From Callorhinchus milii (lineage: Eukaryota): a DNA stretch of 64,000 nt. The DNA lies in the NCBI RefSeq assembly GCF_018977255.1, contig NW_024704765.1:4154001-4218000 (forward strand), read 5' to 3'. Below, piece by piece: positions 1-64,000 of this stretch; the first letter of the stretch is position 1; the number at the start of each line of letters is the position of its first letter. The position numbers and the translations under genes were made by a program. A model generated the notes under the pieces. The model did not search any database. It had not been told where the DNA came from and saw only the letters and a program-made list of their open reading frames with translations.

Positions 1-244
1 AGGGCACATGTGGAGATACTCATTATTCAAAGTCAAGGGGAAGTGCCCACCTGCCCACTGGGTATTTCTGGTCTCTGCCCCCGACACTATACAAATCAGG
101 CTCCTCCACCAGCTGCTGTGGCCAGAGTCTCTCGGTGGTGTGTAGGCCTTCCCTCGCTCTCTGCCTCTTTCCAGTCCTGGCGACCAGCGATTTCTGAAAC
201 CCCCAAATCCAACCCAGCCTCTGTCACCTTTCATGTCGGGAAGG

Positions 245-585
245 ATAATAATGATTTTTGCATTTGATATAACGCCTTATCGCAACTTCGAAACATCTCA
301 AAGCTATTCACAGAATATACTGTAAAGTGAAGTGACTGTACATTTTGAGGGCAAAACATGGCAGCCAATTGCGCACAGCAGTGTCCCACAAACAGTCATG
401 GATTAAGTGACCAATTTTTTTTTGAAGAAATTATTACACCTGGAAAAGCAATCCGCCGATCGACTTAACAACCGGGTTCCAACTTACTGCTGGGTAAATA
501 CAGGTGTGTGGAGTAAGGAAACTTGCCCAATGTTTCACCCTGCCAGGAATCAAACCCAGGTCTAACCACTGAGCTACAGGACTCC
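245..585 (-). mobile_element. Full-length tRNA-derived SINE (ATT tail, L2-like 3' end)
   Basis: The reverse strand reads tggagtcctgtagctcagtggttag (A box)..ggtttgattcc (B box)..gtgggacactgctgtgcgcaattggctgc..atcaaatgcaaaaatcattatt. Same family as the many copies listed below. Confidence 0.85.
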
Positions 586-1356
586 AGGATTCCTCAAAGT
601 GCTTCACAGGATTTACTGAAAACTGTATTGTGTACGTGCAGCCATTCTGCACAAAGCCAAGAAGTGAATGACCAATTTTATCTAGGGGCTCGTTGGCCAG
701 AAAACTCTCTGAACAACAACTTACACTTACACAGCGCTTTTCACGTCAGGAGGACGTCCCAAGGCACTGGATAGTAAAGGGTTTGTACCCAAGCAAGGAG
801 AGCAAAGGGGATGGGAGGATGACTGTGCTGGTAGATCTTGAGACAGGATTTGAAGGAGGTGAGGGAGGAAATGAGGCAAAGGGACTCAGAGATAGAGGCT
901 GAAGGCCCAACCATGGGGTGTGCCATGGGATCTTCAACATTCACCTGTTTATGCAAACACAGCACCTGTGACAATGCAGCACTTCCCCACTCCCCCCCAC
1001 CCTACTGCTCGAGGGGTCACACCAGACTGAGAGTGTAAAATTGTGATTTGGGTGGATTAAACCCATGACCATTTAGCCGTGAGGTGAGAGCGTGACCGCT
1101 TGAGCCGAGCGGGTACATACGGCTGTTCAGATCTGTTTCACTGCCGTGTTACAGCTGCGGCACCTCCGTGTCTCATTAAACAAACAGTACAAGAGTATTA
1201 AACAAACTCTTTAATACAAATTAATGCAAAGTCCCATCCAGCAGCATCAGCCATCCCACCACCTCCTTTTCTTAAACCTACTGCGAGTCGGTGCGCGGCA
1301 CAAGTCAGTCTGCTCTCCCCTGTCACCGTGAGCGTTGCCTTCAAGCCTCCGAGGTC

Positions 1357-4300
1357 ATGTGGCTCCTGCTGGCCGTTGTGCTGTGCCTTGTGGCACAAGC
1401 CGCAAACACCAGCAACATTGCAGCAGCGTTCAGCTTGCCGGGAGATTACGTGATCGGTGGCTTGTTCCCGATCCATTATGCCCAGCCTAACGGTGTGAAC
1501 CAATCCGAGCCCATCACTCCAGACTGTCAGAGGTCAGTAACACACTTTATGCCTTTTTTTAAACACTGTACCGATCAATAACATTTACCTGATCAGCGCA
1601 AGGTGTCCATCAAATAATTTGGTCGCTCAATCCACGACTCTGTGGGACACTGCTGTGTGCAATTGTCTGCCGCGTTGCGCTCACAAAATACACGGTCACT
1701 GCACTTTAAAGTGTATTCTGTGAAGTGCTTTGAGACGTCTCAATGATGTGATAAGGTGCTATATCAAATGCAAGAATTACTATTATTAACTAACGGCAGT
1801 TACCACAGACCCAGCTGAGCCAGGCAATGGGTGAGCTGAGGTTGTGCTGCTCTGTGTATCAAGGGGGCAGCGGGGCGTGAGGGCAGGATATTGCTAATCC
1901 TGGACTGTCTGAAAGTTGTGACCAGCGGTGAAGCCTGTGTTTATTCGGCAGGTGAAGGGTTACTGGTTGAGGCTTCCTGCCGCGGTTGGCAGCCAGGGTT
2001 TGCATGACCAGAGATGACTCCCTCCCGGCCACAGGCCTAGTATTTGCATTCCTGGAGCAGATTTTCCTAATGTTTGCATTGGCCGAATCCGGCTCCTCAC
2101 CACAACCTCATGTCACCATCCACTCCCCAGGTGCCGGGGTCAGTGAGCAGCCACGGGGTGGGGGGAGGAGTGGGGCAGTGAGCGGCCAGCCCGGGGGGGA
2201 GGCGGGGGTCAATGATTACCAAGGATAGAGTCTTGAGGGACACCGCACGAGGCTGTTTGTGAAGACAAAGTGGAGAGAGTGTGAGAAGTGGGATCTGAAC
2301 CAGTCAAGGACAGGACCACGAAAGTTGAGATGAGAGGATATTTTTTGCCCACAAAATATACAGTCAATTCACTTTACAGTGTATTCTGTGAAGCGCTTTG
2401 AGACCTTCTCGAAGACGTGATAAGGCGCTGTATCAAATGCAAGGATTATTATTATTATAGAGGAGAGGTGGTGGAGGAGGATAGATTGGTCAACAGTGTC
2501 AAAGCAAGTTGTTGTTGTTGTTAAATGTGTTTCTCAGGTTCCCGTTTTACATGAACATGTATGTGAATAGTCAGGCCATGCGCTTCGCTGTGGAGGAGAT
2601 CAACAGTGACCGCCGGCTTCTGCCGGGGGTGCGGCTGGGCTACAACATTGCTGACACCTGCTTCCAGTCCGTGGACGTGCAGACCACACTCCACTTCCTG
2701 TCCGCCCGCCACCTGCCATCTCCCGGCATCCCGACCCCAGCTACCAACACTGATTACCAGCCTGGAGTGCCCATCTCTTCTAACTACACCAGCTACCAGC
2801 CCAATGTGATCGCCATCATCGGCCCCGCCTCTACCACCATCACCGTCACCATCGCACGCTTCCTTGGCTACTTCCTTGTTCCTCTGGTACATTCCCTCAC
2901 CCTTCACACCCTCCATCACACTCTCCCCTCCTCCCTCACACACTCCCCTCCTCCCTCACACACTCTGTCACGACTGCTCTCCGAAAGAGTTTTCCACAGT
3001 TATTAAAATAAACTGGCTGCCAAATTAAGGCTGAATTTAAGAATTTTGCACATTTCTGCTCCAGTCTTATGGGGGATGTTTCCCTGGGCGGCTTCTAGTA
3101 TCTTGTTTGAAGTGGTCAACTTGTGTGTGTATATGTGGGCGGGTGGGGAAGTGATGTGTGTGGGGGAGGGGGGAACCAAAGCCAAGGCCAGCCTAAAGTT
3201 CGGGATTCCGGGAGCTTTGCCATAACGACAACACTGAGTGGGATTCTCCTGCCGCCTCCTCCTCCCCACAGATCAGCTACGCAGCCTCCGGAGAGGTGCT
3301 GGGAAACAGGATCCGCTTCCCCTCGTTTTTCCGAACCATCCCGAACGACATCAAGCAGGCGGAAGCCATGGCGCTCCTGATCCAGGAATTTGGCTGGAAT
3401 TGGATTGCGGCTGTGGGGAGCGACAATGAGTACGGCCGGCAAGGGATCAACAAGGTGGTGGAGCTGGTGACGGGCGCAGGCACGTGTGTGGCGTATCAGG
3501 CTATCATCCCCTCTTCCCGCCCTGAGCTGGTGCACATGCTCAATGAGATCTCCGCCAGCGTCAATGTCACCGTGCTCTTCTCTAGTCGGCTGGCTACCGA
3601 GCGGCTGTTCCGGGTCCTCACTGAGCTCAACGTGACAGGGAAGGTGTGGATCATCAGCGAGACGGTAGCTCTGTCCGAGGACATCGCCCGTATCCCGGGC
3701 GTGGCGGCCGTCGGCACCGTCCTCGGCATCGCCATCAAGGAGGGCCACATGGAGGGTTTCCGGGAATTCCTGGCCAAAGGCGCTGCCTCCGAGCCCAGGG
3801 GAAGCTGTGATCAGGAATGCCGGCGGCTCCTGGCTCCGGCTGGACGGAGCGCCGAGTCACCAGAATACCATGTGGACACGCGTGTCTCGTACAACGTGTA
3901 CGTGGCTGTATACGCCATGGCTCACGCTTTACATCAGCTGCTCCAGTGCGAGCAGGACCGGTGCTACCATCCACGCGCCGTCTACCCCTGGCAGGTACGT
4001 GCTCACACCTCCCCTCATGCTCGCCCTCGCTCCATCTCCCCCCACCCCCGCATCCCACCGCCCACATTTGTCTCCCCCAGGAGCCCTCATCTTGTCTCCC
4101 ATCCCGTCTCTCTGAAGTTGTATCTGCTCCTGTGTTCTAGTTGCTCAGCAGTTTGAAGAAGGTCAGATTCCTGCTGTCCAATGAGACGTTTTACTTTGAC
4201 GAGACGGGCGACGGGCCGAGTGGCTTTGACATTGTGACGTGGCAGAGCCAGGGCCATGGCATCCACTTCCAGACCATAGGCTCCTACCTGCCGCTGACCC

Positions 4301-6669
4301 ATCAGCTGGACATCGACCGATCCTTGATCCACTGGCCTCACAACTCCACCTACGTGAGTCCTGCTGGCCCGACTTCAGGCCAGAGGCCATTCCTAAACAA
4401 CAACAAACTACACTTACACATCTCAAGGCACTGGACAGCCAGGGATTTGGACCTGAGCTGGGGGTTGGGATCAGGGGGGAGGAGGAGGAAAGGTGTAGGG
4501 GTGTAGGAGGGAGACTGAAGGCACGGTCGAAGAGGAGCGTCTTGAGACATGCCTTGAAGGAGGCAAGGGAAGGAGCGAGGTGAAGGGACTGTGGAACGGA
4601 GTTCCAAAAGGTGGGGGCAGAGAGGCTGCAGGCCTGACCACCGATGGTGGCGCGGGCCAGGTGCGGGACATGGAGCAAGCCAGAGCCCGCTGAGCGGTTG
4701 TGCTTAACTGCCCATTGCAGCTCTCGCTGACAACAGGCTCCGGTGGGTGAAACGGAGGGGCATTTCAGGGGGAATGGGGGTTTGGGTGCTCGGAACTTCA
4801 GGATTGGGGCCATGAACTGACTGCTGCCCATCTCGCCAGGTGCCCGTGTCTCATTGCTCAGAGTCGTGTGGGCCGGGGCAGAGGAGGATTCCTCGCGGAT
4901 TTCACAGCTGCTGCTTTGACTGTGAAGATTGTCCAGCAGGAACATTCCGGAACCAGAGCGGTCAGTGTTCTGTATCCTATTGAGCTTTATCCTGTGACCA
5001 TGTTTTTTTGTCGGCGGGTGTGTGACTCAGTGGAAACCCATTAGCCTGTTTGAGTATCTGAACCAGACCACGGACTAGACGGAATCTCTCTGAGGAGGAC
5101 GCAGTCTGCTCACCTACTCCGAGAGAGTATTAAGTGCAGGTTGGCAAGAGCCAAGGCTTGGGATCCCAGAGTGTGAGTTAAGAGTCACTAATGGAGTTTA
5201 ATCAGGAAAAAATACATAGCTTGCCCATGAAGAGCACTGTCTGGCAAGCTGACAGCTGCTTGTCTAGCGAGGACTACCCTACCTGCCAGGGCTTTGGCTT
5301 GCAGGGTTAACAGGAGTTGAGTGGGAGGATTCAATGAGCCAGGCTGAGCTACTATCAGCAGTGTCCTAGAATACTGTGGACCTGCCTGGCTCAGGAACCG
5401 GATAAGGACCTACACAGATGATGGACCTGATGCTGATATTGTGTTGTATGCGCATCACCGTGCAGACAGCTCAGCTCCGAGGAGACCCTGCTTATTCCCC
5501 ACCCCCCCTTCCCCCAAGGAGGAATCACTAGTTGGTTAACTGCACCTGATTTGAGCCTCACTAGTTGGATGGCAGGTACCCTGTGGGCAGTGTAGCTCAG
5601 CATGTAATGTGTGAGAGCATTGCCACTATCTCCCTGTCCACAGCTCACTACACATTGATGGTTGCACCAGTTGGAGGTGCAGAGCTAGAATTGAGGTAGA
5701 ATGCGCCCCCTGGCTGACGCTGCCGTTACCATTACAGATCCCTATGAGTGTGCGGCCTGCCCGTGGTGGCAGTGGTCTCCGGCGCAGAGCGAGCGGTGCC
5801 TGGATCGAGCTGTCCAGTACCTATCCTGGCAAAACCCACTAACTGTCCTCCTGCTGCTGGCAGCAAACAGCGGCCTGGCGCTCACTGTGACCATCAGCGT
5901 GGTCTTCGCCTGGCAACTGGACAGCCCCGTGGTCAAGTCAGCCGGAGGCAGGATGTGCTTCGCTATGCTGGCCTCCATGCTCTGCGGCTTCTCCTGCGTC
6001 TACCTGTTTATCGGCAAGCCCAGCACCACACTGTGCCGCGTCCAACACCCCATTTTTGCCATCAGCTTCTCCCTCTGCCTGTCCTGCATCCTCGTCCGCT
6101 CCTTCCAAATAGTTTCCATATTCAAAATGGCGTCCAGCTTGCCTCGGGCCTACAAGTTTTGGCTGCGCTACAGCGGTCCCGGCCTGTTCGTGGTGCTCAG
6201 CACTGCCCTGCAGCTCACCATGTGTGTGGCCTGGCTGGTCGCCGAGCCCCCCAGCCCCAGGACACTGCTCACAGGCAGCATAATCGCGCTGGACTGCAGC
6301 ACGGGCAATGTGGCCGGCCTGGCTCTCAGCTTCCTCTACATTGTCCTCCTGACTGGAGCCTGCTTCCTGTTGGCCTACATCGGCCGGGACCTGCCTGAGA
6401 ACTACAATGAGGCCAAATTCATTGCCTTCAGCATGACTTTGTGCTTCGTCTATTACATCCTATACATGGCTTCCTTGGTCACCCCCACACAGCAGGTCTA
6501 CACCTCGTCTATACGCACCTTCCTCACCATTAACAGTGCCGCTAGCGTGGCCTTGGGCTACTTCCTGCCCAAATGCTACATTATCCTGTTCCAGCCCCAG
6601 CTCAACACTGCTGCCCACTTCCAGTCCTGCCTTCAGGACTACACCAAGAAACAAAGCGAGGGTCAGTGA
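1357..6669 (+). CDS. Taste receptor type 1 family (TAS1R) class C GPCR, 6 coding exons, 837 aa; subfamily unresolved (TAS1R1/2-like clade, possibly TAS1R6)
   Basis: Exons 1357-1532, 2538-2886, 3272-3994, 4141-4353, 4840-4960, 5738-6669. All introns are GT-AG with consistent phases; total 2514 nt. Signal peptide MWLLLAVVLCLVAQA; motifs GDYVIGGLFPIH, AMRFAVEEIN..LLPGVRLGY, ISYAAS, FPSFFRTIPND, FGWNWIAAVGSDNEYG, VYPWQLL; 121-nt cysteine-rich exon (VPVSHCSESC..HSCCFDCEDC); 7TM exon with DLPENYNEAKF, GYFLPKCY and LNTAAHFQSCLQDYT. AATAAA at 6802. Confidence 0.93.
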
Positions 6670-7914
6670 GACCCCCCCCCCCACACCCAACGAGGGTCAC
6701 TGAGATCCTCTTCCCCCCTCCCCAAAATCCCACCCAGTGCTCTGTAACGATCTGCCTTGTTTTATGTGTGTAGCTGTGCCATGTGGCCAGGTCAACAAGA
6801 CAATAAATAAACCAACAACTGAGCCTCTCATCCATTCCTTCAAAATCTTTGTGAAATTTTGCTGACTTATTGTCACTGACGCCACCCACACCCTCCGCCT
6901 CAGCCACTAGATGGCCTTACAGCACCAGCACAGGCATCGCCCACCGGAGAGGAGGTTCTCTTCCAGATAAACACTGATGTTAACAATTTGGGGTCTGAGA
7001 AGCCAGGTTTTACCCCCTTCCCTCCTCTCCCCTCAACCCAGGGGCTCTAAGGTCCATCATTGTCCCACTGCTGTCCTGGCTGAGGTCAATACAACAACAA
7101 CAGCTTAGATTTATACAGTGTCTCCACGCAGGTCTTGCAGAGTTTAACAGTGGTGGCGCTTGATGCCGAGCCACTGAGAAGAGAAAGGTGATCACAAGCA
7201 CAGTCGAAGAGGAAGGTCTTCAGGCGTGATCTGAAGATGGGGAAGGGGATTAAGGCCGAGAGTTCTATGGTTTGGGGTCATCGTGGCTGAAAGCACGGCC
7301 GCCGATTGTGGAGTGGCGGCAACAACAGACATGCAGGAGGCTGGATCCAGCCGAGCGGAGGCAACGGGTGTTCAGTGGGGAGGAAGTGTCTCCGAGAGGT
7401 CAGGAGGTGGCAGGACACGAGGGCATTTGCTCAACAACTCAGCCAGAGCAGGCATTGAAGGCATCACCCTCCTGTGTGCCGCAGAGCCCATCCCTGCCCA
7501 GCCTGACTCCGAGTGGGAGGCTGGGTTATCAGCAGTTTATCACCCGGGTGCCCTGTGCAAGAGGCGTTCTGGGGAGTCATCACACTCCAATTGGCAATAA
7601 AGAAGCATTACTTCATACAAGTCAAAGGTCCTGTGTACACAGAGCACAACAGATAAGTGAGCGAATGTTTGTCCCAGTTTCCTCATCGATTGTGGAGTAT
7701 TTACTGCTGTCGGGTTTGCACCTTGGTTTTATTTCTGAGAAACGCTGACAGCCAAAGCAGCTGTCCTTCCCCCCACCGCCCTCGGTCACTCTTTTTCCTG
7801 TATTATATTCTTCAGTTGCGGCACACACTCAATGTCGGTGAGTTTCTAGACTTCCTGGCCCCTTTGATCAATATTCAGCTCATTCCTTGAGCCTACTTGC
7901 CTCAGCCCTCAGCA

Positions 7915-8020
7915 TTCCCTTCCCTTGCTCAACTCCCCCTCCCCTTGCTCAACTCCCCCTCCCCTTGCTCAACTCCCCCTCCCCTTGCTCAACTCCCCCT
8001 CCCCTTGCTCAACTCCCACC
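7915..8020. repeat. 20-bp minisatellite (ccccttgctcaactccccct) x~5
   Basis: Direct inspection. Confidence 0.9.
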
Positions 8021-9109
8021 GCACCCCTCTCCAATGCACCCTCCCTCTTATCTTGAACCCACAACCTTCAGAGGCGAGAGTGCTACTGCTGCACCCGGCT
8101 GACAGATGGGAATAAAGTGTCATTGAAACAGTGAGGGAAAAAATACTCCCCATCCCCACAAACACATACAGCCATAGCCCCCCACATACACTAACATACA
8201 CACACAAACACACAAAAGTAAAGCTCACACAGCTCCAGGTGAAGTTTAAATAATATAATTACAGATTTTCCAGTAACATTGCACACACTGGGTGTGGAAT
8301 AGGGGGCCTGTGACTGACCACAACCCTCGTCACAAGCTCCAACCTCCCTCACCTTCGGGGGTGGGGGTGGGGAGAAGAACTGAAGCAGGAATTCTGGCTG
8401 ATTTCTCCCCCTCCTGGGACACGCAAGTGTGACAGTTACAGGGGGACAGAAAGAGGCAGTGAATTACACTGCCCCCCCCCCACCATCCCCACCTCACTGA
8501 CGTTCACTGGTTTACAAATTACTCCTCCGAACAGGGACAAACAGAAATAACAATAATAATAATAATAATCCTTGCATTTGACATCTCAAAGCGCTTCACA
8601 TAATATACCGTAAAGTGTAGTGACTGTATATTTTGTGGACCAAATAGCAAGAGCTGGCCTTCATTGAGCTTCCCTGAGCTGGTCCGAACTAAATACACAC
8701 AAACTCACTGGTTTATACAAAGTCTGATAATAATAATAATTCTAATAATAAAAATAACAAAACAAATTGCTTCCTCCCAACAAGAGGCTCAAGTCCAACA
8801 TCGAAGGAATCAACGTTTGTCATAAAATGTCATCTGAGTGATGTTATGTTGACGTCGACCCCCATCCGAGCTGCAAGTGATCCCCATGACACACACCACT
8901 GGAGAAAGGATGGGGGTCGCTGGAGGAGCCACAACATGTCCTAGGGGCCTCTCCATCCCCCTTCCAAATGGTCCATCGTCTCTGTCTTCACTCCGCCTCC
9001 CGGTAAAGTGCAATCATTGGAACAGCCGGTGACGCTGACCGATCCGCCGGACTCTGGAGAAAACCGATCTCGCCAGAGAAACCGCCTTCTGCTGCCTATG
9101 GTGGTGGGG

Positions 9110-11107
9110 CTAGGGAAAGGCGGCGCGGGCGAGGGAGCAAAGTCCGGTGGCCTCAGTCCCGCCACTCGGCGCTGCCTTGCTGCTCTCCGCGGCACAGCTG
9201 TCCAGCTCGAGTGCGGCAGCGAAGGCTCCGTCTGCAATAGGGTCGTCGGCGACGAAGAACCTGTGGAAGCGGTGCAGGTAGGACGGCTGCTCGGGCAGCA
9301 GGTAGTAGTGTGTGTTGCTGACTCGCCGTCCCGCCTCGATGATGGGGAGGATACAGGGCACGTGGGGGACCACCGGGTGCCCATCGCTGTTCTGTCGCTG
9401 CAGCACTTTCCTGCTGACGTACTTGGGGTCGGGGGCGAAGCTGCGAGTGGGGGGCATGACCCCATTCAGGTAGGCAGGAAGGGTCTTGGGGCTGGGGGTC
9501 CGGGAGTTGGCACTTGGCACTGGCTCCCGCGGCGGAACCTTGGGGGGCCGCTCCTCCTCACTGTAGGAGCCGGTCACCTCGGCCGACCAACGCCGGTGGT
9601 CCGATTTGACCAGCCGCGGGGGGATTGGTACACGGGGAGGCACCTCCGGCTTCCCCTCGCCCCTGCCTGGCGAACAGCGTCGCCCGGACACATTCACCGG
9701 CACCGGCTTGTGGAAGGCTCCAGCCGGACCCGAATGCGATCGCTGTAGCCGCCGGTTCCGTCTCTGCCGCTCGCCCCCGGCTCTGTGCTCCGTCTCGCCC
9801 TGCTCCGGAATAGGGGGGCTGTACTGCCCCCGGACCCCCACACCACACTCAGAGTAGGCGTGGTTGGTTTTGCCGGCGCCTCGGAGGCTCCTCTGGCCGG
9901 CAGATACGGGTCGGAACTCCAACAGGTTCTGGGTCTCGGAGCTGGTGATTGATTCCACCTCACTGTCCACCTCGTCAGAGGACTCGTAGCCGGGCCAGGG
10001 TAGGGGGGGCAGTGGCCGGGAGCCCCGCTCGACCGGGGTGAGGGGGGGAGACAGGGGGCAGCCAGTCAGGGACAGCGCGCGGAGCGGGGGCAAGACCGGT
10101 GTTGAGCCCAAGATCGGTGATGAAGGCATTATCAGCCGCGACGGCGGCTTTATCACTGACGTTCTCAGGCAGCAACTCTCGCTTAGGTCCCAGTCCTCAG
10201 CTTCCTGTCCTGGGAAGAGAATTACAGAAACCAGAATCAGAAGCTGAATCTCACGCTCACACTTGCCCACGTCGCACACTTGCCCACGTCGCACACTTGC
10301 CCACGTCGCCGACGCACCTGCATACTCGCCCTAGCACAGCACGCACGCACGCACACACACACAAACACACATACCCGCACACTGGTCCAAGCACATACAC
10401 GCTTGCGTTTAGTTGCCCCGCGCACCCTCGTGCTCGCACACTACTCACCGTGCTGTGCCAGAGGTGCGATGTACGGCTGATGATGGGGCTCGGCTCCCAG
10501 GCCACACGTCACTGAGGAACTGTCTCCAAAATATATGCTGCAAATCAGAGGCCAAATGGTCAGCGCCACATCGGCAAAGTTCTAACACCCACCCAGAGTC
10601 GCTCCGCCTTGCCCCCTCCCTTCCCACCATTAAAGATGATCTAAAGACCTTTACTTTGGGCCACAGTCTCTTCTCTGGAGCCAAATTGCTGACAATGGGA
10701 GACCAGAAATGTTGTCCCCGGGGGTGCAAAGCGGTGCCCTCGTCGCGGGGAAGAGGAGCTGTGCCAGGAGGTGGGGGGGGGGGGGGCGGGGGTGAAATTG
10801 GAGAGTTACTCCCCCTTCAGCCACTACGCCCCGAAACTCTGGAACTCTCCCTCTTAATCCTTCCCCCACCTTCAAATCCTGCTCAATTCATTTTGATCGT
10901 GTTCACGGTCACCTCCCCCATCTAGTTGTCAGACTCCGCCACTGTGAGGCGCTCTGGGACTCTACCCCGCGTGAGGGGCGCTATTTGAATACAAGTTGTT
11001 ACTCACGTTTCCATGGGGCTGGGGGGATTCCAGTACGGCTTGCTGCCGATGACCTCGTGTATGAAGCAGTTACTGAGCGGGAAATGGATCTCCTGCGCTG
11101 TCGACAT
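9110..11107 (-). CDS. ERRFI1: ERBB receptor feedback inhibitor 1 (MIG6), ~429 aa, 3 coding exons
   Basis: Exons 11107-11007 ([15 protein letters not shown]), 10537-10449 (acceptor less certain; 10519 is also in phase) and 10209-9110. Motifs [47 protein letters not shown], and the EGFR-binding region [58 protein letters not shown]. Adjacent to SLC45A1 as in other vertebrates. Confidence 0.93.
10258..10310. repeat. 17-bp tandem repeat (cacacttgcccacgtcg) x3 in ERRFI1 intron
   Basis: Direct inspection. It explains the spurious N-terminal extension of ORF 9110..10294. Confidence 0.85.
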
Positions 11108-12849
11108 GACGCTTCTCTGGGAGACGATGGGAACCTCGTGGCTCAGCACGTTCCCACCATTACTGTATCACAGGGAGAGAGAGAGAGAGAGAGACCATTA
11201 ATCATGCGTCATCCTCTCCCTCCCACACCGGCAACCGAGCCCCACCTCCCACACCCCAGCAACCGTAACCCCTCCGGCAACTGAGCCATCCCCACCCCAA
11301 GCAATGAAGCCTCATTTGTCTACAAAACACACCGTTCACTATATTTTACAGCAAATTGTGAAAGGTCCTGTACCAAACCCAAAAATTACTATCGAATACA
11401 ATAATAATATAAGGAGCTGGATTGAGCCACTATGGGGCAGTATATAGTTGGGTGGGGGGGCAGAGGAGAAGCTGTGGGGGGAGATGGATGGGAATGGGTG
11501 GGGGTAGGCCTCACTCACAGCAACATCTCAGCTGTTGAGGAACATCGGCAGCTTCCGGTAACCAGTGAGTAACCGAGAAGAGCAGTTGTGAATCACACAC
11601 GGGCTGGAATGTGCTGGGACGGGGGAGGGGAACAGGTCTCCGCACGGCTGACAGTGAGTAACAGCAGCTTTGGCTCCTGCACCGTGTGTGTATACGTGCC
11701 CTGCCACTGCACACAGTGTGGGTGTGTGTATACGTGCCCTGCCACTGCACACAGTGTGGGTGTGTGTATACGTACCCAGCCACTGCAGTGTGTGTGTTCA
11801 GTACCTCGGGATGTCCTCCTGACGTGAAAGGCATTATACTAATGTAATTTGTTGTTGTTCCATGTCTCCTGCACGCAGCTATGTGCACACGTGTGCCTGG
11901 TCGTTGTACACAGCTACGTGTATGCACATGCACAGTCCCTGTACACCTCTGTGTGTATACATACGCGGCTCCTGCAAACAGACATGTATACACGTGCACA
12001 GCCTCAACAAATCTCAGCCACTCTGCCTGACGGCAGCTGTGTGCAGTGGGTGTGTACGTGGATACACACAGTTGTGTCAAGAGCTGTACACAAGTATTCA
12101 TACACAGCTGTGTACATGTGTGCACTACCCCAGCACATAGCTGTGTATACGTGTGCACAGTCACTGCACACAGCTGTGCGCAGGTTTCAGTAAATCTCAG
12201 CCACTCTCTGCCTAAAGCCAGTCAGTCAGTAATACCCGCACTAAACAAACAGCTTCACCCGGTAATTAATGAGAAAGCAGAATAAATGCAGCAAACATCC
12301 TGGCATTTGATGCAGCGCCTTATCGCGTCTCCGAGACGTCTCAAAGCGCTTCACACGATATACTGTAAAGTGAATTGACTGTCGATTTTGTGGGCGAAAA
12401 CATCTTGAGCATTAAACCTGAATCTGGTGCTAAAGCAATGGTGTTTTTTTTTGGGGGGGTTGAAAAATCATTTGCTGATTACTTGGGAGGGGGTGTGGGG
12501 GTGTGGGGTGAGGGGGGAGTTGTCGTTTGGTTTTAAAAAAAAGTTTTGGTTTAAATTGGGGGGAAACAAAAAGTTTGAGAAAGTTTGGGAACCGCAATTA
12601 AACGCTCCACTGCGCTGCCAACAGAACACGGTGGGGTTCGCGGCGAAGTACAGGTACACACTCAAACCAGAAAACAGAGAGGGGGGAGAGAGAGAGATAG
12701 AAGGAGAAAGAGAGGAAGAGGAGAGAAAGAGAGAGAGGGAGAGAGAACCCCCACAGTGCCCACAAACTGCAGTCGGAGCTGCGGAACAAAGAGGTGAGAC
12801 AACAGCGCAGCGCAGCCAAATGGGCAGCGTTACACAGTCACTTACTTAC

Positions 12850-13075
12850 CCACTGGTGAGAAGGATTATTATTATTATTATTATTATTCACACGGCAGTC
12901 ATTCTCCTCTCTCCCAGACTGAATCCAGTCCCTCTGTCTGTGTCTCTGTTTGACTGCGCGTCTCTGGTGTCGGTGTCTCTGTGTCTCTCTCTCTATTTGG
13001 TTTAAATGTCTCTGTGTTGCAACTCTCTCCGCAGTTTTGCTTAATAAGCGGCTGAGGGTTGAGCTCTCTCCGCCC
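12850..13075 (-). other. Candidate 5' non-coding exon of ERRFI1
   Basis: Strong donor G|GTAAGTAAG at 12850/12849 on the minus strand, in unique sequence ~1.7 kb upstream of the first coding exon acceptor (11162). The 5' boundary is a guess. Confidence 0.3.
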
Positions 13076-13155
13076 ACACACCACCCCTCAGAGTGACAGC
13101 GGCTTAAACAGGCAACACACTGCCTCCCACTCACAGCTCACCGTGTGTTTCCTTC

Positions 13156-13557
13156 NNNNNNNNNNNNNNNNNNNNNNNNNNNNNNNNNNNNNNNNNNNNN
13201 NNNNNNNNNNNNNNNNNNNNNNNNNNNNNNNNNNNNNNNNNNNNNNNNNNNNNNNNNNNNNNNNNNNNNNNNNNNNNNNNNNNNNNNNNNNNNNNNNNNN
13301 NNNNNNNNNNNNNNNNNNNNNNNNNNNNNNNNNNNNNNNNNNNNNNNNNNNNNNNNNNNNNNNNNNNNNNNNNNNNNNNNNNNNNNNNNNNNNNNNNNNN
13401 NNNNNNNNNNNNNNNNNNNNNNNNNNNNNNNNNNNNNNNNNNNNNNNNNNNNNNNNNNNNNNNNNNNNNNNNNNNNNNNNNNNNNNNNNNNNNNNNNNNN
13501 NNNNNNNNNNNNNNNNNNNNNNNNNNNNNNNNNNNNNNNNNNNNNNNNNNNNNNNNN
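13156..13557. other. Assembly gap (N run), followed by CA/TA-rich microsatellite
   Basis: Run of N. Confidence 1.
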
Positions 13558-14424
13558 GCACACACACTTACATACATATACATACATACACATACATACA
13601 CACACTTACATACATGTATACACTCACACTTACATACATATACATACACACACACACACTTACATACATACATGCACACACACATATACTGCCAACACAT
13701 ACCGCCAGCAGCCTCAGGGCGAGTAAGGAATATGTTAACAACTCACTTACAGCAGTAACCTGGCACTTTCCATTCTCGATTCACCGTCCACATATCCAAT
13801 GGTGGGGCCCACAACAAACCTGCCCACAGCAGTCACCCAAGGACAAAACACTTCTCTCTCACTCTCTCGTTCTCTCTCACTGTGCAAATGCAGCAACTTC
13901 ATTTTATACCGTAAATAATAATAATAATAAAAATCCTTGCTTTTGACCCAGCGCCTTATCCCGTCTTCGAGACGTCTCGACTCTCGACCCTCTCGACTCT
14001 CTTCCCCCTCCTCGCTCCCTCCCTTCCCTCCCCTCACCCTGACCATTTCCCCCCTCCTTGCTCCCTCCCTTCCCTCACCCTGACCATTTCCCCCCTGCTC
14101 GGGTCATGACCCAACTGTGCAGCGCCTTGGGACGTCCTCCTGACGTGAAAGGCGCTTTATAAATGGAATCTTGTTGTTGTTGTTGTTGTCTCAACGCGCT
14201 TCACAGTGTATACTGTAAAGTGAATTGACTGTATATTTTGCGGGCGAAACGCGGCAGCCAATTGCACACAGCAGCGTCCACACAAACAGCCAGGCGCGAA
14301 TTGGCTAATTTTATTTGAGGGATTGTTGCCAAGGACACAGGGAGAGAGAAACTCCCTTCTCTTCTTCAATAGTGCCATGGGATCTTTAATGTCCACCTGA
14401 ACACACAGATGGGACCTCAGTAAA

Positions 14425-14640
14425 GCTTAAGAATTGTTATGGTCTGGAATGGACTGGGTGGTGGAAGCAGATTTGATAATAGCTTTCAATTGGATTGGTA
14501 CTTGCAAAGGAAAAATGTGCAGGGCAACGGGGTAAGAGCAAGGGAGTGGGACTAGTTGGTAGCTCTTTTGAAGAGCCGGCAGAAGCCGGCACGATGAGCT
14601 GAATGGCCTCCTTCTGTGCTGTGACATTCTATGATTCTAA
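14425..14640 (+). mobile_element. CR1-type LINE 3' tail
   Basis: gctgaatggcctccttctgtgctgtgacattctatgattcta terminal signature. Similar tails at ~16580-16750 (-) and ~61785-61940 (-). Confidence 0.7.
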
Positions 14641-15699
14641 GCTTTCCACAGAGGAAATGAATCATTGCCTGATGATATTGCCTAAGAGACTGTGTGTGTG
14701 TGTTTGTGTGCGCGTAGACATGCATGTGTGCATGATTAACGGGAACTAAACACTGCAATGAAAGAAAAAAATCTTACATTTTTATGGCTTTTCGTCAGGC
14801 TGGGACGTGGCTGTGTGTTTCACAGGGAGCTGCTGTTGAGCATAGTGATTGTAAGTGCTTCACAGAATATAACTGTATTATATTGTGAATTGACTGTATA
14901 TTTTGTGGGCAAAATGCGGTAGCCAATTGCATACAGCAGTGTCCCACAAACAGTCATGCATTGAGTGACCAAATTATTATTTGGTAATATATTTGATACA
15001 GCACCTTATCACATCATCGAGACGTCTCAAACCGCTTTGCAGAATATACTGAAAAGTGGATTAACTGTACACTTTGTGGGTGACTAGGTGGAATTTCAGG
15101 CCTCCTTAGGGCATTTGAAGCTCAATCTCTTCCCAGTGCGGTAACAAGACCCCAGGGGGCATGGGTGTAAGAATAGGTTATGGGTCCACATCTGAAATCT
15201 AAAATGTTGCTTCCCCGAACCATCTCCGTCTTCGCCTCTTCGTGTTCTCTCTCTCTCTCTCTCTGCCCGGCGAGGTATGTGAGTGATGTGGCTACATCGA
15301 AATGGGGGGAGAGAGAGAGAGAACACAGTTGTTCCCCTGCCAATGGGACGCCAAGTGAGATGTGATATTGACTTGACAAATCGCGGCCCCTTTAAATCAC
15401 ATCACCGCAGTGATGCCAGCTCCCACTGTTGCAGATCAGAGGCCAGACATAGTAAATTGTCAGGGAATTTGTAAATTGTCAAATAGTTTATCCATGGATC
15501 AGGAATTCCGTGGATGTAAATGGGAAGTGACTGACCGGCCTGGAATTGTACACAGCGGGAGTCAAAGTGTGAGTGTGATGAGTGGAATGCTGCCTTTGGC
15601 TCAGAGCAGCTCAATGTAATCAATGGAAAGTCAAAGGGGCCTCATACCTATAATGTATGATACCCTGACACAGAGCCCCCTATCATAGTGCCACAGGAG

Positions 15700-16425
15700 T
15701 GGGTAGGAACTCGGTTTCAGGTGATTCAATGTGGGGAAGTGTGAGGTCATCCACTATGAATCCAAAAAACAGAAAAACATAGGAAAACAGAATATTTTCT
15801 AAATGGTGAGAAACTAAGAACTGTGGAAGAGCAAAGGGATTTAGGTCTCCATGCACACAAATCACTAAAAACAAGCTCACAGGTACAAAACATTATCAAA
15901 AAGGCTAATGGGATGCTGGCCTATATCTCAAGGGGGCTGGGATATAAAGGAGAGAAAATGATGCTTCAACTATATAGATCCTTGATCAGACTCCATCTGG
16001 AAGCCGCGTTCAGTTTTGGGCACCACACCTCAGGAAGGATATATTGGCTCTGGAGGGGGAGCAACGCAGATTCACCAGAATGATACCAGGGCTCAAAGGG
16101 TTAAATTACGAGAACAGGTTGCATAAACTTGTTCTCTATTCCTTTGAGTTTTGAAGGTTGAGGGGTGATCTGATTGAGGTTTTTTGGATAATAAAGGGAT
16201 TCGATAGGGTAGCTACAGAGAAACTATTTCCTCTGGTGGCGGAATCCTGAACAGGAGGCATTTTTTCACCCAAAGGGCAGTGGAGTGCTCTCTTCCAAAA
16301 GGCTGTAGATACTGGATCCATTCACATTTTCAAGGCTGAGGTGGGTAGATATTTGTTTGGTCAGGATAACAAGGGATTCAAGGCAAGGGTGATTGGAGTC
16401 GAGGGGCTGAATGGCCTCCTCATGT
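15700..16425 (+). mobile_element. Degenerate CR1-clade LINE 3' fragment
   Basis: VEEQRDLGLHAHKSLK..KKANGMLAYISRGLGYK..MLQLYRSLIRLHLE is a CR1 RT C-terminal motif, with frameshifts; ends in ggctgaatggcctcct. Confidence 0.85.
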
Positions 16426-17312
16426 TTCTATCATTGGTGCATCGCTTTGTGGAGGTAGCAATCCCTCCAAACAAAAAATGTGGTCACTCGGTCCACGTCT
16501 GCTTGTGGGACACTTGCTGTGCGTAATTGGCTGTGATAAGGCGCTATATCAAATGCAAGGATTATTATTATTATTGTGGAAATTAACAGCTCTGAAGAAG
16601 GCCATTTGGCTCATTGGGTCTGTGTCGGGTCCTTCAGAGCAATTTCAGTCCCATTTCTTGGTCGTTTCCCCACCGCCCTCCCTGTAGTTTACTCCTTTTT
16701 ACGTATTAATCGAGTCCCCTTTTGAGAGCAATTAGTGTTGCAACACTCCAGCAGAGCCCCCCCATCCCCCCACTGTAGTCGGTTGGAGTTTCCATCCCCC
16801 TCTCCCAATGTCCCAATTCTTAATAATAATAATAATCTTTGGATTTGATAAAGCGCCTTATCATGTCTTTGAGACACCAGCATACACCATAAACAACAAC
16901 AACAGCACGTTAAATTTGTATAGCGCCTGTCACATTAGGAATTGACTGTAAAGTGAATTGACCGTGTATTTTGTGGGCAAAACATGGCTAAACATGGCTA
17001 ATCCTGGCACATGTCATATCCACATGTCTCCGAGAGCTGGCGATGACCAGATCACGTGTGGGACACGGTCAGGGCCTCGCGCGTGGAGGGCACTATATAA
17101 ATCCAAGTTGTTGTAAGTTGTTGTTGTCCCTCACAACAAAAGTTGAATGGAAGCAAGTCAGAGCAACCGGCAAAACTAGTTCAGGTGGTGAGAGGGAGGA
17201 GGGTCCGGGCTGGAGGCAGAATCACAAATAGAAGGGAAAAAGGCAGTGAGAAAAGGGGACGGAAAACCACTTCTTTGTTAAGAACTTCAGCAAAACAGCT
17301 TCACATGAACTC

Positions 17313-18050
17313 AGCCCATTCACATAGACGCTACACAGACCCATTCACACAGACACTACACAGACCCATTCACACAGACACTACACAGACCCATTCACAC
17401 AGACACTACACAGACCCATTCACACAGACACTACACAGACCCATTCACACATTAGTCCCATTCACACTTACACTTCACAGCCCCATTCACACAGACACAA
17501 CACAGTCCCATTCACACATACACAAAACAGTCCCATTCACACATCAGTCCCATTAACACAGACCCTACACAGCCCCATTCTACAGACACTATACAGTCCC
17601 ATTCCATTCACACATACTACACAGCCCCATTCACAGACACTACACAGCCCCATTCACACATACACTACACAGCCTCATTCACACACACTACACAGCCTCA
17701 TCCCATTCACACATATATTACACAGTCCCATTCACACAGACACTACACAGCCTGATTCACACATACATTACACAGCCCCTTTCACACAGACACTACACAG
17801 CCCCATTCACACAGATATTACACAGCCCCAATCACACATACACTATCCCATTCACTCATATACTACACCATTCCATTCACACATATACTATATAGCCCCA
17901 TTCATACATACACTACGCAGCCCCATTCACACATACACTATCCCATTCACTCATACACTACACCGTCCCATTCACACATACACTACACCATTCCATTCAC
18001 ACATATACTATACAGCCCCATTCTCACATCAGTCCCATTTATACATATAC
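17313..18050. repeat. ~22-24-bp minisatellite (cacacagacactacacagccccatt)
   Basis: About 30 degenerate units; one more unit resumes at 18603-18628, after the L2 insertion. Confidence 0.9.
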
Positions 18051-18051
18051 A

Positions 18052-18600
18052 ACAACAACAACAACACACCAATAAGATTCCATTTATTGAGCGCCTTTCA
18101 CGTCGGGAGGACATCCCAAGGCGCTGTACAGTTGGGTCAGGACCCGAGCATTGGGGCGAAATGGTCAGGGTGAGGGGAGGGAAGGGAGGGAGCGAGGAGG
18201 GGGTAGAGAGTCGAGAGGGGAGCTGAAGGCTCGGTCAAAGAGAAAGGGCTTGAGACCGGCCTTGAAGGAGGAAAGGGAGGAAGCGGCGAAGGCACTGGGG
18301 GATAGAGTTCCAGAGCCTCGGGGCTGAGAGGCTGAAGGCCCGGCCACCGATGGTAGGGCGGTTGGGGCGGGGGATGTGGAGCAGACCGGAGGCAGAGGAA
18401 CGGAGGGTATGGGCAGGTAAGTAGGGGGATAGCAGGTCGGAGAGGTAGGAGGGAGCGAGGCCGTGAATGGCCTTGTAGGTGAGGGTGAGGATCTTGAATT
18501 CGATCCTCTGGGGGATGGGGAGCCAGTGGAGGCGAGCGAGGGTGGGAGTGATGTGGTCACGAAGCCTGGTGCGGGACAGTACACGAGCTGCAGAGTTCTG
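18052..18600 (-). mobile_element. 5'-truncated L2-clade LINE (ORF2 C-terminus + 3' UTR + (GTT)n tail)
   Basis: Minus-strand translation QNSAARVLSRTRLRDHITPTLARLHWLPIPQRIEFKILTLTYKAIHGLAPSYLSDL..GGRAFS..APRLWNS is typical of the L2 RT C-terminal region; tail cgtgaaaggcgctcaataaatggaatc..gttgttg. Confidence 0.9.
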
Positions 18601-19639
18601 AGTATACTACACAGCCCCATTCACACATGTGATACATGACACTGGTGATGATCTGATAGAGACTGAGAGATCAGGGCTGTATCTGTGACACTGTTGGAAC
18701 TGTTCAGCCCAACCTGCTTGACAATGACCTCGGGATCGAGTTGTCCCAACAACACAGTAAACTCATGTGAGTGTTTGTGTGGCAATAAACAGGGGATGAG
18801 TGGAGATGTTTAATTAAATCTGGGCTGTACTGAGGCACATGTGAGCTGATTCCTGCGGCTGGCCGGCTGTGTGTGGGTGACAGGTGGGAAGCTATAACTG
18901 GAAGCCAGTTACTCACCCCGATGACTGTGCTGTGAATAACACCCTCTGCCAGCTGGCAGCTAACCTAATACTTCCTATTTACCTTCTTCTTTCATTACCA
19001 GAGGAAGCAGGGCCCCCGAATTCATCACAATCTCAGCCTTAAGGCCAATACTGTAACATTTTACAATTGTGGACATTTGTTTATCTCAGTGGTTAGAGCG
19101 CTCCCCTTGCAAGTGAGAGGGCATGGGTTCAATTCCCGGCAGGGAGAATCATTGGGAAAGTTTTCTTACTCCACACACCTCTGATTACCTAGCAAAAAGT
19201 AAGAGCCCAATTGTTAGTTGACTGGCAGATCGCTTTTCCAGGAATAATAATCCCTTCAAAATAAAGTAATAAAATAGATAATAATAATTTGGTAACTCCG
19301 TGACTGTTTGTGGGACACTGCTGTGCGCAATTGGAAGGGGAGGGGAGCAAATGGTTGCACTGGGGAATTTGTAGTTAATTACATGTAACAGAAAAAGAGT
19401 GTGCTGTTATATAACATAAGGTTATAGCCAGTAACATACAGTGGGTTATATAATATACAGTATTATAGCCAGGAACACACAGTGTGTTATTATGTAAACA
19501 CGGTGTGTAATGACACGCCTAAGTTAATTCTGCCTAAATGTTGCACAATTCCAGTCGTGAGGAAATGAATGAAACACTATTTTCTGTTTCCTACCAACAG
19601 AAGGACTGGGCACTGAAATATGATTCTCTCGGCCTTCCA

Positions 19640-19995
19640 CTGTTCAGCCACATTTTTCAGAGTGTGCGCTCTAGGCTCAAGCCTCACATTGGCCTCACAG
19701 TCTAAGCTGATGCTCCAGGGAGATGCTGGGAAGGAAACACGGCAATGTCCAAGGCGCCGTCTTTCGGATGAGACATGAAACCGAGATCCCATCTGTGCCC
19801 TGCGCAGGTGGATGTTAAAGCTCCCGCGGCGCTATTGGAAACAAGAAAGGAGTTTCTCTCTCTCTCAGTGTCCTGCTCCACATTCAACTCATGGCCATCT
19901 GCTGGACTTTGCTGTGTGCAAATTGGCTGCCACACAGCAGTCTCTGCTCTTAACATTGATAACTGTGAAGCAGGTGCTTTGAGATGTTATAGCAT
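19640..19995 (+). mobile_element. Old Deu-domain SINE (DeuSINE-like) fragment
   Basis: gccgtctttcggatgagac..aaaccgagatccc..caggtggatgttaaagctccc..gctattggaa..ggagtttctc..gtgtcctg resembles the central Deu domain (recognised from memory). Related fragments at ~920-1110, 14300-14420, 40740-40860, 53750-53950, 57340-57900 and 63240-63330. Confidence 0.6.
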
Positions 19996-22900
19996 CATGA
20001 TGAAGTTCTGCAACATAATAATCCCTTCAAAAAAAAATAAAAAATTAATTTGGTTACTAAATCTACGACTGTGAGTGGGACACTGATGTACACAATCAGC
20101 TGCTATGTTTTGCCCACAAAATACACAGTCGTGGACATTCTGTGAAGTGTTTTGAGACGTCTCAAAGACGTGATAAGGGAAGGATCAAATGCAAGGATTT
20201 TTGTTATTAGCAGGCAGTCAAACCATCTCAAAGCACTTTGCAGGATTTTTACTGTTGATTGTAGTGACTGTGCATTTTGTAGGAGAACAAATTAATTGAG
20301 GCAACAACCACAGTGTCCCAACAGTGACCCTGAATTTGGAGAGAGAGAGAGAGAGATAAAGAGAAAGCGCAGAGTGGAAGGGAGAGAGCAGGGAGGGCAG
20401 TGACATTTGGAATTAAACACCAAACGCAACATGCTTGAGGAACAATAGCGCGGTCGGGCAGTGATGGCCCAGGTATGTGGCTCATCAGGTTGACAGGTGG
20501 CATCCTGCGTAGTGTGAGCCTGGGGCAGAGAGTGGAACAGTGATATATTCATTAACTAAACAATAGGTGTGACAGTCCTGAGCAGCCGGCTCTGGGTGTG
20601 TGTGTGTGTTTGTGACTCCAGCCAACCCTCCTGACTGCAGCAACTGCAGCGTTGCCAATTCTGCACAAAGCATTGACTTCTTTCAGAAACAAACCTCCAC
20701 TTCTCTCCCTCTGTCTCAATAAACAAATTGCATTCACACAGCGCCTTTCACGTTGGGAGGACGTCCCAAGGCGCTGGACAGTGAGGGGTTTGCGCCTGAG
20801 CTGGGGGTTAGGATCAGAGAGGGGTGGAGGGCAAGGATGTGTGTGAAGGATGGAAGTTGACGGAAGGCATGCTCGAAAAGGAAGGTCTTGAGATGGGCCT
20901 TAAAGGAGACAAGGGAGGGGTGAGGCAGAGGGGCTCTGGGATGGAGTTCCAGAGGGTGTGGAGGGTAGAAAGACTGGAGAGCCAACCCCTGATAGTGGAG
21001 CGGGCAGAGCGGGGTCTCTCTGGGTCTATTGCTACCCCCGCTTCCTCCCCAGGAGATAACTAACAAATGCTTCTCATTAATTGTTGGGTTCCTGAATTGA
21101 GGTTCCCTCTGTTTGCCCTGGTTTGCACATGAGAATTTGTGGGGCGAAAGAAGACCAAGATCTATCCAGTTCACTTGCCACCATCCTGGCAGTGGCTTGC
21201 TCGCTTGTCCTCTGACGTGAAAGGCACTATCAAAATGTAATTTGTTGTTGTTGTTGTACATGGATTTGCACATGGTGCACAATCACCCAGAGTTTGCACG
21301 AGTTGTGAGCTTGGGCATGAGCTGATGTGCGAAGCAGGCGAGTGAGCATTGGGCAGGCGAGATCTCTGTCTCTCACTGCTCACGTCCTGATATAAAGCCT
21401 CGGGTGCAGGTGGTGCTGTGTGGGTTAAAGCCGCCAGTTGTGTGTTGTGGCTCACTGACGCCTGTTTGAAAGTCGAGGTGATGCGTAAGGACTGGCTGGG
21501 CGGGCGGGGAGGGCGGAAGCTGGTATTAAGGTGGGCTCCAGTGCAGAAAGCTGGCACCACCCCCACCCTCCCCAACACACACACACACACACACACAGAC
21601 ACACACCTACAGGGAAGAGCATGTTTGAACCACACACAGCACATGGGCTGGTAGGGCTGACTGTCTTTGGCTCGTTGCCCAGAGCTCAGTAACCTGTTAC
21701 ACCAGTCACTTTGTCCTCCACCACCGCCCCCGGCCTCTGTGCTGCCAAATCCCTTCCTGTGCTCCTATCAGTGCCAGATAACCACACACCTGCCTGCCGG
21801 AGGGTGGGGGGGTGGGAAGTAGCTTGTGTGTAAAGGCCGCTGCCAGACAGCGCACGGCTGGCTCTGGGCACCACACACAATGTTCTTCATTGTTCCCCCA
21901 CACACACACAGCTCAGTGCTGGGCTCCAGCCAGCAACACACCGGCACTCGCAGCAGCACAGCACAGTGCAACACAGCACCGCGCAGCCCAGCTCAGCGCT
22001 AAATAAAGTGCAGCACAGCAATAACCACAAATTACATTTGTATAGTGCGGTCAGGAGGACGTCCCAAGGCGCTGGGGACACAGCCCAGTGCAGCTCAGAG
22101 CAACGTAATGCAAAATAGCACAGTCCAGCCCAGGGCAACACTGCCCCATTGCAAACGCATTCATGATGTTGAGTACAAGAGCTTGGAGACCTTCTGATGC
22201 TTTATTGAGTTCATTTATCACAAATCTGGAGAGTGGGGAAGGGGCGGGCGGAACGTATATCTTGGTGACGCCTCCTCCCCCCCACCATCGCTGGCTGGAT
22301 AGCGGATTCACACACACAGTGAGAGGACAAATGTCATATGAGTGTGTGTCAGTGTCAGGGTGTGTGTGTGTATGTATATGAATATATATGTGAGTCACTG
22401 TGTGTGTAGATGTGTGTGAGTGTGTATATCAGCCTGCGTGTGAGTGTGCATGTCAGTGAGTGTGTGTATATGTGTGTGTGTCAGTACGTGTGTGAGTGCA
22501 GACGCAACTCTGACTGTGTGCAGTTGATGCCTGTGCGCACGTTCCCTCAGGTGTTTACTGTCTCAGACCTTTACCTTTGACTGTTGTGCTGTCAGTGTTT
22601 ACAGAGAGTGCCAGTGAGACAGCGTGTTCCCCACGCCAGCCTGTGTACACAGTGTCAGGCCACCTCTGTGGGGGTGGGGGGGTGGGAGCTGCCGTGGAGT
22701 TTCCAGCTCAGAGGCCAGAGATCTGCAATAACCCACCTCACACCCATTATACCCCATGTCACCCCCTCCCCAGGGCTCAGGGGGAAAGCTGCTGTGTGGT
22801 GTGCAGCTCTCACCAGGTCCCACCACCACCCACCCGCAAACTGGTCAGTGTGGGGAGGTGTGTGTGTGGGGGTGGGGGTACACATTGTTGAGCCCAACTC

Positions 22901-24994
22901 TGAGGGGAGGGGGTGGCTGGGAAGGTGGAGGGGAGCTGAGAAGGTGGTGTGGGGGGGGGGGCGAGGGCGGGTAGCGGCACACCCTTCTGCCCCCACGGGG
23001 TGGTTGGGACAGGCAGGCTGGTTACAGGTGAGTTGCCCTCTGCATGATGTCAGCTCTCGCTTCCTGGCAGCAAGAGGGGAATTTTCAGCATTGAGACACT
23101 TGACGTCAGGTGATATCATGAAGCGAGGGTTCACTCTGGGAGTAACTGCTTTCGCCCACAAAACACACAGTCACTACATTGCATAGTGTATCCTGGGAAG
23201 CGCTTTGAGACGTCTCGATGATAAAGTGCAATATCAAATGCAAGGATTATTACTATTATTATTTGCTCTGTTGGAATACTTTGAGCTCACAATCCAGGCC
23301 GATACATTCGCTCACGCCACTCAAATGCTCACTCCGTGTCAATCTACACTCACAGGGCAGCTAAGGCAGAGCATGGAAACACCAGGCAAGCATGCTATAT
23401 GTTGCTGGTGAGATTAGAGCTTTACTGTGTCTCTAACCCTGACCTGGGTGGAGTGAGCACTCAGCAATGCCTCCGTCCCACCCGCCCCCCCCCAATCCCT
23501 CAGGTGTGTGACCTGTCCCCCGCTCAGGTGTATTACCTGAACCCTTTTGACTTGAAAGGCAGTGTGTAAATGCAATTTGTTGTTGAGCTGAGCCGGTCTG
23601 AGTCAGAATTGGAGCTAAGCTGGAGCTGAGGTGAGTGGAAGTTGTGAACCAGTTTGTGAGCTCCTGCTGCAGGCAAGACAAGCTCGGCCTCAGGAATGCC
23701 TTTGTGCTGCACAGGAAACCACGGTAATGGGCCTGGCTGCTCGCTCGCTGGCTGTGGGTGCGGCTGTTTATCTTTCAGCCCCAGATGGAATCCCACTTGA
23801 CTTGTCCCCGCGGCACAGGGTGTCGTTACTCAGTCTCCTCGAGACGCTCAGGCCAACAGGTCACCAGAGAATTCTCACTCACGCACTCATTCAGTCAGTC
23901 ACTCACTCATGCAAACACTGACTGACTCACTCGCCCATCCCAGGACCACCGCTTCCTCCCTGAGTACAGCCCACTCCTCCCGTGATATCCAGGTCCCGAA
24001 CCCACGCCCCAGACAGAGATTCACCGATAAACACCAGGCCAGGTACGCTTCCCTTCCTGCCTTTCTCAGAAAGGTGGTGCAACTGAGAACACGAAGTTCT
24101 TGTTCTCAGTGTGATGGGGAGTGTAAAGAGAGGCAGTCACATGTGCAAAACAATACTAAGAATAGCTACAGTTCACAATAAAAATAATCTCCTCTCATGC
24201 CATCACCTCCCGGGCGAGAGAGAGAGAGAGAGCGATAAGGTGGTGCTGATTCTCAGGCACACGCGGGTGGGCGGGGGAAGCCCGGTCAGGAAGCAGCTTA
24301 TCATCGAAGCATCTCGCAGACAGTTACTGGCCAACACACTGCTTCTTCCTTCATAGCTAGACAAGTCGGGGATCGGTGCTGAGCCAGGCTCCCAGGTCAG
24401 GGTTAGAGACAAAGTAAAGCTCCCCCTACCCTGTACATCCATCACTCCCGGGTCAGGGTTACAGACAGAGTACCATATCCCTCTGAATAGACAACAATCT
24501 CATTCCAAAATATCTGATTGATTGTTTTTACTGATTTCTTCACAAACTGCTTGTTGCTGACTGACTCTGTGTCTGACGACCCACAGGCTCGCTTGGTGTC
24601 TGTCTCTCCCAGATGTGGTCACTTCTGCACCAACGGAGCCAAGCTGAGCTAAGCCAAGCCGGGCTGGGCTGAGTCACAGTGTGTGTAAGAGAGAGAGAGG
24701 AGGCGTGTGCCTGAGCAAGCTGCTCACAATTACACAGCAGAGGAGTAGGGCTGAAACTACAGGCTCTTGCTCCGATGTCACAGCGGAGGAAATTACCAAG
24801 TTATTCTTGGAAAAAGTGGGAGTTTTAACATTCCAAGCTGGGGCTACATGGAATGATCACTCACCTCCAGGGCACCTGCTACTGGTTTCCTGTTTAAAAG
24901 GGGTTGGGGGGTGGTTCTCAGAAATCAATCCATCTGCCAACACTAACCAGGCAACCTGCCTAAACCAAGCAAATCATCCTCACAGTAAATTGCT

Positions 24995-25225
24995 CTAACC
25001 CTGTGTTTGTCATTGACCTGGGATAGTGGATGAATAATGCAGAGGGAACTTTACTGTGTCCCGAACCCTGACCTGGGAATGTAGATGGACAGTGTAGAGG
25101 GAGCTTTACTGTGTTTCTAACCCTGACCCGGGAATGTGGACGGACAGGGTAGAGGGAGCTTTACTGTGTTTCTAACCCTGACCCGGGAATGTGGACGGAC
25201 AGGGTAGAGGGAGCTTTACTGTGTC
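24995..25225 (+). repeat. Tandem array of a dispersed 55-bp repeat
   Basis: Unit ccctgacc(t/c)gggaatgtggacggacagtgtagagggagctttactgtgtttctaa starting at ~25066, 25121 and 25176, plus a degenerate first unit. Confidence 0.85.
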
Positions 25226-26389
25226 ACTGCACAGAGTGTGGCAGTGGCTGGAAGAATGGTCACCAGGAGGTGAAGGAGACCGCATGGTGTGTCTATCTTC
25301 GCTGGTGAGCAGATAAGTCAGCGAGGGAGCGAGTTGTCCGCGATGTCAGCGAGAGGAAATGGATCTTGTAACATCCGCAATAAAGGTTTATTGTGTTGTA
25401 AACTGTATGTGTTGTTGAGTAACTGTCTGTGTGCTGCTTGGTTTTGAGTAGTAATTATAGCTCTGCAATCTGCTCTCTGTGAATCATGGATCTTTGGTAA
25501 CATTTAGATATGTGAACCCACACCCCTGCACGCATGCATATACACAAATGTTCACACACCTCACTGCACGCATGCAAAAGCACCTGTTCACATACACGTT
25601 CTTGCACACACATAACCCTACACATACATAGTCCTATACACACACAACTCTACACACCTGCACACGCGCGCATAACCCTGCACACACACCTGTGCACCAA
25701 CTCACCTCTGTGGACCCAAAACCCTACACACACACACCCCTGCACATATGCACAAACACACATGTATTGATACATGCACGTACACACAGAAACACAGTAT
25801 CATGTGCAGGTTGTATTATATATTTGTGGATCATTGCTCCTGTTCTGACTGTTGGTAATTTAGGTTCTGTGTCAGGGTTCTTGCCCTACTTTCTCCTCCT
25901 CATCAAATCTGCCCCAAATTCAGATGATTGAGTTGCTCCCCTTCATTGTCGGTTAGTGTCAGACGGCTCTGTTTTCTAATCAGTTTCATTTTGTAAAGCG
26001 CTTTGAAACATTTGGTTTATGTAAAAGGCGTATGTACAACTTATTGTTCTGTGTGGAAGTCACGGGCACACATTCTTGCTCGGTGGGTTCAAGGGTCACC
26101 CGCCAGTGCCCTCCCTCCTGTGTGGCTGGATGACTCGGAGCAAAGCAATGAGGGCGGGAGCCCATTTTGTCCCACTGAGTCATGCCTTTCCTGTGCTTCA
26201 CAACGTGATGAATGGGGGATGGACGCTGACAGGAAATGTTTGGAGAATGGGATTCCGTGATGGAAATGAGTGTGTTTGGGATTGTGCAATGGTGGAGCTA
26301 TAATTGGATTGTAATATACACAAGTGATTTGGTTTGGATGTAATTGGTTTATGATATAATTGGACACTGATAAGATGCAGAGTTGGGAA

Positions 26390-26630
26390 GTTGAGTTTTG
26401 GGAGGGTTAGGGTTTGAGGGTTGGTGTTTGAGGGTTAGTGTTGAGGGCTAGGGGTTGAGGGTTGGGATTGGGGCTGAGAACTGGGGGCTGGGGTTGAGGT
26501 TATAGGCTAGGTTGGTTTGAGGGTTGGAGTTGGGGATGAGGGTTGGGGATTGAGGTTGAGGGTTTAGACTAGGGGTTAGAGTTGGGGTTAGGGGTTGAGA
26601 ATTGGAGTTGTGGCTGGGGTTGAGGGTTGG
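26390..26630 (+). repeat. Degenerate telomere-like G-rich hexamer tract
   Basis: gggttagggtttgagggttgg..ggggttagagttggggttaggggttgag. Confidence 0.6.
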
Positions 26631-29600
26631 ATTGCGGTTGGTACATCTGCAGGTCTGAATGAGATCAGATCAGGACAAGTTGAGGCCAGGACACAGAGAG
26701 CTTGTAAACAGCCCAGGTTCTGTGACTGTTTCCATGTGAGTGTTTCCTGGAGCCCAGACAGGACAAGCGAGCTGGCCTGGTGTGTGTTATGGGCAGTTAG
26801 TTATCTCAGTGGCTGGAACCTTATCTGGGACAGAAGCCGTTCAACACATCAGTCACTGCCTTTACCTAGAAATCGAACAGGCTTTATAGGAAGCACTGTG
26901 TACACAGTGGGACGAGAGTGTAACCTTGACCACCACATGCTCATCTGGCCATGTTGGGGAGGAGTGGGGGGAGAGAGATTCCCTTCACAGCAGGGGCAGC
27001 AACAAGGAGTATTTCACACCCCCTCCCTCTCTCCCTCCCTCCTTCACACAGACCCTCCCTCAAACACTTTCTCCATCCCTCGCTTGCTGTGTCTGGGCTC
27101 CAGCAAACACTCACAGAAGGAAACATTGATGGTCACAGACCCTGTGTGTTCACCAGCACTGTGCCACGGCACCATGGCCTCAACATGTGACCTATTAAAA
27201 CTTTATCAACCTTCGCTCCCTCCGCGCAGCAGTCTTCAGCCTGCTCCACATTCCCCCACCTGGCCCGTCCCATCATCAGCGGTCGAGCCTTCAGCCTTTC
27301 TGCCCCATCTTTTGGATCTCCATCCCAGAGTTCTTCTGCCTCACTCCCTCCCTTGCCTCCTTCAGGACCTTCCTCTTCGACCGAGCCTTCGGTCACCCTC
27401 CCACCCTCCCTGCCCTCCACTCCTTTCTGATCCCAACCCCCAACTCGGGTGCAAACCCCACATTGTCCAGCGCCTCGGGACATCCTCCCGACGTGAAAGG
27501 CGCTATGCAATTGCAATTTGTTGTTGTTTCTCGCTCACTCTCACGCAGTCTAAGACACTCTAGGTCCTATTTTCAGAGTGACGATTGCTGGAGCTCGAGG
27601 GCTATGCTGGTGGAGTCCTTCACTCGGATTCCTTAAGAAATATCGCAGACTTTGCGGCAAACATGTCAAATGTTAACGTAAAATGTTACGGTTGGAGCTG
27701 TTGAGCACTGAGACTCACACTATGACTGAGGGTGACGTGAGGGAGCCCTGACAGTAAGGCTGCAGTGCTCCCTGGTGGCTACACAGGATGTGACACATCA
27801 GTACAGGAATATATATCACTCGGTAAATCAGTGACAAGTTCAGGATTGTCACTTGGAGCTCTTCCCGCACAGAATGCATTGGCCACACAGCTCGTTGAGA
27901 CTGAAACCAGAACAATATTTACAAGAGAATTTACAAGGCTGTGACGAGGAAAGTGGCAGGGAATGGGGTCAGGGTAGAGAGCTCCAACGGGGGGGAGCGA
28001 GCACCAGCACAGACACGACGGGGAAAGCAGGGAATGGGATTAGAGTAGAAAACTCCAGTGGGGAACCTCTCACTGCCTCCCAGTGTAAGACAAAATCAGA
28101 ACTGACCAATCTTTCTCAGGACATGTGCAGCTCCGGGCAGGAATGTCAGGGTTAACACCCACTCAGCGTTTCAGTGTTATTTTCACTTTGAGCTGAGGCC
28201 AGAATTCAGAGACATTCTCCGCCACAGGCCAACATCACACGTCAAGACTGACAATCAACCAGCAGCGATCAGGTTACCAGCCGCACAGCACAGCCAGTGC
28301 CAAGCAGTTTCCCTGCTCTCACTGATCCAGTAGTCAAGGCAGACAGTGTACAGGGAGTGTTATTCTGGCTCTAATCCTGACCTGCGAGTGTGGACGGACA
28401 GTGTAGAGGGAGCTTTATTCTATACAGTGGTCCAGATTGGTCGCCCCTGAGCAGAGCCGGGCCATGTGAGCGCAGGCCTGACTCACCCACCCACCCACTG
28501 TGTGGGAGGATGGACGCTACCGGAATAGCCCAGAGGTATGGGTTTGGGGTGAGGCAACTGGAGATCTGTAAGATTGGGTTTCACTTAAATAAATACAGAA
28601 TTCATTAACTCTTTGTTGCTCTGTCTCTGTCTCTCTAATCTGCAGCTGCAAATGAAAGGAAATGCACCTCATTTATTGGCTGAACCAAAAAACAAGAGGG
28701 CTTTGTTATTTCTTGCTCTCTCCTGCTTTGTCTCTCACGAGGTAGTCACACACCGCACACATCCCCCACACCCCCTCACCCCCGCAACAGAGCACAATCC
28801 TGACAGTCATGGTTGTCGTGGGGGGAGCTGATGGCTGCTTTTAATAATAATCTTTGCATTTGATATAGCGCCTTATCATATCTTTGAGACATCTCAAAGC
28901 ACTTCACAGAATATACTGTAAAGTGTACTGACCGTATATTTTGTGGGCGAAATGCTGCAGCCAATTGCCTAAGGCATTGTTCTACAACCAGTCGTGGATT
29001 GAGTGACCAAATTATTTTATTTTATGGAGAGATTATTACCTCCAACTGATTAATCAATCTGTAATCCAAGGTCTTTCACTAGCTGGGGGTTGGGGGGGCA
29101 TGCGAGGGGTGGTGGGGGAGCGGGGTGAGGGGAGGGTTGGACACGAAGGGGGTGACAGGATAAGGCCGCAAAAAGCTCCAAACAAGCTTTACGCTGTGCT
29201 CCTCAGCCTTGTAAACAGACATCTGAGAACGGACGTGATCCTGGTCTCTAGTGGGATTGAGAGAATAAACCGCTAGCAAAGAGGTCACAGTGGATCACTG
29301 GTGTACGGTGGCTGAGGAGGGTATGTATGGGACAGACTCCAGGAAGTATTAACTCAGAGGGTACTTAACAGCTGGAAAAGGGTGACCAGGAGGGTGGCTG
29401 AGGCCAGGAAAATGGACTCAACAACAACAACCTGCATTTATATAGCGCCCTTCACGTGGGCTATCATGCCAGACTCCTCCAAGAGGCAGCTCAGCATTAG
29501 AATATGAGGCTGACAGAGCGGGTGATCGGGAAGGATGAGATCAGTCAGGCTGAAGGGTCTTTTCATCTTGTGCCTTATGCATGGAAGAGGAGGGCGGAGG

Positions 29601-29975
29601 GAGGAGGAGGAGGTGAAGGAATGAAGCTGATGATCAAGGAGGATTGAGACGAGACCGAGCGAGCCTGCCTTCACCTCGTACACTCCACGGAAGCGGATGT
29701 AACTCATCATCGGCTGACACTTGGCTAGATCGAGCGCAACACAAGCTGCTCATTATACCAGCAGCAAAGCAGCTTTGCCAAGGTCAGCCAGGGGTGTGCT
29801 ACACAAGCCTCCTTTACCGCATTGGAACTGTGTGCCTCAGTCTCCCTCTGGTAGCCACAGGCTGCCACTGCAGGTTTGCAGTTAAGCCCTTCTATTCGGG
29901 TTTAAACCGGGCTATTTTGGCACCACATGGTGGAGTTTGTGACATTTCTCAGTGTGTTCCTTCTACTAACTAACC

Positions 29976-30435
29976 AACAACAACAACGACAACAAGATTC
30001 CATTTATTGAGCGCCTTTCACGTCGGGAGGACGTCCCAAGGCGCTGTACAGTTGGGTCAGGACCCGAGCATTGGGGGGAAATGGTGAGGGGAGGGAAGGG
30101 AGGGAGCGAGGAGGGGGTAGAGAGTCGAGAAAGGAGCTGAAGGCTGAAGGTCAAAGAGAAAGGGCTTGAGACCGGCCTTGAAGGAGGAAAGGGAGGAAGC
30201 GGCAAAGGCACTGGGGATAGAGTTCCAGAGCCTCGGGGCTGAGAGGCTGAAGGCCCGGCCATCGATGGTAGGGCGTTTGGGGCGGGGGATGTGGAGCAGA
30301 CCGGAGCCAGAGGAATGGAGGGTACGGGCAGGTAAGTAGGGGGATAGTAGGTTGGAGAGGTAGGAGGGAGCGAGGCCGTGAGGATGAGGATCTTGTAGGT
30401 GAGCCTTGTAGGTGAGGATGAGGATCTTGAATTCG
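29976..30435 (-). mobile_element. 5'-truncated L2-clade LINE, near-identical to the 18.1-18.6 kb copy
   Basis: Long identical stretches shared with 18075-18500. Other L2 3' fragments at approximately 714-910, 4396-4700, 7090-7390, 10600-11000, 14050-14190, 20725-21010, 27230-27527, 54770-55005 and 62480-62720. Confidence 0.85.
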
Positions 30436-31094
30436 AAACCAACTAACTAACTCACACGCACACAACGAATGCATTATTAAACACCGCAAAGGTTACCTCA
30501 GCCAGTCTCAGCCCTTTACTCTGTCTCTAACTGACCCAAGGAGTGTGGATAGATACTGCAGAGGGAGCTTTACAATGTCTCTAACCCTGACCTGAGAGTG
30601 TGGACGGACAGCGTGGAAGGAGCTTCACTCTGTCTCTAATCCATGCTGTCACTGACCTCGTAAATCCTGCGACCTTATTGTAAGAGAGAAGGGAGTTTCT
30701 CTCTGTGTCCTGGCTGGCAATTCTCCAGATTAATCAATCAGTCACTTCAGGCTGTTTGTGTGGCATTACTAATGATCCTTACATTTGATACACTGCCTTT
30801 CCCATCAGGAGGATGTCTCAAAGAGCCTGACAGGATTGACTGCGAAGTGTAGTGACTGTGTGTTTTGTAAGCGACTTCGCTGTGCGGCAACTAGCAATCA
30901 GGCTTGCCTGCCAACACACAGTCACTACACTGGACAGCGATTACCAGGGAATTTCCTGCCTGTGAGAGGGACTTTGCGATGTTCCAGTGCAATTGATTAC
31001 TTGGCAGATTGCTGTTGTCAGTACCTGCTCAGCGGGTGTTGGGAGCCGATGCCGTACCTTGTCACACCACACGCTGCACTGTTGCAGCCTCAGC

Positions 31095-31115
31095 CTTGCT
31101 GACGTCAGGTCCAGG

Positions 31116-31149
<34 letters not shown>

Positions 31150-31256
31150 GAGACTGGCTCATGATGAATGAATGAAGGCAGGAATATGAAGGAGCGGGAG
31201 GCGGGCATCTCCAGCCTAATGACAGGGAGCAGGAGGCTGCCTGGCCCCAGGTAATT
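31095..31256 (+). promoter_or_regulatory. Candidate SLC45A1 promoter / 5' non-coding exon
   Basis: Perfect CRE TGACGTCA at 31100-31107, then a GA repeat and a CAG|GTAATT donor at 31250, ~1.1 kb upstream of the acceptor (32356) of the ATG-containing exon. Confidence 0.3.
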
Positions 31257-32392
31257 GCCATACAAGGCTGAGGGTTTGTTGCTGCATTGGGGCGTGCGGT
31301 GGCTGCAGCCTTGCCCTGACTGCGGAGCTGCTTGCTGCAGTGCTGTCTGCTGCGGTGAGGCAGTGCCGGGCTGGGCTGGTCTTCGCAACCAGTGATGGGA
31401 GGGTGGGGGGGCCGGGCTCCAGCTGCCCACCCTGACCGCTCAGTGAAGCCGAAGAGAGACAATGGAACAATGCGGGGTGGGGGGAGAGTTGTGCGGGGGA
31501 GGGGTGTGTGTGCGCGGTGGGGGGAGGGGTGTATGGGGGGTGGGGTGTTTGTGTGGGTGGGGTTGTATGGGGAGGCGTGTAGGGTATTTGTGTAGCGGCC
31601 GGGGGGTGTGTGTGTGTGTGTGTGTGTGTTGGGGAGGGGTGTGGGGCGTGTTGGAGGGAGGGGTTTTGTGTGTGTGTGTGTGGATGGGTGGGTGGGGGCC
31701 GTGGGGGTGGGGGAAGGGGGTTGTGTAGGGAGCGAGGCCTCCGGTTACGAAACTGCAGAGTCAGAGGACAGTCAAAAGCAGCGCTGTGAGTGTCAGCGAA
31801 CGGCACCATGTGTGGCTGCAATTACAGGAGTGGGCGATTAGCTGGGAATCTGAATCTCAGTGAGGCTGGCGAGCTGTGCCGTGTGTAAACCAGCACTTAA
31901 ATGCGGTCTTGGAGCCGAATCTATGTGTGCGTGTCGCTTGTTGTGTGCGACTGAGGGCAGCGAGGAGGGTCCCTGCCTTGTGACTCACTCCCTGTCACTC
32001 ACCCCTCGTTTGATCGCTTTCCAGGGGCTAATAATAATCCCCTCGAAAAAATAATCATCATAATATTAATCATGTTGGTCACTCGATCAACTCCCAACTG
32101 TGGGCGGGGACGCTGCTGTGCGCAATTGGCTGCCACGTTTCGCCCACAAAAGACACAGTCAGTTCACTTTACAACGTATTCTGTGAAGCGGTTCGCGATG
32201 ACTCGAAGACGTGATAAGGCGCTGTAGCAATTGCAAGGGTTAAGTATTATTATTCTTATAAATTCAAGTCAATCTTGGGTTAGACCCAGACCGGGCGAGA
32301 CGAGTAATGTTGTGATTGAACCTGGCCTCGGTGTAACTGGTGCACGTTGCCTGCAGGACGCTGAGCTGAGGGAGTGGACACGAGACGGTGGA

Positions 32393-35300
32393 ATGGCTTC
32401 CCCCAAGCCCAGCACGCCAAGCGATGGCATGTTCCCCACCCCGGTCTCCCAGGAGCCCTGGGGACCCCCGGCCTGCGTCTTCCCCCTAGCCACCACGCGG
32501 CACCTCAGCCACCGGGCCAACAACTACAAGCGACATCCCAAGAGGAGGAAATTCATCCGCCCCTCGCCCCCGCCCCCTCCCAACACCCCCATCCCCCTCG
32601 ACCTCGCCCACTTCCCGGAACCCCCGCCGCGACGCTCCTTCCGGGAGCTGCTCTTCAATGGCTGCATCCTATTCGGGGTGGAGTTCAGCTATGCCATGGA
32701 GACCGCCTACGTCACCCCCGTCCTCCTGCAGATGGGACTCCCCGACCAGCTCTATAGCCTGGTATGGTTCATCAGCCCCATCCTGGGTAAGTGCCGCAAC
32801 ACCCCTCCAGACCTCAGCACATTAGCCCCCCTCCCCCACCCCACACACCCCAATCTCAGCACATTACATCAACCCCCACCCTGCCTTGCCCGCGTGTCAC
32901 CCACATACACATGCTGACATGCCCAGACACACGCTGACTAACACGCACCCCTCCTCGTGACCCCCTGGAGCAGTCACTGAGCTCTGAAGCCAATGGAGCC
33001 TCGCCGTGTGCTGTCCTCTCACACGTGCAACGCTGCGTTACTGTCCTTGTGCTGCCTGCGGTGAGGCACCAATGCATGCTGTGATTGCAGGTTTCTTGCT
33101 GCAGCCCATCCTGGGAGCCTGGAGCGACAGCTGCACCTCGCGCTTCGGCCGTCGCCGACCCTTCATCCTGGTGCTGGGCATCGGTGAGTGAGCGTCAGGC
33201 AGCACCGCGGCTCTGTGTGCGTTTGTGTGTGTGTGTGGGGGGGCAATGAGTGTGTCTATATGGGGGAGTGGCTATGTGTGTAGGGGGGGGCTGTGTTTGT
33301 GTGTGTGGTGGGGGGGGGGCACATAGCTGGGGAGTTAGGAACTCTGAGATCAGTCTCTCTCACACTCTCTCTCTCGCTCCTCTCGGCAGGAGCGCTGATG
33401 GGCTTGTCGCTGGTGCTGAATGGCCGGGATGCGGGGGTGGCTATAGGAGACACGGTGAGCGATCACCGCTGGGGGATGATCCTGACGGTGTGCGGTGTGG
33501 TGCTCATGGACTTCAGCGCAGACTCTGCCGACAACCCCAGCCACGCCTATATGATGGACGTGTGCTGTGCCGAGGACCAGGACAGGGGGCTCAACATCCA
33601 CGCACTCCTCGCAGGTCAGTGTCCGGCCCGGGAACACCAACTGTTCAGAATGTTCAGTCCTGTAGCTCAACAACAACAACAATTTGGATTTATATAGTGC
33701 CCTCCACGCCGGACAGCGTCTCAGAGCGCTTTAGAGTAACGGATCCCGGGCCCGAGCCAGAGGGGGGGAAAGGTGACCGAAGGCGCGGTCGAAAAGAAAG
33801 CTCAGTGGTTAGAGCACTCGCCTCGCAAGCGAGAGGACCTGGGTTCGATTCCCGGGCAAGACGAAACGTTGGGCAAGTTTCCTTACACCACATGCCTCTA
33901 GTTTCCATACTCCACGAGCAGTAAGTAGGAACCCGGTTGTTAGTCGATTGGCAGATCGCTTTTCTTGAAGTAATAATCACTTCAAAAGGAAATAATAATA
34001 ATAATTTGTTCACTCAATCCATAACTGTTTGTGGGACACTGCTGGACACTGCTGTAGGCAATTGGCTGCCGGGTTTCGCCCACAAAATATTCAGTCACTG
34101 CACTTTGTAGCACATGCTGTGAAGCGCTTTGACTGTGAGCTCAGAGTTCTGTCGTGGGGCTCAAACCCACAACTTTCTGAACCGGAGGAAAGAACACAAA
34201 CTAGCTTGTAACTATTGGGACCTATAAGCACACGCATGTGCTCTGAAGGGGGCAGGCGTGTGCGCCGTGTGCAGAGCTGCCGGGCGTGTGACGGAGCATA
34301 TGGTGTGTGTGTGTGTGTTTCAGGTCTGGGCGGTGGCTTTGGCTATGTTGTCGGGGGAATAAACTGGGAGCGGACGAGTTTCGGGCGGAACCTCGGGGGG
34401 CAGCTGCGGGTGGTCTACCTGTTCACTTCGGTGACGCTGGTGGTAGCGACACTCCTGACCCTCACCAGCATCCCCGAGACCCCGCTGCCCCCCGACACTG
34501 GGACCAAGAGGGTGATGAAGAGCCCCAGCCTGGCGTTGCCCCCCTCCCCGCCCACTGGACCCGGCCCGGAAGAAGGAGACCCCGCTACCGACCAGACCCC
34601 CGGCCTCTACACGGGCATGAGCAGCCCCATCTCCCCGCTCAGCCCGCTCACACCCAAGTACGGCAGCCTGCTGAGCCGAGACAACTCGCTGTCGGGCATC
34701 AACGAGTTCGCCTCCTCCTACGGCAGCTCCTACATTGACACGGTGCTGATCGGCTGCTCCACCGGCCGCAATGACGATAGCTGCGTCATCATGAGCTCCA
34801 GCCTGCCCCGCCTGCCCGACTCAGCACAGCACCACGAGGAAGAGGCCAGCGCAGAGCCTGGCAGCCCGGGCGTGGGATCTTTGGACGCCTCCAAACGCAG
34901 AGCCTCGGGAATCCTGAAGCGGCCACAGACCCTCAGCATCCCCAACACTTGCTCCGTCACCGTCACCCACCCTGACCCCGGGCGTAGGAGAACAGTGACT
35001 TTCAGCCAACAGGTAAACCTGTATCGTTAAACTCTAGCCCTGACCCGGGAGTGTGGGTGGTCAGTGTATACGGAGCTTTATTGTGTCTTTAACTCTGACC
35101 TAGGAGTAACTCTGGACGGACAGTGTAGAGTGAGCTTTACTCCGTCACTGTATGAGAGTGGATTTGCTGAATGTGCTCTCTGTGCAGGTAGCAAACATTT
35201 TACTGAACGGGGCAAAATACGAAACGGATCTGAACGAATCGGGGGAATTCTGCGAGCGGCCGTTCTCCACCTCCTTTCTCTGCTCCGCCATCTGCCACAT

Positions 35301-37909
35301 GCCCAAAGCCCTGAGGAAACTGTGCCTCAACCACTTCCTAGGTACCCTGCTGCCCCCTTACTCTGCATGCTTAGAGCCCAGCTGGTGAGTAGTGACTGAC
35401 GTACAAACACAACACCGGGTGAGAGAGGTGGGGGCGGGGGTGGGGGTGGCCTGGCCGGGGGGGGGGGGCTGATAATTGGGTGCTGGACACTCAGCACACT
35501 CAGGATGCCTACAAAACACAGTGAAGCGCTTTGAGACGTCCTCCCATGTTTTATCCGCTGTGATGATTACTGCCCACAAAACATGCAGTCGATCCACTTT
35601 ACAGTAAATTCTGTGAAGCTCATTGAGGCGCTGAATGAGGTGATGAGACACTACATCAGATGCACTGTATCAATCAATCAATTATTATTATTAGAGGGTA
35701 TGTTGAGTCACACCCTTCCTGTCTGATGATGATGCAGGAGACCAGTCACGCTTGTAGTTCCTAAATGCTCCCACCAGCTGGCTCCCCAAGCAGGAAAACA
35801 TTCCTTGTGCAGAAAGGCTGTAAAGAGAAGGGTGAAGTGACTTGTCTCAGCTGATGGTCAGACACAGTTCACACTCTGCCTCTCCCTATCTCACTGCTTT
35901 CTCATTGTGGGGCCTGTGCTTAACCATCTGCCAATTACCGCAGAGAATTGTTGAGTGACAGTGGGATCACGTGGCCTCCAGCCACACGCCGCGGCCATTA
36001 ATAATAATAATAATCCTCGCATTTTTTTACTGCGCCTTATCATGTCTTTGAGATATCTCAAAGCGCTTCACAGGATACACTGTAAAGTGAATTGACTGTG
36101 TATCTTTGTGAGTGAAACGCGTCAGCCAATTGCGCACAGCAATGCCCCACAACCAGTTGTAGATTGAGTGACCAAATTATTATTATTTTATTGAAGGGAT
36201 TATTTACCCGCAGAAAAGCGATCCACTAATCTACTAACAAGCGGGTTCCTACTTCCTGCTAGGTAAATAGAGGCGTGTGGAATAAGGAAACTTGTCCAAT
36301 GTTTCGCCCTGCCTGGGAATCAAAACCAGGTTCTCTCACTTGTGAAGTGAGCGCGCTAACCACTGAGCTACAGGATTCCACAGCGAAGTCCTGATGGTAC
36401 CTGGTCAGGCTCCATCTCCAAGCTTAGGGCCACATCTCTGCCTCTCCTTTACGCAATATACTCACTGACCTCTACTCTCTCCCCAGGGTGGCTGTCCTTT
36501 GAGGGAATGCTGCTGTTTTACACTGACTTTATGGGGGAGGTGGTGTACGGAGGTGATGCTAAGGCTCCCCACGACTCTGAAGCTTTCCACAAGTACAACA
36601 CAGGGGTCAGCATGGGCTGCTGGGGGATGTGCATCTACGCTTTCAGTGCTGCCTTTTACTCAGGTACCATTGCTAACCCAACCTGATGCTCCTGCCATCT
36701 TGCACTGCCACCCAGACAACCATCACTAGCTCTGCAAACCATTGCCACCACAATCCTTCCAACCATTGCAAACCCAACCTTGCTGACCATCCCCAACTCT
36801 GGCAACTACCACCAACCCAACTGTAACCTTCGCCAACCCAACTTTTGCTATTGACAACCCTCCCAATAATCACAAACCCAATCCTAACTATTGACAACAC
36901 CCATCCTGCCAACCATTGCCACCCCCGCCTTCCTGCACTGCCTGACCCAACATTCTGAGTTCTCATCTTTCTGCTCTTTTTACCACAGCGATCCTGGAAA
37001 AGTTAGAGGAGCATTTCAGTATCCGAACTCTCTACTTCTTTGGGTATTTGTCCTTCGGCATCGGAACGGGCATCGCCACTCTCTGCCGCAATGTCTATGT
37101 CCTGCTATCTCTGTGTGTGACCTATGGGGTGCTGTTCTCCTCACTCTGCACTCTGCCTTATTCTCTGCTCTGTGATTACTACCAGAGCAAGCAGGTACGT
37201 ATTGGCACCGGGTCTCAGCGGAACCACTTTGGTTACTCTCCAACCTTTCCTCTCCTAGTCACCCGATGCTCGTCCTCACCACCCTCGGTGGGGGAAGGTG
37301 TCACAGCAAATATAAGGCCCCAACTCAGGGGGTTTGCTGTGTGTGGGGGAAAGGTGTCAAAGCAAGTGTAAGGCCCCAATTCAGGGGGTTTGCTGTGTGT
37401 TGGGGGTGCGGTGGTGGGATGGGCCCTCAGAACACCAGGTGCGTGACTGCCAGATGAAGACAGGATTGTGGCTGTGACGTACATATGAGGAATGGTGGTT
37501 TGTTGGGGAAGGTGACTGTGGAACAATCTCCAGAGCAAGTCAGTGCATAGAAAGGTAATAAGGCAGTTTGTGGTGCTGTCGCCCGTGGGTTCATACTGAC
37601 GTGTTGGATGTTCCTCCGCTAACCCAGCATGTCTTTGTGGTGCAGTTTGCAGGGTCGAGTGCAGATGGGACTAAGCGAGGGATGGGTGTGGACCTGTCGT
37701 TGTTGAGCTGCCAGTACTTCCTGGCACAGATCATCGTCTCCGTAGTGATGGGACCTCTGACCTCGGCCGTGGGCAGTGCCAGTGCGGTCATGTACTTTGC
37801 CAGCCTGACCTCTTTCGTTGGCTGCTTCTATTCCTCGCTCTTTGTGATCTACGAGATCCCCCCGGAGGACACAGGGGAGGAGGATCAGCCCCTTCTCATG
37901 AACGTCTGA
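32393..37909 (+). CDS. SLC45A1: Proton-associated sugar transporter A (solute carrier 45 member 1), 8 coding exons, 733 aa
   Basis: Exons 32393-32786, 33091-33183, 33390-33614, 34324-35012, 35188-35341, 36487-36663, 36989-37194, 37646-37909; 2202 nt, phases consistent, GT-AG. Diagnostic [127 protein letters not shown]. Confidence 0.96.
33799..34130 (+). mobile_element. tRNA-derived SINE adjoining an L2 3' fragment in SLC45A1 intron
   Basis: agctcagtggttagagc..gggttcgattccc (A and B boxes) followed by the family body; preceded by an antisense L2 tail at 33668-33795. Confidence 0.8.
36000..36380 (-). mobile_element. Full-length tRNA-derived SINE in SLC45A1 intron
   Basis: Head (gtagctcagtggttagcgcg), body and (ATT)n tail match the family consensus seen across the window. 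Confidence 0.85.
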
Positions 37910-39043
37910 CACCCCACCTCCAGCTCAGCTCCCACCCCCATATCAATTCTTCAATCCTTCGCCCTCAAACCCCTGGGACACGGGGGCTACAGCATACGAC
38001 CTCTGCTAGAAGGGAACGTCCTGAGTTCACGCCAGGTTTGTCACCTGTTCCCAGGACCGATTGGCCATCACACACTGTCCACGTGGCACATGGTCCTCCA
38101 GACAAGAGCTGCTCTCAGTCCAGGCCTCTATACAGACTGAGACACAGAGTGTCCCCCAACCCCGGGCCAGTATTGAGGACACAATGTCTCTTATTTCTGC
38201 TGTTTTCCCCCCCCCGCACCTTATCATACAGGATCACTTTAAAAGCTTCACATGCACCCTCTCTTCCCCCTACCCCACCCCTCGCCGATATCACCTGCTC
38301 AGCCACACCGTCCGCAGTGGCCCTCGGCAAGTTAGTGAGGAGGGGAATCAGCCGGGGGTCCTGCTCCTTATCGCCCCCCCCCCCCCCCCCCCCCGAACGT
38401 AGATCTGATGGAGATTTCTGGCTGCCCCCCCCCCTTTAATCCAAGGTATAAGGTCGAATGTGGCCCTCTGCTGGTGAGGGAGGCCAGTCCCTCGGTTTGT
38501 GTTGCTGGGAGTGAGTGTTTGTATTACCTGTCACTCTCCCAGTGCAGACACCAACACACAGCAAACCTCACACCTCTCTCAGAAGCCTCCAGTTCAGGAA
38601 AACATCAGTTTTAATTTTTTTTAAAACAAATTATATTTTAGTAACATTTGTGCTTAATACGCTGAGCCGGATGGACATTTATTGAGGTCACGAAAGCAAA
38701 GAGATCTTTCCACTTTATAGTGGAAGACCCTAACTGTACAGATTAAAGCTCCCTCGACACTGTCCGTCCACACTCCCAGGTCAGGGTTAGAGACAGAGTA
38801 AAGCTCCACACACTCCCAGGTCAGCCACAGAATGACCTTTTGGAGTCATAGAGTAACGCTCCTCACTGTTGCAGAGGCTATTTATAACTAGCAACAAATA
38901 CAATGCAAAAGCTTTTCACTTTAGCTGAACCCTCACTGTCAAGCGACAAAAGGCAAAAAAGGGAGTGAGATGTATATAAATGTAGTGAGTATTACACTCC
39001 TGTTGACGCAGCAGGATTTTGGGCAAGTGAAGGAATGAAACTC

Positions 39044-39095
39044 ATTAAATAAAATTAACATTTGGAAAACTCCCTTTTATGTTTGTTTTTTTATT
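39044..39095 (+). terminator. Probable SLC45A1 polyadenylation signal
   Basis: Overlapping ATTAAA/AATAAA at 39044-39053, followed by a U/GU-rich tract (ttttatgtttgtttttt) ~25 nt downstream. Confidence 0.5.
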
Positions 39096-39257
39096 GCATT
39101 TCTCCAAGGAACGTTCTGTTACTGCAGTTCTGGGTCGTGTGGCTACAATAACACTGAACGTGTTTTCTCAGCCCCCAGCCCCTCCAACGCTGTGTGGATG
39201 CGTGTGCAGTTGCTGGGAGGGGGGGAATGGGAGGGACTGGGTCAATAGCATCTCATC

Positions 39258-39665
39258 TGGAGTCCTGTAATATAATATAATAATAATAATCCTTGCATTT
39301 GATATAGCGCTTTTCACGTCGGGAGGACGTCCCAAACCGCTACAGGACTCCAGTGGTTAGAGCACTCGTTTTGCAAGTGAGAGACCTGAGTTCAATTCCA
39401 GGCAGAGGGCGAAACCTTGGGCAAGTTTCCTTACTCCACACAGAGCCTAATAATAATCCCTCCAAAACCAAAAACAATAATAAATTGGTCATTTTCAATC
39501 TACGACTGTTTGTGGGACATTGCTGTGCGCAATTGGCTGCCGCGTTCAGCCACAAATATACAGTCAATTCACTTTACAGTCCGTTCTGTGAAGCGCTTTG
39601 GGACGTCCTCCTGACGTGAAAAGCGCTACATCAAATGCGAGGATTATTATTATTGTTATTATTAT
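39258..39665 (+). mobile_element. tRNA-derived SINE with an inverted mini-SINE inserted in its head
   Basis: SINE head 39258-39269, inverted tail plus head 39281-39352, SINE body 39353-39652. See findings. Confidence 0.8.
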
Positions 39666-42141
39666 CTGAAGGTCAACCCTCCTGACGATGCAGTGCCTCC
39701 CGCCGGCACTGCACGGGAGTGTCAGCCTGGACTGAGGAGTGTCTTTCAGGCTGACGGCGGTGCACAGGATTGAAGAGGAACACAGTGAGCGAGTGTCATA
39801 CCTCCAGTTACCACAAGATGTTCCACTTGGGATTGCTGAAGGCAATCGCCGCATTCATGCACGTTCCCCAGACAAGTTTCCTCGAAGGGTGATGTCAGGC
39901 AGCTCCGGAACAAGACTGCGCAGACATCAATGTTAGCGAGAAAGCAACTGATCAAAGCCTCACTACAAAAAGCCGCCGCCATACGGTCTGAGATAGCAGG
40001 AGCTCTGCAGCTGAATCAAAGCCTTTTGATGAAGAGCTGGTATCGAACGGGGAAGTAACAGAGGCTAATAAAATCGCAGCTCAAACGTGTGGACGCACTG
40101 GCAGCTAGACACAGGAGTCAGGCTGGAGACCAGACTGGGTGGGTGGGGGGGGGGCAAGAGGTTGGAATGGTGGTTCTTTACTGAGTTGCTGATCTCAGTT
40201 GAGTTGGGTTAGGTAAAACCAGCCTGGGCTCCCCAATGGTGATCACAACCAAAGTTGAACATGCAATGGTGCCATTGGTCATTCAATTCCTGGCTGTTTG
40301 TGACGTTGCTGTGTGCAAATTGGTTACCACATTCATCCACAAAATACACTAAACTGTGCTGCGTATTGAGGCGTTCTCTTAACCGGAAAGGTGTGTCAGA
40401 TGTCAGGATAATTTTATTATTATATCAAATGTAGCAGAGAGAGCGCCACCTTGAGCTGCCTTGGAATGCCATCAGACCGATGTGTGTTGACTCACATACG
40501 TTTATAAATAACACAAGCTTTCCGTTGAAAGCTTTTCCCAAAATACTTTGTGAAATACACAACACAATGAGGCCTAAGTATAGAAAATAAAGCTGGACTC
40601 CGGCTATTTATAGCCCTGGTGCTCCCAGTGGGCTCAGCCAGTTTCCAACAGCAACTCCTCTTAAAGGTACATCCACCTCACTGAGGAAGCGCGGCTCACG
40701 GCTGTCCTTACACCGCGGTGCACGACCAATCTCCCCACTCAGTGTTGAGTGTTCATATCCTGGATTGGACATAACTAGGGATCTTCATGGGGGTCGTATC
40801 TCAAGAGCACTTATTCAATTGCAGAATCAAGTGACAAGTCCACACTAAGGACAGGACACTGATGAACAGCAATCAATCTCACACCACTCAATTCTACCCC
40901 ACAAGCCAAGTGAACGGAGCTTGCCTGGTTCCAGAGCACGGCAGAGTATCACTCCACACTAAAGCCCACTGGTGGGAGATCTCACCAAAGAGCATTAGGG
41001 CGACTTGTGGAGACTTGGCCAAAGGCTCACCTCAGGGGTTAAGATCATCCTCCGCCCTGAGCCCAGCTATCATTGTGAGCCAGGAGTTTACGGCTTCTTT
41101 CCTAATTTTGTACAAATTGTTGGGAAGAGCGAAGAATCCAGGTGCTCATTTGTTGGTTTATAAAATTCTGCAGTGCTGGTGCTTTTTGTAACCTTTTGCA
41201 TGGGCATGTGCGCACACAGGTTTTGCACAAGTTAACCAAAGATTTTTCACGCTTTCTCCACCAAATGACCCAAACTGACCAGCAAACAGCTGTGGCCAGC
41301 AGTGGAATAATTTGAAACCAGTTTTGTAAAAAACCCAAAGATTTATTTATAGTACTCAACCAGAATATACAAAGTAGTGGTCAAGCATGAACTAATGAGG
41401 TATACAAATTTAACTTGTTCAATATGGGAAATGCTTTCTTTCATTAAATCACGTCCTTGAAACCACATACAGGTTGAAAAAAAAATGACAGCAGACGTTA
41501 CAATGAGTTTCAAAAGGAAATTTACAAATTGAACCGGTCAATTTTTGCTGGAAGGATTTTTTTTTGCACCACGAACAATAAACAGTAACAAATTGTGGAA
41601 CCCAAACTTTGTGATTCTTTTTTGTAAGTTTTTTTGTTATTTTTTTTGTACAGAATAGAGACAGACCAGGCGCTCTGTGGACCTGGTAACCGGACCTATA
41701 TCTTTGGCCTCCACATTGCATATGAAACTCTACCCTAAACACCATTTACAAAAAGAAAAAAAAGGGCAGCTATTTCTCCTCTTAAAAGTGAGGACGTAGT
41801 CAGCCAGTCTTAGAGAGTGTGCTTCTGAAATGTACAACCCTGCCCTCCCTCCACACCCCGAGTTTCAAATCCTTCTCAAAACAGTCTCAAAAAACATTTA
41901 GTGCAGCAATTAAGCCCATTAAACATATGGTTGTACAAAGAGCATTAATAAATAACTCCATAGAAAAACAAATATTCTCCTAGAACATCTGGGCAGGTGT
42001 TTCAAGAGCCAGTTGTACAGTACATATAAAAAACCCATGCACTCTGCAAGCGTACATACAAAAGCACATCCTCTAGACCCCAAAACTGACCACATCACCA
42101 GTTATAAAAACAGAAATGAGGGAATGTATTTTTAAGCTTTT

Positions 42142-43389
42142 TCAATCTGTCTTCTCTCCGTTTGTCTTTTGCTTCTTAGTCTCACCTTCCTCCTAAAACA
42201 AACAGAACAAAAAAAAACTCATTACAGGAAGCAAGGTCACGGTCAGAGAACAGAGCGAACACACGACTTGTTAGCCACATGGTGGCAGACAGCCAAGAAT
42301 CCCGCTCGGCAATCAGCAAGCTCTTGGGTTGCTTATTAGAGGGAGAAGCCTGGCCTAAAGGATTTTCGCACACGTCAGACCATCCTTGACCCCTGACCAC
42401 ACCTACGATTGGCTCTGAATCCAGTTTAGAACACACTCGGGGATTAAGGTCAATTCTATGGTGCAATACCACATTTCGGCCACTGGATGTCCTCAGCGCG
42501 ATATGAACAAGGGCGCCCCCCAGGGGCAGAACATGGCAGAGCACAATCTCAATGGACTCAACAGGTCCTCGTCTTCGTACCATCCCCTGTAAGTTTGCTC
42601 GTAACAGCTTTTGTTAAGTGCCATGAGTCCATCTCCCTGACCAAGAGGTCGTTGTAGCCTCAGGGAGAAAATGACCATTAGCAAAGGTGGTTTCCCCGAC
42701 CACGGGACCCACTTTTGCTGTACCTCAACGTTGCTGAGTAGCAACAACTACTACACTCAAGTAGGACTGTGAAACACTTACCACTTCCTCAGCTGTACGC
42801 TTGGCTGTCTTGCTATCAGTTTTATCTCCTTCGCCCTCCTCGGCACCGTCTTCATCCTCTCCTTCACCGTCCTCCTCATCACCTTCACCTTCACCCTCGG
42901 CTGCAAATAAAGCCACCGGTAAAAGCTCAAGAAAGCCCAGTAACATCGCAAGCCCAACAACTCGCACCACGTGATGGGGGGGGGGGGTCACGCAAACATC
43001 CCCCCCGTCCGGAAAACAGACAACCGAGCACTAAAGTCAAGCCGACCGTCCTCGGGTTCGGAAAGGTCGCCTGGTTTCCGCGTGTAAACCAGCGAGAGGG
43101 TCGCGGTTTCCGGTGAGCCCGTAGAAGGCGGGCGGGGGAGGGGGGGGAGGAGTTGGGTTGGGCTGTGAGCCCCCCCCCCACCCCCGCAGCCAACACAGTG
43201 ACCCCAATGAACCAGCAGCGGTGCGGAACTTCCAAACAGCCAAGTTCAACCGCAGTCCAATCCATTCCGCAAACAAACCACTGCGGTGATGGGGGGGACA
43301 CGAACATCCCGGTCTTCGGCCGTGAAATCAACACTTCAGCTCGTTACACCATCTTCATCATCATCCTCCTCCTCCTCCTCACACTGCGC

Positions 43390-43435
<46 letters not shown>

Positions 43436-44800
43436 CCCGCGGCCACTCTCTCTCCACTCACCTTCCTCTTCCTCCTCCACCTGCTCGGCGGCGGCTGCTT
43501 CTTTGTGCTCAGCGCCGTTCTTCTTCTCCTCCTCCTCCTCCTGCAAAGCAGCGCCGCGGCCGCGGCCCCGTTACACACAGCGCAGCGAAGCGGCCACCGG
43601 ACCAACCCCGGGACGGCCGGAACCCGCGGGGACCCAGAGAGGGGGGCGCCCACCCCGGGGGGGCGAGCGGGAAGCGGCGCCGCGGGTGTGGGGTGAGGGT
43701 GTGAGAGTGGNNNNNNNNNNNNNNNNNNNNNNNNNNNNNNNNNNNNNNNNNNNNNNNNNNNNNNNNNNNNNNNNNNNNNNNNNNNNNNNNNNNNNNNNNN
43801 NNNNNNNNNNNNNNNNNNNNNNNNNNNNNNNNNNNNNNNNNNNNNNNNNNNNNNNNNNNNNNNNNNNNNNNNNNNNNNNNNNNNNNNNNNNNNNNNNNNN
43901 NNNNNNNNNNNNNNNNNNNNNNNNNNNNNNNNNNNNGGTGTGTGAGTGTGTGAGGGGGTGTGTGAGGGGGGGGGGGTGAGGGGGTGTGTGAGGGGTGTGA
44001 GGGTGTGTGTGTGGGGGGGTGTGAGGGGGTGTGTGGGGGTGTGTGTGGGGGTGTGTGAGGGGGGACTCACGGTGCCGTTAGTGGGAGCGTCCCCACTGCC
44101 GTTCTCCTGCTTCTCCGCTTCCTCCACCTTCTCCGCCGCCTTTTCCTTCTTCTCCTTCAGCTCCTACACACACACCGGGGATCAGCGATGCCGCCGAACA
44201 CCGGCTCCCCCCCCCCCCCCGCCATCCCCCCCTCCGCCGCCCGCTCCCCCCCCCCCCCCGCCCCGCTCCCCCCCCCCGCCCCGCGTGCCTGTATCTCCCG
44301 CCAGTTCTGCGTGAGGTGAAAAGCGTGGCGGGTGGACTCGGGGCTGCACTCTCCCGGGGGAGTCCGCAGCCCCTCCCCCTCCCCCCCACCCCCCCGCCGC
44401 CCCCTCCCGGAAATATTTTTTTATCGACGTCGTTCTAGTTATTGTTATTCAAAAAAAATTGGAATTTTTAAAAAAAAAATATCCCCCCAATAAGTTTTAA
44501 AATTAAATCTCGCGGCGCGAGACACCGCGGGGGCCGAGGGCTGAGGGGCGCGGAGACCCTCGGACCCTTTTTTGTGGGGGGGGGCGATGGTGGGGGCTCC
44601 GAGCGGCCTCTCCAGTCCGTCTCCGGGAGCCGATCGGGAGCCGCTCTCCTCTCTCACACACACACACACACAAAGAGACAACAAAGGAAACACGCGGGAC
44701 TCCGGGGCTCCGCTCCCCCCCTCCCCTCCCTCCCCCCCGCGAGCAGCTCTCTCACCTGCGGGCTGACCTCGATGGCGGGACCCGCTGCGGTATCGGCCAT
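42142..44800 (-). CDS. Prothymosin-alpha/parathymosin family acidic nuclear protein, 5 exons, 128 aa
   Basis: Exons 44800-44756 (MADTAAGPAIEVSPQ, 45 nt), 44163-44071 (ELKEKKEK..EEAEKQENGSGDAPTNGT), 43540-43462 (EEEEEKKNGAEHK..EEEEE), 42900-42782 (AEGEGEGDEEDG..TAKRTAEEV), 42192-42142 (EEGETKKQKTNGEKTD*). Phases 0,0,1,0. Shows LKEKKE, a DAPxNG motif, a central acidic tract and a KR..TKKQKT bipartite NLS, with no aromatic residues. AATAAA (minus) at 41347-41342. Confidence 0.88.
43711..43936. other. Assembly gap (N run) in intron 2 of the prothymosin-family gene
   Basis: Run of N. Confidence 1.
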
Positions 44801-44819
44801 CGCTGGGCTGCACGGTCGG

Positions 44820-45730
44820 GCGGGTTGAACGGCTGACGACGAGGCGCGGAGCTTCCGACTGTAATCACGGGAGGCAGAGCCGGGTCGGGACGCGCGGGAG
44901 TGGACGGCTGACTGGACGCTGCTGCTACTCCTCAAGTTACTCCCGGTTCCACTTCCACGCTGTGCCGCCGTGAGGAGCAATGAGCCGCCGCTTGGCCGCG
45001 CGGGCCTTTAACACCTCCATCGGGCCCCGCCCACGCACCCGGACGCCGCACCCATTGGTCAGAACCGCCAGCCAGTCACCCCCATGACCCGCCTTCCGGC
45101 GTGCCCATTGGCTGTATTCAAACGGCAGCCGCCGCCATTGGTCCGCTCGGGCCGGCCCCGCCCCGCCACCGCCGAGCCCGGTGGGCGGTCATTCACGAAC
45201 GAGTGGCCGTCACTCACCTCGAGCTGTCGAGCGCGATTGGCTGAAGCTCCGGATCCGCCCCACCCCCCCCCGCCGCTGCCCACCGGACCAATGGACGGGG
45301 CTTGGGTTCCGATTGGCCGAGCGGACGATCCATCGCCAGGCTGAGCGCCTGCTGATTGGTCCGGGTGTCCGCCCGTCACCGCCGCGCTGCCTCCCGATTG
45401 GCGCAGCCCAGCTGGGGGCCCCGCCCCGACTGACAGGTGGCCCCGCCCCCCCCTCTCTGGTCTGATTGGCGCCTTTTTAAAGGCTCGTCTTTTTTTTTGC
45501 TAATGGTGAATGCTCCTAATTGCGCGCTTTGTGCCGCTCTCGCTGGTGCTTTGCATTATGATTGGCATGTGCGCGGGGGCTCCCCCCCCCCGAAGTATTT
45601 CCAACCCATGAGATCCATTTCCAACACGCTCTCCCCTCCCGGTACAGCCATTGACCCCCTCCCACTGCCTTACTTTTATTTACCCCCACAAACTGCTGAG
45701 CTCCGCCAATCAATAAACCAATAACTAAAC
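44820..45730 (-). promoter_or_regulatory. CpG-island promoter of the prothymosin-family gene with ~12 CCAAT boxes
   Basis: CpG-dense. ATTGG/CCAAT at 45054, 45107, 45137, 45236, 45288, 45312, 45355, 45397, 45465, 45561, 45706, 45718; GC boxes (e.g. 45025-45032); ETS-like CTTCCGG at 45093; TATA-like GTTAAAG at ~45012-45006 on the minus strand. Confidence 0.8.
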
Positions 45731-47884
45731 CGAACCGAACACTGGGCAAACACTCGCCCGTCCCCCCCCCGGTTCCCCCCCCCTCCCCCCCCCACAGGCA
45801 CGGAACCGGGTGGATCGAAGCCTTTGTAACCGGGCGGCGCCGCACACCCCCCGCGTTATGTCCCCGCGAACCGCCCCCTCCGGTTTTTGTTCTAATTCGG
45901 AAACCCATTCGGGGTTTTCGAGGAGTGCGGAGGAACGCGGAGGAAGTTATCGATCCGCTCCGTGAGGTCTCGGGATAAACGGGACCGGACCGTGTAGTGC
46001 AGTGGGTCCGCACTGAGACACCACAGCTCTCCCTCTCCCCCTCTCCCCCCCACCACCACCCACCGACCACTCAAAACGCATCGAATTTTTTTTTGTGCGC
46101 CCGTCCTGGGGTTTGTATTTGCTTTTTACGTTCGAGCGCAAAAAAAAAACTTTTTAAACTGTAGGAGGTTTAAAAGCCTCATTGCCTTCTCCCGCTGTTT
46201 AACTTAAAAGAGAGCCACCGGGGCTTTACCGGGAGGGGAAGTGGCAGGTCCCGGGCAGGTAGGTTACCGGGGACTCCCCCCACCCCCCCCGTGACACCGT
46301 CTCCTCCAATTCGCCTCATCATCATCATCATTATTATTATTAATATTATTATTATTGCATCGCGACAATGGAAACATCTGCAGAATGCAGTGCATTTTAT
46401 CCCCAACGTGTCTTAACCTGAAGCGTGTGGCGGGAAAGCCGTGAGCGGATTAAAAAGGGGAAATAAGACGGAAAGACCCCCCCCCCCCCCCCCCCCTCCC
46501 CTCCCCCCCCCCCCTCCCCCCCCCTCCCCCCCCCTCCCCTCCCCCCTCCGATGACTTACTGTTTTGACGACTGTGTATATAATGAGAACTAACGCAGGAA
46601 CTTCTGGACTTCAATCCCGCAATTTCGTCTCACTTTTTTTTCCCCCTTTTCTTAAAAAAAAGTTGCTGTTGTTTACACTGTTGTAAATAAATAGTTAGTT
46701 TGGCAGTGCCCTGTGGGGGTGTGTGGGGGGGGGGTCTGGTTACCTGTGTGGGGGGGGGGGAGGGGGTGCACCTGGCACTGGGCTGAAGACATCTTTTTCT
46801 CTCTCTGGGTCTCTCTCTCTCTCTCTTCTCTCTCTCTCTTTCTCTCTCTCATTGACCGCCTTTGGCCGTCTGCCATCCAATGAGCCCCATGTGGAGAAGT
46901 TCCTTTTGTTTAAGTTGTGGAAAATGGTTTCAACGGTGAACAAATCGAAACTGCGAAACACGTTTTGCCTTTTCTTTTGAGCATCGAAACTTGGGATATT
47001 CCGCTGGTTCGCTTCTCCAGTCGGTGTGAGTGTGTGTGTGTGTGTGTGAGTGACAGTGTGTGTGTGTGAGGGTGTGTGTGTGTGTGTGTTGGGGGTCTGG
47101 TTCCCTCTCAAACTTGTGGCTTATTCGCAAGTTTGGGGTTTTTTTTTGCTCAAAAACACACATTTCTCTTTTTCAACAGGAAACGGCTTAATGTTTCTTT
47201 GGTGGCGAATGGATGGCGATAGCGCGCGCTCTCTCTCCGTCTCTCTAACTTCCCAAATGCTTCCAAACGCGCCGGCGCGTGACTCTGACCTGTTAATAAC
47301 GCGTACAGTCTCCAAAGGCAGACGCAGAGTGACCATTATAGTGTTTTTTTTAACAGAAGAGAGTTGGAGACATTACTTTTGTCCACATGTTTGTATTGAT
47401 CCGGCGCCTTGGGACGTTCTCCTGACATGAATTTGTTATTGTTGATAAGAAACGTCTCGAACCTCCAGACGTAATTAATTTCGAGTGTAATAACTGTTTT
47501 GCCCATGAGGTTCCCCCCCCACACACACACACACACACACACAGGCCCGGGGATTGTTGGCCAGGCCACTGGGAGAGCCTGTCCTCTCTCTGGCTCACAT
47601 GGTAAGTGCGCCATGTGCTGTGGTCCTGAGCTGACCAGAGGATGGAAGGTATCAGTGTCAATGGCTGGTGCCCGGTGAGTGCGTGGGTGGGGAGACGTGT
47701 CCATGAGGGGAAAACATCCGCCAAGACTCGCTTGATTTCTGTGAGCGAAAGGCACAGTGTAAAGTGGACTTTGATGGAGGTGCCAAAGGCCGCTGGACCG
47801 GTCAGCAGAAATGGGTCGCTGCCCCCTTTGCCGGGATTTAACTTGGAAACACTTTTCAGAGAGGTTTAGGGTTGGAATGATGGT

Positions 47885-48230
47885 AAGTGTGAGGTGGAGG
47901 GAGGGCGAGTGTGAGGTGGAGGGAGTTGTGAGGTAGAGGGAAGGCGAGTGTGAAGTGGAGGGAGTTGTGAGGTGGAGGGTGGGCAAGTGTGAGGTGGAGG
48001 GAGGGCGAGTGTGAGGTGGAGGGAGGGAGTTGTGAGGTGGAAGGAGGGAGTTGTGAGGTGGAAGGAGGGAGTGTGAGGTGGAAGGAGGGAGTGTGAGGTG
48101 GAAGGAGTTGTGAGGTGGAAGGAGGGAGTGTGAGGTGGAAGGAGGGGAGTGTGAGGTGGAAGGAGGGAGTGTGAGGTGGAAGGAGTTGTGAGATGGAGGC
48201 AGTGTGAGGTGGAAGGAGGGCGAGTGTGAG
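47885..48230. repeat. ~20-bp purine-rich minisatellite (gtgtgaggtggaaggaggga)
   Basis: Direct inspection. Confidence 0.9.
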
Positions 48231-48339
48231 CTGCTGTGGAAATAAATATCCAATCAAACAACTGCCCACAAAATGTCTGTCACTTTCCACTGAGATGACT
48301 TTCAAGATGGTGCCGAGGGCAGCCCAGCCTCACACCAAC

Positions 48340-49345
48340 ACACAGCCCCCCCCCCCCCCCCCACACAGCCCCCCCCACCCACATACACACAGCCCCCCCC
48401 CCCACATACACACAGCCCCCCCCCCCCACATACACACAGCCCCCCCCCCACATACACACAGCCCCCCCCCCCACATACACACAGCCCCCCCCCCACATAC
48501 ACACAGCCCCCCACATACACACAGCCCCCCACATACACACAGCCACCCACATACACACAGCCACCCACATACACACAGCCACCCACATACACACAGCCAC
48601 CCACATACACACAGCCACCCACATACACACAGCCCCCCCACCCACATACACACAGCCCCACCTCCACCCACATACACACAGCCCCACCCCCCCACATACA
48701 CACAGCCCCCCCCACCCACATACACACAGCCACACACATACACACAGCCCCCCACATACACACAGCCCCACCCACATACACACAGCCCCCCCCCCACATA
48801 CACACAGTCCCCCCCACATACACACAGCCCCCCCCCCACATACACACAGCCCCCCCCCCCACATACACACAGCCCCCCCCACATACACACAGCCCCCCCC
48901 ACATACACACAGCCCCCCCCCACATACACACAGCCCCCCCCACCCCCCACATACACACAACCCCCCCCCACATACACACAGCCCCCCCCCCCACATACAC
49001 ACAGCCCCCCCCCCACATACACACAGCCCCCCCCCCCCCATATACACACAGCCCCCCCCCCACATACACACAGCCCCCCCCAACCCCCCCACATACACAC
49101 AGCCCCCCCACCCCCCCACATACACACAGCCCCCCCACCCCCCCCATATACACACAGCCCCCCCCCCACATACACACAGCCCCCCCCAACCCCCCCACAT
49201 ACACACAGCCCCCCCACCCCCCGCACATACACACAGCCCCCCCACCCCCCGCACATACACACAGCCCCCCACCCTCTCACACCCACACACACCCCCATAC
49301 CCACTGCCCCCCTCCACACAGACCCCCCCCCCCCACACACACACG
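48340..49345. repeat. C/A-rich minisatellite (cacatacacacagcccccc, variable C run)
   Basis: Dozens of units; the source of spurious ORFs in all frames. Confidence 0.9.
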
Positions 49346-49484
49346 TGCAAACCCAGTCTTTGTTCGTCTGTGTACAAAAAGGCACAAGAAGTTAGTCGTA
49401 ATCGGCGTTTTCACTTCCTCCCCAATGACATTTCACTGCAGAAAACCCCCAAATTCAGCGCAGAATCGAAGTGCCACTCACTCT

Positions 49485-50110
49485 GTGTGTGTGTGTGGGG
49501 GGGGGAATGGTGGTGGGGGTGTGTGTGGGGGGTGTATGGTGGTGGGGGTGTGTGTGTGGGGGGGGGTGTGTGGGGGTGTATGGTGATGGGTGTGTGTGTG
49601 TGAGGGGGGGTGTGTGGGGGTGTGTGTGTGGGGGTGTATGGTGGTGGGGGTGTGTGAGGGGGGTGTATGGTGGTGGGGGTGTGGGGGTGTGTGTGGGGGG
49701 GTGTATGGTGATGGGGGTGTGTGTGTGGGGGTGTATGGTGGTGGGGGTGTGTGTGTGGGGGTGTATGGTGGTGGGGGTGTGTGTGAGGGGGGTGTATGGT
49801 GGTGGGGGCTGTGTGTGTGAGGGGGGTGTATGGTGATGGGGGTGTGTGTGAGGGGGGTGTATGATGGTGGGGGCTGTGTGTGTGAGGGGGGTGTATGGTG
49901 GTAGGGGCTGTGTGTGTGTGTGTGGGGGTGTATGGTGATGCGGGTGTGTGGGGGTGTATGGTGGTGGGGGCTGTGTGTGTGAGGGGGGTGTATGGTGGTA
50001 GGGGCTGTGTGTGTGTGTGGGGGGGTGTATGGTGATGGGGCTGTGTGTGTGTGGGGGGGGGTGTATGGTGGTGGGGGCTGTGTGTGTGGATTTGTGTGTG
50101 TGTGTGTGTT
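49485..50110. repeat. G/T-rich minisatellite (gtgtatggtggtgggggctgtgtgt)
   Basis: Direct inspection. Confidence 0.9.
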
Positions 50111-50312
50111 TTGGGGGCGGTGATAGAATGCACTCCATTGGCTCTGGAGGAGGAGCTGTGAACTGCCGGAGTGGGAGGGAGAGGGAGTGGGGGGAGTGGG
50201 AAGGGGAGTGGGGGCTGAGCTGCTGAACCACTGCTCAACCCCTCTCTCTCTCTCTCTCTCTTACGTGGCGGAGTTAGATTTGCCGTTTGGGCTTCTCTCA
50301 ACATGTCATCCG

Positions 50313-51246
50313 AACCCACTCCCTCCGACACACAGCAATACCCCCAAACCCACTCCCTCCGACACACAGCAATACCCCCAAACCCACTCCCTCCGACACA
50401 CAGCAATACCCCCAAACCCACTCCCTCCGACACACAGCACAACCCCCAAACCCACTCCCTCCGACACACAGCAATACCCCCAAACCCACTCCCTCCGACA
50501 CACAGCAATACCCCCAAACCCACCCCCTCCGACACACAGCACAACCCCCAAACCCACTCCCTCCGACACACAGCAATACCCCCAAACCCACCCCCTCCGA
50601 CACACAGCAATACCCCCAAACCCACTCCCTCCGACACACAGCAATACCCCCAAACCCACTCCCTCCGACACACAGCAATACCCCCAAACCCACTCCCTCC
50701 GACACACAGCAATACCCCCAAACCCACCCCCCCCGACACACAGCAATACCCCCAAACCCACCCCTCCGACACACAGCAATACCCCCAAACCCACCCCCTC
50801 CGACACACAGCAATACCCCCAAACCCACCCCTCCGACACACAGCAATACCCCCAAACCCACTCCCTCCGACACACAGCAATACCCCCAAACCCACTCCCT
50901 CCGACACACAGCAATACCCCCAAACCCACTCCCTCCGACACACAGCAATACCCCCAAACCCACTCCCTCCGACACACAGCAATACCCCCAAACCCACTCC
51001 CTCCGACACACAGCAATACCCCCAAACCCACTCCCTCCGACACACAGCAATACCCCAAACCCACTCCCTCCGACACACAGCAATACCCCAAACCCACTCC
51101 CTCCGACACACAGCAATACCCCCAAACCCACTCCCTCCGACACACAGCAATACCCCCAACCCACTCCCTCCGACACACAGCAATACCCCCAAACCCACTC
51201 CCTCCGACACACAGCAATACCCCCAAACCCACTCCCTCTGACACAC
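50313..51246. repeat. Homogeneous 34-bp minisatellite, ~27 copies
   Basis: Unit aacccactccctccgacacacagcaataccccca, head-to-tail with no spacers. Confidence 0.95.
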
Positions 51247-52176
51247 TCCCTCTGTTACTTTAAACCCGAGTCCAGTGTCCAGTGGATGTGCAATGTGCAC
51301 TCCCAGGTGAGCGGTGACAGTGCGGATGGGGTTTATACCCTCCGGGAGCCGGAGTATAAACCCCAGGAGCTATGCAGGAGGATCCTAGAGCAGTTTAAAT
51401 TCGGCCCACGCACTGCATTTTTGTCTTTCTCACTCTCATTTGTCTTTTTTCTCTCCCCCTAATAATTTTCTGTGTCCTTTCACTTTCTAGTTCACCACTG
51501 GGAACACTGCCTCTGGTTGCACACTAGGGTTGTGGGGAATCTGCAGCAAGGCTAATAATAATAAACCTTCAGCTCGCTGAAGGTGGGCCTATAGTCAACA
51601 GTTTGTCCAACCTCAGGGGAAGAATCCCCACTGAGGGCTCTCCCTGCAACAGCAATTTGAAACTGCCCCCCGCCCCCCCCAATAAAATAATCCACCAGAA
51701 GATCCCAGTGCATCTCTGAGTTTCTTTGGGAGAGAGTGAGTGAGTTTGGGAATGAGTGAGTGAATGTAGGAGTGAGCAAGTTTGGGAGCGAGTGAGTTTG
51801 GGAGTGAGTAGGTTTGGAAGGGAGTGGTTGTGGGCGCCAGTGAGTGTGTGCCTTAAAAAAAATATCACAGCAATGAGAGATTTGAGATGTTGCTGCCAGC
51901 CTATTGTGGAAATCCACTTAATGAACGCGTCTCAACTGTAACCGCAGTACTTCCCGTCCTCGACCAACAGAACCATCCCCAATCCCACTCAGGTCTCCTC
52001 ACTGCTGCCTCGGGTCCCTGTCGGTCAGTGCCACCTCACAGCCGTTCGTTTTCCAATCTCACTCCACCCAGCGGAGACGTGGGGTTGAATGGAACCCGGC
52101 CCCAGAGCTGGGTAACTGCACACCTCTTCACCATAGCTTTAGTCTTCCTCCTGCCCAAGTTAGTCTCCAGCATGTA

Positions 52177-52520
52177 GGCCTGTAGCTTTGTGGTTAGAGC
52201 ATTTGCCTAGCAAATGAGAGGACCTGGGTTCAATTCCCGGGCAGGGCAAAATGTTGGGCAAGTTTCCTTACTCCACACACCTCTGTTTACCTAGCAGTAA
52301 GTAGGAACCCGGGGGTACTAATCCCTTCAAACAAACAAACATCAACATTAACAAAATAATAATAATTTGGTCACTCCTCCATGACTGTTTGTGGGACACT
52401 GCTGTGCGCAATTGGCTGCTGCATTTCACCCACAAAATACACAGTCAATTCATTTTACAGTATATTCTGTGAAGCGTTTTGAGGCGGCTCAAAGACATGA
52501 TAAAGCACTGTATCAAACGC
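52177..52520 (+). mobile_element. Full-length tRNA-derived SINE
   Basis: ctgtagctttgtggttagagc..gggttcaattccc..body..gataaagcactgtatcaaacgcaggggttattatt. Confidence 0.85.
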
Positions 52521-52902
52521 AGGGGTTATTATTATTGTTATCACTACTGTCTGTTTTCCCGAAGACCAGCGATCTGAAAACATCCCGAATCTGACTCCAG
52601 TTTGAGTCTAAACCCGTCCCTATTATATTAAGGGTCATTACCTCTGGTAATTGGAGCATCATCTATAATTTACCTAACTGGATGCTTTTGCCAACATTTC
52701 TTAAAAGCAGGTGGAGATGTGACCCGAGGCTAAGTCTTGTGAGCCATGATTTTGTATCAAACACTCGAGGGTTTAACAAGAACCTACCAGATTCATACAC
52801 AGCACCTCGCTGAGGTGTCAGCTTGGTTTGTAAACTCAAAGCCTCAACACAGGGCTTAAACCTATGACCTTCTTACTACGGGCCCCTCTGTTCACTCATT
52901 TG

Positions 52903-53266
52903 TGGAGTCTGTAGTGTATTGATTAGCGCACTCGCTTCACAAGCGAGAGGACCTGGGTTTGATTCTCGGGCAGGGTGAAGCGTTAGGCGAGTTTTCTTAC
53001 TCCACACTCCTCTGTTTACACAGCAGTAAGTAGGAATTCACTTGTTAGTCAATTGGCAGATTGTTTTTCTTTGGGTAATAATCCCTTCAAAAAAAATTTG
53101 GTCACTCATTCCATGACTGTTTGTGGGACGCCGCTGTGCACAATTGGCTGCCGCGTTTTGCCCACAAAATATACAGTCAATTCTCTTTACAGTGTATTCT
53201 GTGAAGTGCTTTGAGACGTCTTAAATATGTTATGAAGCGCTACATCAAATGCAAGAATTATTATTA
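52903..53266 (+). mobile_element. Full-length tRNA-derived SINE
   Basis: tggagtctgtagtg..gggtttgattctc..body..atcaaatgcaagaattattatt. Confidence 0.85.
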
Positions 53267-53989
53267 TTTCTTTCCTGGGAAAGAAGGAATTCCGGTCAGG
53301 CGCTGGGGCCAATCCTGATGAAACGGCACTAAAAATAACGTCCCATTTTCATGAAAGTAGGTTTTCCCTAATTCCCTTTCTGTTAGCCTGTCGCCGAGCT
53401 GTCCCCACGGTAATTGTATTTCTTTTAACCTTGGGAACCCGTGAGGAATAAATCCGGGTCTAATTTGAGTTTTAGATTGAATCTCATTCCCTCCCATCTC
53501 GCTGTCTCTGGCCATCATCAGCTCTCACCGCTCCTTGGCCTATATTATAACGTCAGCGAAAACCAAACTGTCTGAAGCATTTTGGAAAGAAAGAATTTTC
53601 ATTATTATATATATATATATATAAATATAGCACATTATCACACCTTGCCTGCTTCACGGTAATTGCTGGGACTGTAGTGTAGTGACTGTTTGATGGCAAA
53701 AGCAGCAGACATTTGGAGACAGCCGTGAGGTGAATGCCCGCTTTATCTGGATAATTGTTGGTCAGGATACCAGGAAAAACTCTTCTCTTTTCCAACTGTC
53801 TCACAGGATCAAACAGACGGGAGCTCAGCTTAATGTCTCATCCGAAAGGTGACCTTTCCCGACAGTTCAGCGCTCCAACCCCTCACCTGCCCCCAGCGCT
53901 GTGCTGGAGTGTTGGCTTGGAAGGAACACTGTGTTCTGATCCAGAGGCGGGAGAATGAGCTGTGCCAAGCCAGGCCGAACTGAGCCAAA

Positions 53990-54226
53990 TTATTATTATC
54001 ATTTTTTTAAAGGATTACTACCCCCGGAAAAGTGATCTGCCAATTAGATTGACTATCTGTCAATTGGATTGCCAATTCGACTAACAAATGGGTTCCTACT
54101 TACTGCACGGTAAACAGAGGCGTGTGGAATAAGGAGACTTGCCTAACGTTTCGCCCTGTCCAGGAATCGAATCCGGGTCCTCTCGCTTGCGAGCCGTGTG
54201 CTCTAACCACTGAGCTCCAGGACTCC
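53990..54226 (-). mobile_element. 5' portion of tRNA-derived SINE
   Basis: The reverse strand shows tggagtcctggagctcagtggttagagc..gattcgattcc; inverted relative to the 52.2 and 52.9 kb copies. Confidence 0.8.
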
Positions 54227-57200
54227 ATTGTACAATGGAAGCCAGTGCAGGTGCAGAGCTCCGTTTGAAAGGGAGGGAGGCTGCTGTCTAGATTAGCCTG
54301 AGTACTGTCAGGAGATTCGGAGGTGCCTGAGGCACAACTTCTCAGATAAAAACATGCTGCAGATGGAAGCTTTAGTTACATGTTGCCGTAGTGACTGCTG
54401 TCTCCTTCCCTCTTGTTGCTCGGAGTTTTGTCCCCCTGCCATCCAGCAGTCACAGTTGTCAATAATAAAACCCTGGGATTGGCTGGGACCCTGCTATTCA
54501 CCTCCCCGACCTTGGACTGAAAGATGCGAAAGGACTTGGGTTGTGTGGCTTCCCAGCACAGTAATTATCGTGGTGGAAATTTGTGTGTGTGTGTGTGTGT
54601 ACGTCTCCACTGAAGGTTTCTCACAGAGAATCATTGTCAAGTCCACACCCCGATCCCCAAACACACAATGTCCCACGAAGCAGAAGGAGGTTGAGTTGAG
54701 AAAGATACCCGAGAGGTTTTGGTCTATTGTTACAGCAATATGATGCTCGCCTCAGATTTTACAGCGCTTCGCCCGGGCAGCCCCACCATCGACGGTCGGC
54801 CCTTCACTCTCTCTGCCCTCGCCCTTTGGAACTCCACCCCACATCCCCTCCCTTGCCTCCTTCAAGGCACCTCTAAAGACCCTCCTCTTCGACCGCACCT
54901 CCGGCTACCCTCCACACTCTCTGATCCCAATGCCCCCCAGCTCGGATTTAAATCCCTGACTGTCCATCGCCTTGGGACATCATCCTGACGTGAAAGGTGC
55001 TATACAAAAACAATATTGTAACCTCTCTTGTTGCTGAAAGGGCAGCTTGTCCTAAAATCTCACAGCTGAGTTGTTGTTGGCAGGGCATAGCGTAGCGTGA
55101 CAAAGCCCGGGATAGCCTGGTATAGCCCGGCCTGACACAGCGCGGTGCAGTTGGGAGGCAGAGCTGACTGCTGGGTCAGAGTGTGACACAACTGACTGCA
55201 CACTGGTTGTCTCCCTATCTCTCTCGCTGTCTCTTGAGCTACAGCAGGATAAACAGAGGAGGGCAGACGTGCTCACACTGCGTTGCGAGCAGAGAGCTTG
55301 CTCGGGGTTGGCCACGCAGTGACCTCAGCCACACAGACCGTGTGCAAGCCCATCTCAGGGCTTAACCCGGCGTTACTCCTCCTATTTGACTGCTGCACAC
55401 AGATTAGTCTCTCTTTTTTAAACTGTATTCCCAATTTCCTTAACCCCCTCCCTCCCCCACCTCCCCACCCCGCCAGTACTGGTTGTTCATGGCCACAAGG
55501 GGGCGATCTCACCCCTGAGCCAGATGTGAGCGTTCCATTTGGGGCTGTTTCAGTTATAGCAAAGACCAGAGCTCCTAAGTGGGTATTTAACCCTTTATAC
55601 CAGCCGTTGTGTGTTGCTGCTCACTCACTCACTCACTCACTCACTCACTCACTCTCTCTCTCTCATTATCCCTTTTCCATTTGACTAACACCACATTTAG
55701 TTTCTGATTCGCCAAAGGCTGGCGGCTCTCAGCCACTTTTGTCTTACAGTTTCGTGTCGTACATGGTTTTAGGAAAATTTAATTTAATTTGTTAATTAGA
55801 AGCCGGTTTACAAGATGAACTGTGGCCAAACCGGATTCAGACCGAATTTAAGGATTCTTTTTGGAGGCAAAATGGTCTCCAGGCTACGATTAGGTAAAAT
55901 TCGGGCAACGAGATAGGAATGCCGTCTGACAGTGACGCTCGTTCGTGGGACTGTTTTTCAGGCAATTCTCACCCACAAAACACACAGTCACTCCACTATC
56001 CTGAGAAGCGCATTGAGACGTCTCAACAACGTAATAAGGCTCCGTATCAAATGCAAGGATTATTATCATTAATTTAATGAGTCTTAATTAATTTTCTAAT
56101 CTTCTCCCCACTAGCACACACCTGCCTACTCCCAGTCTTACCCTCCGATTACCCCACCTCCCCCCCTGCGACCATTGGCGTGTGTGAACCTGGGCACTCT
56201 GTGTCGGCAGAACACGCACCTGAAGCCGAGTCGGACAGACATCTCTCCACCAGATGTCACACCCAGGCACAAAATCAGCCCAGGGACCCGCAACAGGAGA
56301 CCTGTCTGCTTTTCTTCTTCCTGAACCCTGGGATCCGAACCAATCCGGTGTCAGTCGATTGGCGGATTGCTTTTCCGGGGATAATAATTAATCCCTTAAA
56401 AATTATATTAAAGAAATTCAACCCATGACTGTTTGCGGGGACGCTGCTGTGCACAATTGGCTGCCGTGTTTCGCCCACAAAATATACAGTGAATTCACTT
56501 TACGGTATATCCTGTGAAGCGCTTTGAGGCGTCTCGAAGACGTGATAAGGCGCTGTATCAAAGGCAAGGATTATTATCATGATTATTATTATTATTATTA
56601 TTATTATTATCTGAGTTCATGGCTGGTGAGCCACCTAGCAGCAGAGTACAGGTACTGCAGCAGCTAAGGTTTAAACACACAACACAACGCAACGGTCTGT
56701 TTGCTCGGCTCAGCAGTTGGAGCTGTAGATTCCCCGATAAGAGCGGTGCCAACTGGAGAGTGAACCTAAAATAACACCTGCGCTGTGCAAAGGTGGAGAC
56801 TGACACACAGACAGACACGCAGCCCACAGCACAGGGTAAGTCAGACATTCACAACTTCGCTCCATGAGAAAAGATTGGAAACTTTCTCCTAAAAAAAATC
56901 CCAAAAATCAAATACGGTTTTGTTTTGTTTTGCGCACACCTTAAGCATAATTCTCTGAGCAGTGTCAGAGGTCATGTGAGGTGCAGCGAGGTGCAGCGAG
57001 GAGGAGAGGTCAGTATCATGGTTGGGGGTGGGGGGGCTGACTACTAACTGGAGGGTCTGGGGGGAGCCCTAAGGGTGTGGAGCTTTCTGAGTGCGTTCTG
57101 CTGCAAGCTGGGGGGAAAGTTGGTTCAACCTTTCTTCCCCACCCTTTGGACCTGCATCCCACAGCCCCTCCGCCTCGTCCCCTTCCTTGCCTCCCCACAA

Positions 57201-58897
57201 GGCCCACCTCAAGACCCTCTTCGACCATAGTTTCAGTCACCCTCTTACCCCCCACGTTCCCTGTCCTTGACTGTCCATCACCTTGGGATGTCCTCCCGGA
57301 ATGATAGTCATGTAATTTGTTATGTTGTTCCTCTGCCCGGTGCACACAGTAATGACAGTATTCATGTTCTCAGGTCTCAACCTGGCTCAGTGTCTCGCCT
57401 CTGTGTTAGAAGGCTGTGGGTTCAAGCCAGGAGGTCACAGATCAGCCTGACACTCCAGCGCAGCGCTGGGGGGGAGGTGGCTGGGGGTAGCTCTACATTG
57501 TCAGAAGTGCCCTTCATTTGCCTTTGTTTACCCAGTAGGAACCCGGCTGTTAGTCGATTGGTGGATCACTTTTCCGAGGGTAATAATTCCTTCGAAAAAT
57601 AATAATAATAAATTGGTCACTAAATCCACGACTGTTTGTGGGACACTGCTGTGCACAATTGGCTGCCGTGTTTCACCCACAACATGTACAGTCATTTCGA
57701 TTTACAGTATATTCTGTGAAGCGCTTTGAGACGTCTTGAAGACGTAGTAAGGCCCTATGCCAAATGCAAGGATTATTATCATTATTACTCTTCCGATGAG
57801 ATGTTAAACCTCATTCCATCCCATTCTATTCAGGTGGACATCCAACATCCAGCAATCTATCGGAAATGAGACGGTTGTTTCTCCTGGCCACCTTAACAGT
57901 CAACCAACTGAGCAGCCAGACAGGACCTGCGTTTAGCTGTGTTTAGCCACTGGGAGAGACTGTGGTTCGTTCTGAGCAAACACTGGCACACAGAGCTACA
58001 TATGCAGGCGTTTGGAGACTCACTGCGGTCAGTGTGACCTCAGACACACTGAGTTGAGTTTTCTGCTCCAGCCAAGAACCGGCTCCCAGCTGCTTCCCAG
58101 CCCGGAGCTCAGTGACTTTCTCTCACAGCCAGAAGCTGGGAAGCTACGTCTCCGGAGCTGACGTGGTCAGAGCAGAGCAGGTACACACTGGGCTCAACCC
58201 CCAACTGTGCCTACATTTCTTATCCCACCCGTACCCCACACACACTCACTCTCATTGGGAGGGACTGGATTCTCTGTAGTGGGTCTCTCCCTCGGGGGTG
58301 GGGGTTGTCGTGGGGAGGGAGTTCGGAGGGGTTGGGGGGTGGTTCTGTTGGAGGGGGAGCAAGGGTCTGGCTGTCAGGTTCAGTGAGAGTAAGTTGACCT
58401 CAGCCTGGATGTTATCGATCAGCCTCAGCACCTCCTGGGCTGGGAACGTCACACCGGCTTGGTTGTTCCCCATTGCTGCCTAACGATACCCCCTTTGTAC
58501 CTTTTCCATTCTCCCCCCCCTCCCTCTGTCCCGTCCGCCCACCCCAGCTCCGCATCTCCCCGTGTGACATTGGGCGTGACATGAGCAGTGAGGCAGGGAC
58601 TGGCTGTGGTGATGTTGAGGCCGGGCGGAGGTGCTGGTGATCGGAGCTGGGAACTGGGAGCACGTTTATTCCCAATTCTCTGAGGATTTCCCAGAGTAGA
58701 TGAAGGTAGGTCACAAAATATTTGGTAAATTCTGACTCGGCATCAGGCTCTGCCACTGTCATTCTCTCCTGAGTGAAGGCCGCTATATAGATGCAACTTA
58801 CTGTTGTTGTCAGTCTTGGGCACCAGAGAGGTTGTCTCCATGACACCCTTCCCCCACCTCTGCCTGAGCTCACTCAGTGTTACCTGTTGCCTGTAGT

Positions 58898-59275
58898 ATG
58901 GAGGCTTGTAGCTTAGTGGTTAGCGCACTCCCTTCGCAAGTGAGATGGCATAGGTTCGATTCCCAGTTGGGTAAGTTTGCTTACTCCACAGGCCTGTGTT
59001 TACCAAGTAGTAACTAGGAACCCGGTTGTTAGTCGATTGGAGAATAGGATTTCCAGGAGTAATAATCCCTTGAAAAATAATAATAATAATGATAATAATT
59101 TGGTCGCTCAATCCACGACTGTTTGTGGGACATTGCTGTGTGCAATGGGCTGCTGTTGTTTCGCCCACAAAACATACAGTCACTACGCTTTACAGTATTA
59201 TCCTGTGAAGCGCTTTTAAACATCTCGAAGATGTGATAAGTTGCTATATCAAATGCAAGGATTATTATTATCATT
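58898..59275 (+). mobile_element. Full-length tRNA-derived SINE in pseudogene intron 1
   Basis: gtagcttagtggttagcgc..ggttcgattccc..body..atcaaatgcaaggattattatt. Confidence 0.85.
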
Positions 59276-61063
59276 GTTACCTATCCCCAGGTGAGAGGCT
59301 AACTATTGAGGTAGCTGAAGTCCCTGCGCTCACACAGAAATTGATTCGGTTGAATTCTGCAGCTGTGCTGTGATGTTTACTTTCACAGTTGGCGCTGCAC
59401 ACAGCAGCTCTGGGACTTGTTTACCTCAGAGCCTTTTGTCCGTGTTGCCCTACTTGTGCACTGATAAACTATTTCCTGTCTTAATCATTTGTTTTCAGTT
59501 AATGTCCTTTGTTTGAAGAGCTGACATTTCTCAAACTAAGGTACTAAAGATAGGCATGTGATAAGATCAGCTCCTTGGTGTTCAAAGTTGTCTGAACTGC
59601 CCTGGACATCTGACTTTCTCTCTTTTACACTTTCTTTTTCACACTCTCACACACTCGCTCTCGATCTAAATGAAATTAGCGGCGTTTTGTAACACTTTGC
59701 TTGTGATAATCATGGAAAGGAATGGTTTATATCACATTGATTTCTCATGGCCTTTCCCGGCATGTTTCTACAGCTCTCATAAAAGTCCCCGGGTTTACAC
59801 AGGGCTTGGATCCGGTGTGGTTGGTGAATTGGGTGTCTAACCTGGTGATGTCTAGTGCAGGTGATGTGGATGGCGGACTATCGGCTTGTGGCCAGGACCA
59901 GCCTCCAGTGTTGATATGCATCGCTGACGACAACATCTTTCAGGGTGAGCCTGGCAGCCCAGTGGTGGAAGGGAGGGGGCTCCGGGCATTCCCAGGGCTG
60001 CACTCCTTGTGACACATCACCTGCCTGGTTATTGGAGGGGGGGTGGGTGGTGTTGCCCTGTCCGTCCCCCCCGCACCGGCCTTGCTTGTGCCCTGGTCTT
60101 GTCCCCCAGCACTCCGGTTGCTCTTCAATGTCTAGACCGAGGCCTGTGTAAGCACTGCTCACTAACGCCGCTTGTGTCACTGTGATGGCAGATTGGATGG
60201 AAGAAGCTGCACGGGAGAGGTTTGCTGATGCCATGATCATTACCACCCCTGACCGGCTGCACAAGGTACAGTGAGGCGGGGAGGTGGGCAGGGCAAGCTG
60301 GGGTGGGGGCAAGCTGGGTGAGGGGGTGGGGTAAGTGAGATGGGAATGCATGTTCTGTGCGTGCCATGTGTTTGTTGATGTTGTTGTGGTTGTTGTTGTG
60401 TTTGTTATTGATGTTGTTGATGCTGTTGTTGTTCCTGTACATGCTGAATGGCGGCAGTCTGGGAGCTCAGCGATCACTGTGTTTGCTGTTGTACAGGAGT
60501 TGGCCGTGGCGTTTGCTGGGAAAGGTTACCACGTCCTGCTGGAGAAGCCAATGGCGGTGAGTCAGCCACTGAACGTCAGGCACTCAGTGGCGCATGTCTG
60601 CCTGTCATCACTTTGGGGTGGTGGTGGGGGGTGGTGAGAGGGGTGGGGGAGCGGAAAGAGATGGGCGAGGTGGGGGGTGGAGCTGGGGGTAGGGGACACG
60701 GAGGGAGGAGCAGAGAGCAGGAGGCTGAGCGCAGTGTGTTCGAGTGGCAGAGAACGGCCCTCAGTCTATGACATCAACGTTGGGCTGAACTCTACCTATA
60801 AATGGGGATTTGTTCACTCCCCGAACTGCACTCAACCCCTCAGCGTCTGTTTGGACTCGGTACAAATCTGTATTTGTGTATTTTAGCTTCACTCAATTCA
60901 GTTTGTTTGGACCAAGTCCACAATCCATGCCAGAGAGTGACCGGCTTCAGCTGTAGTGTGCAGATTGATTGGATCTTGGATATACAACCCACCTCATGTA
61001 TGTGTGTGTGTGTGTGTGTGCCCTGTGTATGTGTGTGTGTAAACTGAGTGGGTATGCGAGTAA

Positions 61064-61343
61064 ATAATAATAATAATCCTTGCATTTGAAATAGCGCTTT
61101 TCAAGTCTTTTAGATGTCTCAAAGCGCTTCACAGAATATGCTGTAAAGTGAATTGACTGTATATTTGTGGGCGAACGCGGCAGCCAATTGTGCACAGCAA
61201 TGTCTCACAAACAGTCATGGCAATTTATTATTGTTTTTTGTTTTGGAGGGATTATTATTAGGCTCTGTGTGGATAAGCCTGGAACTGAACCCAGGTGTCT
61301 TGCTTGCAAGGCAAATGCTCTAACCACTGAGCTACAGGGCTCC
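61064..61343 (-). mobile_element. tRNA-derived SINE (internally deleted)
   Basis: Head and tail of the family on the minus strand. Further partial copies at approximately 1615-1790, 2345-2460, 8545-8640, 12297-12400, 14190-14300, 14850-15085, 19086-19333, 20014-20210, 23150-23262, 28843-29040, 32012-32255, 55945-56070, 56345-56610, 57525-57787 and 62070-62200. Confidence 0.8.
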
Positions 61344-64000
61344 ACAGTGTGCATGTGTGCAATTACGTGCGCGTGTGCACAAGTGGCTGCTGCGTGCGCT
61401 CTGCGTGATGAGTGTGTATGCAAGTGCGCGTATGCGTGTGCATGTGTATGCACTCTGCTTTTTCAGTGTGGTGAACATGATGTTAAGGTCAATCTGAAGC
61501 CGTGCCTGTTACTGTGAGTGTCTGACAGGTTTGGTTTGTGTGTGTGCATGTGTGTGTGTGTTGACAGGTGACGGTGGAGGATTGCCAGCAGATTGTCTGT
61601 GTGTCGGGCGAGCGGAGTGCTATTAGCCATATGCCACGTGCTCAGGTACTCGCCTGCCTTCCTGAAAATACAGGTGAGTGCAGGAGCCATGTGATCAAGG
61701 TCAGTAACTCACATGCCTCAGCACATCCCAATCGTGGACAGATTTAGTGGTTGTGTAATTGACTGTGGTAGCCATCTTACGAGCATATAGGATCAGGAGT
61801 AGGCCATTCAGCCCCTCAAGCCTGTTCCGCTATTCTATAAGATCATGGCTGATCTGGACCTCAAATCCAATGACCTGTCCTTACCCCACACCTTAATACC
61901 CTTTACCTAATAAATATCAATCCACCTCAGTCTTCAAAATATTGCATTTTTCGAATAGCAAACAATCAGAATGTGAATGATCAGTTTTACGTGGAGGATT
62001 GTTGGCCAGGACACTGGGGAGTGAGAGAGAAACAACCTTCTCTTCTTATTGTGATTCCACATTTATAATAATAATCATAATAATCGTTGCATTTCATACA
62101 GCGTCTTATCATGTCTTCCAAATGTCTCAAATCACTGCACAGAATATACTGTAAAGTGAGTTGACTGTGGATTTTGTGGGTGAAATCCGGCAGCCAATTA
62201 TAATGATAACATCTTGAACAGGCACAACAAGACCTGGGTTGAATGTATAGATACAAGGAGGAAAGAGCAATAGGAATAGGATTAGCATAAGAGAGCTGTA
62301 GTGGGATTGAGCTCTGACACCTTGACAATAGGCCGAATGATGTCCTCCAGCGATTTCTCTGGGTGGAGTGTGTGCCCCTCCCTGAGCTGTATTAGCGCAG
62401 AGTGTGTGGTGCTGTCGAGCTAGAAGCAAATTCTCACCCTTGACTGTCCAGTGCCTGGGGACGCCCTCCCGATGGGAACTGTCTCCCTCATACCCTCTGC
62501 CTTGCCCCCTTCCCTCCCCACTTTCAAATCCTACCTAAAGAGCTTTCTTGATCGTTCTTACAGTCACCTCGCCGCCTCCCTCTCCCCCTGGCTCGGGGTC
62601 AGACTGCGACACTGCAAAGCGCTTCGGGACCCTACCCTGCGTGAAGGGCGCTATATAAAATGCTGTTGTTGTTGTTGTTGAAAAAATGGCACTGTGTAAA
62701 TGCAATTTGTTGTTGTTGTTCTGGGAAGGTTGACAGATGCCGATCGTGTAACCTGGGGCAGCTGCTCAATCCCTATTGCAGGGTGTTTCTATCTTGAATC
62801 TGTTACACACCACTGAGTGATACAGTAAATACCAGATTAACGTATTTCCCTTCAAACCAGTTTCACTGCATTATGAAGCAGTGCTGAGCTGAGCTGAGCT
62901 AACCTCACCTCCGTGAACTTCAGTCATTTTTAGATTGTAATTTAAGAAGTGAAACTGTTTGTATTGAGAGCTTTGTGATAAATCCCCTCCAGTTAAATGC
63001 CGTGGCACCGAGCCATTGGGTAGAGAGACTGTAACATGTCTGCAAGTGCGGAACCCAAATTATGATCACAGTAATACAGTGTGAATCAGCACCTGGAACC
63101 TCGAGGCTGTCTTTTGAGGTGGTGGGGGTTGGGGAGGGCTGACTCTCTGGGCGCGGGAGGGGGGGCTGTCTCTCTGGGGGGGTCTCTCTGGGGGGGCTGT
63201 CTCGGTGGGGGGTGGCAGTGGAGTGGGGGAAGAGTTGCATTGCTGAAGGTGTTGTCCTTCTGGTGAGACATTAAGCTGAACCATGTCAACCTATTAAAGA
63301 TCCCACAACACTATTGGGTTTGAGTTGTCGCCTGAGGACAGGCTGCTGTCAGCATTTTGGGACATCTTCCTGTCACGAAAGGTGCTATACAAATGTAATT
63401 TGTTGTTGTTGTTGCTGGCCTCAGCATGTGCGAGACGCCGCTGGCACACACCGCTCACTGCCTTTCCCCACCAAGCAATCACCTCATTCACATCACTGTT
63501 AAGGAATCTCTGGAAAGCTCTTACATATGTGTGTTTCATGGAGAAGAAATGTGAGGTGTGCGTGTGTGTGTCTGTTTGTGTACCCGGGGCCTTGGTGGCT
63601 CAAAATTACTTGTAACCCTCCTGCAGCACGGCTACCTGAGCATTCAGTCGTAACAGCTGCAGACTCAAGTCGGAGGTGAGCCGGGGGCTGGGTGTGAGGC
63701 AGAGACCCTGAGGCCTGTCTCCCTCCCACCCCCAGCCTTCTTGCCCCGCATTGTCCTATGGAACTCATGTAGAATTCCACCCGTTCTCAAAAGAGGCAAT
63801 TTGGGATTTACTCAGTCAGAAAGTTGCTTCAAATAACAAAAGGGACACTGTTTCTTCAAGGCTAATGGTTTGATGTAAAGGCTGCAGTAAATGTGATTGC
63901 TTCCAGCTGTTTGAAGCTTTCCCATGGAGCGGAGGGTAAGAGCCAGGCAGGAAGTGTTTGTTTGACTGAACTGACTGACTGATAGCTCAGAAATCCAACA

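What the first reader, a model, noticed from the sequence alone, without database searches (positions are those of the whole stretch)
42142..44800. Possible third prothymosin/parathymosin ohnolog in the ERRFI1-SLC45A1 (human 1p36-equivalent) block
Seen: an intact 5-exon, 128-aa acidic protein with its own CpG-island promoter, so it is not a retrocopy. It mixes PTMA-like features (EEAE..ENG..DAPTNG, TKKQKT) with PTMS-like ones (LKEKKEK, EEEEKKNGAE, C-terminal KTNG). Known: mammals have two family members, PTMA (2q37) and PTMS (12p13). These regions are paralogous to 1p36 through the vertebrate whole-genome duplications (e.g. RERE/ATN1, ENO1/ENO2, PER3/PER2), and human has no such gene beside SLC45A1. 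Inference: this may be a retained third ohnolog that mammals lost. The ORF track misses it because the exons are small and low-complexity.
Basis: partly seen in the sequence, partly recalled or inferred. Interest (0 to 1): 0.7.

Follow-up and report, generated by a model that had tools for sequence, protein, structure and literature searches.

The report
Third prothymosin-family gene lost in amniotes
This cartilaginous-fish genome holds a real, spliced gene for a small acidic prothymosin-family protein that is separate from its prothymosin alpha gene and lies beside SLC45A1, as a family gene does in zebrafish; it is likely a third family member left by the early vertebrate genome doublings, likely lost in reptiles, birds and mammals, and predicted to work as a nuclear histone chaperone.

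Summary
In detail: five exons, GT-AG introns, 128 aa, 37.5% Asp+Glu, CpG island, spliced and polyadenylated contigs in public runs. A separate PTMA gene lies 81 kb from PDE6D on another contig. The window gene belongs instead with fish, lungfish, ray and frog proteins that databases call 'prothymosin alpha-like' or 'parathymosin': tree split 98/100 (AU test not decisive), shared motifs, and a 3' UTR that aligns with four transcripts of that group while the PTMA UTR does not. Zebrafish has a family gene, si:ch211-222l21.1, 3.5 kb from slc45a1, besides ptmaa and ptmab. [quoted passage not shown] So the gene lineage is known; its chimaera member and its reading as a third ohnolog were not found in print. 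The PTMS test is open: the assembly lacks the 12p13-type block (even TPI1) and no PTMS sequence was obtained. Likely role: disordered nuclear H1 chaperone without PTMA's Keap1-type motif.

The parts
44756..44911 (-). exon 1 (coding 44756-44800, 15 codons; 5' UTR to at least 44911)
44071..44163 (-). exon 2 (LKEKKE and ENGSGDAP.NG motifs)
   Evidence: best genome hit of the relative P0027
43462..43540 (-). exon 3 (NGAEH where PTMA has ENGE)
42782..42900 (-). exon 4 (acidic tract and KR half of the predicted nuclear signal)
41322..42192 (-). exon 5 (coding 42142-42192 with TKKQKT; 820-nt 3' UTR)
42166..42802 (-). predicted bipartite nuclear localisation signal, KR-10 residues-KKQK, split by intron 4
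   Evidence: PTMA signal described in PMC9102069
41361..41380 (-). 20-nt 3' UTR block, 19 of 20 identical to a fish transcript of the same group (L090)
41342..41347 (-). AATAAA polyadenylation signal, about 20 nt before the poly(A) site
44001..46500 (.). CpG island with 10 CCAAT/ATTGG boxes between 45054 and 45565; promoter inferred
43350..43383 (-). 34-nt acidic stretch between AG and GT in intron 3; not seen in transcripts
32393..37800 (+). SLC45-family gene (SLC45A1 by position), tail to tail with the gene; end approximate
9110..10330 (-). ERRFI1 large exon (Mig-6 domain)

Best explanation
It is an intact, spliced gene of a prothymosin/parathymosin-family lineage distinct from PTMA and shared with rays, bony fishes, lungfish and frogs, likely a third ohnolog from the early vertebrate genome doublings that amniotes likely lost, and its product is predicted to be a disordered nuclear polyanion that chaperones linker histone H1. 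Shown: gene structure, splicing, a separate PTMA locus, membership of the 'PTMA-like' group by UTR, motifs and profile score, and the SLC45A1 neighbour in zebrafish. Inferred: (1) origin by genome doubling, probably as the closer twin of PTMS; (2) import through the KR-10-KKQK signal; (3) binding of the basic tail of H1 by the acidic middle, which would loosen H1 on nucleosomes as PTMA does; (4) no Keap1 binding and no caspase-3 removal of the nuclear signal, since the ENGE and D-x-x-D motifs of amniote PTMA are absent.
For: Separate PTMA-type gene on C11, 81 kb from PDE6D, same five exons and phases, keeps ENGE; zebrafish ptmaa is 48 kb from pde6d. Tree of 25 rows: C11 gene + amniote PTMA against window + 18 anamniote proteins, 98/100, 99/99 without the acidic tract. 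Profile scores of the window protein: 65.6 bits to the anamniote group, 35.3 to amniote PTMA, shuffles below 0. 3' UTR against four transcripts of the group: reached by 3, 0, 0 and 1 of 300 shuffles; the C11 UTR against the same four: 96, 203, 137 and 84 of 300. Zebrafish si:ch211-222l21.1 starts 3.5 kb from slc45a1, with errfi1 135 kb further. Frog 'prothymosin alpha like' (P0045) has syntenic orthologues in zebrafish and coelacanth, and none in 6 reptiles, 4 birds, 3 non-placental mammals or placentals. Of 139 proteins held, 54 carry the group's signature; one is a rodent PTMA caught by the pattern, and no other bears an amniote name. Paralogous neighbours: ape PTMS lies among COPS7A, MLF2, CD4, TPI1 and ENO2; zebrafish mlf2 is beside atn1 and rereb beside eno1b; C24 carries an enolase, PAX7 and DVL. 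Net charge -31, no aromatic residue or Cys, hydropathy 0.30 against a boundary of 0.50; Atlas model of a ray member has pLDDT 0.22. PTMA as H1 chaperone with TKKQKT signal and caspase cut at D99: PMC9102069 passages.
Against: AU tests do not reject placing the window protein with PTMA (p 0.34 and 0.15); both chimaera rows are long branches; the PTMA side holds no bony-fish or frog PTMA; the C11 protein scores equally on both profiles (53.9 and 54.3). No PTMS is in the tree, and no species was shown here to hold both this gene and PTMS: the zebrafish table of clustered genes has no 'ptms'. The published screen also left the chimaera, tilapia, medaka and fugu columns blank, so its blanks for reptiles may be misses. 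Only the best 120 of 436 hits were listed. The atrophin gene is on an unplaced contig and the enolase is 3.2 Mb away. The zebrafish gene's sequence was not seen. Eight members of the group have an ENGE near the C-terminus, and the C11 PTMA also lacks the D-x-x-D site. No binding or localisation was tested.
Confidence: 0.72

Rival explanations
1. It is the anamniote orthologue of PTMS, and the gene moved to the 12p13 block in early amniotes.
For: Distributions seen here are complementary: the group has no amniote member and no anamniote PTMS at its own locus was seen. Some databases name members 'parathymosin'.
Against: PTMS sits beside COPS7A, MLF2 and near ENO2, the twin neighbourhood of human PTMA-COPS7B (recalled), which looks like an inherited site and not a landing site. 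The group keeps the PTMA-type NG-DAPANG segment, which mammalian PTMS lacks (recalled). The Atlas holds separate 'prothymosin alpha-like' and 'parathymosin' clusters (taxa not resolved). Absence of PTMS in this assembly says nothing, since TPI1 is missing too.
Confidence: 0.13
2. It is an old single-gene duplicate of PTMA or PTMS that landed beside SLC45A1 before jawed vertebrates split, not a product of genome doubling.
For: The immediate neighbours (SLC45A1, a GFO/IDH/MocA oxidoreductase) are not shown to have twins beside PTMA or PTMS; the tree cannot date the split.
Against: All introns are kept, and the host chromosome is the twin of the PTMA and PTMS chromosomes (enolase, PAX7, DVL on C24; ENO2 near PTMS).
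Confidence: 0.11
3. It is a lineage-specific or misassembled copy of PTMA.
For: AU test does not reject grouping with PTMA.
Against: Only 57 of 131 aligned columns match the genome's own PTMA; UTR and motifs side with the anamniote group; the same neighbour is seen in zebrafish.
Confidence: 0.04

Closest known systems
Xenopus tropicalis 'prothymosin alpha like' (NP_001039169.1, symbol ptmap12), X. laevis LOC100127279, zebrafish si:ch211-222l21.1
   Same: Same group by tree and motifs for the frog proteins; the zebrafish gene has the same neighbour, slc45a1. The X. laevis protein carries the three peptides encoded by the primers for the 'prothymosin homolog' of PMC6871517.
   Different: The window protein has a shorter C-terminal tail and extra residues in exons 2-3. 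The chimaera column is blank in the published orthologue table.
Prothymosin alpha (PTMA), including this genome's gene at G000:C11:20229058-20233831
   Same: Five exons with phases 0,0,1,0; LKE, NG-D-P-NG, acidic tract, KR..KKQKT; no aromatic residues.
   Different: Other locus; NGAEH in place of ENGE; net charge -31 against -40 to -43 in amniote PTMA; no D-x-x-D before the nuclear signal; UTR likeness to the C11 gene is weak (7 of 300 shuffles, gapped score; 79 of 300, local score).
Parathymosin (PTMS)
   Same: Pfam family; EENGA-like start of exon 3 and KT-ENG ending (PTMS features recalled, not tested).
   Different: PTMS lies in the COPS7A-MLF2-CD4-ENO2 block; this gene lies beside SLC45A1 and keeps the PTMA-type exon 2 segment.

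Membership tests
Prothymosin/parathymosin family (PF03247) | Pfam profile above cut-off | tested here: inconclusive
   Only single exons of the window were scanned: exon 4 scores 7.8 bits, cut-off 23.9. Group members pass: 6 of 7 tested, 45-86 bits; L099 scores 21. A profile built from the group scores the spliced protein 65.6 bits, shuffles below 0.
Prothymosin/parathymosin family (PF03247) | Small, very acidic, no aromatic residues, predicted disordered | tested here: met
   128 aa, 48 D/E, net -31, no F/W/Y/C, far on the disordered side of the charge-hydropathy line.
Prothymosin/parathymosin family (PF03247) | C-terminal bipartite nuclear signal KR...KKQK | tested here: met
   KR, 10 residues, KKQK; function not assayed.
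Prothymosin/parathymosin family (PF03247) | Five coding exons in the PTMA arrangement | tested here: met
   Same count and phases as the C11 PTMA.
PTMA orthologue | Locus beside PDE6D | tested here: not met
   PDE6D is on C11 with another family gene 81 kb away.
PTMA orthologue | ENGE motif in exon 3 (Keap1 contact, role recalled) | tested here: not met
   Window has NGAEH; the C11 gene and the 5 amniote PTMA in the tree set have ENGE.
PTMS orthologue | Locus among COPS7A, MLF2, LAG3/CD4, TPI1, ENO2 | tested here: not met
   Neighbours are ERRFI1, SLC45A1, taste receptors, DVL, PAX7; the 12p13-type block itself is not found in the assembly.
PTMS orthologue | Groups with PTMS in a tree | not tested
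Anamniote PTMA-like group (frog ptmap12, zebrafish si:ch211-222l21.1) | MAD start, NG(S/T/K)xDAP, NGxxH, conserved 3' UTR blocks | tested here: met
Anamniote PTMA-like group (frog ptmap12, zebrafish si:ch211-222l21.1) | Adjacent to SLC45A1 | tested here: met
   About 3.5 kb in the window and 3.5 kb in zebrafish; not checked in frog.
Ohnolog of the vertebrate genome doublings | Twin neighbourhoods plus a single pre-doubling gene in the outgroup block | tested here: inconclusive
   Twin neighbours seen; no jawless or invertebrate chordate genome available.
Linker-histone chaperone (PTMA-like function) | Binds H1 and raises its exchange on chromatin | not testable with these tools
   Inferred from composition and from PTMA.

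The most novel reading that the evidence does not exclude
The prothymosin family had three ohnologs in the first jawed vertebrates. This third one is the twin of PTMS, persists from chimaeras to frogs under wrong names, lacks PTMA's Keap1 and caspase switches, acts as a constitutive H1 chaperone, and was lost once at the base of amniotes, so fish and frog work on 'prothymosin alpha' mixes two different genes.
Probability: 0.55. Interest if true: 0.5.

Novelty: new member of a known kind. Interest (0 to 1): 0.42.

Why it matters
The family is usually treated as two genes. A third lineage reaching back to cartilaginous fishes gives an identity to genes that databases call prothymosin alpha, parathymosin or, in frog, a symbol (ptmap12) that human papers also use. 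Fish single-cell papers read si:ch211-222l21.1 as prothymosin alpha and may borrow PTMA functions that its motifs do not support. It could mask ptma knockouts in zebrafish and frog, and it offers a natural variant with lower charge and no ENGE motif for testing how PTMA's H1 chaperoning and Keap1 binding separate. The gain is moderate: the lineage and its loss are already in published tables.

Tried and rejected
Pfam PF03247 search of the genome gave one false hit, the reverse strand of a potassium-channel gene. Exon 2 alone found nothing in the protein collection, the PDB or the 50% representatives; too short to mean anything. Exon-2 pattern: 14 hits, none a family gene. PTMS-type C-terminal pattern: 0 hits. 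Exon-5 pattern: 13 hits, 2 were the known genes, 2 more were read and rejected, 9 were dismissed from the matched letters alone. The second hit of P0027 in the genome (C1013) is a GA repeat. 260 kb around the single COPS7 hit holds no family gene by motif scan. The 11-nt UTR word shared with the C11 gene is not above chance (256 of 1000 shuffles). The run search listed no holder on record as RNA; the spliced joints come from contigs, which cannot rank expression. Splicing of the C11 gene was not checked in reads. Shark CD4/LAG-3 paper PMC10768021: no mention of PTMS in text or 10 supplements; its gene-order figure could not be seen. No 'ptms' row in the zebrafish tables or the frog tables searched; these tables are partial. 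No structure or complex prediction was run: a disordered polyanion gives no useful model. Papers not held: PMC5313049, PMC6264893, PMC52136, PMC2374262.

Full report
Observation. The minus strand holds five coding exons (44756-44800, 44071-44163, 43462-43540, 42782-42900, 42142-42192) with four GT..AG introns in phases 0,0,1,0, giving 128 aa with 48 D/E and 17 K/R. A CpG island covers 44001-46500, with 10 CCAAT/ATTGG boxes. Contigs of 4 of 15 listed runs (3 studies) show the exon 4-5 joint in 4 of 4, the exon 1-2 joint in 2 of 4, exon 3 by a loose end and by bridging contigs, and a poly(A) end at 41322 in 2 of 4. It is an intact, spliced gene and not a retrocopy. Neighbours are taste-receptor-type genes and DVL on one side, ERRFI1 and an SLC45 gene in the window, and PAX7 further on; an enolase lies 3.2 Mb away on the same contig. 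Earlier notes on this genome call it elephant shark (not checked here).

A separate PTMA exists. PDE6D maps to C11:20.148 Mb, and 81 kb away lies a five-exon, 111-aa family gene with the same phases and the ENGE motif. Zebrafish ptmaa is 48 kb from pde6d. The two chimaera proteins share 57 of 131 columns, far above shuffles.

PTMS cannot be judged in this assembly. One COPS7 locus, one MLF locus, one strong enolase locus, one strong atrophin locus (unplaced contig) and no TPI were found. TPI1 is an essential enzyme of the same block (order in apes; essentiality from own knowledge), so the block is most likely unassembled. Two pattern searches and one protein search found no further family gene.

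Which lineage. A pattern scan of metagenome contigs gave 51 loci, 4 of them spliced transcripts of family proteins that resemble named teleost proteins. The window's 3' UTR aligns collinearly with all four (reached by 3, 0, 0, 1 of 300 dinucleotide shuffles), the C11 UTR with none (96, 203, 137, 84 of 300). Searches from these gave 34 hits and then 436, of which 120 were listed. They fall into amniote PTMA and a group from rays, sharks, teleosts, lungfish and frogs with MAD, NGxxH and a longer tail. In a tree of 25 chosen rows (2 chimaera, 18 of the group, 5 amniote PTMA, out of 139 proteins held) the C11 gene goes with amniote PTMA and the window gene with the group, 98/100, and 99/99 without the acidic tract. 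Against this, AU tests do not reject the window gene with PTMA (p 0.34, 0.15), and the C11 protein scores equally on both profiles, while the window protein prefers the group, 65.6 to 35.3 bits. UTR and synteny carry more weight than the tree.

Synteny and print. In a zebrafish supplement table (PMC5690287; rows only) slc45a1 ends at chr11:40,409,925 and si:ch211-222l21.1 starts at 40,413,471, with errfi1 at 40.57 Mb; ptmaa and ptmab are elsewhere. Two papers call that gene prothymosin alpha (PMC11955638 and bioRxiv 10.1101/2022.11.22.517520; one passage each). PMC6871517 (two sections and part 1 of 2 of one supplement; its PDF supplement was not readable) lists a Xenopus 'prothymosin homolog' among nine genes lost in warm-blooded animals and finds it not induced in tail regeneration; its primers encode peptides found in X. 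laevis LOC100127279, a member of the group. PMC10416458 (passages and rows of Table S1) lists X. tropicalis 'prothymosin alpha like', chr7:96.2 Mb, with syntenic orthologues in zebrafish and coelacanth and none in 6 reptiles, 4 birds, 3 non-placental mammals or placentals; the chimaera and three teleost columns are blank too, so blanks are weak. Ten searches listed no paper that treats the family as three ohnologs; subscription journals, figures and unread supplements may hold this.

Origin. PTMS lies among COPS7A, MLF2, CD4, TPI1 and ENO2 (PMC12077880, two passages). Zebrafish mlf2 is beside atn1 and rereb beside eno1b. Human SLC45A1 is followed by RERE and ENO1, and PTMA is near COPS7B (recalled). 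The simplest reading is one ancestral block with the family gene, COPS7, MLF, atrophin and enolase, whose copies kept PTMA, PTMS and this gene. The pairing of the 1p36 and 12p13 blocks in other families (RERE/ATN1, CHD5/CHD4; recalled) and PTMS-like ends suggest it is PTMS's closer twin. The rival, a moved PTMS, stays open because no species was shown to have both genes.

Mechanism. The protein has net charge -31, no aromatic residue, and hydropathy far below the order boundary; the Atlas model of a ray member has pLDDT 0.22. It carries KR-10-KKQK. PTMA is a nuclear H1 chaperone with the TKKQKT signal and a caspase-3 cut at D99 (PMC9102069, passages) and is fully disordered (PMC5668563, passage). 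I infer nuclear import and charge-driven binding to the H1 tail. The window protein lacks ENGE; Keap1 grips the glutamates of such motifs (PMC6092318, passages; that PTMA uses ENGE is recalled). D-x-x-D directly before KKQK occurs in 0 of 54 proteins with the group's signature and 48 of the 85 others, but is also absent from the C11 PTMA. I give about 0.7 to the H1-chaperone role.

Verdict. Real gene; a chimaera member of a lineage that is known in databases and flagged as lost, very likely distinct from PTMA, probably distinct from PTMS and probably an ohnolog. New member of a known kind, interest 0.42.

Noticed in passing
window 60200-61670 (+) and L003:1833-2243 (+): Exons of a GFO/IDH/MocA-type oxidoreductase run away from the prothymosin-like gene on the other strand (weak Pfam hit E 0.003; motifs; not among the 4 genome hits). 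In frog an uncharacterised gene, LOC100488469, starts 303 bp from ptmap12 head to head, has a Callorhinchus orthologue and is listed as absent from birds and mammals. They may be the same gene sharing the CpG island; identity not shown.
   Followed up: partly
window 43350-43383 (-): Acidic 34-nt stretch with AG and GT ends just past a CA repeat in intron 3; in frame only if it replaces exon 3; not seen in contigs, but the zone was skipped as a repeat.
   Followed up: partly
G000 whole: No TPI1, ENO2, ENO3, ATN1, second COPS7 or second MLF found: the 12p13-type block seems unassembled, which limits any gene-loss claim from this genome.
   Followed up: partly
G000:C287: The only strong atrophin (RERE-type) locus is on an 84-kb unplaced contig, not beside SLC45A1.
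   Followed up: partly
L010:3-437 (-): Exon resembling a sphingosine-1-phosphate phosphatase (name recalled; no Pfam hit) about 55 kb before the PAX7 homeobox exon; could mirror the PAX3-SGPP2 pair.
   Followed up: no
L082, L086, L093, L094, L102, L115, L132: Transcripts for acidic proteins of about 105 aa with KR.AE...KKQKTENG near the N-terminus and an acidic tail, the reverse order of prothymosin; no PF03247 hit in 5 of 5 tested.
   Followed up: partly
window 2485-6669 (+), L012, L013: A cluster of several taste-receptor-type class C GPCR genes between DVL and ERRFI1.
   Followed up: no
G000:C11: PDE6D and PTMA are near the contig end (20.15-20.23 Mb) while the only COPS7 hit is at 2.91 Mb, so the human PTMA-PDE6D-COPS7B run (recalled) is broken here or in the assembly.
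   Followed up: no
L006: The same 89-codon open frame recurs seven times at 1431-base spacing, a tandem repeat about 45 kb beyond the window.
   Followed up: no
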